Below, piece by piece: positions 1 through 21,851 of a stretch of DNA of 21,851 nt. The translations under genes were made by a program, and so were the position numbers. How positions within the stretch are numbered: the stretch's first letter is position 1; every line of letters starts with the position of its first letter. The notes beneath the pieces were generated by a model. The model had not been told where the DNA came from, searched no databases, and worked only from the letters and a program-made list of their open reading frames with translations. The stretch lies in IMG/VR virus record IMGVR_UViG_2547132277_000002; one strand, given 5' to 3'. This DNA comes from a virus. Taxonomy: Duplodnaviria; Heunggongvirae; Uroviricota; Caudoviricetes.

Positions 1-1024
1 TCCGTAGTTCATCATCCAGCGAGATCCGTATTGATACCGGCTGGCCACACAGGCTTTCCGGTACGCTGTAACGGTTCCCGCCAACCTCGATATAGCCATC
101 CCAGGAGACATGACGGATATCGAAATAGCTGGTATCGAAGTCCGTACCCGGCAGCGGATGCAGATGCTCCTGTTCCTGCGTGAAGCGCTGTTCCGGTGTC
201 TGCCTGAACTGGCGAAGTTCTCGCCTGTCAGCAACGTCAGCCATCCACTGCTCCAGTAGCTGGTTAACATGGGCGAAGCTGTCGAACCGGCGGTACCGGA
301 TGAAGAAGTTTTCCTTGAGGTATTTCACCATCCGTTCAACCTTACCTTTGGTTCTGGCCCTTCGTGGACGGCAGGCCCGTGGCAGGAAGCCATAGTGATC
401 GGCCAGCAGCAGGAACCCGGAGTTGAACACCACCTTCCCGTTGTTATTTTTCAGCACTGCGGCTTTCTGGTTATCGACCAGCACGGTTTTCACGCTACCG
501 CCGAAGTAGCGAAAGGCGCGGACCAGTGACTCATAGGTATGTTCAGCATCCTGCTTTGGTGCCGCGAAGACATGGAAGCGACGTGAGAACCCCAGCGTAT
601 TAACCGCGAAGTTAACCCTGCATCGTTGCCCGGCAACCTCAGCCTCAACTTCTCCCCAGTCATGCTGTAGCTGGTAACCGGGCTGAGTTTCGAAGCGAAC
701 CGTTTTCTTCGATGGCCGCATCTTACGTTTGGGCTGGATGTAGTAGCGCAACATGGAACGGCCACCGGTATAACCCATCGCTTTGATTTCCGCCAGGATG
801 ACCTCGCCGTTCCAGACGTTCTCAGCCAGACGCATATCTATATAGTCCATGAACGGCTTGAGTTTGGCCATTTTGTGGCGTGTTTTTCTGGCCGGAGGTT
901 CCGGGTATTTCAGGTACCGTCTGACGGTCCGCTCAGAGCAACCAACCTGAGTGGCAATATCAACAATATACGCACCTTGCTGGCGCATTTGCTTTATCAT
1001 GTAAAAATCCTCTCTGCTCAGCAT
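1..1024 (-). CDS. istA: IS21-family transposase IstA, N-terminal ~341 codons (C-terminus beyond window)
   Basis: Minus-strand translation from ATG at 1024-1022 reads MLSREDFYMIKQMRQQGAYIVDIATQVGCSERTVRRYLKYPEPP... with no stop to the window edge; N-terminal HTH plus DDE-type core matches IstA of IS21 as recalled. Absent from ORF track because it has no stop in window. Confidence 0.8.
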   Translation of the reverse strand, partial: MLSREDFYMIKQMRQQGAYIVDIATQVGCSERTVRRYLKYPEPPARKTRHKMAKLKPFMDYIDMRLAENVWNGEVILAEIKAMGYTGGRSMLRYYIQPKRKMRPSKKTVRFETQPGYQLQHDWGEVEAEVAGQRCRVNFAVNTLGFSRRFHVFAAPKQDAEHTYESLVRAFRYFGGSVKTVLVDNQKAAVLKNNNGKVVFNSGFLLLADHYGFLPRACRPRRARTKGKVERMVKYLKENFFIRYRRFDSFAHVNQLLEQWMADVADRRELRQFRQTPEQRFTQEQEHLHPLPGTDFDTSYFDIRHVSWDGYIEVGGNRYSVPESLCGQPVSIRISLDDELR

Positions 1025-1125
1025 GAGTGTTCCCTTTGTGGTGTAGGAACCTTAAGGAAACAACATGTTGGGTGGAGCGGACAATCCAAATGGTGAATTA
1101 CTGTCTTATATCATTGGCGCTGACA
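1..1125 (-). mobile_element. IS21-family insertion sequence, left-end portion (element continues past window start; istB expected off-window)
   Basis: istA frame runs off the window edge; ~100 bp terminal region 1025-1125 lies upstream of istA; lysozyme homology of the adjacent gene stops abruptly near 1125. Exact IS end not determinable by eye. Confidence 0.65.
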
Positions 1126-1560
1126 ATCTTTTATCCACCAGCGAATCGCCTCGCATGCACCCTTACGATCACCGGCATTCAGCCGCTTATAAAACGTCGA
1201 CGGGAAACACTTACCGGGGCCAATGTTATAGGGACAAAATGACGCTATACCCGCTTTCTGGGGTTCGCTCAATGGCACTTTGATGTTTTTCTCCACCCAT
1301 GCCAGCGCCTTATCACGCTCAATGGCGTTAACCTGGTCGCATTCTTCCTTCGACAGCTTCATTCCCGGTATGACGGGCTTACCATCCACCATTGTGGCAC
1401 CACGACAGATGGTCCATATACCGGAACCATCGCGGTATGCCGTAGTGTGGTTACCCTCTTTTTCATCCAGAAACTGGTCAAGTATTTGAGGAGCAGACGC
1501 GCCTGCAGCAATCAGCGCCAGAACAGCAGCTGACAGGCCGTATTTGATTTTTGCGCTCAT
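1111..1560 (-). pseudogene. Phage SAR-type endolysin (T4-lysozyme-like, GH24), 3-prime end truncated by the IS21-family insertion
   Basis: 149-aa ORF with N-terminal signal-anchor-release stretch YGLSAAVLALIAAGASAP and catalytic E-x8-D-x5-T spacing (E in KEG, D in RDG, T in IWT). Homology to lambdoid prophage lysozymes (RrrD-like, ~165 aa, recalled) ends after ...EAIRWWIKD; the last codons CQRQ-stop read into IS sequence. Confidence 0.7.
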
Positions 1561-1615
1561 GGATATTTATCAGGATGCTACCAATGAAAGATACTGGAAA
1601 GCCAACTGCAAAAAG

Positions 1616-1930
1616 CTAACAACCCGTAATCGAGTTATCAGAACTGTTAATTTTTATGGTATACCGCGCCTCTGAACAGGGGCGCGTTTCTGGCAACAGC
1701 TCGTCCCCTTCACATAACCCGGCAGCAACATCCAGGAAGACCTGTCTGATGCTCCTTCTGGCTGCTGCCTCATAAAACTCCAGCGCTGCACCTTCAACAC
1801 GGTCCAGCGAGATGTCCAGGTCAAAAATTTCACCGTCAAAGCGTTTTTTGTCCCGTAACGCTAAAGTTACCGTAACTTTATTCTCAAAATTGCGGATCCC
1901 TTTCACAATCAGTTCATAGTTTTGAGTCAT
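1616..1930 (-). CDS. Small phage protein between holin and lysozyme (YdfR-like, DUF1327-like by recollection)
   Basis: 104-aa ORF in the conserved holin / small ORF / lysozyme arrangement of Qin-type lysis cassettes; no recognisable catalytic motif. Confidence 0.5.
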   Translation of the reverse strand: MTQNYELIVKGIRNFENKVTVTLALRDKKRFDGEIFDLDISLDRVEGAALEFYEAAARRSIRQVFLDVAAGLCEGDELLPETRPCSEARYTIKINSSDNSITGC

Positions 1931-1934
1931 TGAA

Positions 1935-2150
1935 TTACTCTCCCCGTGCAGCCTTACGCTTGTCTTCTCTGATTTTGAAGTACAGATTTGTCAGATAAGT
2001 CAGGAAGCCCAGAACCAGACTCCCCAGTACACCAATCGCAGCCCACTGTGACGGACTGACCTGATCAAGCCACTGTAAAAACCAGTAGCCAGCACTGCCT
2101 GCGGAGGTGCCATAGGCAATGCCCGTTGAAATTTTGTCCATGGATTTCAT
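1935..2150 (-). CDS. Holin, lambdoid S-like class II (EssD family)
   Basis: 71-aa ORF with two hydrophobic helices ([19 protein letters not shown]; [23 protein letters not shown]) and a charged C-terminus [13 protein letters not shown]; near-identical to DLP12 EssD as recalled. Confidence 0.8.
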
Positions 2151-2207
2151 AGCCTCACCTCCGCAAATAACGGATGGCGTAGTTTTACACTGAGAAATGA
2201 AAGGGAT

Positions 2208-2236
2208 TTGAAAAGAAAAGCCCGCAAAAGCGGGCG
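2208..2236 (-). terminator. Rho-independent terminator between tRNA array and holin (candidate tR-prime, the target of Q antitermination)
   Basis: Plus-strand GCCCGC-AAAA-GCGGGC hairpin at 2220-2235; on the minus strand it is followed by TTTTCTTTTC. Confidence 0.5.
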
Positions 2237-2310
2237 AAACAATATATACAGTAAGGAAAGCACTCTATCCAACAAACCACCCACAGTTAATCGGAATAAA
2301 AGCAGAGTGC

Positions 2311-2383
2311 TTATGAATGATCGCCTGCCCGAAGGTTAGTATTTCTGCACAGCAATTTTGCAAAAAAAGGCGATCATTCATAA
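2311..2383. repeat. Perfect 15-bp inverted repeat (TTATGAATGATCGCC / GGCGATCATTCATAA) with 43-nt spacer
   Basis: Arms at 2311-2325 and 2369-2383 are exact reverse complements; located between tRNA-Gly and the putative tR-prime. Confidence 0.6.
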
Positions 2384-2442
2384 CTTAAACGTCCTTCAGT
2401 CACTCCGGGATTTCCCATCATCGCAGACTGAAAGACTCTGAC

Positions 2443-2517
<75 letters not shown>

Positions 2518-2520
2518 ATA

Positions 2521-2596
<76 letters not shown>

Positions 2597-2598
2597 AC

Positions 2599-2675
2599 TG
2601 GACCGCCACCGGGGACTCGAACCTCGCACACTCAACTTAAAGAGTTGACGCTCTTTCCTGATGAGCTAGTGGCGG
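2599..2675 (-). tRNA. tRNA of uncertain identity (manual fold gives anticodon UUU, Lys-like, with atypical C at position 33)
   Basis: 77 nt, CCA encoded; acceptor CCGCCAC/GTGGCGG (C1-G72), D-arm GCTC-ATCAGGAAA-GAGC, anticodon stem TCAAC/GTTGA, loop UCUUUAA, T-loop TTCGAGT. Needs tRNAscan-SE. Confidence 0.5.
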
Positions 2676-2676
2676 T

Positions 2677-2752
2677 TGGTGGCCCTTGCTGGATTTGAAC
2701 CAGCGACCTGGCGATTATGAGTCGCTCGCTCTCACCACTGAGCTAAAGGGCC
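2677..2752 (-). tRNA. tRNA with CAU anticodon, ileX/ileZ-like (tRNA-Ile2; elongator Met not excluded)
   Basis: 76 nt, CCA encoded; GGCCCTTTAGCTCAGTGGTGAGAGC...CTCATAA...GGTTCAAATCC...AAGGGCCACCA closely resembles E. coli tRNA-Ile2 as recalled; anticodon loop CUCAUAA. Confidence 0.7.
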
Positions 2753-2761
2753 GGGCGCAGG

Positions 2762-2790
2762 ATAATAACGTTACGAAATCAATGTTGCAA
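2762..2790 (-). promoter_or_regulatory. Sigma70-like promoter driving the tRNA array / late operon (candidate PR-prime)
   Basis: Minus-strand -35 TTGCAA (plus 2785-2790), 17-bp spacer, -10 TATTAT (plus 2762-2767); predicted start just upstream of the first tRNA (5-prime end at 2752). Confidence 0.45.
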
Positions 2791-2871
2791 GCATTCAAAA
2801 ATCACTTGGTTAAAAATCACCCTTATCTCCTCCACCAGCGCATTCACCATGTCTATCCGAGATAAGTGACA

Positions 2872-2894
2872 CAAAAAAACCCGCTTGATGCGGG
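2872..2894 (-). terminator. Hairpin terminator separating the cargo operon from the tRNA/late promoter
   Basis: CCCGC-TTGAT-GCGGG stem-loop at 2880-2894 preceded by an A7 run on plus (T7 after the stem on minus); only TTT follows on the plus strand. Confidence 0.5.
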
Positions 2895-2942
2895 TTTAAG
2901 TTGTGTGGCGAAGCGACCACTCTTAACAGATTAAGATAGTTT

Positions 2943-2972
2943 TTGCGTACGCGTTAGTGATTTTTTCATAAT
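2943..2972 (+). promoter_or_regulatory. Candidate sigma70 promoter for the plus-strand three-gene cargo operon
   Basis: -35 TTGCGT at 2943-2948, 18-bp spacer, -10 CATAAT at 2967-2972, ~45 bp upstream of the probable start codon. Confidence 0.4.
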
Positions 2973-2984
2973 TATCTGTATCCT

Positions 2985-3896
2985 GTGGCTATTTCTCTTG
3001 CGCAAAGGATGCTTTTGATGACGCAGCAACTCGAAAACATGCCAATAACAGAAATCGAAATTGCCTACGGTGGAGAGGCATACGCAGATAATCAGATCGA
3101 CGCGAAAACATTAGGCGAAGCCTTAACCTCTCTTAGTGCCCTGATTGAACACGCCGAAAAAATAATTAATGGCGAAACAGCAGAGCCGAAAGTCAACATC
3201 AAGGCAACAAAAGAAGGTTCATTTACTTTGCTTGTTGCTGTGATGGGGAGCATAAAAACTATTAACGCCCTTGGCCTCGTTGCAGGTGGTGGAGTTGCCG
3301 CAGGTGGCGTACTCGGGATAATCGAATGGCTCAAAGGGCGTAAAATCAGCTCCATTGTCGTCGATGAACAAAAAGATACAGCAGAAATCGAAGTGGATGG
3401 TGAGAAGGTTAAATGCAGTAACGACATTCAAAAATTAATAACCAGTCCAATCATCCGAAAAGAACTGGATAAATTAATCTATAAACCCCTGCAGACTGAA
3501 AAACCATCCACGTTCTCAGTTTCACAGCAGAAGCATAAGGTAGTCAGGGTGACGCAAGCTGAAGCAGTAAGTTTTAAAACTGCAAAATCCACCTTTGTCG
3601 AGAAAACGCACGTAACGACACGCCAAGCTAATGTACATTTTGCTAATGTTCGATTCAAGCAAGGCAAAAGCTGGGATATCATCCTGCCAAATGGCGAAGA
3701 AGTTAGCGCATCTATGAAAGATGAGGCTTTTCTTGAACGGGTTGAACACAACCAAGCAGCATTCTGTAAGGGTGATCTTTTTGTTGTAGAACTGACAGAA
3801 ACAACAAAAGAAACAAATGGCGCGCTGTCTAAACCACGCTATAGTATTACTAAGGTTATACGCCACAGAGCGGCGGCAGATAGGAAACTACTTTAA
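2985..3896 (+). CDS. Cargo gene A: unknown protein with a central Gly-rich hydrophobic segment (probable start ATG 3018, 292 aa)
   Basis: ORF-track start 2985 is GTG; ATG at 3018 has AAGGA 8 nt upstream. Hydrophobic stretch FTLLVAVMGSIKTINALGLVAGGGVAAGGVLGIIEWL; no motif I can assign. Opposite strand to every flanking phage gene. Confidence 0.6.
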   Translation: MAISLAQRMLLMTQQLENMPITEIEIAYGGEAYADNQIDAKTLGEALTSLSALIEHAEKIINGETAEPKVNIKATKEGSFTLLVAVMGSIKTINALGLVAGGGVAAGGVLGIIEWLKGRKISSIVVDEQKDTAEIEVDGEKVKCSNDIQKLITSPIIRKELDKLIYKPLQTEKPSTFSVSQQKHKVVRVTQAEAVSFKTAKSTFVEKTHVTTRQANVHFANVRFKQGKSWDIILPNGEEVSASMKDEAFLERVEHNQAAFCKGDLFVVELTETTKETNGALSKPRYSITKVIRHRAAADRKLL

Positions 3897-3899
3897 ATC

Positions 3900-4145
3900 A
3901 TGTCAATCCTAAGCATTATGCTTTACATCACTGTATTCATGGCTGTCGCAGCGACGGTCAGATATGCTGTGCTTAGGTTCTTGGTTTGGGTAAAGCCGAA
4001 TGCGTATATTGAACTAACCTACACCGATCCTGAAGGCAGAACCGCTAAAAGGAAAGTCAGCGTTAGAAACGAAAATGACGCAGAAGAGTTGGCGCTACTG
4101 CTACGCGAACTCAAAACTCGCAACGAAGCAAGTGCAGGAAGGTGA
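3900..4145 (+). CDS. Cargo gene B: small protein with N-terminal transmembrane helix and charged C-terminus
   Basis: 81 aa; ILSIMLYITVFMAVAATVRYAVLRFLVWV hydrophobic; starts 4 nt after gene A stop. Confidence 0.55.
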   Translation: MSILSIMLYITVFMAVAATVRYAVLRFLVWVKPNAYIELTYTDPEGRTAKRKVSVRNENDAEELALLLRELKTRNEASAGR

Positions 4146-4532
4146 ATGGCGAACACTAAATCCTACCTGGCAATGCAGGCATGGTTTACCACCCTTATCA
4201 CTGCGGGATTGAATTTCCTTTTTGACTGGCTTCCTCAATTAGCCTTCTTCAAATCATTGGCGCCTGGAGCTGCTGTCGGCTTATCTCATGTGGTAATTCT
4301 TCTTATCGCTTACATAGGTTTGCCTACGCTTAATGATGTAAGAATGAAAAGGGAAATAAAAACGGCCAGAAAATTCATCACGAACTGCCTGGCCAACCCT
4401 AACCTAACACCAGACCAAATTGCGCACTACAACCAATGTCTTATCGATCTAGACAATAAGCTATTAAAAAACATAAATATTCGTATTGATGCTTTATCTG
4501 ACGCCGAATCGAAAGCTCAAGCAAACGAGTAG
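4146..4532 (+). CDS. Cargo gene C: predicted membrane protein (two hydrophobic helices) with a soluble C-terminal ~70 aa
   Basis: 128 aa; TGA-ATG junction with gene B; SD GGAAGGTGA upstream; helices WFTTLITAGLNFLFDWL and AAVGLSHVVILLIAYIGL. Confidence 0.6.
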   Translation: MANTKSYLAMQAWFTTLITAGLNFLFDWLPQLAFFKSLAPGAAVGLSHVVILLIAYIGLPTLNDVRMKREIKTARKFITNCLANPNLTPDQIAHYNQCLIDLDNKLLKNINIRIDALSDAESKAQANE

Positions 4533-4545
4533 TAACAGTCATAAC

Positions 4546-4902
4546 TTATGATAGAATCAAGCATATACATCCATCAATAAAGCCTAATGCAGTTTGCAGC
4601 TCCTTTCTTATAGTTCCATCTGAGCACCTGCGTTTCTTCGCGATTGAGCGTAGAGAAACACCAATAACAAAGTGAGCTATGAGCAGCTCATATTCCTCTG
4701 GTTTATACTTTCGCAACCGAGCCACACAACCGTCTATCATGATGCCTTCATCATCATCACACTGGAGACGTGACTTTTTGCCATGTGGCAAAAGCCTCTT
4801 GAAGCCCGCTGCTATCGGTTGCCAATCGACACCGCTATTTTCTGCTGCAGCCCATGCCCCCCAGCGATCTAAAACCTCATACATATCACGCCCCATTACC
4901 AT
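4546..4902 (-). CDS. Late-gene antiterminator Q (phage 21 / DLP12 QuuD-like family)
   Basis: 118 aa; motifs VLDRWGAWAA, IAAGFK, Cys-rich segments; conserved position downstream of rusA; resembles QuuD-type Q as recalled. Confidence 0.7.
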   Translation of the reverse strand: MVMGRDMYEVLDRWGAWAAAENSGVDWQPIAAGFKRLLPHGKKSRLQCDDDEGIMIDGCVARLRKYKPEEYELLIAHFVIGVSLRSIAKKRRCSDGTIRKELQTALGFIDGCICLILS

Positions 4903-5257
4903 CGCCTCTGATTTCGCAAATCTTCACGCCCAGCCGCCCACCAGGAACGAGCTGACCGCGCACAATATTGATTTCATCAAACTGCTCGTCGTCTATAAGT
5001 AGTCCGGCATGCGTCAGCGCATCCAGTGGTGCCTTCAGGATATTGTCCAGGTCGCGGCGGCGCTTATCCGGTGGCTCTGCAATCACCTTTATCGCCAGCC
5101 TTCCGGACAGGCTTAATTTCAGCCGCTGCTGGCGAACAATAAGCGCCACAGCCCGGCGATAACGCTTTCCCTCCTCCGAGATAAAATATGTGCTGCCACG
5201 GCGTCGCCAGTAAGTGTTCACCGTCGGCGGGTAAGGTAAAACCAAATCTATGAGCAT
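4886..5257 (-). CDS. rusA: Holliday-junction resolvase RusA
   Basis: 123 aa; PYPPTVNTYW... and RRRDLDN motif typical of RusA; nin-region position upstream of Q. Confidence 0.8.
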   Translation of the reverse strand: MLIDLVLPYPPTVNTYWRRRGSTYFISEEGKRYRRAVALIVRQQRLKLSLSGRLAIKVIAEPPDKRRRDLDNILKAPLDALTHAGLLIDDEQFDEINIVRGQLVPGGRLGVKICEIRGDGNGA

Positions 5258-5269
5258 CAGTCACCTCTT

Positions 5270-6319
5270 TTACCCAAGCACGCCAGTTGCAAAGGCGTGA
5301 TCAAGAAAACGAAAAATTAAATCAACCTGAGAACCATGCTTTTCTTCGAACGCCAGCGGATCCGCATGAAGCTCGTTGTGATGCTCCCGACACAGCGGTA
5401 GCGTGAAAATATCGTGAGATTTTGTCCCCATTCCGCCCTGACCATGACCAATCAGGTGATGGGGATCGTCGGCTGGCTTACCACAACACGCACACGGCTG
5501 TGTCTTCACCCAGCGAGTGTATTTCTCGTTAACCCAGCGGCGACGTTTAGGTCGTTTCATGAAAGATTCCGGAGACTCAGGATCAACGGCAATGCTGACC
5601 ACCGTCTTTTCCTGTGGTGGGTTCTGTTGCTGGTGGGCGTGAGGCAGCGGCGCAAGATTTTTTGTGCGCTGTTTCAGTATGCTGGTGGCGGTCTGCTCTC
5701 CCGGTACGATGTCGCTTTCACGGTACATGGAGCGGATTTTTTCCACACGCAACCCCAGCGAACGACGTAATACCGCTTCCGGTAGCGCGTCCGCCACCTG
5801 ATTGCGGACCGCCCACCAGGATAATTCAGCCAGAGATAATTCACGCTCCTGCGTACCGCTTATTGCGTGACCGATGACGTCAATCATCCATGCTGACAGG
5901 TTTTGATGAGCAAGTTGCTCGAGTGATTCGGATGTCTGGTCACGCAGCTGGTTGTCGCAGTGCCAGCACAACACCATTGCGCCGGTACCATAACGGTGAA
6001 TGACGGTTTCGCTGTGATGATAATCGCCGTGTGGCCACTGGCAGGATTTAATATGGCGCAACAGCCAGTCAGACAATGCACCAGCACCACCAGCAGCACG
6101 AATCACCCGCTCATCGCTGAAAAATGGCAGTAATGATTTATCCTCCGCCAGCGGCTGGCGAACGGCAGGAACGACCCCGGACGGCAGACCGCGCATGCTT
6201 TTTGGCTCCGGTTCAACCAGCACTCTGCCGTTATGGAATACCTGCATGGATTCACGACCTGGCTTAACGATAACCACCCCAAGTTCCGGCACCAGAACAG
6301 GTCGAAGTAATACCCGCAC
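5270..6319 (-). CDS. DUF968-family nin-region protein (YdfU-like)
   Basis: 349 aa; C-terminal Cys/His-rich block QPCACCGKPADDPHHLIGHGQGGMGTKSHD...CREHHNELH recalled as DUF968 of Qin-type prophages. Confidence 0.65.
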   Translation of the reverse strand: MRVLLRPVLVPELGVVIVKPGRESMQVFHNGRVLVEPEPKSMRGLPSGVVPAVRQPLAEDKSLLPFFSDERVIRAAGGAGALSDWLLRHIKSCQWPHGDYHHSETVIHRYGTGAMVLCWHCDNQLRDQTSESLEQLAHQNLSAWMIDVIGHAISGTQERELSLAELSWWAVRNQVADALPEAVLRRSLGLRVEKIRSMYRESDIVPGEQTATSILKQRTKNLAPLPHAHQQQNPPQEKTVVSIAVDPESPESFMKRPKRRRWVNEKYTRWVKTQPCACCGKPADDPHHLIGHGQGGMGTKSHDIFTLPLCREHHNELHADPLAFEEKHGSQVDLIFRFLDHAFATGVLG

Positions 6320-6320
6320 G

Positions 6321-6593
6321 TTACCTCCAGATGCGTTGCTGGAATGTGCGGGACGGACGCGGTGGGCGTTCGGAATAAGGGAGCCTGACAGAAATTATCC
6401 AGTGTCGGAAGTCAGGGCCGAGGTCTTTCTGAAAGTCGTACCCACGCCTGCGGTAGTTCTGAATCAGCCATTCGGCCTGTTCTTCAGTGCATGGGGCATG
6501 CTGGTACCAGTCATATTTGAATGTATGAGAACGCCGCCCGTGCCAGCTGGCAAGGTCGGTATCAGAATTGTGATGTTTGGTATTGTGCGCCAT
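6321..6593 (-). CDS. Hypothetical small phage protein (nin region)
   Basis: 90-aa ORF ending 1 nt before the DUF968 gene start (coupled); no recognised motif. Confidence 0.4.
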   Translation of the reverse strand: MAHNTKHHNSDTDLASWHGRRSHTFKYDWYQHAPCTEEQAEWLIQNYRRRGYDFQKDLGPDFRHWIISVRLPYSERPPRPSRTFQQRIWR

Positions 6594-6660
6594 CGGTTTT
6601 CTCTGCTGGCGCAGCAGGTGCCAGTTGTTCAGGCTGGCCTGTAGATTGTAAACCAGAATA

Positions 6661-6690
6661 CGTAAAACAAAAAACCCGCCGAAGCGGGTT
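6661..6690 (-). terminator. Rho-independent terminator downstream of the HTH-peptidase gene
   Basis: AACCCGC-CGAA-GCGGGTT stem at 6673-6690; on the minus strand followed by TTTTTTGTTTT. Confidence 0.6.
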
Positions 6691-6694
6691 ATGC

Positions 6695-7816
6695 CTAGTG
6701 AATTTTGCCTCTAAGAGTTCGGTAAGATTGTAGTGAAACAACATCACCACTTCCTGGCAGTTCATGAACCGCAGGAAGATCATCTCCTACTAACTCATAA
6801 AAAATGTCCACTTCTATATCCATTTCATCAGCTATACGCTGTGGGTCGTATCCTAACTCTTCAAATAAAAACGATAAAGCCCGACGGAATAACTCAGGAC
6901 GCTCATGAGGGATTAGATAATCTTCTTTTTCATCAATAGCTTCCCCTTTCCGTTTCAACCCCATAAATGCAGTTCTGTACTGCTCATCAGTCAAAAGTCC
7001 TAATTGATGAGCCCTGTAAACAATGGCAGCCTTACTTACTTTCCATGTCAACTTAAATTGGCTTAGTCCCTGCCAATTTATCCTCCCCCCCACAGGTCTT
7101 GGAAAATATTTCGCCATCGACGTTCTGGGAAGCAACAGAGCAGAGGCAAAACGGTTTGCCTGGGATTCAGTTAATCTATCCCCAGTAGAAATTCCTTCAT
7201 GAAGAATCAAATGGGCAACCTCATGAGCAATATCAAAGCGTTGCCTACAAGGTGAATTTTTAGCTGTATTTCGAACAATAAAAGGCCTTCGTAGAGGAAC
7301 AGACAGTGCATCTACTTCATCCGAAACGGAGTCAAATGAAGTAACAAACGCCCCAAGTTTCTCGGCAAGGCGAGTCATATTTTCAATTGGGCCAAAGCCT
7401 AAGCCCCACTCAATACGACATTTTTCTGCCGCTCGCTCGATATCTTCTTGTGTATGGACACGAAATTCAGGAAATCGAACAGGTGACAAATTAAGGTTAT
7501 CTTCAAATACATCAATAAAACGACGATAAAACTCAGCCTTAGCGAGTGTTGATAGCTTCGTTGACATCCTTGTCGAGGCGCGTTTACGAAAATGTACAAT
7601 CTCTTCATTAACAGGAGAATGTTCCTGCCCTTCGAAAAAGGCGGGCTTCACGCGCAAAACCTCGGCTAATTTATTTATAAGCTCTGGGGATGGAGTAGCT
7701 GAACCAGACTCCAGTCGCTGTACATACTGGCGTGTTTTTTCAACCTTCTCAGCAACCTGCTCCAGAGATAGCTCGTGATACAGACGAGCAAGTCTTAAAT
7801 TAGTACCGTTAAACAC
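6695..7816 (-). CDS. Fused XRE-family HTH regulator / ImmA-IrrE (COG2856) zinc metallopeptidase
   Basis: 373 aa; N-terminal HTH LRLARLYHELSLEQVAEKVEKTRQYVQRLESG; HEXXH zinc motif in DIAHEVAHLILHEG; GTG start 11 nt after the upstream gene stop. Confidence 0.8.
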   Translation of the reverse strand: MFNGTNLRLARLYHELSLEQVAEKVEKTRQYVQRLESGSATPSPELINKLAEVLRVKPAFFEGQEHSPVNEEIVHFRKRASTRMSTKLSTLAKAEFYRRFIDVFEDNLNLSPVRFPEFRVHTQEDIERAAEKCRIEWGLGFGPIENMTRLAEKLGAFVTSFDSVSDEVDALSVPLRRPFIVRNTAKNSPCRQRFDIAHEVAHLILHEGISTGDRLTESQANRFASALLLPRTSMAKYFPRPVGGRINWQGLSQFKLTWKVSKAAIVYRAHQLGLLTDEQYRTAFMGLKRKGEAIDEKEDYLIPHERPELFRRALSFLFEELGYDPQRIADEMDIEVDIFYELVGDDLPAVHELPGSGDVVSLQSYRTLRGKIH

Positions 7817-7826
7817 ATTTCACCCA

Positions 7827-8420
7827 CTATTTGCTATTTTGTTTCTTTTCCTTCTCAGTCTTAGACGCACTGATAGGTTCTAGTTCGATAGGTACCGGTG
7901 CTGGAGGTACATCATCGACAGAGTTCAGCATAACAACACGGTCCGCACCATATGTCCAAGTTGACACGATCTCACCAAACACGTTATAGCCATTAAAAAT
8001 GACTCTACCACCCTCGCCTTCAAATTCAGGCTTTTCAACCACAAAGCGATGCATAGTTGGAGTAGTCTCCTCTGACTCAAAGAGTCGATCAGCATCATTT
8101 CTTTTGAAAAAACCGCGTTTCTTGGGGTTATCTGCGTCATCAGTAAAGAAACGAATAGGGACATTCCCAATTGAAAACGTAAGATCCATGCCAGGATTAA
8201 GTAGTCTTAACCAGTCATATGTCTTTCGTACGCACATTTGTAGCAACGCCTGCCGCTGACGCCCAAATGTACAACCACCACGAGTGTAATTATCATCATA
8301 GGGCGATGACAATAACTCATGAGTAATATCCTGTATCCTGAGCAACTCCTCAGCTATAATGGTTAAACGCACCTCTGTTAACTCAGGAAAGAACTCCCAA
8401 GGGAATGGATGGTTCTGCAT
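7827..8420 (-). CDS. Unknown protein, first gene of the two-gene cassette (197 aa from ATG 8420; ORF track extends to 8468)
   Basis: ATG at 8420 has GGAG 8 nt upstream; the longer start would overlap promoter-like TTGACA boxes. No recognisable domain. Confidence 0.55.
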   Translation of the reverse strand: MQNHPFPWEFFPELTEVRLTIIAEELLRIQDITHELLSSPYDDNYTRGGCTFGRQRQALLQMCVRKTYDWLRLLNPGMDLTFSIGNVPIRFFTDDADNPKKRGFFKRNDADRLFESEETTPTMHRFVVEKPEFEGEGGRVIFNGYNVFGEIVSTWTYGADRVVMLNSVDDVPPAPVPIELEPISASKTEKEKKQNSK

Positions 8421-8469
8421 AGACACTTCTCCGCCTAATCCGTGCAAAAAACGACTTTTGTCAACCAAG

Positions 8470-8498
8470 ATATTGGTGCATATTCATAATTTTGTCAA
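8470..8498 (-). promoter_or_regulatory. Possible promoter for the two-gene cassette (weak -10)
   Basis: Minus-strand TTGACA (plus 8493-8498) directly after the terminator T-run, 17-bp spacer, -10 CAATAT (3 of 6); a second TTGACA at plus 8459-8464. Confidence 0.3.
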
Positions 8499-8499
8499 C

Positions 8500-8523
8500 A
8501 AAAAAAAACCCCGCCGAAGCGGG
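8500..8523 (-). terminator. Rho-independent terminator upstream of the two-gene cassette (downstream of the ParA-like gene)
   Basis: CCCGC-CGAA-GCGGG stem at 8510-8523; on the minus strand followed by T9 (plus A-run 8500-8508). Hairpin nearly identical to the one at 6673-6690. Confidence 0.65.
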
Positions 8524-8870
8524 TTAAGTGCGGGTGCGTTGAGGATGCCTGACACATCAGAGGTGGCGAGGGATTTCTCCCTCGCCTGGTCTCTTACTCC
8601 TCAGGTTCGTAAGCTGTGAAGACAGCGACCTCCGTCTGGCCGGTTCGGATTCGTACCTCGCAGAGGTCTTTCCTCGTTATCAGTACCGCAACAATTTCGT
8701 ATTCATGATTCATTTCATCTAAAACAGTTCATAAACCTAAATAAATTCAAAAAATCACAACACAAATAAATATAAATTATCTCATCCTGAAGAACGATAG
8801 GATTATTTAGAATTAATAACAATTAATGTAACAATAATTATCAATCCAGATTATTCAAATAAAATGTCAT

Positions 8871-9917
8871 TTACCATATGGAGTTGTGAATGAACTTTAA
8901 TTCATTTTTTATTTTGTTAACAGATAAATTCACGGATGTCCTAACTCTATTCACAGTCATTGCATCTCCTGGATTTAACAACTCTAATGGTTTAGACTTA
9001 GCACTTGACATTCTGCCACTACCCAGAAAATCATCAAGAATCACAATGTGATTATTAGGATCATCTGTTGTAAAATTACTAATATTTTGTCGAATTACCT
9101 CTCTTACAGCTTCGATGTACATTTTTGTCTGTTGATTTGGTTTATTCCTTGCTCCTGCCACTGTTGACCATCCGCAATGGGTAATAACCACCATCTGAAT
9201 TTTTGGTGTATGGCCATCAGACGGCATTATCTTTCTAAATTCTGATGTTGGTTTAGTCAGAGTATCAATAAGTAATCTTAATGAATTAATCGATTGCTGA
9301 TCTGTCCTCACTGGAACTATTAAAGCATCTGTTGCATGCCAAGATAAATGCGTCGCTCCAGAGAAAAAAGGTGATGTATCAATTAACGCTTTTGTAGTAC
9401 CAGTTTCAACCATTTCTCTGGCTATTTCTTTCTTCAGAGAAAAAAGAATTGTATCAATAACAACCTGCTGAGTAGCCCCAGAAATTGTTCTGGCTTGAGC
9501 CAGAGCATTCGCCATTTGCGTAGGTAGAAGATAAAGTTGACTATCAGATTGAATAAAATAGTTATTCTTGCCCGCAAACCAAGCATTAGTTGATGATACT
9601 AGCTTTGCAGCACGCGTTGCAAATCCAAGCCCTGGAACAAAATAAGGCATTAAGAGGTCATTTGCAGTTGTGCTAGACGAAGATGCATAATTATTGTCAA
9701 AAAAATATGATAAATTTCCTTGCGGGCACGTATCCACGATTAATGCGTTATCCGCCAAATATGACAGATTAAAAGTTAAAGATGTCTTACCAATGCCTCC
9801 CCGTAAATTACATACTGTATATTTATCATATTTCGGCAAATTAAGACTTCTTACATTACCGTCAGCAACTTCGAATTGACGCTCTATCAGAGCATTAACA
9901 TTTGATTCACTAGTCAT
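8871..9917 (-). CDS. ParA/MinD-family (SIMIBI) P-loop ATPase-like protein, standalone, AT-rich
   Basis: 348 aa; deviant Walker A NLRGGIGKTS (Arg at the signature-Lys position), IVDTCPQGN (ParA DxDPQ-type motif), ALIDTSP Walker-B-like; sampled lines ~34% GC versus ~50-55% in the phage backbone. Confidence 0.65.
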   Translation of the reverse strand: MTSESNVNALIERQFEVADGNVRSLNLPKYDKYTVCNLRGGIGKTSLTFNLSYLADNALIVDTCPQGNLSYFFDNNYASSSSTTANDLLMPYFVPGLGFATRAAKLVSSTNAWFAGKNNYFIQSDSQLYLLPTQMANALAQARTISGATQQVVIDTILFSLKKEIAREMVETGTTKALIDTSPFFSGATHLSWHATDALIVPVRTDQQSINSLRLLIDTLTKPTSEFRKIMPSDGHTPKIQMVVITHCGWSTVAGARNKPNQQTKMYIEAVREVIRQNISNFTTDDPNNHIVILDDFLGSGRMSSAKSKPLELLNPGDAMTVNRVRTSVNLSVNKIKNELKFIHNSIW

Positions 9918-9947
9918 ATCGCCACCATTAGTTTTACACTTTTATTG

Positions 9948-9976
9948 ATGATATGGAAAACTAACCTAGTTGTCAA
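9948..9976 (-). promoter_or_regulatory. Near-consensus sigma70 promoter for the ParA-like gene
   Basis: Minus-strand -35 TTGACA (plus 9971-9976), exact 17-bp spacer, -10 TATCAT (plus 9948-9953), ~30 bp upstream of the ATG at 9917. Confidence 0.55.
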
Positions 9977-10401
9977 CAATGGATTAAAAAACAAACACAC
10001 AAGCGTTTATCAAAAGCACCTTGATTGGTGATACTACCGTGTCTTTCAGCCAAACAGTTCAGTATGTAAAGCGAATCCAACATCAATTAAGAACGTTTTC
10101 AGCGCTCCCCCAGTTGTCTAGATGTCAAACTTCATGCGCTCTCCTGTCGAAATAAACGTACTGATTAATCATGCCCAAGGACATTTCGCGTTTTACAGCG
10201 ATATCACGGCGGGGAACTCCACACTGATGAAGCTTCCGCACTAGCTCAATATCGCTTTGCGGATGTTTTTTTGATTGGTTATAACCCCCCCTCTTAACAT
10301 CCTATTGATACCCAGTTCCTGCGCTTTCGCTCTGACAGCATAACTAGAACGATCAATCAACCCTCCTATGCTTTCGGCCGTCAACGCGTCTACACAATTG
10401 C

Positions 10402-10857
10402 CTAAGCGCCATGATTTCCCTCATGCACAACCTGTTCACCGAATGTCTCTCGAAAACCATTCTGGTAAAATGCCAGTACACGCTGCATAGCTTCGCTCTT
10501 CCGGCACTCGCGACAGATTATGTTCTGACGCCTGTCGTAGCGACGTATTTCTCCGTCAGGTAATGACCAGATAAGGTCCGGATCAACCGCAGATGGTTTC
10601 TTCAGCTTTGCCCTTGAGAGCTTTTTACGGGCATTTTGCCAGTCCTTACGCGCCTGTTCAGACGGGAATAACCCGTAACCAGAGTTGTATACATCGCCAC
10701 TGGCAACCAGCTCTCTGGCCAGAACGCTCATCAGATATCTTGTTGCCCCAGTTTTAGTTTCCAGTTGTCGTAACGTCTCGCGCCCACTCTGGCGTACGAG
10801 TTCAACAACCTGCCCTTTAATTTTTTCCCGCTCTTCTTGTGTAAAAACTTTTGCCAC
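10402..10857 (-). CDS. Hypothetical phage protein downstream of the replication initiator
   Basis: 151 aa; GTG start with strong SD AGGAGGG 4 nt upstream; no assignable motif. Confidence 0.5.
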   Translation of the reverse strand: MAKVFTQEEREKIKGQVVELVRQSGRETLRQLETKTGATRYLMSVLARELVASGDVYNSGYGLFPSEQARKDWQNARKKLSRAKLKKPSAVDPDLIWSLPDGEIRRYDRRQNIICRECRKSEAMQRVLAFYQNGFRETFGEQVVHEGNHGA

Positions 10858-10897
10858 AAGCCCTCCTGAAAATTACCTCATGACCAGAAATTAACAC

Positions 10898-11968
10898 TTA
10901 CCCCCTGAAGCCCGGCGGAATTTCGTTATCCGGTTCAGAAATATGATTCACACAACGCTGGTTGTTCGTGCCGCTTACCGGGAGCAACCAGGGGTTCTCA
11001 AAATTCCGGTCCGGTCCAAAAAACGTCGTCGCTCGCTGAACAAATTCCGTTCCCGTTTTCCCGGTAGCCGCCAAGTATCTTGCGTAACGCCTCACGCCAT
11101 CCAGCATGGCCTCTGGTGGCACCCCCTCGCGTAATCTGGCCTTCCAGGCACTGAAAGCGGATTTCTTCGGGTTTGCCCCGGCACGCAACGGGTATTCCCG
11201 CCAGACCTGTTCGAACACATCAGGATAATCCACTCGTCCCACAGGCTGCCCGGTGTTTTCCGGGACTACCCGATCGGCTTCCCGCTGAATGGCGGAATCG
11301 GCTTCAGGCTGCTGAAGTTGGTGTGATTGCTCCTGCCTTGCGGTCATCACCTGCTGCACAGCGCCCGAATCGGCTTTCAGCGCATACGCTGAATCGGCTT
11401 CCGGTGTCGTGCCTGCGGGCTGGCCAGGAGTGACGGTCTGAACATCCCCTGCCTGGTTCGTGGCGTTTTTTACGCCATGGACCATAGTGTTTTGATCTTC
11501 TTGATCTGTATCTTTATCTGTATCTTTATCTGTCGTGACTCGTCGTGACATGTGCGTGACATTTCGTGACTCGCCGTGACAATCGCCATTTTGTTCCCGC
11601 TTTCTTTCCCTCTCTCGCTGCGCCCTCTTGCGCTCTGCCGGAGATTTTGCGGTTTGCGAAATATTGCCGTTGTCCTCTTTCAGCACCTGGCGTTTTTCCC
11701 ATCCAGTGATTAAATCACCATCAAGTACCCGCCCCTGCATCGTCTGCAAAATTGAATCAATTACCTCTTCTGTCACGTCGAGCGCACTTGCCAAATCTTC
11801 TGTCGTGACATCAATGTGACCTCGCGTGACATTTCGTGACGCGCTCACCAGGAGGTGGATATACACTGCCATCACTGTTGCAATTGGCTGCCCTGACACC
11901 CTGGCAATTGTTCGCCACTTAGGGTCATTTGGCATGTCATGCCATAATCTGAGCCAGGCGTTAGCCAT
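10898..11968 (-). CDS. Replication initiation protein (lambda O-like organiser N-terminus, DnaT-like C-terminus) with internal iterons
   Basis: Probable start ATG 11968 (SD GAGG 5 nt upstream; ORF-track GTG at 11974); acidic DKDTDKDTD linker; C-terminal YPLRAGANPKKSAFSAWKARL recalled as DnaT-like; position after the cII-like gene. Confidence 0.65.
   Translation of the reverse strand: MANAWLRLWHDMPNDPKWRTIARVSGQPIATVMAVYIHLLVSASRNVTRGHIDVTTEDLASALDVTEEVIDSILQTMQGRVLDGDLITGWEKRQVLKEDNGNISQTAKSPAERKRAQRERERKREQNGDCHGESRNVTHMSRRVTTDKDTDKDTDQEDQNTMVHGVKNATNQAGDVQTVTPGQPAGTTPEADSAYALKADSGAVQQVMTARQEQSHQLQQPEADSAIQREADRVVPENTGQPVGRVDYPDVFEQVWREYPLRAGANPKKSAFSAWKARLREGVPPEAMLDGVRRYARYLAATGKTGTEFVQRATTFFGPDRNFENPWLLPVSGTNNQRCVNHISEPDNEIPPGFRG
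11509..11532. repeat. 12-bp tandem direct repeat TATCTTTATCTG x2 (encodes DKDT repeats on minus strand)
   Basis: Exact duplication at 11509-11520 and 11521-11532, immediately adjacent to the iteron array. Confidence 0.7.
11534..11580. repeat. Iteron array: five CGTGAC repeats at 10-11 bp spacing (candidate replication origin)
   Basis: CGTGAC at 11534, 11544, 11555, 11565, 11575 (plus strand), inside the replication gene as in lambda ori. Confidence 0.55.
11773..11840. repeat. Second cluster of CGTGAC / GTCACG motifs
   Basis: GTCACG at 11773; CGTGAC at 11804, 11825, 11835; degenerate TGTGAC at 11815; 10-11 bp spacing. Confidence 0.4.
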
Positions 11969-12039
11969 ACTCACCTCTTTTGATACCGAATCTTTTTACT
12001 CACAAATTGCCGGAAGTGATCCGGTATGAATATTGCGAG

Positions 12040-12465
12040 TCAATGCACAGCCACAATATTTCCTGCAGGGCCACCACGATTCATCTGGTTGAAACCAGCG
12101 ATCGCCACTGCGACAAAATCATCAGCGTCTCTCACCAGTCGTTCCCGCGTCTCCACTAGTTCCCGAAAATACGCTGAGCTATGACTGCGCATTCGGGCCA
12201 CCAGCAGAGGTGGCATTGCTTTTTCGATAGCTGGTAACAACGCCTGAATTTTTTTAACCGCATCAGGGGTGTCTTTCTCCACCCAGCGGAAAATTTTCTG
12301 AGTATTGCGAGCCAGGGCTTCCGGATGGCTGTCGTCATACAGTTCCGGGAACGTCATTCCCAGCTCGAAATACGCTTTGGTAATTTTCGCAGCCGGTACT
12401 TTTTCGCCGTCCGGATGCGCCCAGGCATTCATCGCCATGCGGATGTGTTCATGCTTGATTTTCAT
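12040..12465 (-). CDS. YdaT-like (cII-type) regulator of Rac-like prophages
   Basis: 141 aa beginning MKIKHEHI and ending VH, as recalled for Rac YdaT; start overlaps the stop of the upstream Cro-like gene (ATGA). Confidence 0.65.
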   Translation of the reverse strand: MKIKHEHIRMAMNAWAHPDGEKVPAAKITKAYFELGMTFPELYDDSHPEALARNTQKIFRWVEKDTPDAVKKIQALLPAIEKAMPPLLVARMRSHSSAYFRELVETRERLVRDADDFVAVAIAGFNQMNRGGPAGNIVAVH

Positions 12466-12716
12466 GAATCAACTCCCATCAGCTTTTTCGTAGTAGTTTT
12501 ATTCCTGCCAATAGTTAAAATTGCATCGGCAGAAAATAATCCGTTTGATGCAAGAGCGATTTTTTCAGCGTAATTTGTTTCGCCGGTATATTCTGTGCGA
12601 GGCAATTTTCCGTTATCCATCCATTTATAGATTGCTCTTTGGCTGACACCACAAACGTCGGCCACAACAGCAACGCGAACAGTTTTGATTACATCTTCAA
12701 GTGTTTTCTGGTTCAT
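12462..12716 (-). CDS. Cro-like HTH regulator (YdaS family)
   Basis: Probable start ATG 12716 (SD GAGGGTG 4 nt upstream), 84 aa; HTH VADVCGVSQRAIYKWMDNGKLP; divergent from the repressor gene. ORF-track start 12788 lies in the operator region. Confidence 0.65.
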   Translation of the reverse strand: MNQKTLEDVIKTVRVAVVADVCGVSQRAIYKWMDNGKLPRTEYTGETNYAEKIALASNGLFSADAILTIGRNKTTTKKLMGVDS

Positions 12717-12795
12717 ATCACCCTCACAATGTGAACTTTGAGTACATGCCATAACAGAACTGACAGTACATTCAAGAGCGAATATCATTGAACTT
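12717..12795. promoter_or_regulatory. Divergent promoter/operator region (OR-like) between Cro-like and repressor genes
   Basis: Two AGTACAT motifs (12741-12747, 12765-12771) and inverted repeat TGAAC-TTATG-GTTCA (12789-12803) spanning the repressor start codon. Confidence 0.5.
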
Positions 12796-13215
12796 ATGGT
12801 TCATGAAGATAAAGCGCGTAAAGAGTTCGCCAGTAGGCTTGCGCTAGCCTGTGAAAACGCTGGTTATGAACAACATGGAAGGCAGGCAGAAATTGCCCGT
12901 CGAATGAAATTAACACCAAAAGCGGTTAGCAAATGGTTTAATGGCGAAACAATTCCTCGCCGGGAGAAATTAAGGGAATTAGCAACACTAATAGGAACAA
13001 CACCAACCTATCTTTTGGGAGAGGATACAGAAGAAAGTGGACAGGTACGTTTCTATCAGGAGTTAAATCCAAGACAAAAAATCATCATTGACCTTCTGGA
13101 CGAGCTCCCTGACAGTGAGACAGATGAACTTTTAAAAACTCTTGAAGAGAAAAAACAGAAGTACAATGCAATTTACGAAGAGTTAGCACGAAAGAAAAAA
13201 CAAAAAGCCTCTTAA
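12796..13215 (+). CDS. Prophage repressor, HTH-only (RacR/CI-like; no LexA-type autopeptidase domain)
   Basis: 139 aa; HTH GRQAEIARRMKLTPKAVSKWFNGE; same strand as the early-left genes and int; divergent from the Cro-like gene. Confidence 0.65.
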   Translation: MVHEDKARKEFASRLALACENAGYEQHGRQAEIARRMKLTPKAVSKWFNGETIPRREKLRELATLIGTTPTYLLGEDTEESGQVRFYQELNPRQKIIIDLLDELPDSETDELLKTLEEKKQKYNAIYEELARKKKQKAS

Positions 13216-13290
13216 ACCAGCATAAATCCGGTAGCGCCTTCCTCCGGGTTTGTGCTTCACTTTATCCCATCTCATTTTTTTACACACAAA

Positions 13291-13331
13291 ATGTACTAAA
13301 AGTACTTTACAACAATGAACGCAAAGTACAT
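13291..13331. promoter_or_regulatory. OL-like operator cluster downstream of the repressor gene
   Basis: Palindrome GTACTAAAAGTAC (13293-13305) and further AGTACAT-type motifs at 13291-13297 (inverted), 13301-13307 (variant), 13325-13331. Confidence 0.4.
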
Positions 13332-13512
13332 TATATGCCTACCACCCACCCCGCCCCACAGAATGCAGGGCAATACTTCGAGTTACCAGGCAGTGGTCAG
13401 GGGTTAAGTAGCCAGCCCGAGGCGTAAGAACATGACGGCAGGGTTCAACTTTAATAACTATGCAGCAGGTTTTTGTTCCGCTACCCCGGCGTTAAGGGGA
13501 AATGAGGTCAGC

Positions 13513-13668
13513 ATGGATACTATCGATCTTGGCAACAGCGAATCTCTGGTATGTGGCGTGTTCCCCAACCAGGACGGTACGTTCACCGCGATGACGTATA
13601 CCAAAAGCAAAACGTTTAAAACCGAAAATGGTGCCCGTCGCTGGCTGGAAAGAAACTCAGGTGAGTGA
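13513..13668 (+). CDS. Small early-left protein, YdaF-like (DUF1391-like by recollection)
   Basis: ATG 13513 with GAGG 6 nt upstream; 51 aa MDTIDLGNSESLVCGVFPNQDGTF...; the ORF-track N-terminal extension lacks an RBS. Confidence 0.5.
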   Translation: MDTIDLGNSESLVCGVFPNQDGTFTAMTYTKSKTFKTENGARRWLERNSGE

Positions 13669-13669
13669 T

Positions 13670-13798
13670 ATGGATTTCGACACAATCATGGAAAAGGCTT
13701 ACGAAGAATACTTCGAAGGCCTTGCCGAAGGCGAAGAAGCTCTCAGCTTCAGCGAATTTAAACGGGCGCTTTCCAGCTCGGCAAAATCTAACGGCTGA
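13670..13798 (+). CDS. Small acidic early-left protein (YdaG-like), 42 aa
   Basis: ATG at 13670 two nt after the previous stop; MDFDTIMEKAYEEYFEGLAEGEEALSFSEFKRALSSSAKSNG; below the ORF-track length cutoff. Confidence 0.45.
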   Translation: MDFDTIMEKAYEEYFEGLAEGEEALSFSEFKRALSSSAKSNG

Positions 13799-13827
13799 TA
13801 AGCGAAACAGCACCGCGAGGAATCAGT

Positions 13828-14046
13828 ATGCAGAAACGAGAACCCGTCATCATCGCGCCAGACTATACCGATGATGAGCTTTATGAGTGGATGCGCCAGA
13901 AAATTAAGGCCGCGCAGGACCTGAAATGGGCCAATGAAGCCAAGGCTAAGCAGGCTGAAAATCTGTCCGCTCTGGAGCAGGATATCACCAATTTGGAAAA
14001 AGCAGCGGCATTAAGCATTGCCAGAATGATTACATACCCACGTTAA
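13828..14046 (+). CDS. Hypothetical early-left protein
   Basis: 72 aa; SD AGGAA 6 nt upstream of ATG; coiled-coil-like C-terminus. Confidence 0.5.
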   Translation: MQKREPVIIAPDYTDDELYEWMRQKIKAAQDLKWANEAKAKQAENLSALEQDITNLEKAAALSIARMITYPR

Positions 14047-14068
14047 TAGCTAACCAACGAGGCTAATA

Positions 14069-14443
14069 ATGGAATTTAAAGATTTACCAATGCAATTCCA
14101 GGAAATGGCAGCGAATATAGTTCGTTCCCAACTGGCGACTCTTGACCTGAGTACCGTAGAAAAAGAAACCATCGATACTATATCCGGTAACGTGCGTCGT
14201 GCCTTTATCGGTCTGTACGAAGAGAAGCAGCTCTCTGATAACCAGGATTTACATGAAAAATACCTCCTGGAATTAATGGATATCATTGATAAGGGGTTTG
14301 GCTTGTTAATGAAAAAGAAAGGGATTCGGATAGAACCCCTTAAGAACCATTTTACTGAGTGCGGCATTAATCCCAGCGATTTAAACCATCCCGCCACAGA
14401 TGGGAGTGTTACAGTTAGCCATGAAATTTCGATTAATCATTAA
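14069..14443 (+). CDS. Hypothetical early-left protein
   Basis: 124 aa; SD GAGG upstream of ATG. Confidence 0.5.
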   Translation: MEFKDLPMQFQEMAANIVRSQLATLDLSTVEKETIDTISGNVRRAFIGLYEEKQLSDNQDLHEKYLLELMDIIDKGFGLLMKKKGIRIEPLKNHFTECGINPSDLNHPATDGSVTVSHEISINH

Positions 14444-14654
14444 AATCAATTGCACTTTCAATAAGTGATGCCATCTCATTGCATTTTGTTGAATTCATCT
14501 TACGCAATGAGTCACAAATTTCCGCTGGCTTTGATGACGCAGGCAACTTAGCAGCAAGTAGCATAATTGCCGTTTTTATAGCAGTGAGCTCATCCGCAAG
14601 TCCAGCAGGAGAAACATCGTGGTTAAACTGGATATTTACATTTTTACTAGTCAT
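14433..14654 (-). CDS. Small convergent (antisense-oriented) gene inside the early-left operon, 73 aa
   Basis: ATG at 14654 with AGGAGG 5 nt upstream; 3-prime end overlaps the stop of the 124-aa plus-strand gene by 11 bp. Confidence 0.4.
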   Translation of the reverse strand: MTSKNVNIQFNHDVSPAGLADELTAIKTAIMLLAAKLPASSKPAEICDSLRKMNSTKCNEMASLIESAIDFND

Positions 14655-15047
14655 TTCACCCTCCTGAGGGTTGGTAATTAAGGAGTTCTCCACGGGTCAG
14701 GTGGAGTGCGTGCGCCGGACACGGGTGAGCATCCGGCACTGGCAGTTTACTGGAAGGATATATCCCTGAAAAGTCAGGACATAACGCGAAAGCGCACGGC
14801 GAAGTTATTCTGTCTGTACGGTGTCGTTAAATTTAATTCGACCGTGCGCTTCCGGTTGTGGCAATCCGCGAAATGGCGCGGCGGTAAGTATGGCGGGGTT
14901 ATTCCTTCCCCGTTGAGGACACCGGGTTGTCAGGTTGACCATACGCTTAAGTGACAACCCCGCTGCAACGCCCTCTGTTATCAATTTTCTGGTGGCGTTT
15001 AGCGGTATCAGTTTTACTCCGTGACTGCTCTGCCGCCCTTTTTAAAG

Positions 15048-15195
15048 TGAATTTTGTGATGCGGTGAATGCGGCTAAGCGCACGCGGAACAGTTAAAACC
15101 AAAAACAGTGTTATGGGTGGGTTCTCTGTATCCGGCGTTAATTGTTAACTGGTTAACGTCACCTGGAGGCACCAGGCACCGCATCACAAAATTCA
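15048..15195. repeat. Perfect 19-bp inverted repeat (TGAATTTTGTGATGCGGTG / CACCGCATCACAAAATTCA) enclosing 110 bp with nested GTTAAC palindromes
   Basis: Arms at 15048-15066 and 15177-15195 are exact reverse complements; internal CGTTAATTGTTAACTGGTTAACG at 15136-15158; right arm ends 18 bp before the next start codon. Confidence 0.6.
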
Positions 15196-15213
15196 TTGTT
15201 GAGGACGCGATAA

Positions 15214-15401
15214 TGGAAACGTTATTACCAAACGTTAATACGTCTGAAGGTTGTTTTGAAATTGGTGTCACTATCAGTAACCCAGTATTTACTGAAGATG
15301 CCATTAACAAGAGAAAACAAGAACGGGAGCTATTAAATAAAATATGCATTGTTTCAATGCTGGCTCGTTTACGTCTGATGCCAAAAGAATGTGCACAATG
15401 A
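15214..15401 (+). CDS. Small hypothetical protein (62 aa from ATG 15214)
   Basis: SD GAGGA 8 nt upstream of ATG 15214; the ORF-track start 15108 lies inside the inverted-repeat region. Confidence 0.4.
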
Positions 15402-15589
15402 ATTCAGCATTTGCGCTTGTTCTGACAGTTTATCTTGTTTCCGGAGAGTCAGTTGATATTGCAGTCAGTGTTCACAGGACAATGCAGGAATGTATGACTG
15501 CAGCAACCGAACAGAAAATTCCCGGTAACTGTTACCCGGTCGATAAAGTTATTCACCAGGATAATAACGAAATCCCGGCAGGTCTTTAA
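15398..15589 (+). CDS. Small protein with signal-peptide-like N-terminus (63 aa)
   Basis: ATGA overlap with the previous stop; MNSAFALVLTVYLVSG hydrophobic N-terminus. Confidence 0.4.
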   Translation: MNSAFALVLTVYLVSGESVDIAVSVHRTMQECMTAATEQKIPGNCYPVDKVIHQDNNEIPAGL

Positions 15590-15681
15590 AACAGTTCCGT
15601 AATAAACATCCGCTTTCATTCTTATATGCCAGCAATGGCAGGGATTTGTTCACCCTTAAATCTGTAATGAGGTAAAACAAA

Positions 15682-18153
15682 ATGAGTAAAGTCTTTATTT
15701 GCGCCGCCATTCCGGACGAACAGGCAATAAAGGAAGAAGGTGCAGTCGCTGTAGCCACTGCCATTGAAGCCGGTGATGAACGTCGCGCCCGCGCAAAATT
15801 TCACTGGCAATTCCTGGAGCATTATCCGGCTGCTCAGGACTGCGCTTATAAATTTCTTGTTTGCGAGGATAAACCCGGTATATCCCGCCCTGCCCTCGAT
15901 TCCTGGGATGCTGAATATATGCAGGAAAACCGCTGGGATGAGGAGTCTGCTTCCTTTGTCCCGGTTGAGACTGAATCAGATCCGATGAACGTCACTTTTG
16001 ACAAGCTGACCCCTGAAGTACAGAACGCTGTCATGGTTAAGTTCGACACATGTGAAAACATCACCGTTGATATGGTGATTAGCGCGCAGGAATTGTTGCA
16101 GGAAGACATGGCAACATTCGACGGACATATCGTTGAAGCGTTGATGAAAATGCCAGAAGTTAACGCCATGTATCCAGAACTTAAGTTGCATGCCATCGGG
16201 TGGGTTAAGCATAAATGTAAGCCTGGAGCTAAATGGCCCGAAATTCAGGCAGAGATGCGCATCTGGAAAAAACGTCGCGAAGGTGAACGCAAGGAAACCG
16301 GAAAATACACGTCTGCTGTTGATCTCGCCCGCGCCAGAGTCAACCGACAGCACACTGAAAACTCAGCAGAAAATATCTCCCCTGTCACTGCAGTCATTCA
16401 TCGCGAATACAAGCAGACATGGAAAACACTGGATGACGAACTGGCCTACGCTCTCTGGCCTGGTGATGTGGATGCCGGAAACATTGACGGCAGCATCCAT
16501 CGCTGGGCAAAAAATGAAGTTATCGACAACGACCGCGAAGACTGGAAGCGTATCTCGGCATCGATGCGCAAACAGCCTGATGCCCTTCGCTACGACCGCC
16601 AGACTATTTTTGGCCTTGTCCGTGGACGTCCGATCGACATTCACAAAGATCCTGTGGCACTGAACAAATACATTACTGAATACCTGACTACAAAGGGCGT
16701 GTTTGAAGATGAAGGAACAAATCAGAGCGCAACTGATACTCTCTCGTCGCCAGTACCAGAAACTGATGCAGTGGAAACGGCAATTCCGGACAACGAAAAA
16801 ACCGAATGCAAAGTGGAAGTCGAACCATCTGTAGAACGTGAGGGGCCGTTCTACTTCCTCTTCACCGACAAGGATGGCGAAAAATACGGTCGCGCAAACA
16901 AACTTTCTGGTCTGGATAAGGCGCTGGCTGCCGGGGCTACTGAAATCACGAAAGAAGAATATTTCGCCCGCAAAAACGGTACATACTCAGGTTTACAACA
17001 AAATACTGGTGCATCTGACACGACCGCACAACCAGAGCCGGTAAAAGTTACCGCTGACGAAGTAAACAAAATTATGCAGGCAGCCAATATCAGCCAGCCT
17101 GACGCCGATGAACTGCTTGCAGTATCACGTGGTGAATTTGTTGCAGGGATTAGCGATCCGAATGATCCGAAATGGGTGAAGGGGATTGAAACCCGCGATT
17201 CTGTGAACCAGAACCAGCAAGAAACGGAACAGAACGACCAGAAAGCGGAACAAAACAGCCCAAATGTGCAACGAAAAGAGCCAAAAACGAAACAATCCGA
17301 ACCAGTAGCGCAACAGGAACCGGAAAAAGTCTGCACCGTCTGCGGTCAGAGCGGTGGCGGCAACTGCCCTGATTGTGGCGCGGTGATGGGCGACGCAACA
17401 TACCAGGAAACATTCGATGACGAGAACCAAGTTGAAGTTCAGGAAGACGATTCGGAGGAAATGGAAGGCGCTGAACATCCACACAAGGAGAATGCTGGCA
17501 GCGCTCAGGACCACGCCAGCGATAATGAAACTGGCGAGGCGACAGATCTCTTAATTAAGGCGAACGGTCATCATAATCTCACATCCACCAGCAGAGCGGG
17601 GATTCATCTGATGATCGACCTTGAAACCATGGGAAAAAATCCCGATGCCCCGATTATCTCAATAGGCGCAATATTTTTCGATCCACAAACCGGAGATATG
17701 GGACCGGAATTTAGCAAGACCATCGATCTGGATACTGCTGGCGGAGTCATTGATCGTGACGTCATTAAATGGTGGCTGAAGCAATCACGTGAAGCGCAGT
17801 CTGCCATTATGACCGATGAAATCCCGTTAGATGATGCACTACTGCAATTGCGGGAATTTATCGACGAAAACTCCGGTGAATTTTTTGTTCAGGTCTGGGG
17901 AAATGGAGACAACTTCGACAACGTGATTTTACGCCGCTCATACGAACGACAGGGGATCCCCTGCCCGTGGCGCTACTGCAACGATCGCGATGTACGCACA
18001 ATCGTTGAATTAGGAAAAGCCCTGGACTTCGATGCCAGAACGGCTATTCCATTCGAAGGTGAGCGCCATAATGCACTTGATGACGCTCGTTACCAGGCAA
18101 AATACATTTCAGCTATCTGGCAAAAACTGATCCCGAGTCAGGCTGATTTTTAA
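15682..18153 (+). CDS. RecE-like large exonuclease: central C4 zinc finger and C-terminal DEDDh 3-prime to 5-prime exonuclease domain
   Basis: 823 aa; segment ELLAVSRGEFVAGISDPNDPKWVKGIETRD resembles RecE as recalled; CTVCGQSGGGNCPDCG zinc finger; C-terminal Exo I DLE (MIDLETMG), Exo II NGDNFDNVIL, Exo III HNALDDA. Confidence 0.7.
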   Translation: MSKVFICAAIPDEQAIKEEGAVAVATAIEAGDERRARAKFHWQFLEHYPAAQDCAYKFLVCEDKPGISRPALDSWDAEYMQENRWDEESASFVPVETESDPMNVTFDKLTPEVQNAVMVKFDTCENITVDMVISAQELLQEDMATFDGHIVEALMKMPEVNAMYPELKLHAIGWVKHKCKPGAKWPEIQAEMRIWKKRREGERKETGKYTSAVDLARARVNRQHTENSAENISPVTAVIHREYKQTWKTLDDELAYALWPGDVDAGNIDGSIHRWAKNEVIDNDREDWKRISASMRKQPDALRYDRQTIFGLVRGRPIDIHKDPVALNKYITEYLTTKGVFEDEGTNQSATDTLSSPVPETDAVETAIPDNEKTECKVEVEPSVEREGPFYFLFTDKDGEKYGRANKLSGLDKALAAGATEITKEEYFARKNGTYSGLQQNTGASDTTAQPEPVKVTADEVNKIMQAANISQPDADELLAVSRGEFVAGISDPNDPKWVKGIETRDSVNQNQQETEQNDQKAEQNSPNVQRKEPKTKQSEPVAQQEPEKVCTVCGQSGGGNCPDCGAVMGDATYQETFDDENQVEVQEDDSEEMEGAEHPHKENAGSAQDHASDNETGEATDLLIKANGHHNLTSTSRAGIHLMIDLETMGKNPDAPIISIGAIFFDPQTGDMGPEFSKTIDLDTAGGVIDRDVIKWWLKQSREAQSAIMTDEIPLDDALLQLREFIDENSGEFFVQVWGNGDNFDNVILRRSYERQGIPCPWRYCNDRDVRTIVELGKALDFDARTAIPFEGERHNALDDARYQAKYISAIWQKLIPSQADF

Positions 18154-18404
18154 TGTTCAACCGTCGCCAGTTGTCGTTGGTATTCTGCAACTGGCGCGTT
18201 CCGGAGTGATAGCCATGAGCGAACAATACCTGATAACGCTCGATGAGTGGAAACCAAAACGGTTCAGTCTCCCAATAACAAACACTACCCTGGTGAAATA
18301 CGGAAAACTAGGATACATCGTTCCAAGACCACAAAAAATTCGTGGGCGTTGGCTGATAGATCGCCGAGCAGTATTTGTTGGGCCTGGTGGGTAGTGACTC
18401 CAAC

Positions 18405-18908
18405 TTACTGATAGTGTTTTATGTTCAGATAATGCCCGATGACCTTGTCATGCAGCTCCACCGATTTTGAGAACGACAGTGACTTCCGTCCCAGCCTTGC
18501 CAGATGTTGTCTCAGATTCAGATTATGTCGCTCAATGCGCTGAGTGTAACGCTTGCTGATAACGTGCAGCTTTCCCTTCAGGCGTGATTCATACAGCGGC
18601 CAGCCATCCGTCATCCATACCACGACCTCAAAGGCCGACAGCAGGCTCAGAAGACGCGCCAGTGTGGCCAGAGTGCGTTCACCGAAAACGTGCGCCACAA
18701 CTGTCCTCCGTATCCTGTCATACGCGTAAAACAGCCAGCGCTGACGTGATTTAGCACCGACGTAGCCCCACTGTTCGTCCATTTCCGCGCAGACAATCAC
18801 ATCACTGCCCGGTTGTATGCGCGAGGTTACCGACTGCGGCCTGAGTTTTTTAAGTGACGTAAAACCGTGTTGAGGCCAACGCCCATAATGCGGGCAGTTG
18901 CCCGGCAT
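18405..18908 (-). CDS. insB: IS1 InsB frame (expressed as the InsAB-prime transposase by -1 frameshift)
   Basis: 167-aa ORF overlapping the insA 3-prime end in the -1 frame, as in IS1. Confidence 0.85.
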
Positions 18909-19102
18909 CCAACGCCATTCATGGCCATATCAATGATTTTCTGGTGCGTACCGGGTTGAGAAGCGGTGTAAGTGAACTGCAGTTGCCATGTTTTACGGCA
19001 GTGAGAGCAGAGATAGCGCTGATGTCCGGCGGTGCTTTTGCCGTTACGCACCACCCCGTCAGTAGCTGAACAGGAGGGACAGCTGATAGAAACAGAAGCC
19101 AC
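18827..19102 (-). CDS. insA: IS1 InsA
   Basis: 91-aa [48 protein letters not shown]..., zinc-finger/HTH protein of IS1. Confidence 0.9.
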
Positions 19103-19229
19103 TGGAGCACCTCAAAAACACCATCATACACTAAATCAGTAAGTTGGCAGCATCACCGGCCTGGTGAAACGGGAATTGCGCCGGAAATTCATACTGGCGA
19201 TGATGATGCACTGAAGGAGATTTTAACTC

Positions 19230-20348
19230 ATGTCACCGAGGCCACGAAAAAACAGCACTGACGTAGCCGGTCTTTACGAAAAGTTTGATCGCAGAACTGG
19301 CAGAGTTTACTACCAGTATAAAAATCCTGTGACTGGAAAATTTCACGGACTAGGAACAGACAAAGGTAAGGCAGAAAAAATCGCTTCCACAGCCAATCAG
19401 CGAATAGCTGCAGCAGAAGCTGAATATTTCATGCGTAAAATTGATGAAAGTCCGTCAGCAACAAAACGTCGGGGTATCAGATTAAAGGCATGGGTTGATC
19501 GATATCTGAAAATACAGGACACGCGACTGAAAAATGGAGATATTGCAGCTACAACTCACAAAGAAAAAGCTCGAATGGCTGCATACCTGGTTTCCCGTCT
19601 GGGAAACCACCCATTGAAAGAACTGGAAGTAAGAGACTTTGCATTAATACTGGATGAGTGGCTGGATAAAGACATGGTCAGCACAGCGAGAGTAAATCGC
19701 GGATTATGGGTTGATATTTATAAAGAAGCACAGCATGCAGGGGAAGTTCCTCCTGGATGGAATCCTCCGGAGGCTACCCGTAAACCGATCCCTAAAGTAA
19801 CCAGAGCCAGGCTCACCATGGAAGACTGGCAAAAAATTTACAATGCAACGCCTGAAAAACACTTTATCCGTAACGCAATGCTTCTTGCGATTGTTACTGG
19901 TCAGCGCCGTGATGACATTTGCCACATGCGTTTTTCAGATGTGTGGAACGAACACTTGCATATCACCCAGGGAAAAACCGGAATGCGTCTGGCGTTACCG
20001 CTTACACTACGCTGTGATGCCATTGGGATAACGTTAAAAGAAGTTATTGATGGGTGCCGAGACAGAATATTAAGTCCATATCTAATCCATAGTCGGCACC
20101 AGAAACAACCGAAGCCGATGAGTAAAGACAACCTGAGCGACTACTTTGCCAAAGCACGGGATCTGGCTGGGATAATTCCACCAGCAGGAAAAACTCCGCC
20201 AACATTTCATGAACAACGCTCTCTATCAGAACGGCTGTACCGTGCACAGGGTATCGATACAAAAACATTACTAGGACATAAAGTCCAGGCAACCACCGAT
20301 CGCTATAACGATACTCGAGGTCAGGAATGGGTTAAGTTGGTTATTTGA
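19230..20348 (+). CDS. int: Tyrosine-family phage integrase
   Basis: 372 aa; C-terminal catalytic region LLGHKVQATTDRYNDTRGQEW (His...Tyr) like lambda Int; preceded by xis; 3-prime end faces the potB/potC junction. Confidence 0.85.
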   Translation: MSPRPRKNSTDVAGLYEKFDRRTGRVYYQYKNPVTGKFHGLGTDKGKAEKIASTANQRIAAAEAEYFMRKIDESPSATKRRGIRLKAWVDRYLKIQDTRLKNGDIAATTHKEKARMAAYLVSRLGNHPLKELEVRDFALILDEWLDKDMVSTARVNRGLWVDIYKEAQHAGEVPPGWNPPEATRKPIPKVTRARLTMEDWQKIYNATPEKHFIRNAMLLAIVTGQRRDDICHMRFSDVWNEHLHITQGKTGMRLALPLTLRCDAIGITLKEVIDGCRDRILSPYLIHSRHQKQPKPMSKDNLSDYFAKARDLAGIIPPAGKTPPTFHEQRSLSERLYRAQGIDTKTLLGHKVQATTDRYNDTRGQEWVKLVI

Positions 20349-20518
20349 CAAACACCATATGGAATATCCGTCACCATCTCAGGAAAAAAGTGTTGTAAAA
20401 TGCGTGGCCTAGTTTTGGGGAAACGTTTTGGAGAGATTTTGGAGAAAGGAAAAAATTGAATAAATTCAAAATCCTGAAAGTGTCCCGCCTTATGAATAAG
20501 AAGGTGGAACTCGAATGA
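20349..20518 (+). other. Prophage-chromosome junction: att region plus potB 3-prime remnant (reads ...[11 protein letters not shown]-stop, overlapping potC ATG)
   Basis: In-frame segment ending at TGA 20516-20518 overlaps the potC start exactly as a native potB terminus would; direct repeat TTTTGGAGA x2 at about 20425-20444 may be Int arm-type sites. Core boundary not resolvable without the other junction. Confidence 0.4.
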
Positions 20519-21309
20519 TCGGTCGACTGCTTCGCGGCGGTTTTATGACCGCTATCTACGCGTACCTGTATATCCCAATCATTATTTTGATTGTGAACTC
20601 CTTTAACAGCTCGCGCTTTGGCATCAACTGGCAGGGTTTTACCACCAAATGGTATAGCCTGCTGATGAACAACGACAGCCTGTTACAGGCAGCGCAGCAT
20701 TCACTAACAATGGCGGTGTTTTCGGCGACGTTTGCTACGCTTATCGGTTCACTGACGGCAGTTGCGCTGTACCGTTATCGCTTTCGTGGTAAGCCGTTCG
20801 TTAGCGGAATGCTGTTTGTGGTGATGATGTCACCAGATATCGTGATGGCGATTTCGCTGCTGGTGCTGTTTATGCTGCTGGGTATTCAGCTTGGCTTCTG
20901 GTCGCTGCTGTTCTCGCATATCACCTTCTGCCTGCCATTTGTGGTGGTGACGGTGTATTCGCGCCTGAAAGGTTTTGACGTGCGAATGCTGGAAGCGGCG
21001 AAAGATCTCGGTGCCAGCGAATTTACCATTCTGCGAAAAATCATTCTGCCACTGGCAATGCCAGCGGTGGCGGCGGGCTGGGTGTTAAGCTTTACCCTGT
21101 CGATGGACGATGTGGTAGTTTCTTCGTTCGTCACCGGACCAAGTTATGAAATTCTGCCGTTAAAAATTTATTCGATGGTCAAAGTCGGCGTATCGCCGGA
21201 AGTTAACGCGCTGGCAACCATATTACTGGTGCTGTCGCTGGTGATGGTTATTGCCAGCCAGCTTATTGCTCGTGATAAAACGAAAGGTAACACAGGGGAC
21301 GTTAAATGA
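20515..21309 (+). CDS. potC: Spermidine/putrescine ABC transporter permease PotC
   Basis: 264 aa [33 protein letters not shown]... matches E. coli PotC as recalled; ABC permease signature EAAKDLGAS...ILPLAMP. Confidence 0.9.
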
Positions 21310-21851
21310 AAAAATGGTCACGCCACCTGCTCGCGGCGGGTGCTCTGGCACTGGGCATGAGCGCCGCTCACGCCGATGACAACAACACGCTGTATTTCTA
21401 CAACTGGACCGAGTACGTGCCGCCAGGACTGCTTGAACAGTTCACCAAAGAAACCGGTATTAAGGTTATCTATTCGACTTACGAGTCGAACGAAACCATG
21501 TACGCCAAGCTGAAAACATACAAAGACGGTGCCTATGATCTGGTGGTTCCTTCAACCTATTACGTTGATAAAATGCGTAAAGAAGGGATGATCCAGAAGA
21601 TCGACAAGTCGAAGTTAACAAACTTCAGCAATCTCGATCCAGACATGCTCAACAAGCCTTTTGACCCGAATAACGACTACTCCATTCCGTATATCTGGGG
21701 TGCGACGGCGATTGGTGTTAACGGTGATGCGGTGGATCCGAAATCTGTCACCAGCTGGGCCGATCTGTGGAAGCCAGAGTACAAAGGCAGCCTGCTGTTG
21801 ACCGACGATGCCGTCCCCGAAGTGTTCCAGATGGCGCTGCGTAAGCTGGGC
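21306..21851 (+). CDS. potD: Spermidine/putrescine periplasmic binding protein PotD, N-terminal 181 codons (continues past window end)
   Basis: ATG 21306 overlaps the potC stop; [23 protein letters not shown] signal peptide then [31 protein letters not shown]...; absent from ORF track because there is no stop in window. Confidence 0.9.

Follow-up and report, generated by a model that had tools for sequence, protein, structure and literature searches.

The endolysin gene of a defective Qin-like lambdoid prophage was found to be cut short by ISEc62, a described member of the IS21 family of insertion sequences. The DNA analysed (hereafter the window; 21,851 nucleotides, IMG/VR virus record IMGVR_UViG_2547132277_000002) contains the left part of the element and the 5' part of the gene. 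An ISEc62 insertion truncating the endolysin of an already defective prophage was the best explanation overall, with a probability of roughly 0.9. The identity of the element, the exact breakpoint, the target duplication, the ancestral allele and the order of events were established by direct reading and by comparison with related genomes. In the mechanism we propose, ISEc62 transposed into codon 145/146 of a 177-codon gene of the rrrQ/phage-21 R type, in a simple insertion that duplicated 4 bp (AGAT). The C-terminus of the enzyme is swapped for CQRQ, which probably gives a misfolded or inactive product, and the IS parts the holin, ydfR and endolysin genes from Rz/Rz1. Were the late operon ever activated, depolarisation of the membrane by the pinholin would still be expected, with the cell wall left undegraded. 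A hit of IS1 on xis followed later, in a sub-branch.

Identity of the inserted element

The left 1,125 bp of ISEc62 occupied window positions 1..1125 (minus strand), as judged by identity to annotated copies, and the remainder lay off the window. Positions 1-2200 of the window were compared with 5,426 complete E. coli genomes using megablast. From position 1125 to 1, the window showed 99.5-100% identity to many copies of 'IS21-like element ISEc62' carried by chromosomes and plasmids of E. coli. Matches restricted to the element ended at window positions 1126-1135, whichever gene adjoined. The full element of 2,125 bp, with istA and istB, was seen at the same site in the near-identical genome of E. 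coli B2C (NZ_CP035874.1; source: human stool, Viet Nam). Compared with known ISEc62, the 1,125 bp in the window had 100% nucleotide identity, and the terminal repeat, the istA-istB order and the 4-bp duplication were all the same. No difference was found in the element itself; only its left half is within the window.

The ends were extracted from four independent ISEc62 copies. All four started with TGTCAGCGCCAATGATATAAG, sharing the start TGTCAGCGCC..., and all four had ...CTTGGCGTTGACA as their terminus. The left terminal inverted repeat, TGTCAGCGCCAA, was located at 1114..1125 (minus strand) by direct reading and copy comparison. Of its 12 bases, 11 were shared with the right end, TGTCAACGCCAA, so the terminal inverted repeats are imperfect, and they have the 5'-TG...CA-3' form of IS21 elements. 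A sub-terminal repeat, TGTCCGCT, was present at 1076-1083, and an identical 8-mer occurred near the right end, each of the two lying approximately 42 bp inside its end of the element; repeated sub-terminal sites are a feature of the IS21 family. Target duplications of 4 bp were found in three independent copies (AGAT, AAGG and CTGA), within the IS21 range of 4-8 bp. A duplication of 5 bp or 2 bp, suggested by IS-only matches reaching window position 1126 or beyond, was ruled out, as three insertions with both flanks available gave the ends TGTCA...TGACA plus 4 bp.

The first 341 of the 390 codons of istA were encoded at 2..1024 (minus strand). The frame ran from 1024 to 2 on the same strand as the lysozyme ORF and reached the window edge without a stop, as the initial annotation had described. 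It encoded a helix-turn-helix, an rve (DDE) and a Mu-transposase C-terminal domain (Pfam HTH_23; rve, 5.5e-14; Mu-transpos_C_2, 2.3e-10). The 341-aa part of IstA matched the NCBIfam equivalog transpos_IS21 with 283 bits, above the cut-off of 160; in B2C the protein is annotated by RefSeq as WP_000952425.1. In the B2C copy at the same site, istA was followed, outside the window, by istB (IstB_IS21, 9.7e-88; IS21_help_AAA, 296 bits against a cut-off of 200), and the RefSeq IstB of ISEc62 is WP_000544809.1. The element, recognised as a member of the IS21 family in the initial annotation, is ISEc62 by nucleotide identity and an IS21 transposon by the transpos_IS21 profile, and every family feature that could be tested was present.

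Truncation of the endolysin and predicted consequences for lysis

On the minus strand, window positions 1-2200 contained, in order, a holin gene, ydfR, the lysozyme ORF and istA. The holin (1935..2150, minus strand; 71 aa) was an intact phage-21-type class II holin of the S21 pinholin family (Pfam Phage_holin_2_1 'Bacteriophage P21 holin S', 1.4e-35). Between holin and endolysin lay an intact ydfR-like gene (1616..1930, minus strand; Pfam DUF1327, 5.1e-39). An S21-family pinholin in the same cassette is the context expected of a SAR endolysin, and the gene studied here shares with other endolysin genes of the RrrQ/R21 type a position beside an S21-type holin and upstream of Rz/Rz1. The lysozyme ORF itself (1111..1560, minus strand; ORF list, Pfam and RefSeq) encoded 149 aa, consisting of residues 1-145 of a 177-aa GH24 lysozyme of the RrrQ/R21 type followed by CQRQ and a stop.

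Direct reading of the minus strand gave ...CGC TGG TGG ATA AAA GAT | TGT CAG CGC CAA TGA, in which the bar falls between window positions 1126 and 1125. In the lysozyme frame this translates as ...W W I K D | C Q R Q stop. The four codons and the stop to the right of the bar (1111..1125, minus strand) stem from the inverted repeat of the IS, and all ISEc62 copies examined opened with these same 15 bases, TGT CAG CGC CAA TGA. The initial annotation had placed the breakpoint at about 1125, inside the coding sequence, and had attributed the last codons and the stop to the IS; the position proved exact to the base and the attribution was confirmed. AGAT at 1126..1129 (minus strand) was the left-hand member of the target-site duplication of 4 bp. 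Its second copy lies outside the window, beyond the other end of the IS, where it was seen in B2C. The uninterrupted site, GATAAAAGATGGTGG, was present in strains MB06101 and 99-3165.

The insertion removes the last 32 residues of the enzyme (146-177; GGRDCRIRSNNCYGQVIRRDQEAALVCWGIDS) and puts CQRQ in their place. The lost stretch holds a conserved G-x3-RR-x2-E...WG segment and three cysteines, and its G, RR, E and WG columns are conserved between RrrQ and R21. The 177-aa protein aligned end to end with RrrD (4ZPU) and R21; against phage 21 R (3HDE), query residues 12-174 aligned to chain residues 8-163. Residue 145 corresponds approximately to R21 residue 141 of 165, and every solved homologue extends at least 17 residues beyond the break. 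The crystallised 140-aa catalytic domain of R21 (3HDF) aligned through query residue 174, which places the lost segment inside the globular domain. The intact protein covered positions 2-125 of the Pfam Phage_lysozyme profile (PF00959), whereas the truncated ORF matched positions 2-110 of 125 (1.5e-22, 80.7 bits), a loss of the last 15 positions (111-125).

The N-terminal part of the enzyme was retained. The catalytic triad, E35-x8-D44-x5-T50, aligned with that of R21 and conformed to the GH24 pattern. A putative SAR-like anchor (residues about 8-23) in a Gly/Ala-rich N-terminus also appears to be kept in the truncated ORF; GLSAAVLALIAAGASA followed by Pro would fit a weakly hydrophobic, Gly/Ala/Ser-rich SAR anchor, and the 3HDE alignment starts within it, at query residue 12. 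A GH24 domain, an N-terminal anchor and the E35/D44/T50 triad are shared among RrrQ of Qin, phage 21 R (3HDE/3HDF), RrrD (4ZPU) and the endolysins of mEp460 and phage 86. The parent protein of residues 1-145 shares 93-97% identity with the endolysins of plaque-forming phages such as mEp460 and Stx2-converting phage 86, and the isolated phages mEp460, PhiR47_1 and Stx2 phage 86 all encode the full 177-aa form at this level of identity. In contrast to these RrrQ/R21-type endolysins, the window ORF lacks the last 32 residues and does not encode a complete catalytic domain through the conserved C-terminal segment.

Since the anchor-like segment and the triad are intact, and Pfam still gives the 149-aa fragment 80.7 bits, the truncated enzyme might be thought to be still active, the IS having trimmed a dispensable tail without disabling the lysis cassette. 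We consider this unlikely. The segment removed lies within the crystallised catalytic domain of R21, is conserved between RrrQ and R21, corresponds to Pfam positions 111-125 and occurs in every closely related phage copy, and Rz/Rz1 have in addition been moved 2.1 kb away. C-terminal nonsense fragments of T4-type lysozymes are generally inactive. Together with a break that falls within the globular domain, this suggests that the truncated protein is likely misfolded or inactive, with loss of activity. The window gene is thus best regarded, on sequence grounds, as a truncated pseudogene of the RrrQ/R21 SAR-endolysin family and not as a working member.

Downstream of the IS, Rz was intact (Pfam Phage_lysis, 7.5e-50). 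The holin-ydfR-endolysin genes are now separated from the Rz/Rz1 spanin genes by 2.1 kb of IS, and Rz is further from the late promoter, so that the IS may exert polarity on Rz/Rz1. The initial annotation had called the prophage likely lysis-defective. The missing part of the fold, which is conserved, and the splitting of Rz/Rz1 from the late transcript argue for this claim, whereas the triad and the anchor are still encoded, and a lysis defect is therefore a prediction.

Chance or selection

IS21-family elements were also found in lysozyme genes elsewhere. Independent ISEc62 insertions in prophage lysozyme genes were present at codon 122 in strain 510016 and at codon 134, with the duplication AAGG, in strain 32A22CPO009, and IS21 proper was found in another lysozyme type in GN05064/GN04979. 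The shared orientation of the lysozyme insertions was rejected as a biological feature, because the search joined only pieces on the same strand and the opposite orientation was not retrievable.

Such repeated hits would be explained if the insertion had been selected and was not neutral, in that disarming a leaky SAR endolysin would lift the fitness cost of a cryptic prophage. Insertions at other codons and in other lysozyme types arose independently in other E. coli lineages, and the allele described here has persisted long enough to occur on at least 23 public contigs, both of which are in line with selection. However, the lysozyme gene family had 10,617 copies in the 5,426 genomes, and with this number of targets and abundant ISEc62 a handful of insertions is expected by chance. 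Moreover, most sibling strains keep the endolysin gene intact, and the IS-only matches adjoined unrelated genes in 18 of the 19 listed cases. Selection of the insertion is therefore improbable. The broader proposal, that the repeated insertions of IS21-family elements (ISEc62 at codons 122, 134 and 145, and IS21 proper in a fourth lineage) reflect either selection against a leaky SAR endolysin or a target preference for the lysis region, is improbable as well; if true, it would make IS21-family elements a regular route of prophage domestication. The query was biased toward finding such insertions. With this bias and more than 10,000 gene copies, there is no evidence that IS21-family insertions in lysozyme genes exceed chance.

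A literature search returned nothing specific on C-terminal truncation of SAR endolysins or on IS-disrupted endolysins in cryptic prophages, and ISEc62 appeared in it only in papers on plasmids.

Ancestral allele and spread of the junction

The genome of B2C differed from window positions 1-18389 by 3 mismatches (99.98% identity over 18.4 kb). At the locus, RefSeq annotates a 435-nt piece as 'lysozyme, incomplete, missing C-terminus', then istA and istB of ISEc62, and then a second 'lysozyme, incomplete' of 99 nt. The reciprocal junction read ...GGCGTTGACA|AGATGGTGGACGCGATTGCCGC, with the missing 99-nt 3' piece of the gene adjoining the other end of the IS, together with AGAT. When the IS and one AGAT were removed in silico from the B2C sequence, a 177-aa ORF was obtained. 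Its DNA was identical (534/534) to the intact rrrQ of eight complete genomes, including 99-3165, F5656C1, FMU073332, LR882973, E70, E143, E272 and E1624. The same eight genomes carried the int/xis end of this prophage at 99.9%.

The right end of the element is off the window, and a simple insertion with duplication was seen in B2C and, over the part read, in CM007915.1; a simple insertion with a 4-bp duplication is inferred for the window's own genome.

The exact junction between ISEc62 and the lysozyme gene occurred in one of the 5,426 complete genomes, that of B2C. An exact-sequence look-up retrieved the 149-aa fusion protein from at least 23 public contigs; five of these, from independent assemblies, were read, and each had the same junction. 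One of the matching sequences, the chromosome CM007915.1, was identical to the window over 5,060 bases. On this evidence the insertion is genuine and heritable, and it is limited to a single clone. It took place recently, with little further consequence for phage production.

An assembly chimera, arising from the collapse of a repeated IS, would be conceivable for a multicopy element with 8 matching places in B2C alone, and short-read contigs do break within ISEc62. It is nevertheless highly improbable, since B2C and CM007915.1, both assembled to chromosome level, share the identical junction with several independent drafts and one metagenome scaffold, and since the reciprocal junction with the matching duplication exists in B2C. 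The two conditions that the initial annotation named as refuting, a 149-aa protein that is naturally complete or an IS boundary outside the gene, found no support and can practically be discarded, as the final four codons and the stop are those of all ISEc62 copies examined, the 3' 99 nt of the gene follow directly past the other IS end with a 4-bp duplication, in silico excision yields a 177-aa ORF identical to the sibling alleles, and functional phages encode the 177-aa form.

The case is already known, in that the gene carries a pseudogene annotation in RefSeq for B2C. It is better annotated as lysozyme::ISEc62, a pseudogene, and protein entries for the 149-aa ORF are best avoided. The finding is of little importance beyond correct annotation.

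Prophage context and order of decay

The prophage splits the potABCD operon, with potB on one side of it and potC on the other. The window carried the Qin-like early region with ydfA, ydfB, ydfC, dicB and ydfD, the DicF RNA (14987-15038; Rfam, 68.6 bits), a small Q gene and four tRNA genes. The Q gene looked intact, and a two-gene insert and a Q remnant were located between it and the tRNAs. The integrase gene was intact (19230-20348). In B2C, the region left of the window showed a fusion of a 5' portal fragment with a 3' tail-protein fragment, and no head or tail-shaft genes were present.

Qin, DLP12 and Rac are IS-eroded cryptic lambdoid prophages of E. coli K-12. The prophage studied here resembles such elements in that the lambdoid immunity and dicB-DicF region, the lysis cassette and accessory genes were kept, structural genes were lost and IS elements were found in phage genes. 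It differs from Qin, DLP12 and Rac in being located at potB-potC and not at the K-12 sites, and in that ISEc62 in R and IS1 in xis are lineage-specific. Genes of cryptic lambdoid prophages are commonly interrupted by IS elements, and the insertion described here is ordinary prophage decay.

A second insertion was found at the other end of the window, where IS1 (18390..19157, minus strand; 768 bp) followed codon 58 of the 89-codon xis gene, as determined from its flanks and from the empty site in B2C. The element was bordered by a 9-bp duplication, GGCCTGGTG, at 18381-18389 and 19158-19166, and an exact 23-mer of the IS1 end was located at 19135-19157; both the 768-bp length and the 9-bp duplication are those of IS1. 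The two xis pieces lay at 18215-18389 and 19167-19261. The otherwise identical B2C sequence lacks this IS1. The truncated Xis has 59 aa, and this fragment was found on eight public contigs, one of which belongs to an assembly with the ISEc62 junction as well. The IS1 hit in xis proposed in the initial annotation was thereby verified.

Strain 99-3165 has the same potB-prophage-potC arrangement and the same portal/tail pseudogene fusion, but its rrrQ and xis are intact. The structural deletion thus preceded both IS insertions, which hit a prophage that could no longer form particles. The order of decay accordingly reads as a deletion of structural genes, followed by ISEc62 in the endolysin gene on the B2C branch and by IS1 in xis in a sub-branch that includes the window. 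The description of a grounded prophage in the initial annotation was right in that the prophage is defective and both IS insertions are real. It was the portal-to-tail deletion outside the window, however, that was the chief cause, and the IS insertions were late and secondary. The locus provides a clean, datable decay series, whose steps may be useful as lineage markers of the E. coli clone concerned, with dicB, DicF and ydfABC persisting while phage functions erode.

In 99-3165 and F5656C1, IS1 was present at a different site of the same prophage, showing ongoing, independent erosion by IS elements.

Integration site and loss of structural genes

The prophage sits between potB (11280–12143 in L003, the extracted locus of E. 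coli B2C, whose genome is near-identical to the window) and potC, which is followed by potD (potC and potD, window 20515–21851); the potABCD spermidine/putrescine transporter operon is therefore split. The head and tail genes were deleted to the left of the window, as seen in B2C and in the sibling strain 99-3165. There, the 5' part of a portal gene was fused to the 3' part of a tail-protein gene, and tail-fibre-assembly remnants came next (L003 12375–15681; L007, the locus of 99-3165, 5838–9144). This deletion occurred both in strains that carry ISEc62 in the endolysin gene and in strains that lack it, and it therefore predates that insertion.

Insertion sequences in xis and in prophage lysozyme genes

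The integrase gene int (window 19230–20348) was intact, and xis was split into two pieces (window 18215–18389 and 19167–19261) by a 768-bp IS1 (window 18390–19157) located after codon 58. This IS1 was flanked by the 9-bp duplication GGCCTGGTG, the site with its repeats spanning window 18381–19166. The xis site was empty, that is, without IS1, in B2C and eight sibling genomes, and the truncated Xis (59 aa) was present on 8 public contigs. The siblings 99-3165 and F5656C1 carried an IS1 at a different site of the same prophage (L007 27160–27929; L008, 1067–1713), equivalent to window ~14302, beside a ydfC-adjacent gene. This IS1 entered the prophage independently.

Other E. coli insertions lie at the extracted loci L004 (4625), L005 (2501–4625) and L006 (3721–5824). 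In strain 510016, ISEc62 interrupted a prophage lysozyme gene at codon 122, together with a downstream deletion and an IS1 remnant; in 32A22CPO009 it did so at codon 134, with the duplication AAGG. GN05064/GN04979 carried IS21 proper inside a different prophage lysozyme gene, of the glycoside-hydrolase type. These are independent IS21-family events in prophage lysozyme genes, and their recurrence is, because of copy numbers, probably due to chance. In MB06101, rrrQ was intact and ISEc62 lay several hundred bp downstream of it.

Late-operon region and accessory genes

Between the antiterminator gene Q and the holin gene, four tRNA genes were found on the minus strand (window 2443–2752): Gly-TCC, Thr-TGT, Lys-TTT and a CAT-anticodon tRNA, the latter assigned to Met by ARAGORN but to Ile in the RefSeq annotation. 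Two plus-strand genes separated the intact Q (116 aa; window 4546–4896, minus strand) from what remains of a different Q antiterminator (36 aa; window 2810–2920, minus strand). One matched NCBIfam LAPAL_fam (window 2985–3896; 225 bits), and the other (window 4146–4532) had no family match in Pfam or NCBIfam. This arrangement within window 2810–4896 resembles a mosaic or moron insertion ahead of the late operon.

The Qin-like cell-division-inhibition module was kept intact in the decaying prophage, with the small RNA DicF (window 14987–15038, plus strand; Rfam RF00039, 68.6 bits) adjoining dicB, and dicB and ydfD at window ~15213–15589. Within the prophage, the RefSeq annotation of B2C places the 3' part of a hok/gef toxin gene beside an intact ParA-family gene (window 8594–9917, minus strand); the two are plasmid-like cargo in a lambdoid backbone.

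Follow-up and report, generated by a model that had tools for sequence, protein, structure and literature searches.

The phage DNA described here probably carries a late-gene antitermination system of the Q21/Q933W/QuuD type whose two halves, the regulator gene Q and its target, are split by a slot for cargo genes. The target would be a compact minus-strand cassette (2972-2871). The segment separating Q from it (1.57 kb here) appears to be a recurrent slot for cargo that is convergent, expressed in lysogens, and mostly devoted to anti-phage defence. We give this explanation as a whole a probability of about 80%. The window is a stretch of 21,851 nucleotides from a member of the Caudoviricetes (IMG/VR record IMGVR_UViG_2547132277_000002), and its relevant features are listed in Table 1. 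The parts of the explanation that rest on data are the gene identities, the geometry, the conservation, the linkage to a clade of Q proteins, and homology to a PR' that was mapped by experiment.

Table 1. Features of the window around Q, the cargo operon, and the late-control cassette
Feature	Positions	Strand	Basis or detail
Q antiterminator gene, 118 aa, Q21/Q933W/QuuD family	4546-4902	minus	PF06530, E=1.1e-44; PHROG 79
Spacer, 13 nt, from the Q stop codon to the facing stop codon of the last cargo gene	4533-4545	none	sequence
Cargo gene 3, 128 aa, N-terminal half hydrophobic	4146-4532	plus	PHROG 26468, E=6.7e-89
Cargo gene 2, 81 aa, N-terminal hydrophobic helix	3900-4145	plus	PHROG 27630, E=8e-57
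Cargo gene 1, 292 aa, candidate defence protein	3018-3896	plus	PADLOC PDC-S42, E=2.8e-53
Predicted cargo promoter	2943-2972	plus	-35 TTGCGT (2943-2948), 18-nt spacer, -10 CATAAT (2967-2972)
Invariant block TAACGCGTACGCAAAA, candidate Q-binding element	2941-2956	minus	conservation; palindrome GCGTACGC inside
PR' -10 region, TAATCT (2933-2928) overlapping TATCTT (2938-2933)	2928-2938	minus	conservation, Stx homology
Invariant motif TGnTAAGAGTGGT, candidate sigma-dependent pause/Q-loading determinant	2916-2928	minus	>90% conserved
Hairpin AAACCCGC-ATCAA-GCGGGTTT plus 7 U, terminator in tR' position	2873-2897	minus	dG -11.7
tRNA-operon promoter TTGCAA-17-TATTAT, GC-rich discriminator CCTGCGCCC	2762-2790	minus	originally predicted as the late promoter
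Four tRNA genes (CAT Met/Ile2-type, Lys, Thr, Gly)	2443-2752	minus	ARAGORN; Rfam tRNA
Second intrinsic terminator, at the end of the tRNA unit and ahead of the holin gene	2220-2235	minus	GCCCGC-TTTT-GCGGGC plus T run
S21-type holin, first late (lysis) gene	1935-2150	minus	PF04971, E=1.4e-35
YdfR-like gene, after the holin gene	1616-1930		PF07041
Lysozyme gene, after the YdfR-like gene	1111-1560		PF00959

The Q of the window scores 151.6 bits against PF06530, for which the curated cutoff is 26, and the same Pfam model matches both QuuD of prophage DLP12, to which it is 50% identical, and the Q of phage Min27. By sequence comparison, Q21 is a distant homologue: its structures (6P18/6JNX) give a weak, distant match (E=1.4e-3). 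ECF sigma models also produce weak sequence matches. Proteins of this family are characterized by a sigma-R4-like helix-turn-helix fold, with which they bind the QBE and build a torus at the RNA exit channel. The stop codon of Q and that of the last cargo gene face each other exactly 13 nt apart, as had been predicted originally. This spacer lies within a palindrome, TCATAAGTTATGA, and holds the left copy of a TTATGA junction repeat (4544-4539). Because Q and the three-gene, plus-strand cargo operon end so close together, the late promoter and qut site cannot lie directly after Q as in lambda, and the original prediction was right to look for them past the convergent genes; the distance from the Q stop is about 1.6 kb. 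A Q gene with PR' immediately downstream is used as a mark of lambdoid late-control cassettes (PMC6606751; bioRxiv 10.1101/651190). The window deviates from this, with three convergent genes and a distance of 1,589 nt between the Q stop (4546) and the conserved block (2956). Two further marks of such a cassette are found: homology to the mapped Stx PR', a TAnnnT element in 37/37 cassettes, and the downstream lysis genes all argue for a late promoter upstream of the lysis genes, and an intrinsic terminator lies between PR' and the late genes, followed by a second one ahead of the holin gene.

Where, then, is the late promoter? Sequence conservation identifies it with the cassette at 2972-2871 rather than with the originally favored site at 2762-2790. 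The cassette consists of a 16-nt block, a TAnnnT -10 element, the motif TGnTAAGAGTGGT, and a hairpin followed by seven U residues. Across 37 distinct cassettes from many genera, the block is near-invariant. It varies with the divergence of Q, reading TTTACGTACGTAAAAA alongside QuuD and TTTACGATCGTAAAAA alongside the 43% identical Q of the Q933W type, and it is absent upstream of the shared late module where Q belongs to PF03589. Its position upstream of -10-like elements resembles that of QBE21, the binding element of Q21, which sits between -35 and -10 (PMC6606751), although the Q21 element is a direct repeat of TGAGCA and the candidate block is a palindrome. The block overlaps the -35 regions of both PR' and the divergent cargo promoter, and since it doubles as the cargo -35, its conservation could stem solely from that role.

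The -10 region of PR' has its homologue in an Stx2 phage, where TATCAT immediately precedes the region of the mapped PR' start. TAnnnT occurs in every cassette at the position of TAATCT and in 22/37 at that of TATCTT, and the overlap of these two hexamers leaves the start uncertain by about 5 nt. PR' of this Q clade has no recognizable -35 (TAACGC stands in its place). Transcription would begin at about 2923-2920, inside TGnTAAGAGTGGT. By hand count, the common family form of the initial transcribed sequence, TAAGAGTGGTTACTTCGC, matches the pause-inducing sequence of lambda from +1, AACGATGGGTTAATTCGC, at 13/18 positions, and the window's own sequence does so at 11/18. The core of the motif, TAAGAGTGG, is invariant and resembles the lambda element but may straddle the start. 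If, as the customary spacing from the -10 predicts, transcription starts with the A of TAAGAG, then TAAGAG would span -4 to +2, a position at which we know of no characterized sigma-dependent pause element. No other conserved -10-like element was found downstream of TAAGAGTGG in the cassette alignment.

Beyond the start, the 55-nt leader folds with -19.8 kcal/mol (z = -3.4), and a hairpin with U tract (dG <= -7) is present in 26/36 family cassettes tested. A possible 5' stem-loop of the leader, GUGGU...RCCAC, is 86% paired, almost wholly through conservation, with four compensatory cells. The 3' half of the terminator hairpin forms the junction with a module common to prophages with a lambda-family Q. 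A terminator near 2872-2894 had been predicted as the barrier to early read-through; the hairpin and U tract are real, whereas the barrier role falls away, as the hairpin is part of the PR' cassette itself, in the tR' position, and the conserved Q-linked element lies upstream of it and includes it. Because the StxS RNA of Stx phages runs through the homologous hairpin, it may be a leaky terminator or be used otherwise. An Rfam scan of 1900-5300 returned tRNAs only, with no family over the cassette. RefSeq annotates part of the cassette as a 36-aa "antiterminator" coding sequence (2810-2920), which we regard as spurious: it has no family match and no likeness to the PF03589 Q of L002, a prophage that shares the downstream module.

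How tightly is the cassette tied to Q? An nhmmer search covered 36 first-round loci, including 32 genome loci across genera of Enterobacterales, and 80 viral contigs. All 36/36 first-round loci had a single cassette, which followed Q and lay on the same strand. Of the viral contigs, 74/80 had one as well; in five of the remaining six, the sequence ends less than 1.6 kb past Q, and the sixth (L115) continues for about 5 kb and has no cassette. The cassette-bearing related loci number 113 in total, a count that overstates independent events because the loci are not phylogenetically independent. Among complete E. coli genomes, 3701/5426 contain a cassette match. In a relative that carries no cargo, L003, the cassette lies 19 nt past the same Q stop codon; compared with it, the window has a 1573-bp insertion bounded by the TTATGA repeat. 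Downstream of the cassette, most loci encode holins, lysozymes, and Rz proteins.

The homologous cassette in the Stx phages 933W, Sakai Sp5, and Min27 (palindromic block, TATCAT, GATAAGAGTGGTTAC, hairpin and U7) provides the link to experiment. The Q of these phages has 144 aa and belongs to PF06530. Unlike in the window, no cargo intervenes: the cassette of these phages extends over the Q stop codon, and their 258-nt StxS leader ends at a second terminator that the window lacks. The PR' start and tR' of Sakai were mapped by dRNA-seq and Term-seq (PMC7547250). Since the coordinates in that study refer to an older genome version, only the distance from the PR' start to the StxS 3' end, 257 nt, is usable; it puts the start inside ATAAGAG in the homologous motif, to about +/-3 nt. 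Other Stx phages share the window's arrangement. In Stx1_499 (Stx1a, LC567825) and WGPS2 (Stx2a, AP012537), Q is 86-91% identical to that of the window, and two or three convergent genes separate it from the cassette, after which come the late genes. Their cargo genes differ from those of the window, and their late transcript bears stx, with stx1AB or stx2AB downstream of the cassette.

Prophage DLP12 of E. coli K-12 has the same order: quuD (ybcQ), convergent nmpC, cassette, and essD/rrrD/rzpD. Its cassette (NC_000913.3, 577199-577278) lies about 120 nt before essD, and Q-type control of the DLP12 lysis cassette has been reported in work cited in PMC7918800. DLP12 differs from the window in having no tRNA cluster and in its cargo, the porin gene nmpC with an IS5 interruption, as opposed to a defence candidate. 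With about 390 nt between the block and its start, nmpC is not clearly under the divergent promoter. An RpoE-dependent "+1" considered as the PR' start of DLP12 belongs to a different promoter, as the reporter primer puts it about 325 bp upstream of the cassette. No entries for essD, nmpC, or quuD were found in E. coli 3'-end tables. With the Q-PR'-qut-tR' region of lambda (6S RNA), the window shares its logic: a constitutive promoter, promoter-proximal control elements, a terminator, and then the late genes. In lambda, however, Q and PR' are adjacent, and the leader is 194 nt long, compared with about 45 nt here.

What occupies the slot? In the window, it is an operon of three tightly packed genes (3018-4532). 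The first starts where RefSeq places it, with AAGGA 8 nt upstream, and also matches NCBIfam NF053583 LAPAL_fam (E=8.9e-67) and PHROG 3243. The second is not annotated by RefSeq, even in a record that is 100% identical over window positions 2150-5260. The start of the third overlaps the stop of the second (TGAATG), and searches of Pfam, PADLOC, and NCBIfam gave it no match. From sequence, the cargo is a candidate defence system, PDC-S42 plus two small membrane proteins; its only defence-model match is to that candidate PADLOC model. In related loci, the cargo between Q and the cassette is 0.6-3 kb long and mostly convergent, and a single one of the 25 viral and 33 genomic architectures lacks it. 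Among the 25 architectures on viral contigs, 50/54 cargo open reading frames are convergent and Q adjoins the cassette in one architecture only; the genome loci hold about 20 unrelated cargo clusters in 32. The boundaries are tight, typically -12 to +50 nt from Q stop to cargo stop and 30-90 nt from cargo start to block, so that conserved flanks enclose variable, unrelated cargo. PADLOC matches in the slots include Kiwa (KwaAB), PD-Lambda-5, NsnAB, PDC-M53/M55, and methyltransferases, and GmrSD/HEPN genes occur as well. The contents are mixed, with known systems in some slots, a candidate in the window, and a porin in DLP12. Prophage hotspots of P2 and P4 likewise combine conserved flanks with highly variable defence cargo (PMC9519451); the phage type differs, and here one flank would be a regulator gene and the other the DNA on which that regulator acts. 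The literature searched contains no description of a Q-to-PR' defence hotspot, which does not prove that none exists.

The cargo appears to have its own promoter, which diverges from PR' and has its -35 (TTGCGT) within the invariant block. In 33/57 distinct cargo-side flanks, TAnnnT occurs on the cargo strand exactly 17 nt from TTGCGT, against a background of 1.4 per position (maximum 6), and A-11/T-7 at 16-18 nt are found in 47/57 flanks, compared with 10-20/57 at shifted control positions. The promoter is predicted from these figures. The proposed mechanism would run as follows. Q, made from the early-right operon, would diffuse to the cassette about 1.6 kb downstream and act there on a 16-nt binding block, a TAnnnT -10, a start within TAAGAGTGG, and a hairpin with U7 about 45 nt on. 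In the absence of Q, transcription from PR' would stop after a short leader RNA, whereas Q-modified polymerase would pass the hairpin, the tRNA unit, and the second terminator to reach the genes for holin, lysozyme, and other late proteins. The cargo would be transcribed from its own promoter, firing away from PR'. Of these steps, we infer that Q binds the block, that polymerase pauses at TAAGAGTGG, how efficiently the hairpin terminates transcription, and that the cargo promoter is active. The placement of the cargo -35 within the candidate Q-binding block suggests a route by which the cargo could be shut off. One speculation, which we hold somewhat unlikely, is that the block is a two-way switch, the Q-loading site of PR' on one strand and the cargo -35 on the other: bound Q would both activate the late genes and occlude the cargo promoter, and the gap between Q and PR' would be a plug-in socket.

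Might the late promoter lie elsewhere? The original prediction placed it, with qut, at 2762-2790, just past the terminator thought to halt early read-through. The sigma70-like sequence TTGCAA-17-TATTAT is indeed there, a 9/12 match on the correct strand between the cargo and the lysis genes. It is nevertheless highly improbable as the late promoter. Such matches occur at chance frequency (four sites in 1900-5300, against 4.9 +/- 2.4 expected). From window position 2884 downward, the segment is about 98% identical in L002, and the promoter itself is identical there; being shared with a prophage whose Q is non-homologous, it cannot hold a Q-specific binding site. The site ends about 9 nt before the first tRNA gene (2752-2677; tRNA-Ile per RefSeq) and has a GC-rich discriminator, and no terminator that Q could overcome lies between it and the tRNAs. 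The homologous TTGCAG-17-TATTAT-CCTGCGCCC precedes ileZ further downstream in the Stx2 phages Min27 and Sakai, where dRNA-seq placed a primary start that apparently drives the tRNAs (PMC7547250). The element conserved with the window's Q clade is the cassette, not this site. We think it equally improbable that the promoter lies within the 3' end of Q (TTGATG-18-TATCAT, 4577-4548), from which Q-modified polymerase would run antisense through the cargo to the lysis genes. That minus-strand sequence, another 9/12 match, ends 2 nt before the Q stop, and phages of the Q933W type do have a PR' cassette that overlaps the Q end. However, the match is at chance level and bears no likeness to the conserved cassette, L003 has the same Q 3' end with the cassette after the stop codon rather than within Q, and DNA homology with most related Q genes ends 20-30 nt before the gene does.

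A different question is whether Q and the cassette still work together. The record identical over 2150-5260 carries an IS21-family element in its lysis module, and DLP12, with the same layout, is defective, so the locus could be prophage debris in which the two are uncoupled and the cassette is now just a cargo upstream region or terminator. This we consider quite unlikely: complete genomes of Stx1 and Stx2 phages have the same gene order, and the intact Q reading frame and invariant block recur in 25 viral-contig architectures and in prophages of many genera, which points to purifying selection on the coupled pair. A last alternative concerns only the cargo, is compatible with the corrected promoter, and, though doubtful, has a reasonable chance of being right. 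It holds that the main cause of cargo silencing in the lytic cycle is early-right transcription that runs past the Q stop and acts through antisense read-through or polymerase collision. The terminator scan found no terminator-like hairpin in the Q/cargo spacer and no convincing minus-strand terminator between 4545 and 2985, and the tight convergent junction is family-wide. Since antisense control of prophage defence genes, of the "noncontiguous operon" kind, also has precedents in phi80 (PMC11364771) and S. aureus 80alpha (PMC11087260), such read-through is plausible. Against it, the annotation of the matching record contains no N-like antiterminator, and Rho may end read-through early because the transcript is untranslated past the Q stop (the GC skew of the antisense cargo RNA, a proxy for Rho loading, gives a weak signal). 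The precedents also differ in geometry. In phi80, taiEcA is under antisense control and TaiEcA falls upon Q expression (PMC11364771); like S. aureus tha/ith, and like the candidate cargo here, it sets a lysogen-expressed defence gene against lytic transcription. Those genes, however, lie within a late or cI unit and are crossed by its transcription, whereas the window's cargo lies upstream of PR', where Q-dependent transcription starts past it and only early read-through could cross it.

If the split antitermination system is read correctly, an unannotated cassette of about 100 bp, mis-annotated here as a small antiterminator gene, is the late promoter of a widespread Q clade, and a junction after Q that looks gene-free is no reason to assume that the late promoter is missing. 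The slot spans Enterobacterales, including Shiga-toxin phages, in which the cassette would drive stx. Because the gap between Q and PR' is compact and sharply bounded and collects anti-phage systems along with other genes expressed in lysogens, it can be used as an anchor in searches for further defence candidates, the window's three-gene operon among them. Were the block truly a two-way switch, prophage defence would be turned off just when it would harm the phage's own lytic cycle, and any inserted defence system would gain lysogeny-specific expression without a regulator of its own. That the cargo promoter and the candidate Q site overlap gives a directly testable idea of how prophages may avoid autoimmunity at induction.

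The minus strand of the window reads as the early-right to late region of a lambdoid phage, with a YdfR-like gene and a lysozyme after the S21-type holin, while the cargo genes are tightly packed on the plus strand between Q and the tRNA genes. The original prediction was correct about the tight convergent junction: the last cargo stop codon lies 13 nt from the Q stop. Where, then, does late transcription begin? In L003, a cargo-less relative from E. coli, a conserved sequence of ~100 nt begins 19 nt past an identical Q stop codon, and two relatives with convergent cargo (L004 and L005) have this sequence immediately past that cargo. This is the late-control cassette, which comprises a proposed PR' promoter and a hairpin. 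With a profile built from four copies, each of the 36 first-round loci (32 of them genome loci, from Yersinia, Serratia, Erwinia, Klebsiella, Providencia, and others) gave a single match, which lies downstream of Q and on its strand. Of 80 viral contigs, 74 likewise gave one. Because the loci share ancestry, these are not counts of independent events. Five of the six remaining contigs are truncated; the other, the IMG/VR contig L115, has no detectable cassette in the ~5 kb after a close Q homologue and is the only such locus. Downstream of the cassette, most loci carry holin, lysozyme, and Rz genes, and unannotated matches occur in 3,701 of 5,426 complete E. coli genomes.

Features of the window from the early-right genes to the holin
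Feature	Position	Strand	Remarks
DUF968	5270-6319	-	
RusA	4886-5257	-	
Q antiterminator, 118 aa	4546-4902	-	PF06530, E=1.1e-44
Cargo gene 3	4146-4532	+	Small protein, PHROG match
Cargo gene 2, 81 aa	3900-4145	+	PHROG 27630, E=8e-57
Cargo gene 1, 292 aa	3018-3896	+	PADLOC candidate PDC-S42; NCBIfam LAPAL_fam
Predicted cargo promoter	2943-2948 (-35, TTGCGT); 2967-2972 (CATAAT)	+	18-nt spacer
Cassette	2972-2871	-	Profile match, conserved in relatives with same Q clade
Invariant block TAACGCGTACGCAAAA	2956-2941	-	Candidate Q-binding element
Second hexamer TATCTT	2938-2933	-	Overlaps TAATCT; TAnnnT in 22/37 distinct copies
Putative -10 hexamer TAATCT	2933-2928	-	TAnnnT in 37/37 distinct copies
Invariant TGnTAAGAGTGGT	2928-2916	-	
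Hairpin and seven U residues	2897-2873	-	Predicted terminator
Four tRNA genes	2752-2443	-	
S21-type holin	2150-1935	-	

The PR' of this Q clade has no recognisable -35 element, and its start was placed by comparison with Stx phages. Stx2 phages of the 933W type have a Q from the same Pfam family as the window's (43% identical), and the 3' end of the gene for it falls within a cassette that is clearly homologous (TTTACGATCGTAAAAA...TATCATGATAAGAGTGGTTAC...hairpin and U7). In strain Sakai, the distance from the PR' start to the 3' end of the StxS RNA was mapped as 257 nt by Sy et al. (PMC7547250). If that end is assumed to lie in the second terminator's U tract, PR' starts within the ATAAGAG of the shared motif, shortly after TATCAT in the Stx2 cassette. 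By homology, the window PR' would start at about 2923-2920 with TAATCT as its -10 element. By hand count, the common initial sequence of the family, TAAGAGTGGTTACTTCGC, resembles the pause-inducing +1 region of lambda, AACGATGGGTTAATTCGC, at 13 of 18 positions, and the window's own at 11 of 18. TAAGAG is a candidate sigma-dependent pause element, whose role hinges on the exact start position. The first ~20 nt of the predicted leader (2920-2905, minus strand) can form a 5-bp stem, GUGGU...GCCAC, that is 86% paired among 43 variants; with only 4 compensatory cells, a conserved structure cannot be told apart from a conserved sequence. Stx2 phages also carry a homologue of the window's hairpin and U7 (2986-3012 in the Stx2 phage locus L042, and in L043, Sakai Sp5). 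The mapped 258-nt StxS RNA begins upstream of this first hairpin and reads through it (PMC7547250), so the hairpin may be leaky; either termination there is only partial or very short RNAs were missed. In RefSeq, a 36-aa "antiterminator" CDS (WP_099524307.1; 2810-2920, minus strand) covers the window's hairpin and the shared segment downstream. It looks spurious because it has no family match and does not resemble the lambda-family Q of L002, a prophage with an unrelated Q.

L002 also bears on the site at 2762-2790, where the late promoter had originally been placed. Its 273-aa Q (PF03589, the lambda-Q family) is not homologous to that of the window, yet from window position 2884, in the 3' half of the hairpin, down through this site, the tRNAs, and the holin, the two prophages are 98% identical. 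A Q-specific target could not be common to prophages with two unrelated Q types. As a bare pattern, moreover, the site matches no more often than chance, and it was rejected as the late promoter. Upstream of the half-terminator that the two prophages share, L002 carries a lambda-like PR' of its own (TAAATT...AAAGATGGG). The homology break between PF06530-Q and PF03589-Q prophages falls inside the terminator hairpin (window 2884; L002 ~2233): the promoter and the 5' half of the hairpin come with the Q type, whereas the 3' half and U tract belong to a shared late module. The terminator once read as a barrier before the promoter is the predicted terminator of the PR' cassette itself. The site at 2762-2790 ends ~9 nt before the first tRNA, has a GC-rich discriminator, and matches TTGCAG-17-TATTAT-CCTGCGCCC before ileZ in Stx2 phages, where a primary start detected by dRNA-seq appears to drive the tRNAs (PMC7547250). 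The window's tRNA cluster has a promoter (2790-2762) and a terminator (2235-2220) of its own. Its composition is CAT-Lys-Thr-Gly, in contrast to ileZ-argN-argO in Stx phages; the first gene (2677-2752, minus strand) is Met (anticodon CAT) to ARAGORN and tRNA-Ile (ileZ-like) to RefSeq.

The gap between Q and the cassette is a cargo slot. Compared with L003, the window carries a 1,573-bp insertion right after TAAGTTATGA. Two direct copies of the 6-bp sequence TTATGA (4544-4539 and 2971-2966, read on the minus strand) bound it and could represent either a target-site duplication or microhomology. The left one lies within a palindrome, TCATAAGTTATGA, which takes in the Q stop codon. Cargo GC content is 0.41 to 0.46, versus 0.52 to 0.56 in the flanks. 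Across the family, the cargo stop typically lies -12 to +50 nt from the Q stop, and the first cargo start codon 30 to 90 nt from the block. Genome loci hold ~20 unrelated cargo clusters; viral contigs hold 25 architectures, only one of which has Q adjacent to the cassette, and 50 of 54 cargo ORFs converge with Q. Matches in the slot include Kiwa KwaA/KwaB, PD-Lambda-5 A/B, NsnA/NsnB, PDC-M53/M55, methyltransferases, GmrSD, and HEPN models. The two small cargo proteins of the window have PHROG matches only. The 81-aa ORF encodes an N-terminal hydrophobic helix, starts 3 nt past the gene 1 stop, and overlaps the gene 3 start with its stop; it is unannotated in a RefSeq record 100% identical over window 2150-5260.

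How might the cargo be controlled? Read on the cargo strand, the block supplies TTGCGT, and TAnnnT follows exactly 17 nt later in 33 of 57 distinct cargo-side flanks, against a background of ~1.4 per position (maximum, 6). A-11/T-7 occurs at 16 to 18 nt in 47 of 57 flanks, versus 10 to 20 of 57 at shifted control positions. The predicted cargo promoter of the window would leave a ~38-nt leader before the ATG at 3018. It would point away from the predicted PR', and the -35 regions of both would fall within the same 16 nt. Were Q to bind this block, it would occlude the cargo promoter. The original prediction invoked antisense shut-off instead. Early read-through past Q could indeed cross the cargo antisense, since a sequence scan found no convincing minus-strand terminator between the Q stop and the cargo, and comparable arrangements regulate prophage defence genes elsewhere (PMC11364771, PMC11087260). 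Such RNA would, however, be untranslated and exposed to Rho, and Q-dependent late transcription would begin beyond the cargo. In the other direction, no plus-strand terminator is predicted for the cargo transcripts, and in the lysogen these may extend into Q as antisense RNA.

Literature searches found no paper describing the Q-to-cassette slot as such, but the layout is present in known genomes. In E. coli K-12, the order in DLP12 is quuD, convergent nmpC, the cassette (577199-577278), and then essD. The 5' end of a published DLP12 reporter fragment, given as -121, maps to 5754 of the DLP12 locus (L038), which puts the RpoE-dependent "+1" at ~5875, beside the nmpC start and ~325 bp upstream of the Q-type cassette; two distinct promoters may therefore lie upstream of the DLP12 lysis genes. 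In L003, genes for an ADP-ribosyltransferase and a subtilase-family AB5 toxin B subunit (2549-3277 and 1991-2416) directly follow the cassette; this toxin pair takes the place in the late transcript that stx has in Stx phages. Complete Stx1a (Stx1_499) and Stx2a (WGPS2) phage genomes show Q, convergent cargo, the cassette, and then the stx genes. With DLP12, Stx1_499, and WGPS2 all sharing this layout, the window is a new instance of an existing arrangement.

Follow-up and report, generated by a model that had tools for sequence, protein, structure and literature searches.

Genes A, B and C, which lie in reverse orientation in a DLP12/Qin-like lambdoid prophage, with the antiterminator gene Q on one side and the late region on the other, form a mobile accessory operon that is cargo outside the core programme of the phage. 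The best explanation we can offer is that they encode a membrane-associated anti-phage module, expressed in the lysogen and acting by abortive infection or exclusion, a reading to which we give an even chance of being right. The sequence analysed is a window of 21,851 nucleotides (IMG/VR record IMGVR_UViG_2547132277_000002), and by "the window" we mean the whole of this stretch. An earlier note, made from its letters alone, had proposed a membrane-acting defence module at this place. The proposal gains from a match of A to the candidate defence family PDC-S42 and from relatives that sit next to cI or in defence islands, but what it said of the hairpin, of the promoter, of A and of stx had to be corrected.

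A conserved three-gene operon

The three plus-strand open reading frames stand where they had been placed, as a tightly coupled cargo operon reversed between Q and the late region. The stop codon of B (TGA) abuts the ATG of C, as described before; the gap between A and B measures 3 nt (3897-3899) rather than the 4 nt first reported. The neighbouring long ORFs are all on the minus strand, from the lysis genes (1.1 kb) to about 12.8 kb, which bears out the description of plus-strand genes within a minus-strand block of some 12 kb. For gene A the ATG start is favoured over the upstream GTG because RefSeq uses it and homologues measure 288-300 aa, and an AAAGGA motif is found 8 nt 5' of this ATG (3018).

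Measured against the Citrobacter and Plesiomonas copies, where synonymous sites are close to saturated, A has a dN/dS of 0.035-0.055, B of 0.06-0.10 and C of 0.08-0.10. Because dN/dS is low and the identical gene order recurs in all complete loci examined, the three ORFs did not arise by chance; at the level of sequence comparison, A, B and C are confirmed as real genes, co-inherited and under strong purifying selection. The triad is kept down to approximately 25-30% identity, from E. coli to Pseudomonas, and was found in Orbaceae, Tatumella, Pseudomonas, Citrobacter, Plesiomonas, Enterobacter, Morganella, Pantoea and metagenomes. B-like and C-like genes follow A in every complete locus examined, with sizes of 288-308 aa for A, 71-89 aa for B and 120-140 aa for C and with junctions that are tight or overlapping. 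A scan of genome contigs gave four loci, and the contexts were collected by exact-protein look-ups.

The A family comprises at least 3,600 clusters at 50% identity (3,631 counted), nearly all of about 290 aa. The full cassette is present in 37 of the 5,426 complete E. coli genomes, and carriers of the identical cassette include enterotoxigenic isolates. With few carriers in E. coli, and with both an empty form and a deletion derivative among the aligned sequences, the operon is dispensable.

Table 1. Features of the A-B-C cassette and its surroundings (window coordinates)
Feature	Position	Strand	Remarks
Late-control element, ~95 bp	2872-2967	-	Left border of the cargo slot; phage backbone
Intrinsic terminator hairpin	2877-2897	-	T-run on the minus strand
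Candidate cassette promoter	2943-2972	+	-35 TTGCGT 2943-2948, 18-nt spacer, -10 CATAAT 2967-2972
Left flanking direct repeat	2967-2975	.	CATAATTAT; against the EC9682 empty site
Gene A	3018-3896	+	292 aa from ATG; upstream GTG at 2985 gives 303 aa (2985-3896)
Gene B	3900-4145	+	81 aa ORF
Gene C	4146-4532	+	128 aa ORF
Right flanking repeat	4540-4549	.	CATAACTTAT; overlaps the Q stop codon 4546-4548
Antiterminator Q (PF06530)	4546-4902	-	Convergent with C; right slot border

The cargo slot between Q and the late-control element

On its left the slot is bounded by a short element that presumably holds the late promoter, leader and terminator of the PF06530-type Q family found here. Searches recovered it from 82 phage records and from 3,356 of the 5,426 complete E. 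coli genomes (~62%), and its place is always between Q and the first late genes, whether or not Q is accompanied by cargo. A diverged copy before A in Plesiomonas, beside cI, raised the possibility that the ~95-bp element is part of the cassette, and this was rejected because the element is present without ABC in those same phage records and genomes. An Rfam search of the element and of the A leader returned no match except tRNAs.

In the empty form the element directly abuts the stop codon of a Q that is 98% identical. Relatives without the insert had been proposed as a means of defining its boundaries, and alignment to the empty site in EC9682 did map the borders of the cargo and uncover the flanking repeats, between which the insert measures approximately 1,573 bp. 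TUM9757 was also considered as an empty site and was rejected; alignment shows it to be a deletion derivative of the cassette, joined at an 8-bp GATGCTTT microhomology between the 5' end of A (3008-3015) and the 3' end of C (4488-4495).

The borders of the slot are sharp, it is known in an empty form, and in E. coli its alternative contents number at least seven. Elsewhere it holds nmpC (DLP12), an anti-phage gene pair annotated as such by RefSeq (strain TUM1226), several unknown cargos, or nothing. Profile searches with A, B and C against the other slot cargos gave no match, so these are unrelated to ABC, and none of the other cargos has a PADLOC match. Position in the slot is not by itself proof of defence, because the slot also carries a porin.

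The earlier note had likened this place to the cargo site of nmpC and stx. It is indeed a slot for lysogenic conversion, and for nmpC/lc of DLP12 the likeness is complete in slot and orientation, from Q to the late-control element and antisense to the late genes, but stx belongs to a different slot, being encoded on the late-gene strand downstream of the element. The nmpC cargo itself differs: it encodes a single outer-membrane porin and is preceded by ~370 bp of upstream region of its own, while the three ABC genes begin ~45 bp from the element and neither a signal peptide nor an enzyme domain was detected in their products. Expression of defence cargo that depends on late-operon control has a precedent in Tai/Ati of phage phi80, where a prophage defence gene lies next to the Q-controlled late operon and its expression drops when Q is produced (PMC11364771). 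[quoted passage not shown]

The candidate cassette promoter straddles the junction between phage and cargo. Its -35 hexamer lies inside the phage element and the final T of its -10 hexamer comes from the cargo, CATAAC in the empty site being CATAAT here. TAnnnT-type hexamers occur 17-18 nt past the same TTGCGT at three other loci: Citrobacter, where the cargo is ABC, and two that carry something else. The promoter string described before as the operon's own is present, but part of it is phage sequence, and in a consensus scan TTGCGT-18-CATAAT fell below threshold. The weakness of this promoter by consensus and the lack of a defence-database match for B and C both count against a role in defence.

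The hairpin that had been thought to insulate the cassette (then placed at 2872-2894) does exist, but it is a minus-strand terminator of the phage element, and we infer that it is the late-leader terminator (tR'-like). Other phages carry a minus-strand hairpin with a T-run at the equivalent position even where the sequence differs, and the hairpin-bearing element is found both in phages without cargo and in phages with other cargo. A TTGATG-18-TATCAT string in the 3' end of Q (4577-4548) was considered as the late promoter and is probably not it; there it would stand upstream of variable cargo, and promoter-like sites in the scan were no commoner than expected by chance.

Genomic contexts of the relatives and alternative roles

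Prophage-borne loci make up the majority of A occurrences. Reversed between Q and the lysis genes, the triad is found beside three Q families (PF06530, PF03589 and PF06323), and in Morganella, Citrobacter and this window it is reverse-oriented next to a holin. In Plesiomonas and Pseudomonas it takes the rexAB position, immediately 3' of an S24 cI-type repressor and on its strand. Both placements are characteristic of genes expressed in lysogens. The Tatumella triad adjoins Drt8 and its nuclease partner; that of L028/L029 stands between hsdR/hsdS/hsdM (type I R-M) and HEC-01, with a further hsdS beyond; that of L025 is beside a DNA methylase and large unknown genes; and one more is carried by a non-phage integrative element. 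In L024 and in an Orbaceae prophage the triad is on the same strand as the holin/lysis genes and just 5' of them, a placement that also fits a lysis-related role.

Lambda RexA/RexB is a close point of comparison, being, like ABC, prophage-encoded and composed of a soluble protein of ~280-290 aa with small inner-membrane protein(s), and the Plesiomonas and Pseudomonas triads occupy its very position after a cI-type repressor. Our operon differs in having three genes instead of two, and the cassette of the window is in the Q slot, away from cI. No suggestive Pfam family was found at E<=0.1 for a similarity to RexA/RexB, and no RexA chain is among the listed structural matches.

The same contexts bear on the possibility that the triad is a lysogenic-conversion module, altering the envelope or physiology of the host in the manner of the NmpC/Lc porin or Bor, with its defence-island neighbours a coincidence. 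DLP12 does fill the identical slot with the porin gene nmpC, and B and C are membrane proteins. We nevertheless consider conversion unlikely, as the triad is found outside prophages as well, with Drt8 for a neighbour or between type I R-M and HEC-01, and at the cI-downstream position used by exclusion genes, and as neither a signal peptide nor an enzyme or transporter domain was detected in A.

It is quite unlikely, too, that the triad is a lysis-control accessory tuning holin/endolysin timing or lysis inhibition of the carrier phage. Small membrane proteins such as B and C do resemble holins and antiholins, and the triad often adjoins lysis cassettes (Morganella, Citrobacter and the window; L024 and Orbaceae). 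It is also found after cI, in the non-phage integrative element and in R-M/DRT islands without nearby lysis genes, however, and close relatives of the carrier prophage lack the cassette altogether. Moreover, a cassette in the Q slot is antisense to the late operon and would therefore not be co-expressed with the lysis genes.

The far end of the operon invites a further reading as an addiction (toxin/immunity) or lysogeny-stabilising element, either as a membrane toxin with small immunity proteins or through read-through antisense to Q. The stop codon of C is 13 bp from the convergent stop of Q, no plus-strand terminator was found between the two genes, small membrane proteins are common toxins, and the gene junctions are tightly coupled. 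We hold this to be highly unlikely: no toxin-antitoxin family was matched, and strong purifying selection acts on all three genes in very different contexts where no Q lies downstream, which speaks for proteins whose function does not depend on Q.

The encoded proteins and a proposed mechanism

Where the earlier note saw no assignable motif, A matches three families. The PADLOC search proposed there aligned it with the PDC-S42 model PDLC05015 (E 3.3e-53; residues 22-299 on profile positions 4-294 of 302), and A also matches NCBIfam NF053583 (225.3 bits, curated cutoff 60) and phrog_3243. Distant A proteins of L007, L025 and L028 match PDC-S42 as well. PDC-S42 belongs to a set of 145 "guilt-by-embedding" phage defence candidates, which go back to genes lying within BREX, DISARM or type I R-M loci (Payne et al., bioRxiv 10.1101/2024.01.29.577857). 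A resembles it over nearly its full length, and the L028/L029 relative has the R-M context typical of that derivation. PADLOC, however, defines PDC-S42 as a single gene, whereas here A is always accompanied by B and C.

RefSeq labels a protein identical to A "LAPAL motif-containing putative phage structural protein", after the name of NF053583. It is very improbable that A is a virion structural protein as this name suggests, despite its 225 bits against a cutoff of 60 and its occurrence largely in prophages, given that gene A lies outside all structural modules and antisense to the late operon, is missing from close relatives of the carrier prophage yet present in non-phage defence islands, and belongs to a family in which 30 members had no literal LAPAL-like string (LAP.L or L.PAL) and fold searches gave no match to a virion protein.

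The AlphaFold model of A (pLDDT 81, pTM 0.73) predicts a mostly soluble protein of alpha/beta and small beta-barrel domains with a single glycine-rich hydrophobic segment. An N-terminal alpha/beta domain would be followed by the hydrophobic segment (residues ~79-105, with an LKGRK end) and then by small beta-barrels (OB/SH3-like). The segment, LGLVAGGGVAAGGVLGIIEWLKGRK, is rich in small residues and has equivalents in 30 of 30 diverse family members. Fold searches, which the earlier note had put forward as a check on structure models, returned generic small beta-barrels and uncharacterised phage proteins only, and no solved structure related in sequence was found. The literature yielded no mention of PDC-S42, DUF7946, the "LAPAL motif" or the RefSeq accessions of A and C.

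Below the Pfam thresholds, two families recur among A and its relatives. Gene A scores 15.6 bits against EACC1 (PF19953), under the gathering threshold of 23.6; sub-threshold matches, on the pore-forming part of EACC1, are seen in 8 of 24 close A relatives (E<1, best E 5.8e-5) and in none of 30 distant ones at E<=0.01. DUF7946 (PF25678) does not match A of the window, and its sub-threshold matches to the N-terminal ~90 residues of 12 of 24 close (E<1) and 8 of 30 distant (E<=0.01) relatives reach at most 25.6 bits, against 27 required, among those scanned individually. In the EACC1-caspase conflict system a C-terminal EACC1 fragment forms membrane pores (Kaur et al. 2020, PMC7159879; Evans et al. 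2025, bioRxiv 10.1101/2025.11.14.688446). A shares with it a conserved hydrophobic helix that has a central patch of glycine and small residues and is followed by beta strands. The differences are considerable, however: the scores stay under the Pfam threshold, A is about three times longer, and no caspase-like protease gene is adjacent, the neighbours being B, C and Q.

Hydrophobic helices had been attributed to all three proteins; this holds for B and C but not in the same way for A, with its mostly soluble domains and one hydrophobic segment. B and C, hydrophobic with basic tails, are the only two clear membrane proteins, and neither has a protease domain. Hydropathy gives B an N-terminal transmembrane helix and then a short basic tail, which probably folds as a beta-hairpin and a helix. 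B matches phrog_27630, and its distant counterparts keep this architecture; the gene is mostly unannotated in RefSeq and is missing from the RefSeq feature table here. C, which matches phrog_26468, has two N-terminal hydrophobic helices and then two more helices by hydropathy and in a model that is all-helical (H3-28, H30-57, H62-82 and H89-127; pLDDT 72). Neither B nor C has a model in PADLOC, Pfam or NCBIfam, nor a match in the defence databases.

The genomic contexts make defence the most likely function of the operon, and from the protein features we infer how it may act. B (single-pass) and C (two-pass) would reside in the inner membrane with their basic tails in the cytoplasm, and A would dock onto them to form a complex. 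The OB/SH3-like barrels of A could bind a phage-derived ligand, while its glycine-rich helix with the LKGRK end could insert into or perturb the membrane. On sensing an incoming phage, the ABC complex would compromise the membrane or block entry. Transcription in the lysogen would start at the junction-straddling promoter and converge on Q, so that on induction the cassette would face opposing early transcription through Q.

It is tempting to speculate further, although we think it unlikely, that two linked propositions hold: that ABC represents a new and widespread three-component class of anti-phage systems, and that the slot between Q and the late-control element is a general hotspot for defence cargo. 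ABC may combine a beta-barrel sensor with a latent membrane-perturbing helix, its glycine patch like that of EACC1, and this helix may be gated or released by two tiny membrane partners instead of by a protease. The slot, for its part, may be a hotspot not described before, at which lambdoid prophages gather defence cargo that the lysogen expresses.

If the triad does protect its host, the single-gene candidate PDC-S42 would become a defined three-gene system with thousands of relatives, and detection tools could gain two partner families, of which B is mostly unannotated at present. The slot offers a simple route to harvesting lysogen-expressed cargo from lambdoid prophages, those of Stx phages included. 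Moreover, prophage-borne exclusion in the enterotoxigenic E. coli that carry the cassette may shape which phages can infect these bacteria, therapeutic phages among them.

A reverse-oriented cargo slot between Q and the late genes

The differing contents found between the antiterminator gene Q and a conserved late-control element of about 95 bp (window 2872-2967, minus strand) show that the cassette A-B-C is one cargo among several of a variable, reverse-oriented slot. Searches found the element in 82 phage records, and 3,356 of 5,426 complete E. coli genomes carry it. It always separates Q from the first late genes, and the slot content is always antisense to the late genes. Some prophages have an empty slot. 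In a prophage of strain EC9682, whose Q is 98% identical to that of the window, the Q stop codon is contiguous with conserved sequence equal to window 2872-2971; comparison with this empty form bounds an insert of about 1,573 bp at CATAATTAT (2967-2975) and CATAACTTAT (4540-4549). A natural 1,480-bp deletion in E. coli TUM9757 (locus positions 4061-4207) fuses the 5' part of A to the 3' part of C at 8 bp of microhomology (GATGCTTT, with copies at window 3008-3015 and 4488-4495), which gives a microhomology-mediated route to loss of the cassette.

Elsewhere the slot holds nmpC and IS5 (DLP12), a gene pair with the RefSeq names 'nucleoid-associated anti-phage protein' and 'anti-phage protein' (strain TUM1226, L033), and at least four further unrelated cargos of one to three genes (mEp460, SfIV, Stx2a_1447 and a Stx1 phage). 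The cargos of Stx2a_1447 and SfIV are alike in combining a soluble protein, about 350 aa long, with a small membrane protein of the multi-pass type. None of the slot cargos with coordinates in the table, L033 included, gave a match to PADLOC 2023. Beyond the element, on the late-gene strand, lie stx, tRNAs and a methylase; in EC9682 (2567-3853), the stx position of Stx phages, 3' of the element, is taken by genes for an ADP-ribosyltransferase toxin and for a subtilase-family AB5 B subunit.

Features of the cassette, its flanks and other slot cargos
Feature	Position	Strand	Remarks
Candidate cassette promoter	2943-2972	+	TTGCGT-18-CATAAT; proposed in the earlier note
A	start GTG 2985 or ATG 3018; end 3896	+	ORF; 303 or 292 aa
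B	3900-4145	+	ORF; 81 aa
C	4146-4532	+	ORF; 128 aa
Q (PF06530)	4546-4902	-	flank; RusA, DUF968 next
P21-type holin	1935-2150	-	flank; DUF1327 and lysozyme also on this flank
Four tRNAs (Gly-TCC, Thr-TGT, Lys-TTT, CAT anticodon)	2443-2752	-	between late-control element and holin
Other slot cargos	L013 2636-4199; L014 2219-3641; L015 2146-3072; L030 2641-4748; L032 3644-5105; L033 3641-6033		Stx1/Stx2 phages, SfIV, mEp460, E. coli prophages

The remainder of the window belongs to a Rac/Qin-like lambdoid prophage, whose repressor lies near 12.8 kb and whose integrase occupies 19.2-20.3 kb. The CAT-anticodon tRNA is Met according to ARAGORN and Ile according to RefSeq, and a promoter-like TTGCAA-17-TATTAT (2790-2762, minus strand) lies just 5' of the tRNAs. 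The lysis module may be cut short or disrupted; the lysozyme match (ORF 1111-1560, 149 aa) covers positions 2-110 of the 125 of the Pfam profile, stopping short of its end, and the first ~1.1 kb holds no long late-strand ORF. A second defence locus (6695-8468, minus strand) encodes a 373-aa HTH and M78-peptidase protein matching PADLOC RmrA (E 4e-201) and a 213-aa neighbour matching RmrT (E 7e-92).

Hairpin and candidate promoter at the slot junction

The hairpin at 2877-2897, which the earlier note took for a terminator separating the cassette from the tRNAs and late promoter, belongs instead to the phage element. Its T-run is seven long on the minus strand versus three on the plus, and other phages carry a minus-strand hairpin with a T-run at the equivalent position even where the sequence differs. 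It is most simply read, from its position, as a predicted late-leader terminator. RefSeq places a 36-aa 'antiterminator' CDS (2810-2920, minus strand) across this hairpin; because it reads through the terminator, it is probably an annotation artefact.

The proposed promoter string is present and straddles the slot junction: the conserved element contains its -35, and the last T of its -10 is contributed by the cargo (CATAAC in the empty site). TAnnnT-type hexamers stand 17-18 nt 3' of the same TTGCGT in three other loci (Stx2a_1447 and mEp460 with other cargo, Citrobacter with ABC), and the Plesiomonas cassette beside cI retains a diverged copy of the element's right-hand part 5' of A. Together these make a junction promoter plausible, as a candidate that is weak by consensus. 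Two Morganella loci (L020 and L021, 6881-7000) share an identical 120-bp region 5' of A despite different Q families (PF03589, PF06323), so the cassette of this lineage travels with its own upstream region and not with the DLP12-type element. The end of C and the convergent Q stop are 13 bp apart, an interval in which no plus-strand terminator was found, and cassette transcription would thus be expected to collide with early transcription through Q.

A conserved three-gene unit

All three plus-strand ORFs lie where the earlier note placed them, and the TGA of B is directly contiguous with the ATG of C as it described; the A-B gap measures 3 nt rather than 4. RefSeq uses the 292-aa form of A, whose ATG has AAAGGA 8 nt upstream, and homologues are 288-300 aa long. 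Comparison with the Citrobacter and Plesiomonas copies gives dN/dS values of 0.035-0.055 (A), 0.06-0.10 (B) and 0.08-0.10 (C), with synonymous sites near saturation; B, usually absent from RefSeq annotation, is on this measure a genuine gene. The three share one frame across 3018-4532, with only TAA-ATC and TGA between them, as also in Citrobacter and Plesiomonas. This is probably coincidence, since the genes of more distant relatives overlap in other frames.

Citrobacter, Plesiomonas, Enterobacter, Morganella, Pantoea, Tatumella, Orbaceae and Pseudomonas bohemica all show the same order, A (288-308 aa), B (71-89 aa), C (120-140 aa), with junctions that abut or overlap, and it is kept where A homologues are only 25-30% identical. 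A profile search placed the A family in 3,631 clusters at 50% identity (2,119 at E<=1e-10), nearly all of about 290 aa. Of the 5,426 complete E. coli genomes, only 37 have the whole cassette.

The AlphaFold model of A is reasonably confident (pLDDT 81, pTM 0.73), with an N-terminal alpha/beta part followed by beta-rich domains; a fold search against viral models matched uncharacterised phage proteins only. Residues ~79-105 (INALGLVAGGGVAAGGVLGIIEWLKGRK) form a hydrophobic segment rich in small residues and ending in a basic motif. The segment has the lowest model confidence in A and a counterpart in 30 of 30 diverse family members inspected. In B a single hydrophobic helix at the N-terminus precedes a basic tail; C is helical throughout, its two hydrophobic helices preceding two more helices. 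A matches PADLOC PDC-S42 (E 3e-53), NCBIfam NF053583 (225 bits) and phrog_3243, with sub-threshold matches to DUF7946 (in its family, on the N-terminus) and EACC1 (residues 81-140); for B and C the sole matches are PHROG families of unknown function. The glycine-patch helix of A resembles a helix feature described for EACC1. We rejected membership of that family: scores were sub-threshold, distant members gave no match at E<=0.01, and there is no protease partner.

Candidate functions of the cassette

The main evidence for function is genomic context. PDC-S42 is one of 145 defence candidates drawn from genes located within BREX, DISARM or type I R-M loci (bioRxiv 10.1101/2024.01.29.577857). 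In Tatumella the triad adjoins Drt8 with its partner nuclease, and in L028/L029 it is flanked by type I R-M genes on one side and HEC-01 on the other. It sits in the Q slot beside three different Q families, ends a small integrative element in Enterobacter, and in Plesiomonas and Pseudomonas follows directly 3' of S24 cI-type repressors. Lambda rexAB likewise lies directly downstream of cI. A putative prophage-encoded anti-phage module fits these contexts best, because the cassette is mobile, dispensable, found at lysogen-expressed sites and placed beside defence genes.

An envelope-modifying conversion function is possible, as a porin also occurs among the slot's cargos. Two loci in which the triad lies just 5' of lysis genes, in the same orientation, suggest a lysis-related role, but the antisense orientation in the window and the non-phage contexts contradict it. 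Addiction or an anti-Q activity does not explain why all three proteins are under selection even in contexts without Q, and neither location nor any fold match supports the structural protein of the NCBIfam name.

For the anti-phage reading, a soluble multi-domain A, with ligand-binding-type barrels and the glycine-patch hydrophobic helix, together with two small membrane proteins suggests a putative membrane-acting abortive-infection or exclusion mechanism. This would be functionally similar to RexAB. Membership of the Rex family was rejected: the Pfam results contained no Rex family and the listed structural matches no RexA chain.

The A family already figures in a catalogue of defence candidates; literature searches for PDC-S42, DUF7946, 'LAPAL motif' and the RefSeq accessions of A and C found no mention. 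The present analysis adds the obligatory three-gene structure, the exact anatomy of the slot with its empty and deletion forms, the breadth of contexts in which the triad occurs, and the revised interpretation of the hairpin and promoter. We rate ABC as a candidate, uncharacterised prophage-borne cargo for defence or exclusion.

Follow-up and report, generated by a model that had tools for sequence, protein, structure and literature searches.

A prophage-borne cassette of the RosmerTA toxin–antitoxin family, probably equivalent to the E. coli E101 module

Described RosmerTA systems and the place of the cassette among them

The family name RosmerTA and its description as a defence system come from Millman et al. 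(2022), who verified defence for the system of E. coli OLC-716, of which a ΔrmrA mutant was unobtainable. Defence has also been verified for the RosmerTA system of phage Kita. The prophage of E. coli E101 carries the toxin–antitoxin module E101_02645/E101_02644 (Rousset et al., bioRxiv 10.1101/2020.05.25.114553; Nat Microbiol 2021), which makes clpP essential in a toxin-dependent manner (Rousset et al., bioRxiv 10.1101/2020.05.25.114553). Knock-down of clpP kills only with the wild-type E101 toxin, the T46S substitution in the toxin suppresses this effect, and clpP essentiality moves to K-12 along with the module. Three of the four clpP-suppressor clones of E101 survived through the excision of the whole prophage (bioRxiv 10.1101/2020.05.25.114553). 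In classical type II toxin–antitoxin systems Lon or Clp degrades the antitoxin, whereas the opposite was reported for the E101 module, in which the knock-down of clpP leads to toxin-dependent lethality.

A comparable pair is known from Vibrio mimicus. The vmi480 gene is lethal alone and is rescued by vmi470, which cannot be deleted (Luo et al. 2015, PMC4671572). The Vibrio proteins share 33% and 42% identity with the E101 pair (Rousset et al., bioRxiv 10.1101/2020.05.25.114553). The architecture is the same as in the cassette studied here, with a toxin without a known domain and an antidote combining a helix-turn-helix (HTH) and a Zn-peptidase, but the Vibrio pair is distant in sequence and is located on the genomic island MGIVmi1 and not on a lambdoid prophage. 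The S. pneumoniae pair Spr1630/Spr1629 (RipAB) was reportedly described by Piotrowski in 2009. RipAB is a Rosmer-family toxin–antitoxin system whose antitoxin combines an HTH with an ImmA-like peptidase, as does RmrA; it is chromosomal and competence-linked, and its toxin, RipA, has the DnaN sliding clamp as its target. Control of the RipAB toxin also requires ClpX and follows the same inverted protease logic (Maziero et al. 2025 preprint). RosmerTA systems from Pectobacteriaceae and S. pneumoniae show a recurring dependence on ClpX or ClpP.

The window, that is the whole stretch of 21,851 nucleotides analysed here, contains a gene for a 197-aa protein followed by a gene for a 373-aa protein, as stated in the initial annotation; both genes are on the minus strand. 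PADLOC profiles match both proteins over their full length and assign the pair to the RosmerTA system; the genes are designated rmrT and rmrA (Table 1). The arrangement by which PADLOC and DefenseFinder recognise a RosmerTA pair was found, with the gene matching the RmrT profile lying upstream of rmrA in the same orientation. The predicted gene order is retained, while the spacer was measured as 10 nt instead of 11 nt. The RmrA protein of the window is identical to WP_000481765.1, which is the E101 antitoxin E101_02644. The E101 toxin (WP_001179380.1), compared by accession and cluster, falls into the small E. coli cluster that also contains the RmrT of the window (WP_001179382.1). Both modules are carried by prophages, possibly not the same one and possibly in different host strains. 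It is very probable that the cassette is a RosmerTA-family toxin–antitoxin module equivalent to that of E101.

The cassette is an ordinary, already catalogued element and not a novel one. Its initial treatment as uncharacterised had to be abandoned, and as a find it is of little weight, since the family is included in PADLOC and exactly this antitoxin has been characterised genetically together with a near-identical toxin. New here are the moron anatomy, the conservation of the pair, the dual operators, the invariant peptidase site and an RmrT protein without a significant fold match.

The OLC-716 system likewise consists of a toxin gene followed by the gene for an antitoxin of about 370 aa with an XRE HTH and a Zn-peptidase. 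The two RmrA proteins share 31% identity over 311 aligned residues, including the HExxH...E..A.RFASA.L.P pattern, whereas the OLC-716 toxin (239 aa) and RmrT of the window do not align and are unrelated. On these grounds the cassette was rejected as a copy of the tested OLC-716 system. Defence has been shown for the systems of OLC-716 and phage Kita, whose toxins are both unrelated to the RmrT of the window, and a literature search returned no mechanistic or phage-defence report for the RmrT subfamily of the window. An M78 metallopeptidase is coupled to an XRE HTH also in ImmA/ImmR, IrrE/DdrO and CapP/CapH. In the cassette, however, a single fusion protein carries both HTH and protease, and the partner gene encodes a toxin, whereas the known modules are linked to an integrase, repair or CBASS regulon. 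Because of this fusion, the cassette contains no separate cognate repressor gene of the kind found in ImmA/ImmR-type modules.

The products of rmrT and rmrA

Table 1. Coordinates of the cassette features in the window
Feature	Position	Strand	Remarks
rmrT, putative toxin gene	7827..8420	-	197-aa ORF; RefSeq WP_001179382.1; PHROG 5786
rmrA, antitoxin and regulator gene	6695..7816	-	373 aa; XRE HTH, M78 (ImmA/IrrE) Zn-peptidase and C-terminal region
RmrA XRE helix-turn-helix	7634..7798	-	residues 7-61; Pfam HTH_3, E 1.5e-12
RmrA Peptidase_M78	7010..7366	-	residues 151-269; Pfam, E 8e-17
Putative sigma-70 promoter of the rmrTA operon	8470..8498	-	-35 TTGACA 8498-8493; 17-nt spacer; -10 CAATAT 8475-8470
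Operator-like site O1	8477..8498	-	TTGACAAAATTATGAATATGCA; overlaps -35 and spacer
Operator-like site O2	8443..8464	-	TTGACAAAAGTCGTTTTTTGCA; over transcript start region; repeat D6
Intrinsic terminator of rmrTA	6663..6690	-	stem-loop 6690-6673 and T-run; from scan
Terminator of the upstream hok transcript	8501..8523	-	stem-loop 8523-8510 and T9; from scan
Left copy of 27-nt direct repeat	6665..6691		repeat D1
Right copy of 27-nt direct repeat	8500..8526		repeat D1; flanks the insertion

The RmrT protein matches the PADLOC profile PDLC03929 (E 5e-92) with residues 1-197 on 198 profile positions. The rmrT gene starts with ATG, preceded 8 nt upstream by GGAG. Orthologues in the family alignment begin at the same methionine, and therefore a 213-aa version of the ORF with a TTG start is considered spurious; the Shine–Dalgarno sequence likewise fits the ATG. 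The remote-homology and structure check suggested in the initial annotation yielded the PADLOC match, but no significant fold match and nothing in Pfam, NCBIfam or the PDB sequence profile. A PD-(D/E)xK nuclease fold was considered as a candidate. The protein is predicted to be soluble and acidic (pI 5.1) with no transmembrane segment. Its conserved motif D42-D-N-Y-T46-R47 includes T46, the position of the published E101 suppressor. Since RmrT is soluble and carries a conserved acidic/basic cluster, enzymatic action or stoichiometric inhibition is more likely for it than toxicity at the membrane.

A valine at position 17 characterises the window allele of RmrT and is seen in it alone among the 46 aligned family members. 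Glutamate or aspartate is found at this position in 35 of the 46, with serine, alanine and asparagine also seen, and all other compared full-length members of the RmrT 90% cluster have glutamate or aspartate. The compared E. coli members of the cluster differ from the window protein by one to three residues. Judging from these alignments, the V17 allele could be attenuated. It is present on 145 contigs.

The rmrA gene starts with GTG, and the same ORF is annotated in RefSeq. Its product matches the PADLOC profile PDLC03943 (E 4e-201) with residues 1-368 on a profile of 370 positions, and 13 further RmrA profiles match as well. The NCBIfam model of the spr1629-family repressor/antitoxin gave an E-value of 4e-51 with a score under the model's cutoff, and matches to the capP (E 3e-17) and capH (E 5e-10) profiles were also obtained. 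The XRE-HTH and M78/ImmA-IrrE peptidase domains ascribed to the protein from its letters were both recovered with Pfam, the Peptidase_M78 match reaching 61.6 bits where the cutoff is 22. The HEVAHLILHE sequence comprises residues 198-207, and the HEVAH codons lie at 7225-7211. The motif E217-x2-A-N-x-F is a putative third zinc ligand motif, so that the RmrA sequence contains the HEXXH and the downstream glutamate that define ImmA/IrrE proteins (Peptidase_M78, COG2856). Residues H198, E199, H202, H206, E217, A220, N221, F223 and P230 are invariant across 28-31 RmrA orthologues. The linker motif H75-F76-R77 is also invariant.

Transcription signals and insertion site

Of 15 orthologous upstream regions inspected, most keep the -35 element and a CAnnAT -10 element of the putative rmrTA promoter. 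A consensus promoter scan made no call at this site because the -10 element is weak, matching in only three of six positions. The operator-like site O2 is located 34 nt downstream of O1. The TTGACA-N12-TGCA pattern gives 49 matches within the 190 nt that precede rmrT, in 29 of the 32 loci, versus no match elsewhere in these loci (about 487 kb). Both conserved operators are probably bound by the N-terminal HTH of RmrA, which would autorepress its operon.

Strong minus-strand terminators had been predicted on both sides of the cassette. The scan detected both. The one at 6690-6673 has a 7-bp stem, dG of -13.8 kcal/mol and a z of -2.9. The hairpin at 8523-8510 has five G-C pairs and a U9 run (dG -10.3 kcal/mol), and its z is only -0.8. 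It belongs to the upstream hok transcript; in phage Evi, too, hok is followed by this hairpin. This hok terminator shields the cassette from read-through. Rfam had no match inside the cassette.

The copies of the 27-nt direct repeat are 93% identical and spaced by 1835 nt, and the upstream hok terminator is part of one of them. In phage Evi the site is empty, with a single copy of the repeat. The low GC content noticed at the outset was corroborated, with a value for the cassette of 43.0% instead of about 40%, versus 52.9% in the left flank. The cassette thus shows the features of a lambdoid-phage moron: its own promoter and terminator, deviating GC content, insertion among conserved phage genes and absence from relatives. 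From these sequence features we infer a moron of 1835 bp inserted at the hokD terminator of a defective Qin-like lambdoid prophage. The cassette occupies the nin-equivalent part of this prophage, in agreement with the nin-region position proposed earlier; the genes there run in the order replication gene, Ren-like, ParA-like, the hok remnant, the cassette, rem-like, DUF968, RusA and Q. The hok gene beside the cassette is truncated. The tail and portal genes of the prophage are also truncated, and its excisionase gene (xis) is interrupted by IS1. An HTH-only, DicA-like repressor of 139 aa is encoded at 12796-13215, about 5 kb from the cassette.

Distribution and role of the cassette

The cassette was found in 23 of 5426 genomes, while 4559 genomes match the 2-kb query, mostly via the flanks alone. 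Of 32 loci, each from a different species of Gamma- or Betaproteobacteria, 31 have kept the rmrT–rmrA pair, with a full-length RmrA homologue encoded 14-124 nt downstream of rmrT on the same strand. One homologous pair lies between gpA and the portal gene of a P2-like prophage, which is a defence hotspot, and another in an integrase island beside HNH, methyltransferase and helicase genes. The P2-like prophages and non-lambdoid islands with the pair have unrelated repressors. No third component was found ahead of rmrT; the ORFs located there in Serratia and Aeromonas are mutually unrelated. Phage genomes match in the flanks only, apart from one distant tblastn match on a Salmonella contig. Four copies of the cassette with about 70% identity are present on plasmids.

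The rmrTA genes are proposed to form an operon with its own promoter and terminator, in which RmrT would act as a growth-arresting toxin and RmrA as its antidote, as published work has shown for the same RmrA paired with a near-identical RmrT, and for homologues. A toxin controlled by the HTH-peptidase was one of the two readings offered in the initial annotation, and the RmrT and RmrA profile matches, the E101 genetics and the Vibrio pair speak for it. Neutralisation would also require the host ClpP, with ClpX needed in related RosmerTA systems, and ClpP depletion would unleash RmrT despite the presence of RmrA. The protease-controlled partner would then be the toxin and not the antitoxin. 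The Zn-peptidase site of RmrA and ClpXP may jointly hold free RmrT low, RmrA holding or clipping RmrT before its removal by ClpXP. If a cue derived from a phage blocked or overloaded RmrA or ClpXP, it would free RmrT, which would stop the infected cell (abortive infection) and protect the lysogen population. We consider a role of the cassette in phage defence fairly probable. The specific two-protease control of RmrT is a tentative proposal, and the ClpP effect could be indirect. Still more speculative is the idea of RmrT as a cytoplasmic enzyme toxin with a new fold, perhaps degenerate and nuclease-like, and of an RmrA–ClpXP relay that senses phage interference with proteolysis.

The other initial reading regarded RmrA as an ImmA-like anti-repressor that cleaves the DicA-like 139-aa repressor, with the 197-aa gene as an accessory. 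The prophage does encode this HTH-only repressor, the M78 peptidase of RmrA is intact by sequence and of the ImmA/IrrE/CapP type, and M78-family proteases are known from the literature to cleave XRE repressors. The reading is nevertheless rejected as very improbable, because the cassette is an insertion in its own right, about 5 kb from the immunity region, and is absent from related phages, because the immunity region is present at a coverage of at least 80% in 1046 complete E. coli genomes and the cassette in 23, because P2-like prophages and islands that are not of phage type carry the pair as well, and because an HTH is built into RmrA itself and conserved operators lie at its own promoter. 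The E101 genetics moreover give RmrA the role of an antidote, and the prophage that would be induced is defective.

Two further explanations keep the toxin–antitoxin assignment but dispute a present role in defence. Stabilisation of the prophage by addiction (post-segregational killing) is unlikely to be the main function of the cassette, which would in that case take over from the decayed hok and have no part in phage defence. Most of the E101 clpP-suppressor clones lost the whole prophage yet lived, and loss of the locus is therefore not lethal; in addition, the dependence on the protease runs opposite to that of a labile-antitoxin module, relatives are located in recognised defence hotspots, and protection against phages is known for two RosmerTA systems. 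The addiction reading draws on the toxin–antidote pair with an undeletable antidote, on the truncated hok gene next to it and on the fact that the reported defence tests concern other RosmerTA toxin types. The window copy might also be a decaying or attenuated remnant without present function, with an E17V toxin in a defective prophage. Consistent with this are the uniqueness of V17 among the aligned family and compared cluster members and the damage to the tail, portal and xis genes. Both ORFs are intact, however, the promoter, Shine–Dalgarno sequence, operators and all invariant residues are preserved, the allele is found on 145 contigs and position 17 is not invariant, which makes decay improbable, even more so than addiction.

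For a functional toxin–antitoxin module equivalent to that of E101, the dual operator, the H75-F76-R77 linker and the toxin positions T46 and V17 provide handles for work on RosmerTA. The general questions concern the action of this toxin type, the substrate of the peptidase and the reason for the Clp requirement. In carrier strains clpP is predicted to be conditionally essential, as is, probably, clpX, which bears on Clp-targeting antibacterials and on essentiality maps obtained by CRISPRi or Tn-seq. The complete genomes with the cassette include ETEC-named strains.

A RosmerTA cassette matching a studied module

The initial annotation had described a unit of two genes, and this unit proved to be real: both open reading frames were found on the minus strand, RefSeq annotates the same coding sequences in E. 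coli 99-3165 (99.95% identical to window 1123-14302), and Pfam places HTH_3 at residues 7-61 and Peptidase_M78 at residues 151-269 of the 373-aa protein. The HEVAHLILHE motif of this protein spans residues 198-207. The two genes are separated by 10 nt. A 213-aa version of the first gene with a TTG start was rejected as spurious, because 45 orthologues share the Met start of the 197-aa form.

Coordinates of the cassette and of neighbouring features in the window
Feature	Position	Strand	Remarks
rmrT ORF, 197 aa	8420-7827	-	ATG start, GGAG 8 nt upstream
rmrA ORF, 373 aa	7816-6695	-	GTG start
Direct repeat, 27 nt, both sides of cassette	6665-6691 and 8500-8526		93% identical, start-to-start 1835 nt
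TTGACA-N12-TGCA copies	8498-8477 and 8464-8443	-	sole two matches in window
RmrA H75-F76-R77	7586-7594		HTH-peptidase linker
RmrT codon 17	8370-8372		V
hok/mok remnant	~8594-8695
Second AT-rich insertion	8700-10400		36.7% GC
ParA-like ATPase gene, 348 aa	8871-9917	-	solitary
Promoter of ParA-like ATPase gene	9976-9948		near-consensus, 11/12 matches
IS1-like element	18390-19159		splits xis (from 18216)
DicF antisense RNA	14987-15038		68.6 bits, adjoins dicB
Four-tRNA block	2446-2752		upstream of lysis genes

The Pfam search gave no match for the 197-aa protein. The PADLOC profile for RmrT, PDLC03929, matches it over positions 1-197 of 198 (E 5e-92), and the RmrA profile PDLC03943 matches the 373-aa protein over positions 1-368 of 370 (E 4e-201); this protein also hits the capP and capH profiles and, more weakly than PDLC03943, 13 further RmrA profiles. 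The cassette is a RosmerTA system of Millman et al. RmrT proteins form a compact single-domain family (~200 aa), which comprises 80 clusters when grouped at 90% identity; at 50%, it counts 427 representatives (E <= 1e-3). Of 32 loci, each from a different species of Gamma- or Betaproteobacteria, 31 carry a full-length RmrA homologue (42-77% identical) on the same strand, 14-124 nt downstream of rmrT. The genes upstream of the pairs are mutually unrelated, and RosmerTA of this subfamily is thus a two-gene system.

The window RmrA is identical to the product annotated as WP_000481765.1. This protein is E101_02644, the antidote of a prophage toxin-antitoxin module (Rousset et al., bioRxiv 10.1101/2020.05.25.114553; Nat Microbiol 2021). 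According to that study, the toxin E101_02645 (WP_001179380.1), which is encoded upstream and has no domains, makes clpP an essential gene of E. coli E101. Of four suppressors of the clpP knock-down, three had lost the prophage by excision and the fourth carried the toxin mutation T46S; repression of the toxin lifted the lethality, and the module made clpP essential in K-12 except with the T46S toxin. The window toxin has a different accession, WP_001179382.1. It has T46, and the E. coli proteins compared with it within its 90% cluster differ from it at 1-3 residues. The cassette is therefore already known: it belongs to a named, profile-catalogued defence family and is essentially the E101 module dissected genetically in 2020-21.

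A 2026 paper explicitly counts the E101 module as RosmerTA and reports that clpX is essential in just the three RosmerTA-bearing Pectobacteriaceae strains. In Vibrio, the homologous vmi480/vmi470 has been shown to be a toxin-antidote pair (Luo et al. 2015), and toxin control in the pneumococcal RipAB, of the Rosmer family, likewise requires ClpX. The toxin and antidote roles, and the need for ClpP or ClpX in neutralisation, are thus established in the literature. Anti-phage activity has been demonstrated for other RosmerTA members. The system verified by Millman et al., from E. coli OLC-716, is another member of the family, with an RmrA that shares 31% identity with the window RmrA and a 239-aa RmrT unrelated to the window protein.

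Regulatory region and protein features

A search of the 32 loci for the 22-nt motif TTGACA-N12-TGCA gave 49 hits, spread over 29 loci and all of them within the 190 nt preceding rmrT; the remaining ~487 kb (both strands) gave none. The copies are usually paired, 34 nt apart. The first window copy provides a -35 hexamer, with CAATAT 17 nt further on; a CAnnAT element is kept in most orthologous upstream regions displayed. The copies are putative operators for the RmrA HTH, and transcription of the cassette would be autonomous and autorepressed through the two sites.

Among 28-31 orthologues, the RmrA residues H198, E199, H202, H206, E217, A220, N221, F223 and P230 are invariant. This conservation argues that the protease is under selection to remain active and is probably catalytic. 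The linker motif H75-F76-R77 is invariant in the same orthologues, across two proteobacterial classes, and may serve for self-cleavage or for docking at the active site. The final ~50 residues are variable.

RmrT is acidic (pI 5.1). A search for a hydrophobic segment found none, in contrast to the membrane-depolarising RmrT of phage Kita. Its invariant residues are D42, Y45, R54, R90, F92, D94, D95, P99, D111, R125, F126 and W155. At position 46, 40 of the 46 family members have T and 5 have S, so that the T46S suppressor is probably hypomorphic and not null. AF2 models the fold with confidence (pLDDT 82, pTM 0.74): two long helices pack against a six-stranded sheet, and the C-terminal tail is disordered. 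A nuclease-like fold should be taken as a lead only.

Codon 17 of the window rmrT encodes V, whereas the other full-length members compared in the 90% cluster have E or D, as do 35/46 family members. The V17 allele is present on 145 contigs and may be an attenuated toxin allele.

Proposed mechanism and alternatives

We propose that protease limitation would act on RmrT rather than on RmrA. RmrA might bind RmrT, clip it or do both, and would together with ClpXP hold it low; a phage cue upsetting RmrA or ClpXP would release RmrT and abort the infection.

The initial annotation had also offered RmrA as an ImmA-like anti-repressor of the prophage. This idea fails because of distribution and context. 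The full cassette is rare: of 5426 complete E. coli genomes, 23 have it, whereas 1046 have the immunity region; a 2-kb query is matched by 4559 E. coli genomes, mostly across the flanks alone. None of 50,697 phage records contains the cassette, and four plasmid copies have about 70% identity. Elsewhere, rmrTA pairs lie in a P2-like prophage of Serratia (L035-L037, 8001-9729) and in an integrase/WYL island of Aeromonas (L038-L040, 8001-9699). The Serratia pair is located between gpA and the portal gene, which we take to be the P2 defence hotspot of Rousset et al. 2022. Genes for an HNH protein, a methyltransferase and a 1732-aa DEAD/UvrD helicase lie alongside the Aeromonas pair. Both settings of the subfamily are defence-island-like.

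Maintenance of the prophage as a pure addiction module is possible but of low probability; the E101 clones with excised prophage survived, which speaks against a classical addiction role. Decay of the window copy is likewise possible, with low probability.

Prophage setting and insertion

A defective, Qin-like lambdoid prophage adjoining potC makes up the window. The minus strand encodes, in order, a cro-like gene, YdaT, a replication initiator, Ren-like/DUF977, a ParA-like ATPase, a hok remnant, the cassette, a rem-like 90-aa protein, DUF968, RusA and Q. From this order the cassette lies in the nin-equivalent region, as had been proposed. Its GC content is 43.0%, against 52.9% in the Q-RusA-DUF968 flank. 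Of the bracketing by strong terminators, the two hairpins were recovered by a scan (downstream, -13.8 kcal/mol, z -2.9; upstream, an all-GC 5-bp stem with U9, -10.3 kcal/mol, z just -0.8), but the upstream one is not specific to the cassette. At the empty site of phage Evi, a single copy of the terminator hairpin links the rem-like flank straight to the hok 3' end. The upstream terminator is therefore that of hok, and the cassette is a promoter-to-terminator unit put in at this terminator, a classic moron.

The second AT-rich insertion substitutes for the 5' part of hok/mok. Its ParA-like ATPase matches PHROG 164 (E 3e-30) and, weakly, the PADLOC PRTase and ShosT profiles. The right-hand part of the window carries DicF, dicB, an exonuclease gene and the integrase. 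The excisionase gene, immediately upstream of the integrase, is split by the IS1-like element, and this copy of the prophage can probably no longer excise; the element is 93.9% identical to IS1B of E. coli 99-3165, which is differently placed there. For the four-tRNA block, the equivalent genes of E. coli 99-3165 carry the RefSeq labels Gly, Thr, Lys and Ile.

What the first reader, a model, noticed from the sequence alone, without database searches (positions are those of the whole stretch)
6661..8530. Near-identical terminator hairpins flank the two-gene cassette
The hairpins at 6673-6690 and 8509-8525 share the core CCCGCCGAAGCGGGTTA preceded by an A-run (about 23 nt nearly identical), both acting on the minus strand. 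A third related hairpin (CCCGCTTGATGCGGG, 2880-2894) sits beside the three-gene cargo operon. Reused terminator modules at cargo boundaries suggest modular moron insertion, or recombination sites for cassette exchange.
Basis: seen in the sequence. Interest (0 to 1): 0.35.

Follow-up and report, generated by a model that had tools for sequence, protein, structure and literature searches.

The report
Terminator hairpin duplicated around defence cassette
Two copies of one very common transcription-terminator hairpin bracket a RosmerTA anti-phage cassette in an E. coli lambdoid prophage, and comparison with about 350 related phage loci shows this hairpin is the exact joint at which several unrelated cargo cassettes have been inserted or swapped.

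Summary
Positions 6665-6691 and 8500-8526 match at 25 of 27 nt, share an identical 14-nt core (CCCGCCGAAGCGGG), and both are minus-strand intrinsic terminators.

- **Right copy:** the resident terminator of a prophage hok mRNA. hok itself is truncated in this window.
- **Left copy:** it ends a RosmerTA moron (rmrT plus rmrA, with its own promoter) 4 nt after the rmrA stop codon.
- **Empty sites:** related prophages without the cassette carry exactly one hairpin. Deleting "cassette plus one copy" in silico reproduces them.
- **Other cargo:** seven other cassette types sit at the same joint, each with a second hairpin copy. They are two more Rosmer variants, a split ImmA/XRE pair, two Doc/Phd variants and a lipoprotein. 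One Doc/Phd cassette is joined to six unrelated downstream sequences directly after its hairpin.

There are two caveats. First, the hairpin is not a special module. The 18-mer AACCCGCTTCGGCGGGTT is a widespread C(UUCG)G terminator found in phage contigs of 30-67% GC, and similarity inside the window stops at the terminator. Second, the third hairpin (2877-2897) is only generically similar; it is a tR'-like terminator.

The most likely mechanism is short-homology recombination between a cargo's own terminator and the resident one, analogous to PeSL shuffling in T4-type phages. This is inferred, not shown.

The parts
6665..6691 (-). Left copy of the terminator repeat. Stem-loop 6673-6690, core 6675-6688, U-run encoded by 6661-6674. 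It terminates the RosmerTA cassette 4 nt after the rmrA stop codon (6695-6697). Its outer (left) flank is the native flank of empty sites.
   Evidence: flank comparison with empty sites
8500..8526 (-). Right copy of the terminator repeat. Core 8510-8523, U9 run encoded by 8500-8508. This is the resident hok mRNA terminator: its outer (right) flank is the hok 3'UTR, as in all related loci.
6695..7816 (-). rmrA, the RosmerTA antitoxin: an XRE helix-turn-helix domain fused to an M78/ImmA-IrrE Zn-peptidase, 373 aa.
   Evidence: Pfam HTH_3 1.5e-12 and Peptidase_M78 8.4e-17; PADLOC RmrA PDLC03943 4.3e-201, positions 1-368 of 370
7827..8420 (-). rmrT, the RosmerTA toxin of unknown fold, 197 aa from the ATG at 8420. 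The mechanical ORF extends to a TTG at 8468.
   Evidence: PADLOC RmrT PDLC03929 6.9e-92 aligns residues 17-213 to model positions 1-197 of 198; homologues are annotated as 594-nt CDSs
8421..8499 (-). The cassette's own promoter/operator region. Two copies of GTTGACAAA...TGCAC (TTTTGTCAAC at 8456-8468 and 8490-8502) include a consensus -35 TTGACA that abuts the U-run of the right hairpin.
   Evidence: D12; the motif is conserved upstream of rmrT homologues in other genera. Promoter activity is inferred.
8527..8713 (-). hok remnant: 3'UTR 8527-8593 plus a truncated ORF 8594-8713 that keeps only the C-terminal ~30 residues of Hok. Homology to intact hok loci ends near 8688.
   Evidence: annotated hokD/MokW/gef in related records
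6321..6664 (-). Native downstream flank: a ~70-nt spacer and a conserved 90-aa ORF (6321-6593) preceding ydfU/DUF968 (5270-6319). Used as the left anchor in the survey.
2877..2897 (-). Third hairpin. It is not a member of the repeat. It is a tR'-like terminator between the Q/late-promoter region and the phage tRNA cluster (2443-2752). The stem is shared generically and the loop differs.

Best explanation
The two hairpins are direct-repeat copies of one intrinsic terminator, created when a self-contained RosmerTA moron (promoter, rmrT, rmrA, terminator) entered the prophage at the terminator of the hok mRNA.

The cargo's own terminator already had the same very common C(UUCG)G hairpin. The crossover therefore fell inside 14-27 nt of shared sequence. 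That left a hybrid copy on each side: hok 3'UTR, hairpin, cargo promoter on the right; rmrA stop, hairpin, native U-run and spacer on the left.

Both copies work as minus-strand terminators. The right one ends transcription coming from the hok side. The left one stops the constitutively transcribed cassette from reading into the nin/ydfU-rusA-Q genes in the lysogen.

The same short homology lets cassettes be gained, lost or exchanged between phages, by single crossovers between phages or by Campbell-type integration and excision of a one-hairpin circle. This is how PeSL motifs are proposed to work in T4-type phages.

Shown: the repeat, the terminator features, the identity of the cassette, the single-hairpin empty sites, and the junction positions in many loci. 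Inferred: the direction of events, the recombination pathway (phage Red/RecET-type, RecA, or template switching at the hairpin), and the insulating role.
For: 1. Empty site. Phage Evi and 44 of 120 IMG/VR loci have one hairpin with the window's left flank on one side and the hok 3'UTR on the other. A synthetic 'window minus cassette minus one copy' sequence aligns in a single piece across the junction with natural loci in E. coli genomes.

2. Recurrence. In all 20 surveyed loci where cargo is present and the native flank is intact up to the hairpin, the cargo lies between two hairpin copies. In 10 of these the right copy is degenerate. The cargo types are window-type Rosmer, Tritos-type Rosmer (RmrA 32% identical, RmrT unrelated), a third Rosmer type (RmrA 43% identical), ImmA/XRE, two Doc/Phd variants and a lipoprotein.

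3. Same cassette, different neighbours. Doc/Phd always follows the hok 3'UTR and hairpin, but is followed, directly after its downstream hairpin, by six unrelated sequences (19, 9, 8, 7, 1 and 1 loci). The window's cassette occurs with two different left flanks that switch at the hairpin (L115 against the window and L028).

4. The native U-run and spacer of the resident locus always follow the distal copy. A cargo-specific U-run follows the hok copy. So the joint lies inside the hairpin or U-run.

5. Cargo brings a matching terminator. rmrA homologues in Salmonella (a P2-like element) and Yersinia end in the same 14-nt core, and those in Klebsiella have one loop change. ImmA/XRE homologues in non-hok lambdoid nin regions share DNA homology that stops at the same downstream hairpin.

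6. The core occurs nowhere else in 1.14 Mb of these lambdoid loci.

7. Moron features. Cassette GC is 0.42-0.44 against 0.52-0.56 to its left. It has its own conserved promoter/operator. It is present in only 22 of 5426 E. coli genomes, always at this site.
Against: - Identity alone therefore does not prove common descent.
- The homology is only 14-27 nt. From general knowledge, that is at or below the length usually needed for efficient RecA-type recombination.
- No circle or excision product was observed. No genome among 5426 carries this lineage's flanks (truncated hok plus ParA-like block) with the cassette precisely removed.
- About 36 loci at the same hotspot carry cargo (rem, ParDE-like, HigBA-like and others) with a different left breakpoint and no second hairpin. 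The hairpin is therefore not required for cargo turnover.
- For the ImmA/XRE cassette, homology on the 5' side starts 40-50 nt after the upstream hairpin in 3 of 4 contexts. Only the 3' boundary is exact.
- The lipoprotein class has a broken right copy (AAAACGCCGAAGCGGG), which looks more like an imprecise joint than a clean homologous exchange.
Confidence: 0.6

Rival explanations
1. Independent generic terminators. Each cargo simply carries its own copy of the commonest optimal terminator, and hok has one too. The hairpins play no part in recombination. Cargo arrived by illegitimate recombination, and selection kept only insertions that preserve hok termination and stop read-through.
For: The 18-mer is widespread in unrelated phages. 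Similarity in the window stops at the terminator. Rosmer, Doc and ImmA homologues elsewhere already end in this hairpin or in close loop variants. Other cargo classes at the hotspot use other breakpoints.
Against: Random insertion into the ~100-nt spacer should split the native spacer at varied positions. Instead, in 20 of 20 non-replacing insertions (five cargo classes in that survey, eight cassette types over all the loci examined) the complete native U-run and spacer follows the distal hairpin and none of it follows the hok hairpin. An insertion between stem and U-run cannot be favoured by selection for termination. In a non-hok phage the repeat extends 30-80 nt beyond the hairpin (L234), which is duplication rather than convergence.
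Confidence: 0.2
2. One ancient duplication of the hok terminator created a two-terminator landing pad. Later cargoes replaced one another between the two fixed hairpins, which are kept because both are needed as terminators.
For: All two-hairpin cargoes are co-oriented with hok and end 4-12 nt from the distal hairpin. Two Rosmer types share the same left-flank allele, AATACGTAAAACAAAAA.
Against: Empty one-hairpin sites are the commonest state (44 of 120). Two-hairpin inserts sit in several different resident backgrounds (orf90-type, rem-type, c1232-type, c412-type), which implies repeated events. Each replacement would still need joints exactly at the hairpins, which amounts to the main model.
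Confidence: 0.1
3. Target-site duplication by a transposition-like insertion that makes staggered cuts on either side of the palindrome, or site-specific recombination of the folded hairpin by a dedicated recombinase (integron attC-like or IS200/IS605-like).
For: The topology resembles both: cargo plus one site, a direct repeat of the site on both sides, and one site when empty. One contig has an array of three hairpin-terminated cassettes (L234).
Against: The cassette ends have no terminal inverted repeats. No transposase or integrase is encoded in the cassettes or next to them. The repeat length varies from 20 to 27 nt between cargo types. The hairpin is a perfect 5-7 bp stem with a 4-nt loop, not an attC-like imperfect 57-141 nt structure. 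An IS200-type element would carry both hairpins with it and leave none behind.
Confidence: 0.05

Closest known systems
PeSL (promoter-early stem-loop) cassettes of T4-type phages (Arbiol et al. 2010, PMC2839356; Comeau et al. 2014, PMC4122927)
   Same: Conserved regulatory motifs containing an effective stem-loop terminator flank non-essential cargo ORFs in hyperplastic regions. One phage has motif-ORF-motif where its relative has a single motif. Recombination between the motifs is proposed to delete, insert or shuffle cargo, possibly through mini-circles. The one-copy versus two-copy polymorphism seen here is the same.
   Different: A PeSL is a ~100-bp composite of a strong promoter and a stem-loop found in lytic T4-like myoviruses. 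Here the repeat is only the terminator (14-27 nt). The promoter belongs to the cargo and is not repeated. The host is a temperate lambdoid prophage. The resident copy is the terminator of a hok toxin mRNA. The hairpin sequence is a generic one found in many unrelated phages. Mini-circles were shown for PeSLs but not here.
Morons of lambdoid phages (review PMC3594210)
   Same: An independent transcription unit with its own promoter and terminator, a deviating GC content, and absence from close relatives.
   Different: The moron concept does not specify where insertion happens. Here the insertion joint is mapped to the terminator hairpin itself and recurs for several cargoes.
Integron gene cassettes and attC sites (from general knowledge)
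   Same: The unit is ORF(s) plus a 3' hairpin-forming site. Insertion at a resident site gives site-cargo-site, and arrays are possible (L234).
   Different: There is no integrase, and the hairpin is a plain terminator rather than an attC. Cassettes carry their own promoters. Repeat boundaries vary between cargo types.
P2/P4 prophage defence hotspots (Rousset et al. 2022, PMC9122126)
   Same: A fixed intergenic position in a temperate phage holds alternative defence or toxin-antitoxin systems. Homologues of this very Rosmer cassette sit in a P2-like hotspot between the replication endonuclease and the portal gene.
   Different: Those hotspots are defined by flanking core genes, and exchange was speculated to start from cos ends. 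No terminator joint was described there.
RosmerTA defence system (Millman et al. 2022, bioRxiv 10.1101/2022.05.11.491447)
   Same: The cargo is a clear member: a Zn-peptidase/HTH antitoxin plus a toxin of unknown function.
   Different: Nothing new about the system itself was found. It is the passenger, not the finding.

Membership tests
Intrinsic (Rho-independent) terminator | GC-rich stem, short loop, followed by a U-run on the transcribed strand | tested here: met
   Both copies: 5-7 bp stem with 5 GC pairs, UUCG loop, U6GU4 or U9 tail, minus strand only. Folding energies are -13.8 and -10.3 kcal/mol.
Intrinsic (Rho-independent) terminator | Transcripts actually end there | not testable with these tools
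   Needs Term-seq or 3'RACE.
Moron | Present in some and absent from closely related phages at the same position | tested here: met
   The cassette is in 22 of 5426 E. coli genomes. Empty sites are common.
Moron | Own promoter and own terminator | tested here: inconclusive
   The terminator is met. For the promoter there is a consensus -35 TTGACA within a repeated motif conserved in homologues, but the -10 is weak and the consensus scan did not list it.
Moron | Base composition differs from surrounding phage genes | tested here: met
   GC is 0.42-0.44 across 6700-8500 against 0.52-0.56 across 4900-6500.
PeSL-type regulatory cassette | Conserved motif present once in one phage and twice, flanking cargo, in a relative | tested here: met
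PeSL-type regulatory cassette | The motif is a composite of a strong promoter and a stem-loop conserved over ~100 bp | tested here: not met
   The repeat is 20-27 nt, covering only the hairpin and its A/T run. The promoter region is not repeated.
PeSL-type regulatory cassette | Mini-circles formed by recombination between flanking motifs | not testable with these tools
   Needs outward-facing PCR or long reads from lysates.
Integron cassette / attC | Adjacent tyrosine-recombinase integrase and attI site | tested here: not met
   Neighbouring genes are ydfU/DUF968, rusA, Q, a hok remnant and a ParA-like gene. No recombinase was found in any cargo.
Integron cassette / attC | Imperfect 57-141 nt palindrome with conserved R/L boxes | tested here: not met
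   The structure is a perfect 5-7 bp stem with a 4-nt loop.
Transposon with target-site duplication | Terminal inverted repeats and a transposase; fixed duplication length | tested here: not met
   No terminal inverted repeats other than the hairpins themselves. No transposase. Repeat length varies by cargo.
RosmerTA | Adjacent rmrT toxin and rmrA (HTH plus M78 peptidase) genes, full length | tested here: met
   PADLOC RmrA 4.3e-201 (positions 1-368 of 370) and RmrT 6.9e-92 (positions 1-197 of 198); Pfam domains.
hok/sok type I toxin-antitoxin locus | Complete Hok ORF (~50 aa with an N-terminal transmembrane segment) with its upstream mok/sok region | tested here: not met
   Only the C-terminal ~30 codons and the 3'UTR remain. 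Intact relatives encode MKQQKAMLIALIVICLTVIVTALVTRKDLCEV....
Copy of the flanking hairpin (third hairpin, 2877-2897) | Same loop and flanks as the 14-nt core | tested here: not met
   The loop is TTGAT against CGAA. The core 14-mer is absent there. Orthologous hairpins in phages 606R7 and Evi have yet other loops.

The most novel reading that the evidence does not exclude
The commonest phage terminator hairpin, AACCCGC-UUCG-GCGGGUU plus a U-run, doubles as a portable recombination linker. Any promoter-to-terminator moron that ends in it can be dropped into, removed from, or swapped at any resident copy by short-homology recombination. On this reading, that is how defence and toxin-antitoxin hotspots in lambdoid prophages are filled. 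The hok-ydfU site is one example and the equivalent nin-region site in non-hok lambdoids is another. It would be a temperate-phage counterpart of PeSL shuffling and a recombinase-free analogue of integron cassettes.
Probability: 0.4. Interest if true: 0.65.

Novelty: new variant of a known kind. Interest (0 to 1): 0.45.

Why it matters
Defence systems cluster in prophage hotspots, but how cassettes get in and out is mostly unknown. Rousset et al. could only speculate for P2/P4.

Here the joint is mapped to the nucleotide. It is a 14-27 nt terminator hairpin shared by the resident hok mRNA and by the incoming cargo. If this short, very common terminator really guides exchange, three things follow:

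1. It gives a simple, testable rule for where morons land in temperate phages.
2. It offers a way to predict hotspots and cassette boundaries from sequence.
3. It suggests a handle for engineering cargo swaps.

If it does not guide exchange, the result is still a precise description of a previously undescribed hok-ydfU cargo hotspot in lambdoid prophages.

Tried and rejected
- **Rfam:** no family reaches threshold on either hairpin or the hok 3'UTR. The best hit is a sub-threshold isrK match, 24.5 bits against a gathering score of 50.
- **Transposon model:** no terminal inverted repeats and no transposase.
- **Precise-excision polymorphism within this prophage lineage:** a synthetic deletion product found no match covering at least 80% in 5426 genomes. 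Only the left two-thirds aligns, colinearly, with ordinary empty sites. Excision in this lineage is therefore not documented.
- **Cassette elsewhere in E. coli or on plasmids:** all 22 E. coli copies are at this site. Only ~70%-identical homologues exist on Salmonella, Klebsiella, Providencia and Pantoea replicons.
- **Third hairpin as a family member:** rejected.
- **Remnants of the hok 3'UTR next to the left copy**, which would indicate a larger duplication: none.
- **Functional hok here:** rejected, because the gene is truncated.
- **A strict regular-expression anchor for classifying loci:** it failed and was replaced by the BLAST-anchored classification.
- **Literature:** searches for a described hok-ydfU hotspot or for terminator-mediated moron exchange in lambdoid phages found nothing specific.
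Full report
**Context**

The window is an E. coli lambdoid prophage, 99.9-100% identical over this region to strain 99-3165 (NZ_CP029981.1). Its early-right/nin region is transcribed on the minus strand. Reading right to left:

| Coordinates | Feature |
|---|---|
| 8871-9917 | ParA-like gene in an AT-rich block |
| 8527-8713 | hok remnant |
| 8500-8526 | right hairpin |
| 7827-8420 | rmrT |
| 6695-7816 | rmrA |
| 6665-6691 | left hairpin |
| 6321-6593 | conserved 90-aa ORF |
| 5270-6319 | ydfU/DUF968 |
| 4886-5257 | rusA |
| 4546-4902 | Q |
| 2985-4532 | plus-strand three-gene operon |
| 2877-2897 | third hairpin |
| 2443-2752 | tRNA-Met/Lys/Thr/Gly cluster |

**Observation**

- The two hairpins match at 25 of 27 nt in direct orientation, 1835 nt apart, with an identical 14-nt core.
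- A 21-mer search allowing 3 mismatches finds exactly these two sites, against 0 expected in shuffles.
- Both are terminator-like on the minus strand only and fold as C(UUCG)G-tetraloop hairpins.
- Alignment shows identity confined to the A-run, hairpin and TTA.
- The third hairpin shares only the stem and the A-run.

**What the parts are**

The cassette is a RosmerTA defence/toxin-antitoxin system, with PADLOC RmrA at 4e-201 and RmrT at 7e-92, both full length (the system is described). Its GC content is 0.42-0.44, against 0.52-0.56 for the genes to its left.

Directly after the right hairpin's U-run lies a repeated GTTGACAAA...TGCAC motif containing a consensus -35. The motif is conserved upstream of rmrT homologues in other genera. 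The cassette therefore runs exactly from promoter to terminator, which is the definition of a moron.

The right hairpin is followed on its outer side by the hok 3'UTR, and the hok stop codon lies 70 nt upstream of it on the transcribed strand. In intact relatives the same hairpin follows a complete Hok ORF. It is therefore the resident hok terminator. In this window hok has lost its 5' half.

**The decisive comparison**

Phage Evi has the same two outer flanks with a single hairpin between them. I fetched 120 IMG/VR loci using a hok-3'UTR pattern, which is blind to what lies beyond the hairpin. I classified them by the distance to the 90-aa-ORF anchor:

| State | Loci |
|---|---|
| Empty, hairpin-only site | 44 |
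| Cargo with the native flank intact up to the hairpin | 20 |
| Cargo that replaces part of the native flank | about 36 |
| Unclassifiable (contig ends or a different neighbour) | 18 |

- In all 20 of the second group the cargo lies between two hairpin copies. In 10 of them the right copy is degenerate.
- The replacement group carries rem, ParDE-like, HigBA-like and YgiW-like cargo among others. These loci have no second hairpin.
- Over all the loci examined, the two-hairpin cargo types are the window's Rosmer, the Tritos-type Rosmer (RmrA 32% identical, RmrT unrelated), a third Rosmer type (RmrA 43% identical), a split ImmA-peptidase/XRE pair, two Doc/Phd variants with different 5' regions, and a lipoprotein.
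- In every case the complete native U-run and spacer of the resident locus follows the distal copy, and a cargo-specific U-run follows the hok copy. The joint therefore lies within the hairpin or its U-run.
- Removing "cassette plus one copy" from the window in silico gives a sequence that aligns in one piece across the junction with ordinary empty sites.

**The same cassette in different company**

- Among 80 loci fetched with the Doc protein, the E. coli-type cassette is always preceded by the hok 3'UTR and hairpin. Directly after its downstream hairpin it is followed by six unrelated sequences. Some of these are other resident cargoes such as rem.
- The window's own cassette occurs with two different left-flank alleles that switch at the hairpin (L115 against the window and L028).
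- The ImmA/XRE cassette also occurs in lambdoid nin regions that lack hok. There, DNA homology to the hok-site copy ends at the downstream hairpin and its U-run, and an upstream hairpin of the same type is present.
- One such contig, L234, has three successive morons each ending in the same core: XRE+ImmA, a GNAT acetyltransferase, and a TonB_C lipoprotein. Its sister contig L233 has one hairpin. There the repeats extend 30-80 nt.

**Is the hairpin special?**

No. It is a generic, probably convergent, optimal terminator.

Homologues of rmrA in a Salmonella P2-like element and in Yersinia already end in the same 14-nt core. Others use unrelated hairpins.

Within 1.14 Mb of the lambdoid loci, however, the core occurs only at the hok position (90 times) or as the second copy flanking cargo (22 times), and never elsewhere. 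In the unbiased 18-mer sample, close same-strand pairs are almost confined to the hok site.

**Mechanism**

The pattern is best explained by short-homology recombination between a cargo's own terminator and the resident hok terminator. This yields hybrid direct repeats, and the hairpin then continues to serve as a mosaic joint between phages.

That is the logic proposed for PeSL motifs in T4-type phages, including the one-motif versus two-motif polymorphism and possible mini-circles. Here, though, the repeat is only the terminator, so membership of the PeSL family in the strict sense is not met.

Both copies should also matter functionally. In a lysogen the left copy would keep the constitutively expressed cassette from reading into ydfU-rusA-Q. 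During lytic growth, antiterminated transcription would ignore both copies. This last point is an inference from lambda biology.

Evidence that tempers the model:

- The homology is very short.
- The hairpin is generic.
- Other cargo classes use a second breakpoint about 40 nt away, at GCCAGCCTGAACAACTGGC.
- The 5' boundary of cassette homology is less exact than the 3' one.
- One class has a broken right copy.
- No excised form of this particular lineage exists among 5426 genomes.

**Third hairpin**

It sits between Q and the tRNA cluster, where related phages have an orthologous hairpin with the same stem but other loops. Homology with tRNA-bearing phages ends exactly at its right edge, position 2897.

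It is therefore also a mosaic boundary, but it is a different, tR'-like terminator and not a copy. The three-gene operon has no matching hairpin at its other end.

**Verdict**

It is wrong in implying a dedicated reused module, and wrong about the third hairpin.

Novelty: a new variant of a known kind, namely terminator-mediated modular shuffling in a temperate lambdoid hotspot. I found no description of it in the searched literature.

Noticed in passing
window 8527-8713 (and 8700-10100): hok is only a 3' remnant: a 39-aa ORF that keeps the C-terminal ~30 residues of Hok. Homology to intact hok loci ends near 8688. Upstream it is replaced by an AT-rich block (GC 0.27-0.40) carrying a ParA/AAA_31-like gene (8871-9917, minus strand), which looks like another foreign insertion that cut hok.
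   Followed up: partly
window 2985-4532 (+): A three-gene plus-strand operon is wedged between Q (4546-4902, minus strand) and the tR'-like hairpin, antisense to late-region read-through. Its first protein matches the PADLOC candidate defence family PDC-S42 (3e-53). The other two have no Pfam or PADLOC hit.
   Followed up: partly
window 8440-8502: Two copies of TTTTGTCAAC(C/A)AA lie 34 nt apart (GTTGACAAA...TGCAC on the transcribed strand). The motif is conserved upstream of rmrT homologues in Yersinia, Klebsiella, Pectobacterium, Pantoea and Providencia. It is probably the RmrA operator overlapping the -35.
   Followed up: partly
window ~6600-6645: A second recurrent mosaic breakpoint lies about 40 nt left of the hairpin, at the conserved GCCAGCCTGAACAACTGGC / CTGCTGCGCCAGCAG elements. 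It is used by the rem-type and several other one-hairpin cargo classes.
   Followed up: partly
L234 3940-5490 (IMGVR_UViG_2537561876_000002): An array of three morons in a non-hok lambdoid nin region, each ending in CCCGCTTCGGCGGG: XRE+ImmA+60-aa Cys-rich protein, a GNAT acetyltransferase, and a TonB_C lipoprotein. Sister contigs L233 and L235 have a single hairpin.
   Followed up: partly
L124 and L126 (Salmonella pRM11060-1; Providencia plasmid 2): Homologues about 70% identical to this Rosmer cassette sit between the replication endonuclease and (in the Salmonella record) the portal gene of P2-like elements, which is the published P2 defence hotspot. In Salmonella the cassette ends in the same 14-nt hairpin core.
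   Followed up: partly
window 8504-8585 (-): A sub-threshold Rfam match of the hok 3'UTR plus terminator to isrK, a Salmonella prophage sRNA (24.5 bits, gathering score 50, E 0.026).
   Followed up: no
L115 (IMGVR_UViG, hok 3'UTR): Another copy of the window's cassette has an IS element (IS4/IS421-like end) inserted into the hok 3'UTR just beyond the right hairpin.
   Followed up: no
window 11542-11580 and 11802-11840; 15048-15066/15177-15195; 2311-2326/2368-2383: Iteron-like GTGAC repeat clusters lie inside ORF 10898-11974. There is also a perfect 19-nt inverted repeat with arms 110 nt apart, and a perfect 16-nt inverted repeat between the tRNA cluster and the holin gene.
   Followed up: no

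What the first reader, a model, noticed from the sequence alone, without database searches (positions are those of the whole stretch)
8690..9976. AT-rich island carrying a standalone ParA/MinD-like ATPase with an Arg-substituted deviant Walker A and a near-consensus promoter
The 8871-9917 gene and its flanks are ~34% GC in a ~50-55% GC phage backbone. It has a TTGACA-17bp-TATCAT promoter and is followed by a strong terminator, so it is a self-contained moron. The protein has ParA-type motifs (RGGIGKTS, DTCPQGN) but Arg replaces the signature Lys, and there is no parB or centromere-like partner. A lone ParA-like ATPase in a prophage nin region is not a standard phage function.
Basis: partly seen in the sequence, partly recalled or inferred. 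Interest (0 to 1): 0.6.

Follow-up and report, generated by a model that had tools for sequence, protein, structure and literature searches.

The report
Solo ParA-like ATPase cassette with operator
An intact, strongly conserved ParA-type ATPase gene sits alone in a prophage defence slot as a 1.1-kb cassette that carries its own promoter and a conserved palindromic DNA site; it has no partner protein, has spread across more than ten bacterial phyla, and its function is unknown.

Summary

New findings:
- The conserved unit runs exactly from the -35 box to the stop codon (9975..8869), with dN/dS 0.02 against the Enterobacter copy.
- The promoter carries inverted boxes TTAGTTTTCC/GTAAAACTAA 27 bp apart. 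38 of 77 non-redundant loci from many phyla show this exact spacing.
- A 35%-identical sister subfamily has arrays of 4-7 CGACCTGCA boxes at an exact 19-bp period instead.
- No conserved neighbouring gene exists. Some relatives are integron cassettes.
- In the window the gene lies next to a RosmerTA defence system. Near-identical copies lie next to Bunzi, or next to a cI repressor.

It is not a classical partition system. The "strong terminator" belongs to a truncated hokD gene 348 nt downstream.

Best reading: a self-repressing, ATP-locked, DNA-binding dimer that serves as a mobile accessory gene, probably in phage or plasmid conflict. The architecture is well supported. The function is inferred. 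No paper on this family was found.

The parts
8869..9975 (-). Conserved mobile unit: promoter, operator, ribosome-binding site and ORF
   Evidence: Nucleotide similarity (83.6%) to the Enterobacter copy spans exactly window 9975..8869, from the -35 box to 2 nt past the stop. The flanks are unrelated. The Lachnospiraceae copies have the same limits.
9971..9976 (-). -35 hexamer TTGACA
   Evidence: A near-consensus promoter is conserved across family loci.
9948..9953 (-). -10 hexamer TATCAT (17-bp spacer)
   Evidence: 11/12 match.
9955..9964 (-). Left operator box TTAGTTTTCC, inside the promoter spacer and abutting the -10
   Evidence: one of only two exact matches in the 21.8-kb window. Conserved in 47 other loci.
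9928..9937 (-). Right operator box GTAAAACTAA, inverted, 27 bp start-to-start from the left box, just 5' of the SD
   Evidence: Spacing is exactly 27 bp in 38 of 77 loci, against 11 of 1540 shuffled controls.
9922..9926 (-). Shine-Dalgarno-like GGTGG, 4 nt before the ATG
   Evidence: Read from the sequence. The position matches GGAGG in the homologous cassettes.
8871..9917 (-). ORF, 348 aa, ParA/MinD-fold NTPase of a distinct compact clade
   Evidence: dN/dS 0.02.
9780..9803 (-). Deviant Walker A, RGGIGKTS (R39 in place of the signature Lys; K44 and T45 kept)
   Evidence: invariant in 30 of 30. Aligned to KGGVGKT of Soj.
9714..9734 (-). Switch I / Walker A', DTCPQGN (C64 in place of the catalytic Asp)
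   Evidence: Alignment to Soj DLDPQGN and to the D44A form DLAPQGN. C64 is invariant. BcsQ precedent: PMC7840130.
9369..9386 (-). Walker B region LIDTSP (D180 invariant)
8696..8868 (.). Very AT-rich spacer (21.7% GC) between the stop codon and the hokD remnant. Not conserved with other copies.
8594..8695 (-). hokD remnant lacking its N-terminus. Marks the left edge of the inserted DNA.
   Evidence: RefSeq pseudogene. The translation matches only the Hok C-terminus. Homology to hokD loci stops at about 8688-8695.
8500..8523 (-). Intrinsic terminator (CCCGC-TTCG-GCGGG plus T9) of the hokD locus. May end the cassette's transcript.
   Evidence: Lies in DNA shared with hokD loci.

Best explanation
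Window 9976..8869(-) is a complete single-gene cassette. It consists of a near-consensus sigma-70 promoter, two inverted 10-bp boxes (TTAGTTTTCC and GTAAAACTAA, 27 bp apart) that bracket the -10 and the start site, an SD, and a 348-aa ParA/MinD-fold NTPase.

Shown:
- The fold.
- The retained nucleotide-binding residues K44, T45, D62 and D180.
- The invariant replacements R39 (signature Lys) and C64 (catalytic Asp).
- The exact limits of the cassette, and strong purifying selection.
- The absence of any conserved partner gene.
- The conservation and fixed spacing of the boxes.
- Spread across many phyla, including as integron cassettes.
- Placement beside defence systems or the cI repressor in prophages.

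Inferred:
1. As in BcsQ, the R/C pair makes a long-lived ATP-bound sandwich dimer with very slow hydrolysis.
2. That dimer itself reads the boxes and represses its own strong promoter, keeping its level low and constant in the lysogen.
3. The dimer's useful activity is an accessory, conflict-type function: exclusion or defence against incoming phage or plasmid DNA, or control of the element that carries it. It would act through DNA or another target common to all bacteria, because the gene works alone in more than ten phyla.

It is not a ParABS partition ATPase.
For: Fold and active site:
- BcsQ, with R10 and C39, forms a stable ATP sandwich dimer with weak ATPase activity (PMC7840130).

Cassette and selection:
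- Cassette limits and dN/dS 0.028/1.40. The same limits hold in Lachnospiraceae.

Boxes:
- Both arms lie within 220 nt upstream in 41 of 78 loci, against 1 of 73 and 3 of 76 in control regions.
- Spacing is exactly 27 bp in 38 of 77 loci and 48-49 bp in 7. The two arms change in parallel (L039, L062, L068, L041).
- The left arm lies upstream of the predicted start site in E. coli, and overlaps or precedes the -35 in other Proteobacteria. The common denominator is therefore DNA, not RNA.
- The sister subfamily has different boxes, CGACCTGCA x4-7 at an exact 19-bp period over its promoter.

No partner:
-.

Mobility:
- 96 species genomes in more than 10 phyla at 50% identity or above.
- Gene GC is below flank GC in most loci.
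- attC-flanked copies exist.

Context:
- RosmerTA lies next to the gene in the window. Bunzi lies next to 94-95% identical copies.
- A cI-type repressor is adjacent in L111 and in about 17 of 21 sister-subfamily prophage loci.
- The slot between DUF977 and hokD carries varied cargo in other E. coli prophages.
Against: - No experiment exists. No PADLOC or NCBIfam model fits, and no paper was found.
- Outside Enterobacteria the neighbours are ordinary housekeeping genes. Only about 3 of 113 are defence-related, which is near background. Only 3 candidate systems appear among 139 neighbour clusters in other viral loci.
- The protein is unusually conserved for a defence gene: 55-65% identity between phyla.
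- It has no effector domain.
- Pfam and the AlphaFold model show no recognisable sequence-specific DNA-binding domain, only an extra N-terminal helix and a C-terminal beta-hairpin plus helix.
- Subfamily-specific residues are scattered.
- The family is rare in sequenced phages (1 of 50,697) and plasmids (5 of 72,556).
- Binding of the boxes by the protein is inferred only from co-inheritance.
Confidence: 0.45

Rival explanations
1. Partition interference or anti-plasmid gene. The orphan ParA-like protein disturbs the ParA/ParB cycle of incoming plasmids or phage-plasmids, for example by occupying the nucleoid or forming mixed dimers, and so destabilises them. ParI of Pseudomonas putida does this to IncP-7 plasmids.
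For: - ParI gives a precedent for an island-borne orphan ParA with this activity (Miyakoshi 2012, as cited in PMC9044938).
- The gene sits in prophage and island accessory slots.
- A fragment of a phage-plasmid gene lies just upstream.
Against: - The protein is only marginally similar to plasmid ParAs (E about 1e-3 to Soj by sequence), so mixed dimers are unlikely.
- One conserved protein found in more than 10 phyla cannot be tuned to one plasmid family.
- It coexists with normal parA/parG pairs on Aeromonas and Yersinia plasmids.
Confidence: 0.12
2. A ParB-less, one-protein partition or positioning module. The upstream boxes act as the centromere, and the ATPase binds both the boxes and the nucleoid, positioning the DNA that carries it.
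For: - The cis boxes are always linked to the gene.
- The sister subfamily has centromere-like arrays of 4-7 direct repeats at a 19-bp period.
- L078 has three direct repeats 21 bp apart.
- The closest folds are partition ATPases.
Against: - Most copies are in chromosomes between housekeeping genes, where partition is not needed.
- The few plasmids that carry it also have a normal par system.
- The window has only two boxes.
- The R39 and C64 changes argue against the fast ATP cycling that partition needs.
- Integron-cassette copies have no boxes at all.
Confidence: 0.1
3. A pure regulator or silencer. The ATP-bound dimer is a DNA-binding repressor or nucleoid-associated protein that controls genes of the carrier element or host, for example by reinforcing lysogeny. 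It has no role in conflict with other elements.
For: - The boxes overlap the promoter.
- The sister subfamily and L111 sit beside the cI repressor.
- In Gifsy-1, an unrelated orphan ParA operon in the immunity region lowers phage yield 2-4 fold and affects host Rtc expression (PMC9879122).
Against: - Exact boxes occur nowhere else in the 21.8-kb window.
- The cassette functions in unrelated genomes with no common neighbouring genes to regulate.
Confidence: 0.15
4. The inverted repeat is not read by the ATPase. It is an RNA hairpin in the 5' UTR, or a site for a host factor, and the gene is simply a constitutively expressed moron.
For: - In Lachnospiraceae both arms lie downstream of the -10 and could be transcribed.
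- The arms co-vary, as a hairpin would require.
Against: - In the window the left arm lies between the -35 and the -10, so it is not in the transcript. In other Proteobacteria it overlaps or precedes the -35.
- The predicted RNA fold of the window's leader does not use the arms, and its z-score is only -1.45.
- The spacing comes in two sharp classes, 27 and 48-49 bp. The sister subfamily uses direct repeats, which cannot form a hairpin.
- A host factor common to more than 10 phyla is unlikely.
- No Rfam family matches.
Confidence: 0.12
5. A decaying, non-functional remnant of a partition operon that lost its parB.
For: The neighbouring hokD and a small DNA-binding gene are degraded.
Against: - The ORF is full length.
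- dN/dS is 0.02 over dS 1.4.
- About 100 residues are invariant across phyla.
- The same solitary arrangement appears in all 80 genome loci examined.
Confidence: 0.02

Closest known systems
BcsQ (SIMIBI ATPase of the enterobacterial cellulose secretion system)
   Different: The cis Lys (K44) is kept here; BcsQ has Thr. There is no bcs operon and no BcsR partner. The NCBIfam score of 31 is far below the cutoff of 158. The protein is about 100 aa longer and has upstream DNA boxes.
Type Ia ParA (P1/P7 ParA, F SopA)
   Different: No winged-HTH domain was detected. There is no parB downstream and no parS. The signature Lys and catalytic Asp are replaced.
McdA (carboxysome-positioning ATPase) and chromosomal or plasmid type Ib ParA/Soj
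   Different: McdA and Soj keep the catalytic Asp and always work with an adjacent adaptor (McdB, ParB). No adaptor is linked here in 80 genome loci or 42 viral loci.
ParI, orphan ParA of a Pseudomonas putida KT2440 genomic island
   Same: A partner-less ParA-family gene on a horizontally acquired island with an effect on foreign replicons (citation seen).
   Different: ParI acts on a related plasmid ParA system, whereas this clade is far from plasmid ParAs.
Gifsy-1 STM14_3218 (orphan ParA-like gene in a lambdoid prophage)
   Same: A ParB-less ParA-like gene in a variable prophage region. Deletion of its region raises phage yield 2-4 fold (PMC9879122).
   Different: It is 279 aa and the first gene of a three-gene unit (STM14_3218-3220). 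The gene here is 348 aa and solitary.

Membership tests
ParA/MinD (SIMIBI) NTPase superfamily | Characteristic P-loop alpha/beta fold | tested here: met
ParA/MinD (SIMIBI) NTPase superfamily | P-loop GK[ST], Mg/switch I Asp and Walker B Asp | tested here: met
   G43, K44, T45, D62 and D180 are invariant in the core family. G43, K44, D62 and D180 also stay invariant in the wider alignment.
ParA/MinD (SIMIBI) NTPase superfamily | Signature (trans-acting) Lys of the deviant Walker A, KGGxxK[ST] | tested here: not met
   R39 in 30 of 30 core members.
ParA/MinD (SIMIBI) NTPase superfamily | Catalytic water-activating Asp in switch I (Soj D44) | tested here: not met
   C64 aligns to that position and is invariant.
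ParABS-type partition system | Adjacent centromere-binding adaptor gene (ParB, ParG, ParR or similar) | tested here: not met
   None in the window. No conserved neighbour in 80 genome loci and 42 viral loci. The conserved DNA ends at the stop codon.
ParABS-type partition system | Centromere made of repeated sites near the operon | tested here: inconclusive
   The window has only two inverted boxes and no array. The sister subfamily has 4-7 boxes at a 19-bp period.
ParABS-type partition system | Carried on a replicon that needs active partition | tested here: not met
   Integrated prophage here. Mostly chromosomal elsewhere. Plasmids that carry it have a separate par system.
Type Ia ParA | N-terminal winged-HTH DNA-binding domain | tested here: not met
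   No HTH family hit. The model shows a single helix (residues 4-18) before strand 1.
Type Ia ParA | Inverted-repeat operator overlapping its own promoter | tested here: met
   Binding itself was not tested.
BcsQ family | Curated family score and bcs operon context with BcsR | tested here: not met
   TIGR03371 scores 31 bits against a cutoff of 158. There are no bcs genes.
Known anti-phage defence systems (PADLOC-DB v2) | Match to a defence protein model | tested here: not met
   Only weak local hits to PRTase and ShosT models (E 1e-4 to 2e-3). The fold contradicts them.
Known anti-phage defence systems (PADLOC-DB v2) | Recurrent placement beside defence genes | tested here: inconclusive
   Met in enterobacterial prophages (RosmerTA, Bunzi, Mrr-like). 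Not met in other phyla.
Integron gene cassette | Promoterless ORF bounded by GTTRRRY core sites with an attC downstream | tested here: not met
   Not met for the window copy, which has its own promoter. Met for relatives L085 and L086: GTTAGC upstream and GCTAAC...GTTAC attC downstream.
MinD | C-terminal amphipathic membrane-targeting helix and MinC/MinE partners | not tested
   The C-terminal helix 332-347 is amphipathic and ends in an invariant Trp, but it is modelled with high confidence as part of the fold. Membrane binding cannot be tested with these tools.

The most novel reading that the evidence does not exclude
This is the founding example of a ParB-less class of 'one-protein, one-site' ParA modules. 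The ATP-locked ATPase itself reads cognate DNA boxes, TTAGTTTTAC pairs in one subfamily and 19-bp-periodic CGACCTGCA arrays in another. The 1.1-kb module travels between phyla, and through integrons and prophage defence slots, as a new single-gene system for excluding or controlling foreign DNA.
Probability: 0.3. Interest if true: 0.8.

Novelty: new variant of a known kind. Interest (0 to 1): 0.62.

Why it matters
ParA/MinD ATPases are understood as two-part machines: the ATPase plus an adaptor that links it to cargo and triggers hydrolysis. A clade that works alone would extend that picture, and this one has several features that point that way. It carries its own cognate DNA sites. It has the BcsQ-like R/C active site. 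It has been kept almost unchanged while moving between more than ten phyla. It also turns up next to RosmerTA, Bunzi and prophage repressors, which offers a small new candidate for a conflict or defence gene. The cassette is only 1.1 kb and has clear, cheap tests: gel shift on a 60-bp fragment, a reporter fusion, ATPase point mutants, and phage and plasmid challenge. For annotation, it shows that 'ParA family protein' in prophages should not be read as partition.

Tried and rejected
- **PRTase or ShosT-like C-terminal domain.** The weak PADLOC and Pfam hits at residues 262-311 are rejected. The whole chain has the ParA fold, and the segment aligns with the ParA C-terminal region.
- **A hidden partner gene.** BLAST clustering of all ORFs within 4 kb in 80 loci, nearest-neighbour lists, a Pfam scan of 113 upstream neighbours and clustering in 42 viral loci found none.
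- **Loss of the N-terminal helix in the integron-type subgroup.** My own idea. It is wrong: the helix is present and tblastn simply did not align it.
- **A localised DNA-reading segment.** Residues conserved within but different between the two subfamilies are scattered and not informative.
- **RNA element.** No Rfam hit. The leader's predicted fold does not use the repeat.
- **Identity with Gifsy-1 STM14_3218.** Rejected on size and operon structure.
- **Plasmid partition role.** Rejected because the plasmids that carry the gene have separate par systems.
- **Literature.** Seven searches, including the RefSeq accession, found no paper on this family.
- **Context of a distant relative.** The look-up for P0127 returned only a 1.6-kb contig.
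Full report
**What is at the coordinates**

The window is a Qin/Rac-like lambdoid prophage integrated next to potC. Thirteen of 5,426 complete E. coli genomes, several of them ETEC by strain name, carry DNA at least 99% identical to this segment.

ORF 8871-9917 on the minus strand encodes 348 aa. Interval 8690-9976 is 34.2% GC, against 48.1% for the rest of the window.

TTGACA-17-TATCAT lies at 9976..9948, an 11/12 match. The only terminator-like site on that strand is at 8523..8510, which is 348 nt beyond the stop. It follows a hokD pseudogene that has lost its N-terminus (8594-8695). It also sits in DNA shared with thousands of hokD loci. It is the hok terminator, not part of the island.

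Homology to other prophages breaks at about 8695 and resumes at about 10462. In other E. coli prophages the same slot, between DUF977 and hokD, carries QueH, methyltransferases, DUF4406, hydrolases and other cargo. Positions 10125-10384 hold a frameshifted small DNA-binding gene that is 87% identical to genes of about 90-kb phage-plasmids.

**The protein**

- Family scans: Pfam AAA_31 scores 8e-10 and PHROG 164 "ParA-like" scores 3e-30. No NCBIfam model comes near its cutoff. The best is BcsQ, at 31 bits against a cutoff of 158.
- Active site: K44, T45, D62 and D180 are retained. R39 replaces the signature Lys. C64 replaces the catalytic Asp, which corresponds to D44 in Soj. Both replacements are invariant in the core family and are kept in the 35%-identical sister subfamily.
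- Precedent: BcsQ has the same two replacements (R10, C39). It crystallises as an ATP-bound sandwich dimer with only weak ATPase activity (PMC7840130).

**The family**

About 700 clusters at 90% identity match. In a library clustered at 50% identity only 179 sequences match at E up to 1e-3, and 30 at 1e-30. This is a compact clade, well separated from ordinary ParAs.

Members at 50-67% identity occur in 96 of 185,579 species genomes. They span:
- Gamma-, Beta-, Alpha- and Zetaproteobacteria;
- Desulfovibrionaceae;
- many Lachnospiraceae, plus Selenomonas, Clostridium and Paenibacillus;
- Cyanobacteria, Synergistaceae, Planctomycetes, Bdellovibrionales, Bacteroidetes, Leptospira and Chloroflexi.

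About 100 residues are invariant. The gene's GC content is below that of its flanks in most loci.

Against the 96%-identical Enterobacter protein, dN/dS is 0.028/1.40 = 0.02. Nucleotide similarity runs exactly from 9975, the -35 box, to 8869, just past the stop. Lachnospiraceae copies have the same limits. The mobile, selected unit is therefore promoter plus gene, about 1.1 kb.

**No partner**

- Clustering of all ORFs within 4 kb in 80 loci found no shared neighbour.
- The nearest genes differ in size and strand.
- Pfam shows them to be ordinary genes such as ribosomal protein S2, EF-Ts, aconitase, amylase and transporters.
- The window has no ParB-like gene and no tandem array near the gene.
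- On Aeromonas and Yersinia plasmids the gene coexists with a normal par pair.
- It is rare in sequenced phages (one distant relative) and in plasmids (5 of 72,556).

**A conserved cis element**

Upstream regions share an inverted repeat, TTAGTTTT(A/C)C ... G(T/G)AAAACTAA.

- Both arms lie within 220 nt upstream in 41 of 78 loci. The control regions give 1 of 73 and 3 of 76.
- The start-to-start spacing is exactly 27 bp in 38 of 77 loci and 48-49 bp in 7. Shuffled controls give 11 of 1540 at 27 bp.
- In the window the boxes are 9964..9955 and 9937..9928. These are the only exact matches in 21.8 kb.
- The Enterobacter copy has perfect 13-bp arms.
- The arms change in parallel in variant loci (L039, L062, L068, L041).
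- The right box always sits just before the SD. The position of the left box varies. In Lachnospiraceae it lies just after the -10. In E. coli it lies inside the promoter spacer. In other Proteobacteria it lies on or before the -35. It is therefore often not transcribed.
- The leader's predicted RNA fold does not use the arms, and its z-score is -1.45. Rfam finds nothing there.
- A near-consensus promoter accompanies the boxes: at least 10/12 in 39 of 77 loci, and a perfect 12/12 in 17.

The 34-36% identical sister subfamily comprises about 21 prophage loci plus Ralstonia phage RsoM1USA. It has quite different boxes: 4-7 direct repeats of (C/G)GACCTGCA at an exact 19-bp period across its promoter. 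Of the 74 spacings, 57 equal 19 bp.

The ATPase is the only gene that travels with these sites, and each subfamily has its own sites. The simplest reading is that the protein binds them and represses itself. This is an inference. No binding was tested, and no classical DNA-binding domain is visible.

**Mobility routes**

A Vibrionaceae/Alteromonadaceae subgroup lacks the promoter and boxes. It is bounded by GTTAGC upstream and by a GCTAAC...GTTAC attC site downstream, so it consists of integron cassettes.

In Enterobacter the gene lies at the edge of integrative islands beside cbtA/cbeA. In Burkholderia it lies beside parE/paaA2. In Desulfovibrio it lies among small genes that include hicA.

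**Context in prophages**

- In the window, the next genes after the hokD remnant are a RosmerTA defence system. RmrT is at 7827-8420 (E 7e-92) and RmrA at 6695-7816 (E 4e-201).
- IMG/VR holds 42 loci. Copies 94-95% identical sit beside a Bunzi system (BnzA and BnzB, E about 1e-206). In L111 the copy sits directly downstream of an S24-type cI repressor and next to an Mrr-like nuclease.
- The sister subfamily is adjacent to the cI-type repressor in about 17 of 21 loci. In lambda, that place is occupied by rexAB.
- Elsewhere the association is weak. About 3 of 113 chromosomal neighbours, and 3 candidate systems among 139 viral neighbour clusters, match PADLOC.

**Interpretation**

Shown:
- an intact ParA-fold NTPase under strong purifying selection, with R/C active-site changes;
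- a solitary 1.1-kb cassette with a strong promoter and conserved, precisely spaced boxes;
- spread across phyla, including as integron cassettes;
- placement in prophage accessory, defence and immunity slots.

Inferred:
- an ATP-locked dimer, by analogy with BcsQ;
- self-repression through the boxes, by analogy with type Ia ParA;
- a conflict-type accessory function, from context.

It does not meet the defining features of a ParABS system. There is no adaptor, no array in the window, and no replicon that needs partition. I give the composite explanation 0.45. The architectural part alone deserves about 0.65, and the defence or exclusion part about 0.35-0.4.

The rivals are partition interference like ParI, a one-protein partition module, a pure regulator or silencer, boxes that the ATPase does not read, and a decaying remnant. 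They are weighed in the rival-explanation entries.

**Novelty**

RefSeq already calls the product "ParA family protein". No paper or family model describing this clade, its cassette structure or its boxes was found. I rate it a new variant of a known kind.

Noticed in passing
window 6695-8420 (-): A complete RosmerTA anti-phage system lies directly after the hokD remnant. RmrT is at 7827-8420 (PADLOC E 7e-92) and RmrA at 6695-7816 (E 4e-201; HTH_3 plus Peptidase_M78). RefSeq annotates them only as 'hypothetical' and 'helix-turn-helix domain-containing'.
   Followed up: partly
window 2985-3896 (+): A 303-aa ORF on the opposite strand, between the Q antiterminator and the tRNA cluster, matches the PADLOC candidate system PDC-S42 (E 3e-53). 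It lies in a low-GC stretch.
   Followed up: no
window 8594-8713 (-) and 8500-8523: hokD is truncated at its N-terminus exactly where the AT-rich DNA begins, but its terminator is intact. The insertion removed the toxin's membrane segment and the upstream mok/sok region.
   Followed up: partly
window 10125-10384 (-): Two short ORFs (47 and 38 aa) are the halves of a frameshifted 95-aa DNA-binding protein gene. It is about 87% identical to genes of about 90-kb E. coli phage-plasmids.
   Followed up: partly
L123-L143 (IMG/VR) and L094 (Ralstonia phage RsoM1USA), upstream of the ParA-like gene: The sister subfamily (34-36% identity) is preceded by 4-7 direct repeats of (C/G)GACCTGCA at an exact 19-bp period overlapping the promoter. 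It usually sits beside the prophage cI-type repressor. In RsoM1USA the CCTGCA boxes are packed more tightly and the gene lies next to attP and the integrase.
   Followed up: partly
L085, L086, L084 (Vibrio, Parendozoicomonas, Pseudoteredinibacter): Relatives at about 51% identity are promoterless integron cassettes, with GTTAGC before the ORF and a GCTAAC...GTTAC attC after it.
   Followed up: partly
L078 (Bdellovibrionales MAG), upstream of the gene: Three direct repeats of CTAGTTTTCT, 21 bp apart, take the place of the usual inverted pair.
   Followed up: no
L108-L110, L112, L121 (IMG/VR prophages): A 94-95% identical copy of the cassette lies next to a Bunzi defence system (BnzA 550 aa, BnzB 496 aa). 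This is a different prophage slot and the opposite orientation relative to the nin-type genes.
   Followed up: partly
L096, L097 9546-9977: In Enterobacter a 143-aa ORF with no Pfam or PADLOC match follows the cassette at about 500 bp in two different island contexts. It is absent from the window.
   Followed up: no
window 11499-11581: Short tandem repeats (TCTTTATCTGTA x3 and GTCGTGACAC x5) lie inside the 358-aa gene next to DUF977. They look like the origin iterons of a lambda O-type replication gene, although that gene has no Pfam hit.
   Followed up: no
window 14987-15038 (+) and 2446-2752 (-): The DicF sRNA (Rfam 68.6 bits) and a cluster of four tRNA genes are present. These are ordinary Qin-type prophage features.
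   Followed up: no

What the first reader, a model, noticed from the sequence alone, without database searches (positions are those of the whole stretch)
11500..11840. Two iteron clusters and an adjacent 12-bp tandem repeat embedded in the replication initiator gene
Five CGTGAC repeats at helical (10-11 bp) spacing (11534-11580) sit next to a duplicated TATCTTTATCTG and an AT-rich stretch, resembling the lambda origin inside gene O. A second, partly inverted cluster lies ~270 bp away (11773-11840). Two arrays in one gene is unusual and could reflect origin duplication or a bipartite origin.
Basis: partly seen in the sequence, partly recalled or inferred. Interest (0 to 1): 0.4.

Follow-up and report, generated by a model that had tools for sequence, protein, structure and literature searches.

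The report
Two-part replication origin inside initiator gene
An E. coli prophage carries its likely replication origin inside its own initiator gene, and besides the usual block of protein-binding repeats it has a second, evolutionarily conserved block of the same repeats 260 bp away, a layout I could not find described for this untested phage family.

Summary
On the coding (-) strand, GTCACG occurs five times at 10-11 bp spacing (11534-11580). It occurs four more times (one GTCACA variant) at 11804-11840, with one inverted copy at 11772-11777. Nine of the window's 15 exact matches lie in 307 bp. Next to the first array are three 12-bp A-rich repeats (28.6% GC).

The gene (10898-11974, -) encodes a phage replication initiator with a winged-helix N-domain. 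It is not a lambda O homologue.

Comparative evidence shows that both arrays are selected as DNA:
- The cores fall in all three codon phases.
- In 23 homologues at 65-100% amino-acid identity, synonymous sites are frozen only inside the cores.
- In distant homologues the core changes (GTAACG, CGAACG, GCAACG, GTGACG), and it changes in both arrays together.
- Extra copies are carried as loop insertions in the protein.
- One clade has its second array in a different loop.
- About 15 of 78 loci have only the linker array.

Best reading: a lambda-style in-gene origin made of the linker array plus AGAnnn-repeat unwinding element, with an auxiliary initiator-binding array. It is bipartite, not a duplicated origin. 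Binding, origin activity and the role of the second array are untested. This is a new variant of a known kind, of moderate interest.

The parts
10898..11974 (-). Replication initiator gene (358 aa) that contains every element listed below.
   Evidence: ORF. It matches phrog_3729 'replication initiation protein' at E 7e-257. No Pfam family reaches its threshold. Near-identical genes in phages are annotated 'DNA replication protein O', 'Primosomal protein I' or 'replisome organiser'.
11684..11974 (-). Coding region for the N-terminal winged-helix domain (aa 1-97), the presumed iteron-binding domain.
11804..11840 (-). Array 2: four direct iterons with cores at 11835-11840, 11825-11830, 11815-11820 (GTCACA variant) and 11804-11809. 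They are spaced 10, 10 and 11 bp and encode aa 45-58, the end of helix 31-47 and the loop before the helix-turn-helix.
   Evidence: Synonymous sites within the cores are invariant in 23 homologues. The same core is found in array 1 of each homologue.
11772..11777 (+). Single inverted iteron core, 33 bp downstream (in the gene's direction) of array 2.
   Evidence: An inverted copy at the equivalent gene position (192) occurs in many GTCACG-class loci. The third position of the Val codon here has entropy 0.51 bit, against about 1.8 bits at other conserved Val codons.
11534..11580 (-). Array 1: five direct iterons (GTCACG) spaced 10, 10, 11 and 10 bp, in the linker-coding part of the gene (aa 132-147). 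This is the presumed core initiator-binding site of the origin.
   Evidence: This array is present in essentially every homologue where any array is detectable, including the loci that have only one array.
11485..11533 (-). A-rich hexamer/12-mer repeats (ACAGATAAAGAT and relatives; on the + strand TCTTTATCTGTA x3 at 11499-11534). This is the presumed DNA unwinding element.
   Evidence: The stretch is 28.6% GC with 71% purines on the coding strand, and it is the GC minimum of the gene. AGAnnn repeats follow the last iteron in all iteron classes and host GC contents, with mean GC 0.39 against 0.57 for the gene. GAT and ACA codons here are invariant at the third position.
11454..11484 (.). Imperfect palindrome (13-nt arms, 5-nt loop) just beyond the A-rich repeats. 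It may belong to the origin.
   Evidence: As single-stranded DNA it folds at -8.7 kcal/mol, z = -2.4. Its conservation outside close relatives was not established.
10901..10972 (-). Coding region for the last 24 aa, which resemble the C-terminus of host DnaT. This may be the link to the host helicase-loading machinery.
   Evidence: NCBIfam PRK02854 matches aa 335-358 at E 7e-4. The tail also matches PDB DnaT chains: 6aep (E 0.003, aa 335-358) and, more weakly, 9zbt (E 0.073, aa 338-358). No helicase or loader gene lies in the module.

Best explanation
**What it is.** This is the replication origin of a lambdoid E. coli prophage, embedded in the gene of its own initiator protein.

**The core origin.** It has the layout known from lambda. 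An array of five short iterons (core GTCACG, one per helical turn) sits in the part of the gene that encodes the flexible linker. It is followed directly by an A-rich run of AGAnnn hexamer repeats, which would serve as the unwinding element, and then by a palindrome.

**The second array.** About 260 bp upstream, inside the part of the gene that encodes the winged-helix domain, lies a second array. It has four iterons in the same orientation plus one inverted copy.

**How it most likely works (inferred).**
- The N-terminal domain of the initiator binds the cores of both arrays as monomers lined up on one face of the helix.
- Protein-protein contacts between the two loaded arrays loop or wrap the roughly 220 bp between them.
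- The resulting complex opens the A-rich repeats next to array 1.
- The C-terminal domain, which ends in a DnaT-like tail, brings in the host helicase machinery, because the module encodes no helicase or loader.

**Shown versus inferred.** Shown here: the anatomy, DNA-level selection on both arrays, and co-variation of the two arrays with each other across the initiator family. Inferred: binding by the initiator, origin activity, looping, and whether array 2 stimulates or restrains initiation.
For: 1. Clustering and helical spacing are real.
2. The cores occupy codon phases 1, 2 and 3, so they are not amino-acid repeats.
3. In 23 genes at 65-100% amino-acid identity, from Enterobacteria, Pseudomonas, Bordetella, Chromobacterium and others, synonymous sites show the constraint. 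Third-position entropy is 1.5-1.95 bits at conserved four-fold codons elsewhere, but 0-0.5 bit at the codons inside the array 2 cores. Spacer codons are free at 1.75-1.99 bits.
4. The core differs between lineages (GTCACG, GTAACG, CGAACG, GCAACG, GTGACG), and each element has the same core in both arrays.
5. Of 47 loci with a phased array in the linker zone, 38 have the same hexamer at least twice in the N-domain zone. None of the 47 do in either of two control zones of equal size: 134 copies against 3 and 5.
6. The GTAACG loci L109 and L111 are nested among GTCAC loci in the tree, and both of their arrays have switched.
7. Both arrays share an extended consensus, g-n-n-r-t-GTCAC-G-m.
8. Extra iterons are carried as insertions in a protein loop. 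L168 has 10-11 copies carried as a 24-aa insertion. One clade places its second array in a different loop.
9. Shigella phage 75/02 Stx has the same C-terminal domain but a different N-domain, and it has no GTCACG. The only gene common to all these loci is the initiator itself.
10. AGAnnn repeats with low GC follow the linker array in all classes.
11. A complete phage genome has no other cluster.
12. There are precedents for in-gene origins made of repeats plus an unwinding element: lambda (PMC7466680), SPP1 oriL in gene 38 (PMC5737612) and phage L gene 18, which has six 11-bp repeats (PMC8022706).
Against: - There is no experimental evidence of binding, unwinding or origin activity for any member of this family. 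I found none in the held literature.
- The N-domain reaches no Pfam threshold. Its closest structural relative with a replication role, the DnaD N-terminal domain, is an oligomerisation domain rather than a sequence-specific binder (the functional point is from my own knowledge). Which part of the protein reads the core is therefore unknown.
- The distance between arrays varies from 189 to 350 bp and shows no 10.5-bp phasing (R = 0.20). This does not favour a rigid loop.
- Fifteen of 78 loci manage with one array, so array 2 is not essential to the family's mechanism.
- The tree used to infer gains is a crude neighbour-joining tree without support values.
Confidence: 0.7

Rival explanations
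1. Array 2 is a control element, not part of the initiating machinery. It would hold the initiator away from the core origin, pair ('handcuff') origins, or block transcription through the initiator's own gene. This would limit initiation, as the accessory iteron clusters of RK2 oriV, P1 incA or F incC do. The reading accepts array 1 as the origin and differs only in the sign of array 2's effect.
For: - Array 2 lies outside the iterons-plus-unwinding-element unit. It is on the side away from the A-rich repeats and has no A-rich element of its own.
- It is dispensable in 15 of 78 family members.
- Its distance from array 1 is variable and unphased.
- Copy number varies widely, from 2 to 11, as would be expected for a titrating element.
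- It sits 135-203 nt into the initiator's own reading frame, so a bound array could obstruct transcription from the early promoter (inference).
- The accessory clusters of RK2, P1 and F are recalled from my own knowledge and were not checked here.
Against: - A lytically replicating phage has less obvious need for copy-number control than a plasmid does.
- Array 1, which is also in the gene, could already act as a roadblock.
- The additional iterons of Stx phage origins are needed for efficient replication rather than being inhibitory (PMC7466680).
- No computation available here separates a positive from a negative role.
Confidence: 0.3
2. The second array marks a duplicated, independent second origin. 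The gene would then contain two origins, each able to fire.
For: - A 39-nt stretch of array 1 aligns with array 2 at 72% identity, and an 11-mer (TCTGTCGTGAC) is identical at both sites.
- The last iteron of both arrays is followed by ACAGA.
- These matches are compatible with array 2 having arisen by duplication of array 1.
Against: - Array 2 has no A-rich or AGAnnn repeat element next to it. The interval between the arrays is 49% GC and array 2 itself is 52% GC. In contrast, such an element follows array 1 in every iteron class.
- The control zones show no arrays downstream of the unwinding element.
- Any duplication would be ancient, because the two-array layout is shared across orders of Proteobacteria.
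Confidence: 0.05
3. The repeats are a by-product of the encoded protein (repeated Val-Thr and Ser-Arg-Asn-Val-Thr peptides) or a chance cluster, with no function as DNA.
For: - The peptides SRNVT and VTT occur in both regions of the protein.
- The amino acids encoded across array 2 are conserved.
Against: - The cores lie in all three codon phases.
- Four-fold degenerate third positions are invariant only within the cores.
- The core changes in both arrays together across lineages, and the peptide changes with it.
- Chance expectation is 0.12 copies in 307 bp, against 9 observed.
Confidence: 0.02
4. The arrays are real functional sites, but they are read by something other than the initiator: another phage DNA-binding protein, a host factor, or the mRNA.
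For: - Binding has not been shown.
- The module encodes other helix-turn-helix proteins: the Cro-like protein at 12462-12788 and the DUF977 protein at 10402-10857.
- The model's presumed recognition helix (aa 69-79, EEVIDSILQTM) is acidic and hydrophobic. That is not typical of a base-reading helix (my reading).
Against: - The neighbouring genes differ completely among loci that share the arrays: helicase, DnaB, DUF977, different Cro and cI genes. The initiator N-domain is the only constant partner.
- Swapping the N-domain removes the motif.
- A core that differs between related elements argues against a conserved host factor.
- Spacing of 10-11 bp fits recognition on one face of duplex DNA rather than an RNA feature.
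Confidence: 0.06

Closest known systems
Bacteriophage lambda ori within gene O (and its relatives in Stx phages)
   Same: - The origin lies inside the initiator gene, in the part that encodes the linker between the DNA-binding and C-terminal domains.
- An iteron array is followed, in the direction of the gene, by an AT-rich, purine-skewed stretch (PMC7466680).
- The linker peptide is rich in Asp, Lys, Thr and Glu as a consequence.
- The gene order is immunity region, then Cro-like gene, then initiator.
   Different: - The protein is not an O homologue: there is no Phage_rep_O match.
- The iterons are 10-11 bp direct repeats with a 6-bp core, not roughly 19-bp units with internal symmetry.
- No P-type or DnaC-type loader gene follows.
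- Lambda has one array, whereas this gene has a second array 260 bp upstream inside the DNA-binding-domain coding region.
Bacillus phage SPP1 replisome organiser G38P and oriL in gene 38
   Same: - SPP1 has a non-AAA+ 'replisome organiser' initiator whose origin (repeats plus an adjacent unwinding element) is embedded in its own gene. The protein also binds a second site, oriR (PMC5737612).
- NCBI names close homologues of the window protein 'phage replisome organizer'.
- The weak Pfam hit is to Phage_rep_org_N.
   Different: - Sequence similarity is below threshold (12.8 bits against a cut-off of 23.3).
- The second G38P site, oriR, is a separate region of the SPP1 genome (PMC5737612), far from gene 38 as I recall it. 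Here both arrays are within 310 bp of one gene, and a complete related phage has no other cluster.
- SPP1 encodes its own helicase and loader.
Accessory iteron clusters of iteron plasmids (RK2 oriV 5+3+1 iterons; P1 incC/incA; F incB/incC). Recalled from my own knowledge, not checked here.
   Same: A main iteron cluster lies next to the unwinding element, and a second cluster of the same iterons lies at a distance. Both are bound by the same initiator. This is the closest analogue for two clusters on one side of the unwinding element.
   Different: - Those iterons are 17-22 bp and are bound by RepA-type two-winged-helix proteins.
- The accessory clusters lie outside the rep coding sequence.
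- Their role in copy-number control is established, whereas here the role is unknown.
SaPI replication origins of Staphylococcus aureus pathogenicity islands
   Same: The iterons are short, penta- or hexanucleotide, read by a winged-helix domain and arranged in two sets (PMC9371898).
   Different: - The two SaPI sets flank the AT-rich region and point in opposite directions.
- They lie downstream of rep.
- The SaPI initiator is itself a helicase.
- In this window both arrays are on the same side of the A-rich element, mostly in the same orientation, and inside the gene.
Salmonella phage L gene 18
   Same: Six imprecise 11-bp repeats inside the initiator gene are proposed as its origin (PMC8022706). 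The short helical-period repeat style is the same.
   Different: - It is not a detectable homologue: there was no Salmonella phage hit in tblastn with the N-domain.
- A single array is described.
- That origin is likewise only predicted.

Membership tests
Lambda O / ori-lambda type origin | The initiator is a homologue of lambda O (Pfam Phage_rep_O N-terminal domain). | tested here: not met
   No Phage_rep_O hit appears even at E up to 10. The 'protein O' annotations in phage records are names only.
Lambda O / ori-lambda type origin | The origin lies inside the initiator gene, as iterons followed by an AT-rich region. | tested here: met
   Array 1 is at 11534-11580, in the linker-coding part. 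It is followed by 11485-11533 at 28.6% GC. The layout is conserved in homologues.
Lambda O / ori-lambda type origin | Four or more iterons of roughly 19 bp with internal dyad symmetry, each bound by an O dimer. | tested here: not met
   The units are 10-11 bp direct repeats with an asymmetric 6-bp core and no internal dyad.
Lambda O / ori-lambda type origin | A partner helicase-loader gene (P or DnaC type) lies immediately downstream. | tested here: not met
   The downstream genes are DUF977 and a ParA-like ATPase. The complete phage Evi has no helicase or loader annotated.
Phage replisome organiser (Phage_rep_org_N; SPP1 G38P type) | The N-terminal domain matches Pfam PF09681 above its threshold. 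| tested here: not met
   The score is 12.8 bits against a cut-off of 23.3, E 0.12. None of 54 homologues matches at E 0.01 or better.
Phage replisome organiser (Phage_rep_org_N; SPP1 G38P type) | A winged-helix N-domain of the DnaD or organiser kind. | tested here: inconclusive
Phage replisome organiser (Phage_rep_org_N; SPP1 G38P type) | The origin (repeats plus unwinding element) is embedded in the organiser's own gene. | tested here: met
   The precedent is described in PMC5737612.
Phage replisome organiser (Phage_rep_org_N; SPP1 G38P type) | The protein binds the repeats specifically and recruits a helicase. | not testable with these tools
   Only indirect evidence is available: the core co-varies with the N-domain lineage, and the motif is lost when the N-domain is swapped.
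Iteron-regulated replicons with accessory iteron clusters (RK2, P1, F) | A second cluster of the same iterons lies apart from the minimal origin. | tested here: met
   Array 2 has the same core and the same extended consensus as array 1, and lies 189-350 bp away across the family.
Iteron-regulated replicons with accessory iteron clusters (RK2, P1, F) | A RepA-type (WH1-WH2) initiator and 17-22 bp iterons. | tested here: not met
   No Rep_3 or RepA family hit was found. The iteron period is 10-11 bp.
Iteron-regulated replicons with accessory iteron clusters (RK2, P1, F) | The accessory cluster lowers initiation frequency. | not testable with these tools
   This needs genetics: recoding or deletion of array 2.
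SaPI-type origins | Two sets of short iterons flank the AT-rich region in opposite orientations, downstream of rep. | tested here: not met
   Both arrays are upstream of the A-rich element, in the same orientation, and inside the gene. No array lies beyond the A-rich element in any of 47 loci.

The most novel reading that the evidence does not exclude
The second array may be a repeatedly acquired, DNA-level adaptation that makes the initiator act preferentially in cis. Transcription and translation are coupled in bacteria. The winged-helix domain therefore emerges from the ribosome while the polymerase is only a few hundred base pairs further along the same gene. An array of binding sites written into the coding sequence of that very domain would capture the nascent protein on the genome that encodes it, and would hand it to the main array 260 bp away. 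If so, this would explain why origins sit inside initiator genes at all. It would also explain why the protein tolerates loop insertions of up to 24 residues whose only apparent purpose is to carry more sites.
Probability: 0.1. Interest if true: 0.75.

Novelty: new variant of a known kind. Interest (0 to 1): 0.45.

Why it matters
- **An untested initiator family.** This family is common. At least 80% of the 3.3-kb module is present in 327 of 5,426 complete E. coli genomes, and the protein database holds 912 clusters. It spreads across Proteobacterial prophages, yet none of its members has been studied experimentally.
- **A ready-made map.** The comparative data give a map of its origin and a natural experiment: members with one array versus members with two.
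- **A clean overlapping code.** A protein's binding sites are written into the coding sequence of that protein's own winged-helix domain, the presumed DNA-binding domain. Synonymous sites are frozen, and the protein's loops stretch to hold more sites.
- **A direct experiment.** The cores can be removed by synonymous recoding, so the role of the second array can be tested without touching the protein. That test would also bear on the old question of why phage origins sit inside initiator genes.
- **Practical uses.** The core hexamers predict replication-specificity (incompatibility) groups among these prophages. The conserved two-array signature could help annotate origins.

Tried and rejected
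1. **IMG/VR scan.** The scan with the N-domain alignment returned only near-identical E. coli prophage copies. It was useful only to show that copy number is stable, with (4,5) cores in 76 of 80 loci. Diversity came from the genome collection instead.
2. **Does array 2 encode the recognition helix?** I tested whether a change of iteron would change the protein's specificity in the same step.
   - In the model the encoded peptide (aa 45-58) is the end of helix 31-47 and the loop before the helix-turn-helix, not the third helix.
   - In one-array members with the same core, the residue after the invariant Arg-Gly varies freely.
   - The idea is therefore not supported, though a DNA contact by this loop is not excluded.
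3. **Helical phasing between the arrays.** None was found at 10.5 bp (R = 0.20). The apparent signal at 10.0 bp reflects related sequences that share the same distance.
4. **Promoter or terminator between or within the arrays.** The number of promoter-like and terminator-like sites in the scanned 1.6-kb region was not above that in shuffled sequence.
5. **A third array elsewhere.** There is none in the window, none in a complete 40-kb phage genome, and none within 1.5 kb of the one-array genes.
6. **Pfam assignment of the N-domain.** There is none for the query or for 54 homologues.
7. **Literature searches** for a description of this origin or family found nothing specific. The Pf-5 and Francisella phage papers that mention iterons concern other elements.
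8. **DnaT preprimosome paper.** I read it to see what the DnaT-like tail might contact. It describes the DnaT C-terminal domain docking on PriA and forming filaments on single-stranded DNA, but it does not single out the last 24 residues.
Full report
**1. What is in the sequence.**

The finding lies inside one ORF, 10898-11974 on the - strand, 358 aa. On the coding strand the hexamer GTCACG occurs at gene positions 395, 405, 415, 426 and 436. That is window 11580-11534, here called array 1. It also occurs at positions 135, 145 and 166, with a GTCACA variant at 155. That is window 11840-11804, array 2. One inverted copy lies at 198-203 (window 11772-11777).

Nine of the 15 exact matches in the window fall within 307 bp, where about 0.12 are expected. 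The Poisson P is about 1.6e-14. A 39-nt stretch of array 1 aligns with array 2 at 72% identity, and an 11-mer is identical at both sites.

Directly after array 1, in the direction of the gene, come three copies of a 12-mer. It reads TCTTTATCTGTA on the + strand and ACAGATAAAGAT on the coding strand, at 11499-11534. The stretch 11485-11533 is 28.6% GC with 71% purines on the coding strand. It is the GC minimum inside the gene.

Next comes an imperfect palindrome at 11454-11484, which folds at -8.7 kcal/mol with z = -2.4.

**2. Context.**

The window is the left arm of a lambdoid prophage in E. coli. It is 100% identical to several complete genomes. At least 80% of the 3.3-kb replication and immunity segment is present in 327 of 5,426 complete genomes. 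The map is as follows:

| Coordinates | Feature |
|---|---|
| from 20515 | host permease gene |
| 19230-20348 | integrase |
| 18405-19102 | IS1 |
| 15682-18153 | exonuclease |
| 14987-15038 | DicF sRNA |
| 12796-13215 | cI-like repressor |
| 12462-12788 | Cro-like gene |
| 12040-12465 | YdaT-family gene |
| 10898-11974 | the initiator |
| 10402-10857 | DUF977 |
| 8871-9917 | ParA-like ATPase |
| 6695-7816 | HTH-M78 peptidase protein |
| 5270-6319 | DUF968 |
| 4886-5257 | RusA |
| 4546-4902 | antiterminator Q |
| 2443-2752 | four tRNAs |
| 1111-1560 | lysozyme |

**3. The protein.**

It matches phrog_3729 'replication initiation protein' over its full length (E 7e-257). Its C-terminal half matches families annotated as DnaD-like helicase loader or primosomal protein. 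No Pfam family reaches threshold. Phage_rep_org_N scores 12.8 bits against a cut-off of 23.3, and there is no lambda O match.

The last 24 residues resemble the C-terminus of host DnaT. Neither the window nor the complete genome of the 98.6% identical phage Evi encodes a helicase or loader. The initiator must therefore recruit host proteins; this is an inference.

**4. Are the repeats selected as DNA?** Three independent lines say yes.

- **Codon phase.** The cores occupy all three codon phases, so they are not the image of an amino-acid repeat.
- **Synonymous sites.**
  - I built a codon alignment of 23 genes sharing the GTCACG core. They are 65-100% identical in protein and come from hosts ranging from about 41 to 67% GC.
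  - Third positions of conserved four-fold codons elsewhere are saturated, at 1.5-1.95 bits.
  - The codons inside the array 2 cores are invariant or nearly so: Ala43 0.51, Ser44 0.26, Asn46 0.26, and Val47, Thr48, Gly50, His51, Val54 and Thr55 all 0.00.
  - The spacer codons between cores are free: Arg49 1.75 and Ile52 1.99.
  - The same holds for array 1 and for the GAT and ACA codons of the A-rich repeats.
- **Co-variation.**
  - Pseudomonas phage phita81A and Aeromonas phage pAEv1818 have an N-domain about 70% identical. Both arrays and the inverted copy sit at the same places in them.
  - More distant relatives have a different core, and each has the same core in both arrays. The Manatee Spring phage has CGAACG. 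Ralstonia phage Hennie has GCAACG.
  - I then took 78 usable loci from one-genome-per-species scanning. Forty-seven have a helically phased hexamer array in the linker zone.
  - Of those 47, 38 carry the same hexamer at least twice in the N-domain zone, and two more carry it inverted.
  - None of the 47 carries it twice in either of two equal-sized control zones. The totals are 134 copies against 3 and 5.
  - The two arrays also share an extended consensus, g-n-n-r-t-GTCAC-G-m.
  - Shigella phage 75/02 Stx shares the C-terminal domain at 82% DNA identity but has an unrelated N-domain. It has no GTCACG at all.
  - The neighbouring genes differ among these loci, so the initiator N-domain is the only constant partner of the arrays.

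**5. How the protein accommodates array 2.**

In the window, array 2 encodes residues 45-58. This is the end of helix 31-47 and the loop that precedes the helix-turn-helix, around an invariant Arg-Gly.

Where a lineage has more copies, the protein has an insertion at exactly that point:
- about 7 residues in Pantoea L109 and Erwinia L113;
- 8 residues in Cupriavidus and Burkholderia;
- 24 residues in Pseudomonas sp. PA15, which has 10-11 copies.

In a Xanthomonadales clade the second array sits in a different loop, between the second and third helices. There it is carried by an 8-residue insertion.

A neighbour-joining tree of the N-domains is crude and has no support values. It gives 42 loci with the array in the second loop, 7 with it in the first, 15 with the linker array only, and 14 unclear. 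The single-array loci form clades that are sister to two-array clades.

The linker array is therefore the universal element. The second array has been gained, or lost, more than once, at two different protein positions. The GTAACG loci are nested among GTCAC loci, and both of their arrays have switched.

**6. The A-rich repeats.**

After the last linker iteron, every iteron class has four to eight hexamer repeats of the form AGAnnn: AGATAA, AGATAC, AGAGAA, AGAGGA or AGAGAC. This holds even in hosts of 60-69% GC. Mean GC over the next 48 nt is 0.39, against 0.57 for the gene. This is the position and composition of the unwinding element in lambda and SPP1 (PMC7466680, PMC5737612). Nothing of the kind follows array 2.

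**7. Interpretation.**

The best-supported reading is an in-gene origin whose core is array 1, the AGAnnn repeats and perhaps the palindrome. A second array of initiator-binding sites lies about 260 bp upstream.
A duplicated second origin is unlikely because array 2 lacks an unwinding element.
- One core per helical turn implies monomers aligned on one face of the DNA.
- Two loaded arrays could be bridged by oligomerisation of the DnaD-like domain, looping the intervening DNA.
- The inter-array distance ranges from 189 to 350 bp without 10.5-bp phasing, so any loop is not rigid.
- Whether array 2 helps initiation or restrains it cannot be decided here, and I give the two comparable weight. Helping would match the extra iterons of Stx phage origins, which are required for efficient replication (PMC7466680). 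Restraining would match the accessory iteron clusters of RK2, P1 and F, which I recall from my own knowledge.
- Binding, unwinding and origin function are all inferred.

**8. Comparison with known systems.**

It works like the lambda origin, but it is not a member of that family:
- the protein is unrelated;
- the iterons are short direct repeats rather than 19-bp dyads;
- there is no loader gene.

It is closest in kind to the replisome-organiser origins exemplified by SPP1 oriL in gene 38, although sequence membership is below threshold. Short hexanucleotide iterons read by a winged helix recall SaPI origins, but there the two sets flank the AT-rich region in opposite orientations (PMC9371898). 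Phage L gene 18, with six 11-bp in-gene repeats, is a stylistic precedent but not a detectable homologue (PMC8022706).

I found no paper describing this family's origin or a second in-gene array. The held library is incomplete, so absence there is not proof.

**9. Verdict.**

This is a new variant of a known kind. Interest is moderate. The origin itself is what a specialist would expect. The conserved, co-varying and independently placed second array, written into the coding sequence of the initiator's own winged-helix domain, is not what a specialist would expect. It can also be tested cleanly by synonymous recoding.

Noticed in passing
window 14987-15038 (+): A full-length match to the DicF antisense sRNA (Rfam RF00039, 68.6 bits against a gathering score of 48) lies in the early-left region of the prophage.
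   Followed up: no
window 2443-2752 (-): The prophage carries a cluster of four tRNA genes (Gly-TCC, Thr-TGT, Lys-TTT, Met-CAT) between the Q antiterminator region and the lysis genes.
   Followed up: no
window 18405-19102 (-): IS1 transposase ORFs are inserted between the prophage exonuclease gene (15682-18153) and the integrase (19230-20348). A host ABC-transporter permease gene starts at 20515, so the prophage end lies at about 20.4-20.5 kb.
   Followed up: no
window 10901-10972 (-); locus L169 (phage Evi, whole genome): The last 24 residues of the initiator resemble the C-terminus of host DnaT. Twelve of 54 homologues carry a full Pfam DnaT DNA-binding domain at their C-terminal end. No helicase or loader gene is present in the module or in the complete phage Evi genome. 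This suggests an initiator that borrows the host restart and primosome route.
   Followed up: partly
window 11454-11484: An imperfect palindrome (13-nt arms, 5-nt loop) lies immediately beyond the A-rich repeats, where lambda ori also has a palindrome (the lambda point is from my own knowledge). On the + strand it also looks like a terminator for antisense transcription. Its fold is only modestly better than shuffled sequence (z = -2.4).
   Followed up: partly
loci L089-L168, about 330-560 nt into each gene: The AGAnnn hexamer repeats after the linker array are conserved across all iteron classes and host GC contents. Their third codon positions are fixed (always GAT and ACA, even in high-GC hosts). 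They may be a specific single-strand binding element rather than merely AT-rich DNA.
   Followed up: partly
locus L168 (Pseudomonas sp. PA15), gene positions 146-239: An expanded second array of 10-11 GTGACG copies is carried as a 24-residue insertion in the protein loop. This is the most extreme case of the protein stretching to hold binding sites.
   Followed up: partly
locus L144 (Lysobacter sp.) and L142 (Ferrovibrio MAG): In these two loci the second array is inverted relative to the linker array, so the relative orientation of the two arrays is not absolutely fixed in the family.
   Followed up: no
window 6695-9917 (-): Downstream of the replication module are three genes: an orphan ParA-like ATPase (8871-9917), an unknown 213-aa protein (7827-8468), and an HTH plus M78-peptidase (ImmA/IrrE-like) protein (6695-7816). 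This may be a cargo or defence island. No ParB or centromere-like repeats were seen.
   Followed up: no
protein database hits: Many database copies of this initiator are 'partial' proteins that end at contig edges, and some clusters hold hundreds to over a thousand member sequences. The gene appears to be a frequent assembly break point in E. coli draft genomes, probably because several related prophages share it.
   Followed up: no

What the first reader, a model, noticed from the sequence alone, without database searches (positions are those of the whole stretch)
12741..13331. Seven-bp motif AGTACAT recurs on both sides of the repressor gene (candidate operator half-sites)
AGTACAT or its complement occurs at 12741, 12765, 13291 (inverted), 13301 (variant) and 13325, including the palindrome GTACTAAAAGTAC, within ~600 bp framing the repressor; a TGAAC/GTTCA inverted repeat spans the repressor start codon. 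The arrangement mirrors OR and OL flanking cI in lambda and defines the immunity specificity of this prophage.
Basis: seen in the sequence. Interest (0 to 1): 0.45.

Follow-up and report, generated by a model that had tools for sequence, protein, structure and literature searches.

The report
HK022-type operators flanking a prophage repressor
The repeated AGTACAT motif is real: it is one half of five 15-bp binding sites for the prophage repressor, of a type already characterised in phages HK022 and 933W, so this is an ordinary but correctly spotted lysis/lysogeny switch.

Summary
All four exact AGTACAT copies in the 21.8-kb window lie within 12741-13331, a clustering seen in 0 of 3000 simulations.

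The 7-mer is not the unit. It is the stronger half of a 15-bp dyad, T-G-(A/T)-A-C-N5-G-T-(A/T)-C-A. Five copies exist:
- OR1 12732-12746, OR2 12756-12770 and OR3 12789-12803, spaced 24 and 33 bp.
- OL2 13292-13306 and OL1 13316-13330, spaced 24 bp, around a PL-like promoter.

The layout and half-sites match the annotated operators of phage HK022 and the biochemically mapped operators of 933W. The repressor N-terminal domain is 58% identical to HK022 CI over residues 4-75 and keeps K42 and K46. The Cro-like protein is 60% identical to HK022 Cro. The same triplet at -63/-39/-6 from the repressor ATG recurs in 30 of 34 proteobacterial loci, with variable spacers.

The difference from HK022 is the repressor C-terminus. 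It is a short DicA-like tail, not an S24 autopeptidase, and the module sits in a Qin-like phage (99.6% identical to phage Tritos over 1.1 kb) found in 1046 of 5426 complete E. coli genomes.

Verdict: a new member of a known kind, of low-to-moderate interest. Binding itself is inferred, not shown.

The parts
12732..12746 (.). OR1-like operator TGAACTTTGAGTACA, nearest the cro-like gene; covers the predicted PR start region
   Evidence: Positionally homologous to the HK022 oR site at 3057-3071.
12756..12770 (.). OR2-like operator AGAACTGACAGTACA, 24 bp from OR1. It lies in the PR spacer and contains the PRM -35 hexamer.
   Evidence: Its spacer TGA-A is invariant across 30 loci. Homologous to HK022 3033-3047 and to 933W oR2.
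12789..12803 (.). OR3-like operator TGAACTTATGGTTCA, 33 bp from OR2; spans the repressor ATG.
   Evidence: Identical over 15 bp to HK022 OR1 and OR3. Sits at -6 from the ATG in most relatives.
13292..13306 (.). OL2-like operator TGTACTAAAAGTACT (GTAC in both halves); its last base is the first base of the PL -35 hexamer
   Evidence: Homologous to the HK022 oL site at 2225-2239.
13316..13330 (.). OL1-like operator TGAACGCAAAGTACA, 24 bp from OL2; lies between the PL -35 and -10
   Evidence: Homologous to the HK022 oL site at 2201-2215.
12748..12775 (-). Candidate PR: TTGAAT (12775-12770), 16-bp spacer, TATGGC (12753-12748), preceded by TG; drives the cro-like gene
   Evidence: Read. Positionally homologous to the HK022 pR annotated in X16093, whose sequence I read as TTGACT-16-CATAAT. 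Not found by the strict promoter scan because the -10 is weak.
12760..12788 (+). Candidate PRM: CTGACA-17-TATCAT. The -10 ends 7 nt before the ATG, which predicts a leaderless repressor mRNA.
   Evidence: A -10 of the form TAnnAT is conserved in relatives. Same position as the 933W annotated pM. Leaderless paaR2 and cI are described in PMC8630535.
13306..13334 (+). Candidate PL: TTTACA-17-CATTAT; drives the ydfA-like gene, DicF, dicB, exoVIII, xis and int
   Evidence: TTTACA is conserved in relatives and HK022. Downstream genes.
12796..13215 (+). Repressor gene, 139 aa: an HK022/933W-type HTH N-terminal domain plus a DicA-like short C-terminal domain, with no S24 peptidase
12462..12716 (-). 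Cro-like gene, 84 aa: 60% identical to HK022 Cro and 47% to 933W Cro
13219..13256 (+). Stable hairpin just after the repressor stop codon; a possible terminator or processing site upstream of OL
   Evidence: -19.2 kcal/mol, z = -4.6. The stem is conserved in E. coli variants. It has no canonical T-run, so its function is not established.

Best explanation
The AGTACAT copies are half-sites of five 15-bp, two-fold symmetric operators with consensus T-G-(A/T)-A-C-N5-G-T-(A/T)-C-A. These operators belong to the HK022/933W class of lambdoid immunity regions.

Proposed mechanism (all steps inferred by homology and geometry):
- A dimer of the 139-aa repressor binds each site through its helix-turn-helix. 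The recognition helix is T40-P41-K42-A43-V44-S45-K46-W47.
- OR1 and OR2 overlap the leftward PR promoter of the cro-like gene.
- OL1 and OL2 overlap the rightward PL promoter, which drives ydfA-dicF-dicB-exoVIII-xis-int. Occupancy of these four sites silences both early operons in the lysogen.
- OR3 has two weaker GAAC-type halves and sits on the start of a probably leaderless repressor mRNA from PRM. It would give negative autoregulation at high repressor levels.
- The Cro-like protein, a HK022 Cro homologue, is expected to use the same sites to shut off PRM.
- The repressor carries a DicA-like C-terminal tail instead of an S24 autopeptidase. Induction should therefore not go through RecA-stimulated self-cleavage but through some other route, such as an antirepressor or bistable switching.

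Shown here: the sites, their statistics, their conservation, and the protein homologies. Inferred: binding, the order of occupancy, the promoter assignments, the leaderless start and the induction route.
For: Site statistics
- The five sites are the only clustered matches in the window, and they are the top five PWM scores.

Match to HK022 and 933W
- Geometry matches HK022: three OR sites spaced 24 and 33 bp with the third over the cI ATG, and two OL sites spaced 24 bp bracketing the PL -35.
- 933W has five natural 15-bp sites with positions 2-5 conserved. Mutagenesis and footprinting there define G-(A/T)-A-C and a T or C at position 6 (PMC3317979). Nine of the ten window half-sites have T or C at position 6. 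In relatives it is 181 of 192, a position not constrained by my search pattern.
- The repressor N-terminal domain is 58% identical to HK022 CI over residues 4-75 and 51% identical to 933W CI over residues 1-73. K42 and K46, the base-contacting lysines in the 933W model, are invariant in the alignment.
- Cro is 60% identical to HK022 Cro.

Conservation in relatives
- 30 of 34 proteobacterial loci carry the triplet at about -63/-39/-6, and 24 of 34 carry a downstream pair 24-25 bp apart. Background is 0.1 matches per kb elsewhere.
- Half-sites are conserved while the N5 spacers vary.

Negative controls
- The K-12 Qin dicA-dicC region, which has a different DicA N-terminal domain, has no such sites in 11 kb.
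- Firmicute loci sharing only the helix peptide have none.

Promoters
- Promoter-like hexamers overlap the sites.
Against: - There are no binding data for this protein. Everything rests on homology and position.
- PR in this window has a poor -10, TATGGC, and was not called by the promoter scan.
- OR2 contains the PRM -35 hexamer, so lambda-style activation of PRM from OR2 is not obviously possible. How PRM stays on in the lysogen is unresolved.
- Related loci were retrieved with the peptide TPKAVSKW, so conservation of the recognition helix among them is partly by construction.
- In HK022, cooperativity and looping were shown for the intact S24-type CI and are presumably mediated by its C-terminal domain, which is absent here. 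Pairwise cooperativity and OL-OR looping may therefore differ.
- No third OL site and no far-right operator was found at 2 or fewer mismatches.
Confidence: 0.85

Rival explanations
1. The 7-mer AGTACAT is itself the recognition unit: a direct repeat bound by monomers or by a different factor. On this reading the TGAAC/GTTCA repeat at the start codon is an unrelated element.
For: Three of the four exact copies are in the same orientation, and two are 24 bp apart.
Against: - Every copy sits 5 bp from a GAAC or GTAC on its other side, forming a dyad.
- In relatives the 7-mer is often absent while the GWAC-N5-GTWC dyad persists at the same positions. L007 has no AGTACAT at all but has the full OR triplet.
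- HK022 and 933W sites are defined as 15-bp symmetric sites.
Confidence: 0.04
2. The sites are bound by the YdaT-like CII-equivalent protein, or by another regulator, rather than by the repressor and Cro.
For: A YdaT-family gene lies directly downstream of the cro-like gene.
Against: - CP-933P YdaT recognises TTGATT-N6-AATCAA (PMC9986795).
- A perfect copy of that different motif is present elsewhere in the window, at 12455-12472.
- The GWAC sites travel with the repressor N-terminal domain and Cro even in loci that lack a YdaT-type gene, for example the Raoultella locus L005.
Confidence: 0.03
3. The inverted GTAC/GAAC elements downstream of the repressor form an RNA hairpin or intrinsic terminator rather than protein-binding sites.
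For: The terminator scan reports a stem-loop plus T-run on the - strand at 13329-13302.
Against: - The stem is made of the OL1 and OL2 half-sites.
- No leftward gene ends there; all the neighbouring genes are on the + strand.
- One terminator-like hit is within the shuffle expectation of 1.6.
- The same pair of sites at 24-bp spacing is conserved while the intervening sequence, which includes the TTTACA -35, behaves as a promoter.
Confidence: 0.02
4. The clustering is chance, or reflects AT-rich intergenic composition.
For: The total count of four AGTACAT copies is within the range of shuffles.
Against: - 0 of 3000 simulations cluster 4 copies within 600 bp.
- 0 of 100 shuffles reach 6 dyad matches.
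- The sites are conserved at fixed spacing across genera.
Confidence: 0.01

Closest known systems
Coliphage HK022 immunity region (cI, cro, OR1-3, OL; GenBank X16093)
   Same: - The same 15-bp dyad and the same OR spacing of 24 and 33 bp.
- OR3 sits over the cI ATG.
- Two OL sites 24 bp apart bracket a TTTACA -35.
- Window OR3 is identical to HK022 OR1 and OR3.
- The CI N-terminal domain is 58% identical over residues 4-75 (47% over 99 aligned residues). The recognition helix is TPKAVSKWFNGE here and TPKAISKWFNGE in HK022.
- Cro is 60% identical.
   Different: - HK022 CI translates to 235 aa from the annotated CDS and has an S24 autopeptidase domain. The window repressor is 139 aa with a DicA-like tail.
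- HK022 has an extra operator just after cro and, per PMC8053113, an OL3. Neither is detectable in the window.
- HK022 has nun/cII-type neighbours. The window has a YdaT-type CII equivalent and a dicF/dicB early-left operon.
Stx phage 933W repressor and operators
   Same: - Five natural 15-bp symmetric sites, three at OR and two at OL.
- Conserved positions 2-5, G-(A/T)-A-C, and T or C at position 6.
- K42 and K46 in the recognition helix.
- An annotated PRM whose -35 lies inside OR2, and a cI start inside OR3.
   Different: - The N-terminal domain is only 51% identical, with helix SSKGVSKW instead of TPKAVSKW.
- 933W has an S24-type C-terminal domain.
- The 933W repressor is reported not to bind adjacent sites cooperatively (PMC3317979).
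DicA/DicC switch of the cryptic prophage Qin (E. coli K-12)
   Same: - Gene order: cro-like, repressor, ydfA, ydfB, ydfC, DicF, dicB, ydfD.
- A short repressor of about 135-139 aa without an S24 domain.
- C-terminal-domain similarity: 29% identity over 112 aa, E = 5e-15, extending through the tail.
   Different: - The DicA N-terminal domain is P22 C2-like, and its operator Oc is TTGTTAGTCATAACTAACAA (PMC3441716). That motif is absent from the window.
- GWAC dyads are absent from the K-12 Qin region.
- No homologue of the DicA antirepressor Rem is in the window.
PaaR2/YdaS/YdaT switch of CP-933P (E. coli O157:H7)
   Same: - A short, non-cleavable, CI-like repressor translated from a leaderless mRNA.
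- OR- and OL-type operators.
- A YdaT-type CII equivalent. A perfect YdaT OM motif sits at the cro/ydaT junction in the window.
   Different: - Its operators have the consensus GTTTAGTAA and a different layout of four palindromes.
- Sequence homology of PaaR2 to the window repressor was not tested.
Phage lambda OR/OL
   Same: - Functional logic: a divergent PR/PRM with three operators.
- PL operators lie downstream of the repressor gene and face the same direction.
- A leaderless cI mRNA.
   Different: - Lambda has unrelated 17-bp operator sequences and three OL sites.
- Lambda OR2 abuts the PRM -35 rather than containing it.

Membership tests
HK022/933W-type lambdoid operator-repressor module | 15-bp rotationally symmetric operator with conserved positions 2-5 G-(A/T)-A-C in each half | tested here: met
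   Five sites match, three with 0 and two with 1 mismatch to TGWAC-N5-GTWCA. They are the top five PWM scores in the window.
HK022/933W-type lambdoid operator-repressor module | Three sites between cI and cro (spacing 24 and 33 bp, the third over the cI start) and two sites 24 bp apart at PL | tested here: met
   Window dyad (13-mer) starts at 12733, 12757 and 12790, and at 13293 and 13317. This is the same layout as the HK022 and 933W annotations.
HK022/933W-type lambdoid operator-repressor module | Repressor N-terminal HTH domain homologous to HK022/933W CI, with K42 and K46 in the recognition helix | tested here: met
   58% identity to HK022 CI and 51% to 933W CI by tblastn. K42 and K46 are invariant. 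Their role in 933W is described in PMC3317979.
HK022/933W-type lambdoid operator-repressor module | Cro homologous to HK022/933W Cro | tested here: met
   60% and 47% identity, E = 1e-33 and 1e-23.
HK022/933W-type lambdoid operator-repressor module | Repressor C-terminal S24 (LexA-like) autopeptidase domain | tested here: not met
   No Peptidase_S24 Pfam hit. The protein is 139 aa and its tail aligns with DicA. Most relatives carrying the same operators do have an S24 domain.
HK022/933W-type lambdoid operator-repressor module | Repressor and Cro physically bind the sites and repress PR and PL | not testable with these tools
   Needs EMSA or footprinting and reporter assays.
DicA-type short prophage repressors (Qin) | About 135-140 aa: an N-terminal HTH plus a short helical C-terminal tail homologous to DicA, with no S24 domain | tested here: met
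   BLASTP against K-12 DicA gives E = 5e-15 over residues 30-137, including the tail. Pfam finds only HTH families.
DicA-type short prophage repressors (Qin) | DicA operator Oc (TTGTTAG-N6-CTAACAA) | tested here: not met
   0 matches at 3 or fewer mismatches in the window. Oc sequence from PMC3441716.
DicA-type short prophage repressors (Qin) | Controls a downstream ydfABC-dicF-dicB operon from a PL-like promoter | tested here: inconclusive
   The gene order and DicF are present, and a PL-like promoter overlaps OL1 and OL2. Control itself was not tested.

The most novel reading that the evidence does not exclude
An HK022-type specificity module (Cro, OR/OL operators and the CI DNA-binding domain) has been recombined onto a DicA-type C-terminal tail that cannot self-cleave. 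About one in five complete E. coli genomes would then carry a non-cleavable repressor that recognises essentially the same operators as SOS-inducible HK022-like phages: window OR3 equals HK022 OR1 and OR3, and the recognition helices differ at one residue. If the proteins cross-bind, these prophages could give SOS-resistant immunity against, or trans-repression of, HK022-immunity phages, and the reverse. More generally, the -63/-39/-6 operator layout is conserved from Enterobacterales to Vibrio, Pasteurellaceae, Pseudomonas and Salinicola.
Probability: 0.3. Interest if true: 0.45.

Novelty: new member of a known kind. Interest (0 to 1): 0.25.

Why it matters
It gives a concrete operator map (five sites, three promoters) for an immunity region present in 1046 of 5426 complete E. 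coli genomes and in the functional phage Tritos. That phage's GenBank record annotates no operators.

It also shows that DNA-binding specificity and the induction-sensing domain of lambdoid repressors are swapped independently. This predicts which prophages may cross-repress one another.

It does not reveal a new regulatory principle.

Tried and rejected
- **Operator strings in the literature.** A full-text search for six exact operator 13-mers returned only an unrelated nanobody paper. A search for "phage Tritos" found no paper.
- **Solved structures.** The search gave only weak hits to the P22 C2 and 434 N-terminal domains for the repressor, and nothing for the Cro-like protein.
- **LexA boxes.** CTGT-N8-ACAG at 1 or fewer mismatches is at chance level, 8 found against 7.3 expected, so no SOS-controlled antirepressor promoter was identified.
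- **Rem.** The DicA antirepressor Rem has no homologue in the window by tblastn.
- **DicA operator Oc.** Absent from the window.
- **Extra HK022 operators.** A third OL site and a far-right operator were looked for at 2 or fewer mismatches and with a PWM. Neither was found.
- **Minus-strand terminator-like hit at 13329-13302.** Rejected as a by-product of the operator palindromes.
- **Not run.** I did not run structure prediction or the large HMMER representative search, because sequence homology to characterised systems already answered the question.

Full report
**Observation**

AGTACAT occurs at 12741, 12765 and 13325 on the + strand and at 13291 on the - strand. There are no other copies in the 21,851-bp window. 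The variant AGTACTT is at 13301. The palindrome GTACTAAAAGTAC is at 13293-13305. The repeat TGAAC...GTTCA at 12789-12803 spans the ATG (12796) of a 139-aa HTH protein.

Four copies is not an unusual total. Their confinement to 591 bp is: 0 of 3000 first-order Markov simulations gave 4 or more copies within 600 bp.

**What the unit really is**

Each copy lies 5 bp from a GAAC or GTAC on its other side. The pattern GWAC-N5-GTWC has 6 matches in the window against 0.75 expected, with 0 of 100 shuffles reaching 6. Five of the six lie in this region, at 12733, 12757, 12790, 13293 and 13317.

With the flanking T and A, the sites are 15-mers:

| Site | Coordinates | Sequence |
|---|---|---|
| OR1 | 12732-12746 | TGAACTTTGAGTACA |
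| OR2 | 12756-12770 | AGAACTGACAGTACA |
| OR3 | 12789-12803 | TGAACTTATGGTTCA |
| OL2 | 13292-13306 | TGTACTAAAAGTACT |
| OL1 | 13316-13330 | TGAACGCAAAGTACA |

The spacing is 24 and 33 bp at OR and 24 bp at OL.

**Context**

- The window is a lambdoid prophage. The 1.1-kb stretch 12400-13500 is 99.6% identical to phage Tritos.
- Leftward from the intergenic region lie a Cro-like gene (12716-12462), a YdaT-family CII-equivalent gene (12465-12040) and a replication gene.
- Rightward lie the repressor (12796-13215), a DUF1391/ydfA-like gene, DicF (14987-15038), dicB, ydfD, exoVIII, xis and int. This is the Qin gene order.
- The 646-bp immunity segment is present in 1046 of 5426 complete E. coli genomes.

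**Comparative test**

Homologues of the repressor share the N-terminal approximately 75 residues but have different C-termini.

In Salmonella loci (65% and 62% identical short repressors), Raoultella loci (240-aa S24 repressor) and metagenomic loci (235-aa S24 repressor), the same dyad occurs three times upstream at identical spacing. Where the contig reaches far enough, it also occurs twice downstream, 24 bp apart. Half-sites are conserved while the N5 spacers differ.

A scan of one genome per species with the DNA-binding-domain alignment returned 37 loci. Of the 34 proteobacterial loci tallied:
- 30 have the triplet. It sits at about -63/-39/-6 from the ATG, shifted by roughly 20 bp in Pasteurellaceae.
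- 24 have a downstream pair 24-25 bp apart, 0.5-3.1 kb away.
- Background elsewhere is 0.1 matches per kb.

Two positions that my search pattern did not fix are also biased: T at position 1 in 153 of 192 half-sites, and T or C at position 6 in 181 of 192. Two Firmicute loci that share only the helix peptide have no sites.

One caveat applies. The loci were retrieved through the peptide TPKAVSKW, so helix conservation among them is partly by construction.

**Identification**

A tblastn search against phage records shows the N-terminal domain is 58% identical to HK022 CI and 51% identical to 933W CI.

The HK022 record X16093 annotates 15-bp "potential repressor binding sites". In cI orientation these read:
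- OR: TGAACTTATGGTTCA, GGAACTGATAGTACA and TGAACTTATGGTTCA, spaced 24 and 33 bp, with the last over the cI ATG.
- OL: TGTACTATTGGTACT and TGAACTTTAAGTACA, spaced 24 bp and bracketing the PL -35.

Window OR3 is identical to HK022 OR1 and OR3.

The 933W record annotates oR1-3 and pM at the same relative positions. Published work describes 933W as follows (PMC3317979):
- It has five natural 15-bp symmetric sites with positions 2-5 conserved.
- T.A at position 3 gives higher affinity than A.T.
- T or C is preferred at position 6.
- In the authors' model, K42 and K46 of the recognition helix make the base contacts. K46A abolished specific binding.

The window repressor keeps K42 and K46. Its Cro-like protein is 60% identical to HK022 Cro and 47% identical to 933W Cro. 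HK022 CI has been shown to bind adjacent operators cooperatively and to loop OL to OR (PMC8053113).

**Mechanism (inferred)**

- **PL.** TTTACA-17-CATTAT (13306-13334) is overlapped by OL1 and touched at its -35 by OL2.
- **PR.** On the - strand, TTGAAT (12775-12770), a 16-bp spacer and TATGGC (12753-12748) align with the HK022 PR, which I read as TTGACT-16-CATAAT. OR2 lies in the spacer and OR1 lies over the start region.
- **PRM.** CTGACA-17-TATCAT (12760-12788) ends 7 nt before the ATG, so the repressor mRNA should be leaderless. This is known for lambda cI and for PaaR2. A -10 of the form TAnnAT and the OR2 spacer TGA-A are conserved across relatives.
- **Site strength.** By the 933W rule, GTAC halves bind better than GAAC halves. 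This predicts that OL2, OR1, OR2 and OL1 are stronger than OR3, consistent with OR3 acting as the autoregulatory site.
- **Unresolved point.** OR2 contains the PRM -35, so lambda-like activation from OR2 is not evident.

**What differs from HK022 and 933W**

The repressor has no S24 domain. Residues 88-137 align with the DicA tail: 29% identity over 112 aa, E = 5e-15. Most family members carrying the same operators are 220-250-aa S24-type proteins. Short forms are a minority.

The K-12 DicA operator Oc (PMC3441716) is absent from the window. The K-12 Qin region lacks GWAC dyads. The window therefore carries HK022-type specificity on a Qin-type chassis.

DicA is relieved by the antirepressor Rem (PMC10448788), but no Rem homologue is in the window. 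The induction route is unknown.

**Verdict**

This is a new member of a known operator-repressor kind, of low-to-moderate interest. Binding remains to be shown experimentally.

Noticed in passing
window 12455-12472: TTGATTTTCATGAATCAA is a perfect match to the experimentally defined YdaT operator OM consensus, TTGATT-N6-AATCAA, of CP-933P. It sits exactly at the junction between the Cro-like stop and the YdaT-like start, and it is the only match in the window at 2 or fewer mismatches. This suggests a PRE-like, YdaT-controlled element, as in CP-933P.
   Followed up: partly
window 13219-13256: A stable hairpin lies directly after the repressor stop codon (-19.2 kcal/mol, z = -4.6). Its stem is conserved in diverged E. 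coli variants. It may be a terminator or processing site separating the repressor transcript from PL, but it has no canonical T-run.
   Followed up: partly
window 12748-12753 (- strand): The PR -10 hexamer in this window is TATGGC. It is TATAGC in phage Tritos and E. coli 2013C-4991, TATATT in ETEC1730 and CATAAT in HK022. The window copy is the weakest, which may be a promoter-down change in this prophage.
   Followed up: no
window 6695-7816 (- strand) and 7827-8468 (- strand): A 373-aa protein combines an XRE-type HTH with an ImmA/IrrE-like metallopeptidase, as annotated in Tritos. It sits next to a 213-aa ORF of unknown function. It could be relevant to inactivation of the non-S24 repressor, or it could be a defence cassette.
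   Followed up: no
window 2446-2752 (- strand): A cluster of four tRNA genes in the late region of the prophage.
   Followed up: no
L007-L009, about 2886-3010: In three metagenomic contigs the same OR triplet lies between an S24-type repressor and an antiterminator-Q gene followed by lysis genes, with no cro gene in between. The repressor may control late genes directly there.
   Followed up: no
L019, L021, L024, L026 (about -330 from the repressor ATG); L047 3325: HK022-like loci carry an extra GTACTAAAAGTAC dyad just beyond cro. This matches the CI operator 300 bp downstream of OR mentioned for HK022 in PMC8053113. It is absent from the window.
   Followed up: partly
L002-L005, between the repressor gene and the downstream operator pair: The distance from the repressor to the OL pair varies from 0.5 to 3.1 kb. 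The gap holds cargo such as HigB/HigA-like toxin-antitoxin genes in Salmonella or a 480-aa AAA/SMC-like ATPase in Raoultella, in the position of lambda rexAB.
   Followed up: no

What the first reader, a model, noticed from the sequence alone, without database searches (positions are those of the whole stretch)
12796..13215. Repressor is HTH-only, implying a non-SOS induction route
The 139-aa repressor has an N-terminal HTH but no room for a LexA/CI-type S24 autopeptidase domain, so RecA-stimulated self-cleavage is unlikely. Induction, if any, would need an anti-repressor or protease; the ImmA-like metallopeptidase fusion at 6695-7816 is a candidate encoded in the same prophage.
Basis: inference. 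Interest (0 to 1): 0.35.

Follow-up and report, generated by a model that had tools for sequence, protein, structure and literature searches.

The report
Short non-cleavable DicA-type prophage repressor
The 139-residue repressor of this defective E. coli prophage really does lack the self-cleaving domain of lambda CI, but it is an ordinary member of the known DicA/Gifsy class of short repressors, and the nearby "ImmA-like" protein belongs to a separate anti-phage toxin-antitoxin system, not to an induction pathway.

Summary
ORF 12796-13215 (+) encodes a 139-aa protein with an XRE helix-turn-helix domain, a disordered linker and a two-helix C-terminal tail. It has no S24 peptidase domain, no linker Ala-Gly site and no Ser/Lys dyad.

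It sits in the cI position of a defective lambdoid prophage between potB and potC. It is divergent from a Cro-like gene and flanked by five conserved operators (three at OR, two at OL). It is homologous, tail included, to DicA (Qin) and GtgR (Gifsy-2), the known class of non-cleavable short repressors. Klebsiella phages carry the same DNA-binding domain, Cro and operators, but with an S24 domain in place of the tail.

Phage Tritos has an identical repressor. The published study reports only two other LF82 prophages as ciprofloxacin-induced. This prophage has no LexA box and no Rem-, GftA- or DinI-like gene, so direct RecA cleavage is excluded. Stochastic repressor/Cro switching, or an unidentified trans-acting antirepressor, is the likely route.

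The proposed ImmA-like candidate (6695-7816) is RmrA, the antitoxin of a RosmerTA defence pair. It occurs in 22 of 5,426 E. coli genomes, against 1,046 carrying the repressor. This is a new member of a known kind, of low interest.

The parts
12796..13215 (+). Repressor gene, 139 aa plus stop. Residues 1-76 form the XRE-type HTH domain, 78-88 a disordered linker, and 89-139 a two-helix DicA-like C-terminal tail.
13060..13212 (+). Coding region of the conserved C-terminal tail (consensus LxPRQxxLLxLFxxLPxSExDELLxxLEEKK...). It takes the place of the S24 domain found in the Klebsiella/Raoultella homologues.
12733..12747 (.). Operator O1 of OR (GAACTTTGAGTACAT)
12757..12771 (.). Operator O2 of OR (GAACTGACAGTACAT), 24 bp from O1; overlaps the -35 of the PRM-like promoter
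12790..12804 (.). Operator O3 of OR (GAACTTATGGTTCAT, one mismatch to the pattern); overlaps the repressor start codon. It is conserved at the same position in Tritos, the O157 Rac-like prophage and Klebsiella phage 2 LV-2017.
12760..12788 (+). PRM-like promoter (CTGACA-17-TATCAT). The ATG lies 8 nt after the -10 hexamer with no Shine-Dalgarno sequence, so the mRNA is probably leaderless (inference).
   Evidence: precedent for paaR2 and cI in PMC8630535
13291..13331 (.). OL: two operators (13291-13307, palindromic, and 13315-13331) 24 bp apart, overlapping a promoter-like site (TTTACA-17-CATTAT, 13306-13334) upstream of ydfA
12462..12716 (-). Cro-like (YdaS-like) HTH protein, 84 aa, divergent from the repressor. 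It is 97-98% identical in every locus that carries this repressor and 59% identical to the Cro of Klebsiella phage 2 LV-2017.
12040..12465 (-). YdaT-family protein, a CII-like regulator
13513..15401 (+). Leftward early operon predicted to be repressed from OL: ydfA, ydfB, ydfC, a 124-aa ORF, DicF sRNA (14987-15038) and dicB (15213-15401)
6695..7816 (-). RmrA, the HTH plus M78/ImmA-like peptidase antitoxin of a RosmerTA defence system. It is not functionally linked to the repressor.
7827..8468 (-). RmrT, the RosmerTA toxin (the PGAP gene call starts at 8420)

Best explanation
The gene encodes the lysogeny-maintenance repressor of a defective lambdoid prophage, and it belongs to the DicA/GtgR/GfoR class of short, non-cleavable repressors.

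Shown: the N-terminal HTH domain is associated with a 15-bp operator motif (GWAC-N5-GTACWT) present three times between the repressor and cro genes and twice upstream of the ydfA-dicF-dicB operon.

Inferred: the two-helix C-terminal tail replaces the S24 domain as the dimerisation or cooperativity module. Bound repressor shuts off PR (cro, ydaT-like, replication genes) and PL (ydfABC, DicF, DicB, exonuclease, xis, int), and it autoregulates a probably leaderless PRM transcript.

Shown: with no cleavage site and no Ser/Lys dyad, the protein cannot be self-cleaved on RecA filaments. The prophage carries no LexA box and no Rem-, GftA- or DinI-like gene.

Inferred from DicA/DicC and PaaR2/YdaS: derepression most likely occurs by stochastic or stress-biased flipping of the repressor/Cro bistable switch. 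A trans-acting antirepressor encoded elsewhere in the genome remains a possible additional input.

Shown by family assignment and distribution: the HTH-ImmA protein at 6695-7816 is the antitoxin of an independent RosmerTA defence cassette. The cassette occupies the variable slot that holds the antirepressor gene rem in Qin.
For: Domain content and all-helical model.

Homology including the tail: DicA, 29% identity over 112 aa, E 5e-15; Gifsy-2 GtgR, 25% over 101 aa, E 3e-10, including the LLxLFxxLPxxE helix. The tail alone finds 40 representative clusters, always at the C-terminus of short proteins. A sample of these was aligned, and the N-terminal domains are diverse HTH domains.

Operators: 4 exact sites against 0.10 expected, plus a fifth with one mismatch. 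The half-sites are conserved and the spacers vary in Tritos, the O157 Rac-like prophage, a Salmonella prophage and Klebsiella phage 2 LV-2017.

Gene order matches Qin: repressor, ydfA, ydfB, ydfC, DicF, dicB.

S24-bearing counterparts share the N-terminal domain (recognition helix TPKAVSKWFNGE identical), the Cro (59%) and the operators.

LexA-box scan: it recovers the positive controls umuD (18/20) and Gifsy-2 dinI (17/20), but nothing at 13/20 or above in this prophage.

No Rem, DinI or gene-after-dinI homologue was found.

Published experiments: Tritos, with the identical repressor, makes virions spontaneously. The study names only Gally and Cyrano as ciprofloxacin-induced, and trimethoprim lowered Tritos production (PMC9928086). 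DicA/DicC switches spontaneously in about 1% of cells, and this is independent of Rem (PMC10448788). PaaR2/YdaS is bistable and does not respond to mitomycin C (PMC8630535).

RmrTA assignment and distribution.
Against: No experiment has been done on this exact prophage, and DNA binding, dimerisation through the tail and leaderless translation are all inferences. The Tritos induction result comes from a polylysogen in which another prophage (Gally) lyses cells quickly, which could mask weak SOS induction. The paper states no ciprofloxacin value for Tritos in the text read here. Antirepressors are small and diverge fast, so failing to find one by BLAST or HMM does not prove that none exists. Only the prophage and about 40 kb of flanking sequence of the host genome were examined. 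The NCBIfam DicA subfamily model scores below its cut-off (56.8 against 101 bits), so the protein is a family-level homologue of DicA, not an orthologue.
Confidence: 0.7

Rival explanations
1. One reading: the HTH-ImmA metallopeptidase at 6695-7816 cleaves or otherwise inactivates the 139-aa repressor, as ImmA does to ImmR in ICEBs1, and so provides the induction route.
For: The protein has a genuine M78/ImmA-IrrE peptidase domain. It lies in the same prophage. It occupies exactly the slot that holds the DicA antirepressor gene rem in Qin. In the Tritos lysogen both the repressor and the ImmA-like protein are expressed. ImmA-type proteases do cleave HTH repressors (PMC10440598).
Against: It matches RmrA over its full length (E 4e-201) and RmrT (E 7e-92) lies immediately upstream, which is the RosmerTA toxin-antitoxin architecture. 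It is not adjacent to the repressor, being 5 kb away. It is found in 22 of 5,426 genomes and the Tritos type in 41, against 1,046 genomes with the repressor. The same repressor (99-100% identical) occurs with a 32%-identical RmrA in Tritos and with none in the sequenced regions of vB_EcoS-673R7 or the O157 Rac-like prophage. The cassette is flanked by 25-29-bp repeats, like an exchangeable moron. RmrA and the repressor coexist in the stable Tritos lysogen.
Confidence: 0.04
2. Indirect SOS induction as in the Gifsy prophages: a LexA-repressed small antirepressor, encoded elsewhere in the host genome (for example on another prophage), binds the repressor and removes it from DNA.
For: The repressor is a homologue of GtgR and DicA, which are inactivated by GftA/GfoA and Rem respectively. 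Gifsy antirepressors act in trans on non-cognate repressors (PMC3121763; PMC10448788). The tail is conserved across repressors that have different DNA-binding domains, which fits a shared protein partner.
Against: This prophage has no LexA box and no DinI-, GftA- or Rem-like gene, and neither do the sequenced parts of Tritos, vB_EcoS-673R7 or the O157 Rac-like prophage. The LF82 study does not report Tritos among the ciprofloxacin-induced prophages. The rem slot is occupied by rmrTA.
Confidence: 0.15
3. The gene is a decayed remnant, that is, a truncated or frameshifted CI whose S24 domain was lost, with no regulated function.
For: The prophage in strain B2C is defective: the portal and tail genes are fused, the lysozyme gene is split by an IS21-family element, and only 29 kb remains. 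Close homologues with the same N-terminus do carry S24.
Against: The tail is not leftover sequence. It is a conserved module, confidently predicted as two helices, and shared with DicA and 40 representative clusters. No S24 remnant follows the gene. The identical protein is the repressor of the plaque-forming phage Tritos. The gene is at least 95% identical in about 1,027 E. coli genomes, with intact operators.
Confidence: 0.02

Closest known systems
DicA of cryptic prophage Qin (E. coli K-12)
   Same: Same size (135 against 139 aa) and same architecture: an XRE HTH domain plus an LLxLFxxLPxSE two-helix tail, with no Ala-Gly site. Same genomic position: divergent from a cro-like gene and upstream of ydfA-ydfB-ydfC-dicF-dicB. 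Pairwise E 5e-15.
   Different: Only 29% identical and below the NCBIfam DicA cut-off. The Cro partner is different (YdaS-like, not DicC) and so are the operators. The DicA antirepressor gene rem is absent here, and its slot holds rmrTA.
GtgR/GfoR repressors of Salmonella Gifsy prophages with LexA-controlled antirepressors GftA/GfoA
   Same: Short (136-138 aa) non-cleavable HTH repressors sharing the first tail helix motif; E 3e-10. Same class as defined by Lemire et al. 2011.
   Different: Gifsy prophages carry a LexA box, dinI and an antirepressor module downstream of the replication genes. No such module is found here.
PaaR2/YdaS/YdaT switch of CP-933P (E. coli O157:H7) and RacR/YdaS/YdaT of Rac
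   Same: An HTH-only CI analogue divergent from YdaS-like Cro and YdaT-like CII analogues. The paaR2 mRNA is leaderless. The switch is bistable and insensitive to mitomycin C (PMC8630535).
   Different: No sequence comparison with PaaR2 was made here. PaaR2 is followed by a PaaA2-ParE2 toxin-antitoxin pair. In O157:H7 the present repressor occupies the racR position of the Rac-like prophage at ttcA.
S24-bearing CI repressors of Klebsiella phage 2 LV-2017 and Raoultella prophages (also HK022 CI)
   Same: [quoted passage not shown] The Cro is homologous (59%) and the operator motif and OR/OL layout are the same.
   Different: Those proteins continue with a SAG cleavage site and an S24 Ser/Lys domain (235-251 aa), so they are expected to be cleavable with RecA. 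Here that module is replaced by the tail of about 50 aa.
ImmR/ImmA of ICEBs1 and phi105-type elements
   Same: An HTH repressor without a self-cleavage domain, and an M78 metallopeptidase encoded in the same element.
   Different: immA lies directly downstream of immR and is a stand-alone protease. Here the peptidase is fused to its own HTH, is paired with a toxin, lies 5 kb away and does not co-occur with the repressor.
SinR/SinI of Bacillus subtilis (an analogy in how it may work, not a family assignment)
   Same: An XRE HTH domain followed by a short two-helix C-terminal oligomerisation element that a small antagonist protein can target. SinR appears among the fold matches.
   Different: There is no sequence relationship in the tail, and the fold match is poor outside the HTH domain (rmsd 12 A). 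No stand-alone tail-mimic ORF was found in any locus examined.

Membership tests
LexA/lambda CI-type self-cleaving repressors (MEROPS S24) | C-terminal Peptidase_S24 domain (beta-rich fold) | tested here: not met
   No PF00717 hit. The AF2 model is all-helical. Fold and profile searches match only the HTH domain. No S24 remnant in the window.
LexA/lambda CI-type self-cleaving repressors (MEROPS S24) | Ala-Gly (or Cys-Gly) cleavage site in the linker and a Ser/Lys catalytic dyad | tested here: not met
   Aligned S24-bearing homologues have SAG, GDSM and KRL, and the 139-aa protein has none of them. Its only AG is at residues 22-23, inside the HTH domain.
DicA/GtgR/GfoR/RacR class of short non-cleavable lambdoid repressors | Protein of about 135-160 aa with an N-terminal XRE HTH domain and no self-cleavage motif | tested here: met
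DicA/GtgR/GfoR/RacR class of short non-cleavable lambdoid repressors | Sequence homology extending into the C-terminal helical tail (LLxLFxxLPxxE) | tested here: met
   DicA E 5e-15 over residues 30-137. GtgR E 3e-10, and the tail HMM matches GtgR residues 89-110. The NCBIfam DicA model aligns residues 29-137 but scores 56.8 bits against a cut-off of 101, so the protein is not a DicA orthologue.
DicA/GtgR/GfoR/RacR class of short non-cleavable lambdoid repressors | Occupies the cI position: divergent from a cro-like gene, with repeated operators at OR and OL | tested here: met
DicA/GtgR/GfoR/RacR class of short non-cleavable lambdoid repressors | Inactivated by a small antirepressor protein (Rem, GfoA, GftA) | tested here: inconclusive
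   No Rem-, DinI- or GftA-candidate homologue and no tail mimic in the window, Tritos, vB_EcoS-673R7, the O157 locus or the B2C flanks. Antirepressors diverge fast and may be encoded elsewhere. This needs a genetic screen.
ImmR/ImmA repressor-protease pairs | The M78 protease gene is adjacent to, and co-inherited with, the repressor gene | tested here: not met
   It lies 5 kb away with seven genes in between. 22 genomes (plus 41 with the Tritos type) against 1,046 with the repressor. The repressor is 100% identical where RmrA is 32% identical.
ImmR/ImmA repressor-protease pairs | The protease cleaves the repressor | not testable with these tools
   Requires co-expression and a western blot or an in-vitro cleavage assay.
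RosmerTA toxin-antitoxin defence system (for 6695-8468) | RmrA antitoxin with an N-terminal HTH and a Zn-peptidase (M78/ImmA) domain | tested here: met
   PADLOC RmrA PDLC03943, E 4.3e-201, residues 1-368 of 370. Pfam HTH_3 plus Peptidase_M78.
RosmerTA toxin-antitoxin defence system (for 6695-8468) | An adjacent RmrT toxin gene in the same operon | tested here: met
   PADLOC RmrT PDLC03929, E 6.9e-92, immediately upstream on the same strand with a 10-bp gap.
RosmerTA toxin-antitoxin defence system (for 6695-8468) | Toxicity neutralised by RmrA, and protection against phage | not testable with these tools
   Only precedent from other RosmerTA systems is available.

The most novel reading that the evidence does not exclude
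The conserved tail of about 50 aa could be more than a dimerisation element. It could be a shared docking module through which one class of small antirepressors (Rem-like or still unknown) or a host factor inactivates many repressors that have different DNA specificities. This allele is present in 19% of complete E. coli genomes, including O157:H7 Rac-like prophages, and has no known inducer. It would then be wired into a cross-prophage, SOS-independent induction network. The existence of S24-bearing and tail-bearing versions of one immunity type would mark a switch between two induction logics.
Probability: 0.15. Interest if true: 0.5.

Novelty: new member of a known kind. Interest (0 to 1): 0.2.

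Why it matters
The finding has modest importance. It shows that a very common E. coli prophage immunity type is uncoupled from direct RecA cleavage. This type is present in about one complete genome in five, in functional phages such as Tritos, and in EHEC Rac-like prophages. It controls toxic cargo (DicB, DicF, YdaT-like) whose expression affects cell division and phage resistance. The trigger for this allele, if there is one, is still unknown. The natural S24-for-tail swap on an otherwise conserved immunity region offers a clean experimental handle. The check also prevents a mis-annotation: the HTH-ImmA protein is a RosmerTA defence antitoxin, not an induction protease.

Tried and rejected
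1. LexA boxes. CTGT-N8-ACAG with up to one mismatch gave 8 hits against 7.25 expected. A 20-mer consensus scan recovered the umuD and Gifsy-2 dinI boxes but found nothing at 13/20 or above in the prophage.

2. A Rem homologue. tblastn of K-12 Rem against the window, Tritos, vB_EcoS-673R7 and the B2C flanks gave only noise, with E at least 0.07.

3. A Gifsy-type module. DinI and the gene after dinI (STM1020.1n, presumed to be gftA) gave no hit at E 0.1 or better.

4. The 90-aa ORF at 6321-6593 as a positional analogue of rem. This was rejected because K-12 has its own copy of that ORF (70% identical) next to rem. The ORF belongs to phrog_1212, of unknown function.

5. A SinI-like stand-alone mimic of the tail. 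A tail HMM searched against six-frame translations of all loci found only the repressors themselves. The short database hits look like gene fragments.

6. An S24 remnant downstream, or a frameshift: none found.

7. Three one-mismatch operator-like sites inside rmrTA (7297, 7592, 7898). These were treated as chance: the mismatches fall in the core bases, and the Tritos rmrTA has none.

8. PHROG and Pfam scans of 20 neighbouring ORFs for annotated antirepressors (Ant, KilA-C, Bro): none found.

10. The vB_EcoS-673R7 phages turned out to be predicted prophages from genome sequences, so they give no induction data.

Full report
**Source of the window.** The window is 100% identical to E. coli strain B2C (NZ_CP035874). 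It covers most of a lambdoid prophage inserted between potB and potC. The prophage is defective. Only about 29 kb remains, the portal and tail genes are truncated and fused, tail-fibre genes are fragments, and the lysozyme gene is split by an IS21-family element. From right to left the window holds potC, int, xis, a RecE-like exonuclease, ydfD, dicB, DicF, ydfC, ydfB and ydfA. These are followed by the repressor, a divergent Cro-like gene, a YdaT-like gene and a replication gene. Next come DUF977, a ParA-like gene, a hok remnant, rmrT, rmrA, a 90-aa ORF, a DUF968 gene, rusA and Q. Two plus-strand moron ORFs, four tRNAs and the lysis genes complete the window.

**Checking the observation.** ORF 12796-13215 (+) is real and cannot be extended upstream. 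Pfam finds only HTH families (HTH_3, residues 29-73, E 1.8e-9) and no Peptidase_S24. An AlphaFold2 model built on 33 sequences (mean pLDDT 81.8) is entirely helical. Five helices (2-74) form the HTH domain, residues 78-88 are disordered, and helices 92-103 and 106-138 form a hairpin-like tail. Foldseek against the PDB returns only HTH-domain matches: a LexA N-terminal domain, the ImmR DNA-binding domain, P22 C2 and SinR. It returns no S24 fold. A profile search of PDB sequences never aligns beyond the HTH domain.

The strongest evidence is comparative. Proteins of 235-251 aa from Raoultella and Klebsiella prophages share the first 100 or so residues, at 62-72% identity, with the recognition helix TPKAVSKWFNGE invariant. 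They then continue with a SAG cleavage site, GDSM and KRL, the S24 signature. The 139-aa protein and its E. coli and Salmonella relatives carry a different 50-residue tail instead. No S24 remnant exists in the window.

**What the protein is.** It is a working lysogeny repressor. The same protein (100% identical) is annotated as the CI repressor of phage Tritos from strain LF82, a phage that forms plaques. A motif GWAC-N5-GTACWT occurs exactly four times in the window against 0.10 expected. Two sites, 24 bp apart, lie between the repressor and cro. Two more, also 24 bp apart, lie 76-116 bp after the repressor stop codon, on a promoter-like site upstream of ydfA. A fifth site with one mismatch overlaps the repressor start codon. 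All five sites keep their half-sites while the spacers vary in Tritos and in an O157:H7 Rac-like prophage. A Salmonella prophage keeps the OL pair and one exact OR site, and the S24-bearing Klebsiella phage 2 LV-2017 keeps four sites. This is a lambda-like layout of three OR sites and two OL sites.

A PRM-like promoter (CTGACA-17-TATCAT, 12760-12788) ends 8 nt before the ATG, and there is no Shine-Dalgarno sequence. The mRNA is therefore probably leaderless, as shown for lambda cI and paaR2. This is an inference.

**Family assignment.** BLASTP against K-12 DicA gives 29% identity over 112 residues (E 5e-15), running through the tail. The comparison with Gifsy-2 GtgR gives 25% over 101 residues (E 3e-10), including the LLxLFxxLPxxE helix. 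NCBIfam's DicA subfamily model aligns residues 29-137 but scores below its cut-off, at 56.8 against 101 bits. The protein is therefore a family-level homologue of DicA and not an orthologue.

The tail alone, searched against 1.84 billion representative proteins, finds 40 clusters. In every one the match lies at the extreme C-terminus of a short protein. In the aligned set the HTH domains average 28% identity to the query and the tails 52%. That comparison is biased, because the hits were selected by their tails. The gene order repressor, ydfA, ydfB, ydfC, DicF, dicB is that of Qin. This is the class that Lemire et al. 2011 defined as short non-cleavable repressors (GfoR, GtgR, DicA, RacR).

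**How induction probably works.** Direct RecA-stimulated self-cleavage is excluded by the architecture. The architecture does not exclude coupling to SOS, however. Gifsy repressors are removed by antirepressors transcribed from a LexA-controlled promoter next to dinI, and DicA is removed by Rem. I looked for both kinds of module.

A LexA-box scan recovers the umuD box (18/20) and the Gifsy-2 dinI box (17/20). It finds nothing at 13/20 or above in this prophage, and the simple CTGT-N8-ACAG pattern occurs at the chance rate. Rem, DinI and the gene after dinI have no homologue in any sequence examined. Those sequences were the window, the B2C flanks, Tritos, vB_EcoS-673R7 and the O157 Rac-like prophage. 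No stand-alone ORF resembles the tail.

Published data agree with this picture. Tritos produced about 2.8e6 genomes per mL spontaneously. The authors name only Gally and Cyrano as strongly induced by ciprofloxacin, and trimethoprim lowered Tritos production 3.4-fold (PMC9928086). There is a caveat: LF82 is a polylysogen in which Gally lyses cells quickly. For DicA/DicC, about 1% of cells switch spontaneously in a DicC-dependent, Rem-independent way, and heat and urea raise this fraction. PaaR2/YdaS is bistable and insensitive to mitomycin C.

The best-supported mechanism is therefore a repressor/Cro bistable switch that flips stochastically or under physiological stress. An unidentified trans-acting antirepressor remains possible.

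**The ImmA-like candidate.** The 373-aa protein at 6695-7816 has HTH_3 and Peptidase_M78 domains. It matches the PADLOC RmrA model over its whole length (E 4.3e-201), and the ORF immediately upstream matches RmrT (E 6.9e-92). Together they form a RosmerTA toxin-antitoxin defence system.

Distribution argues against any link to the repressor. The repressor gene is present in 1,046 of 5,426 complete E. coli genomes. This rmrTA is present in 22 genomes and the Tritos-type rmrTA in 41. Tritos has the identical repressor, but its RmrA is only 32% identical. vB_EcoS-673R7 and the O157 Rac-like prophage carry the repressor at 99% amino-acid and 98.6% nucleotide identity respectively. No rmrA is present in their sequenced regions.

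In the LF82 lysogen the Tritos ImmA-like gene and its neighbour are expressed constitutively as morons alongside the repressor. That is what a defence system would do.

The cassette at 6611-8499 replaces exactly the 423-bp segment that contains rem in Qin. The flanks are homologous, and a 25-29-bp direct repeat lies at both ends of the cassette. The same boundaries enclose the unrelated Tritos variant, however, so this is better read as a hotspot for exchangeable cargo.

**Novelty.** HTH-only lambdoid repressors, and their independence from direct RecA cleavage, are established for DicA, RacR, GtgR/GfoR and PaaR2. This allele is a new member of that kind. Three things go a little further. First, one immunity type (operators, Cro and DNA-binding domain) exists with either an S24 domain or the tail. 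Second, the tail has no solved structural relative and no assigned partner. Third, this very common allele has no known trigger.

Noticed in passing
window 6611-8499 (rmrA 6695-7816, rmrT 7827-8468; repeats at 6663-6691 and about 8500-8528): The RosmerTA cassette replaces exactly the 423-bp rem-containing segment of K-12 Qin, between the ydfU/90-aa-ORF block and the hok region. It is bounded by a 25-29-bp direct repeat. Tritos has a different rmrTA (RmrA 32% identical) within the same boundaries, so this looks like a hotspot for exchangeable defence or antirepressor cargo.
   Followed up: partly
window 12796-13215 compared with L007 2456-3211 (Klebsiella phage 2 LV-2017): This is a natural domain swap. 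The same operators, a Cro 59% identical and a repressor DNA-binding domain with an identical recognition helix occur with an S24 domain in the Klebsiella and Raoultella phages and with the DicA-like tail in E. coli and Salmonella. The junction lies near the shared IDLLD motif, around residue 100.
   Followed up: partly
window 12760-12798: The PRM-like -10 hexamer ends 8 nt before the repressor ATG and no Shine-Dalgarno sequence is present. This suggests a leaderless mRNA, as for lambda cI and paaR2.
   Followed up: no
window 14987-15038 (+) and 15213-15401 (+): A DicF sRNA (Rfam, 68.6 bits) and dicB lie downstream of the repressor-controlled promoter. The repressor therefore silences cell-division inhibitors, as DicA does in Qin, and may be essential in this host.
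   Followed up: partly
window 2985-3896 (+), also 3900-4145 and 4146-4532 (+): A 303-aa ORF matches the PADLOC candidate defence family PDC-S42 (E 3e-53). Together with two small ORFs of unknown function it lies on the opposite strand between Q and the tRNA cluster. This is a second possible defence moron.
   Followed up: no
window 2446-2752 (-): A cluster of four tRNA genes, annotated in B2C as Gly, Thr, Lys and Ile, lies upstream of the lysis genes.
   Followed up: no
window 1 to about 1025, and L004 32143-42001: An IS21-family element (ISEc62, istAB) splits the lysozyme gene. The portal and tail genes are truncated and fused, and the prophage is only about 29 kb long. It is cryptic and cannot make virions.
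   Followed up: partly
window 8871-9917 (-): An orphan ParA-like ATPase (348 aa; AAA_31, phrog_164) lies between the hok remnant and DUF977, with no obvious ParB partner. Tritos has an unrelated gene in this position.
   Followed up: no
residues 128-139 of the repressor (window 13177-13212) and alignment A3: The extreme C-terminus is a lysine-rich stretch ending in K-A-S. Twelve of 33 family members end in K/x-[A/V]-S after a basic run. From memory this resembles basic C-terminal ClpX recognition motifs. That is an untested lead for control by proteolysis.
   Followed up: no
L009 10553-11220 (Salmonella prophage, GCA_028156025.1): In the Salmonella homologue (65% identical) a HigB/HigA-like toxin-antitoxin pair is inserted between the repressor gene and OL. 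This mirrors the paaR2-paaA2-parE2 arrangement of CP-933P. That prophage also carries a KilA-N protein between rusA and the DUF968 gene.
   Followed up: no
window 7297-7311, 7592-7606, 7898-7912: Three one-mismatch matches to the operator pattern fall inside rmrA and rmrT, where about 0.3 would be expected for that length. The mismatches are in core bases and the Tritos rmrTA has no such sites, so they are probably chance.
   Followed up: partly
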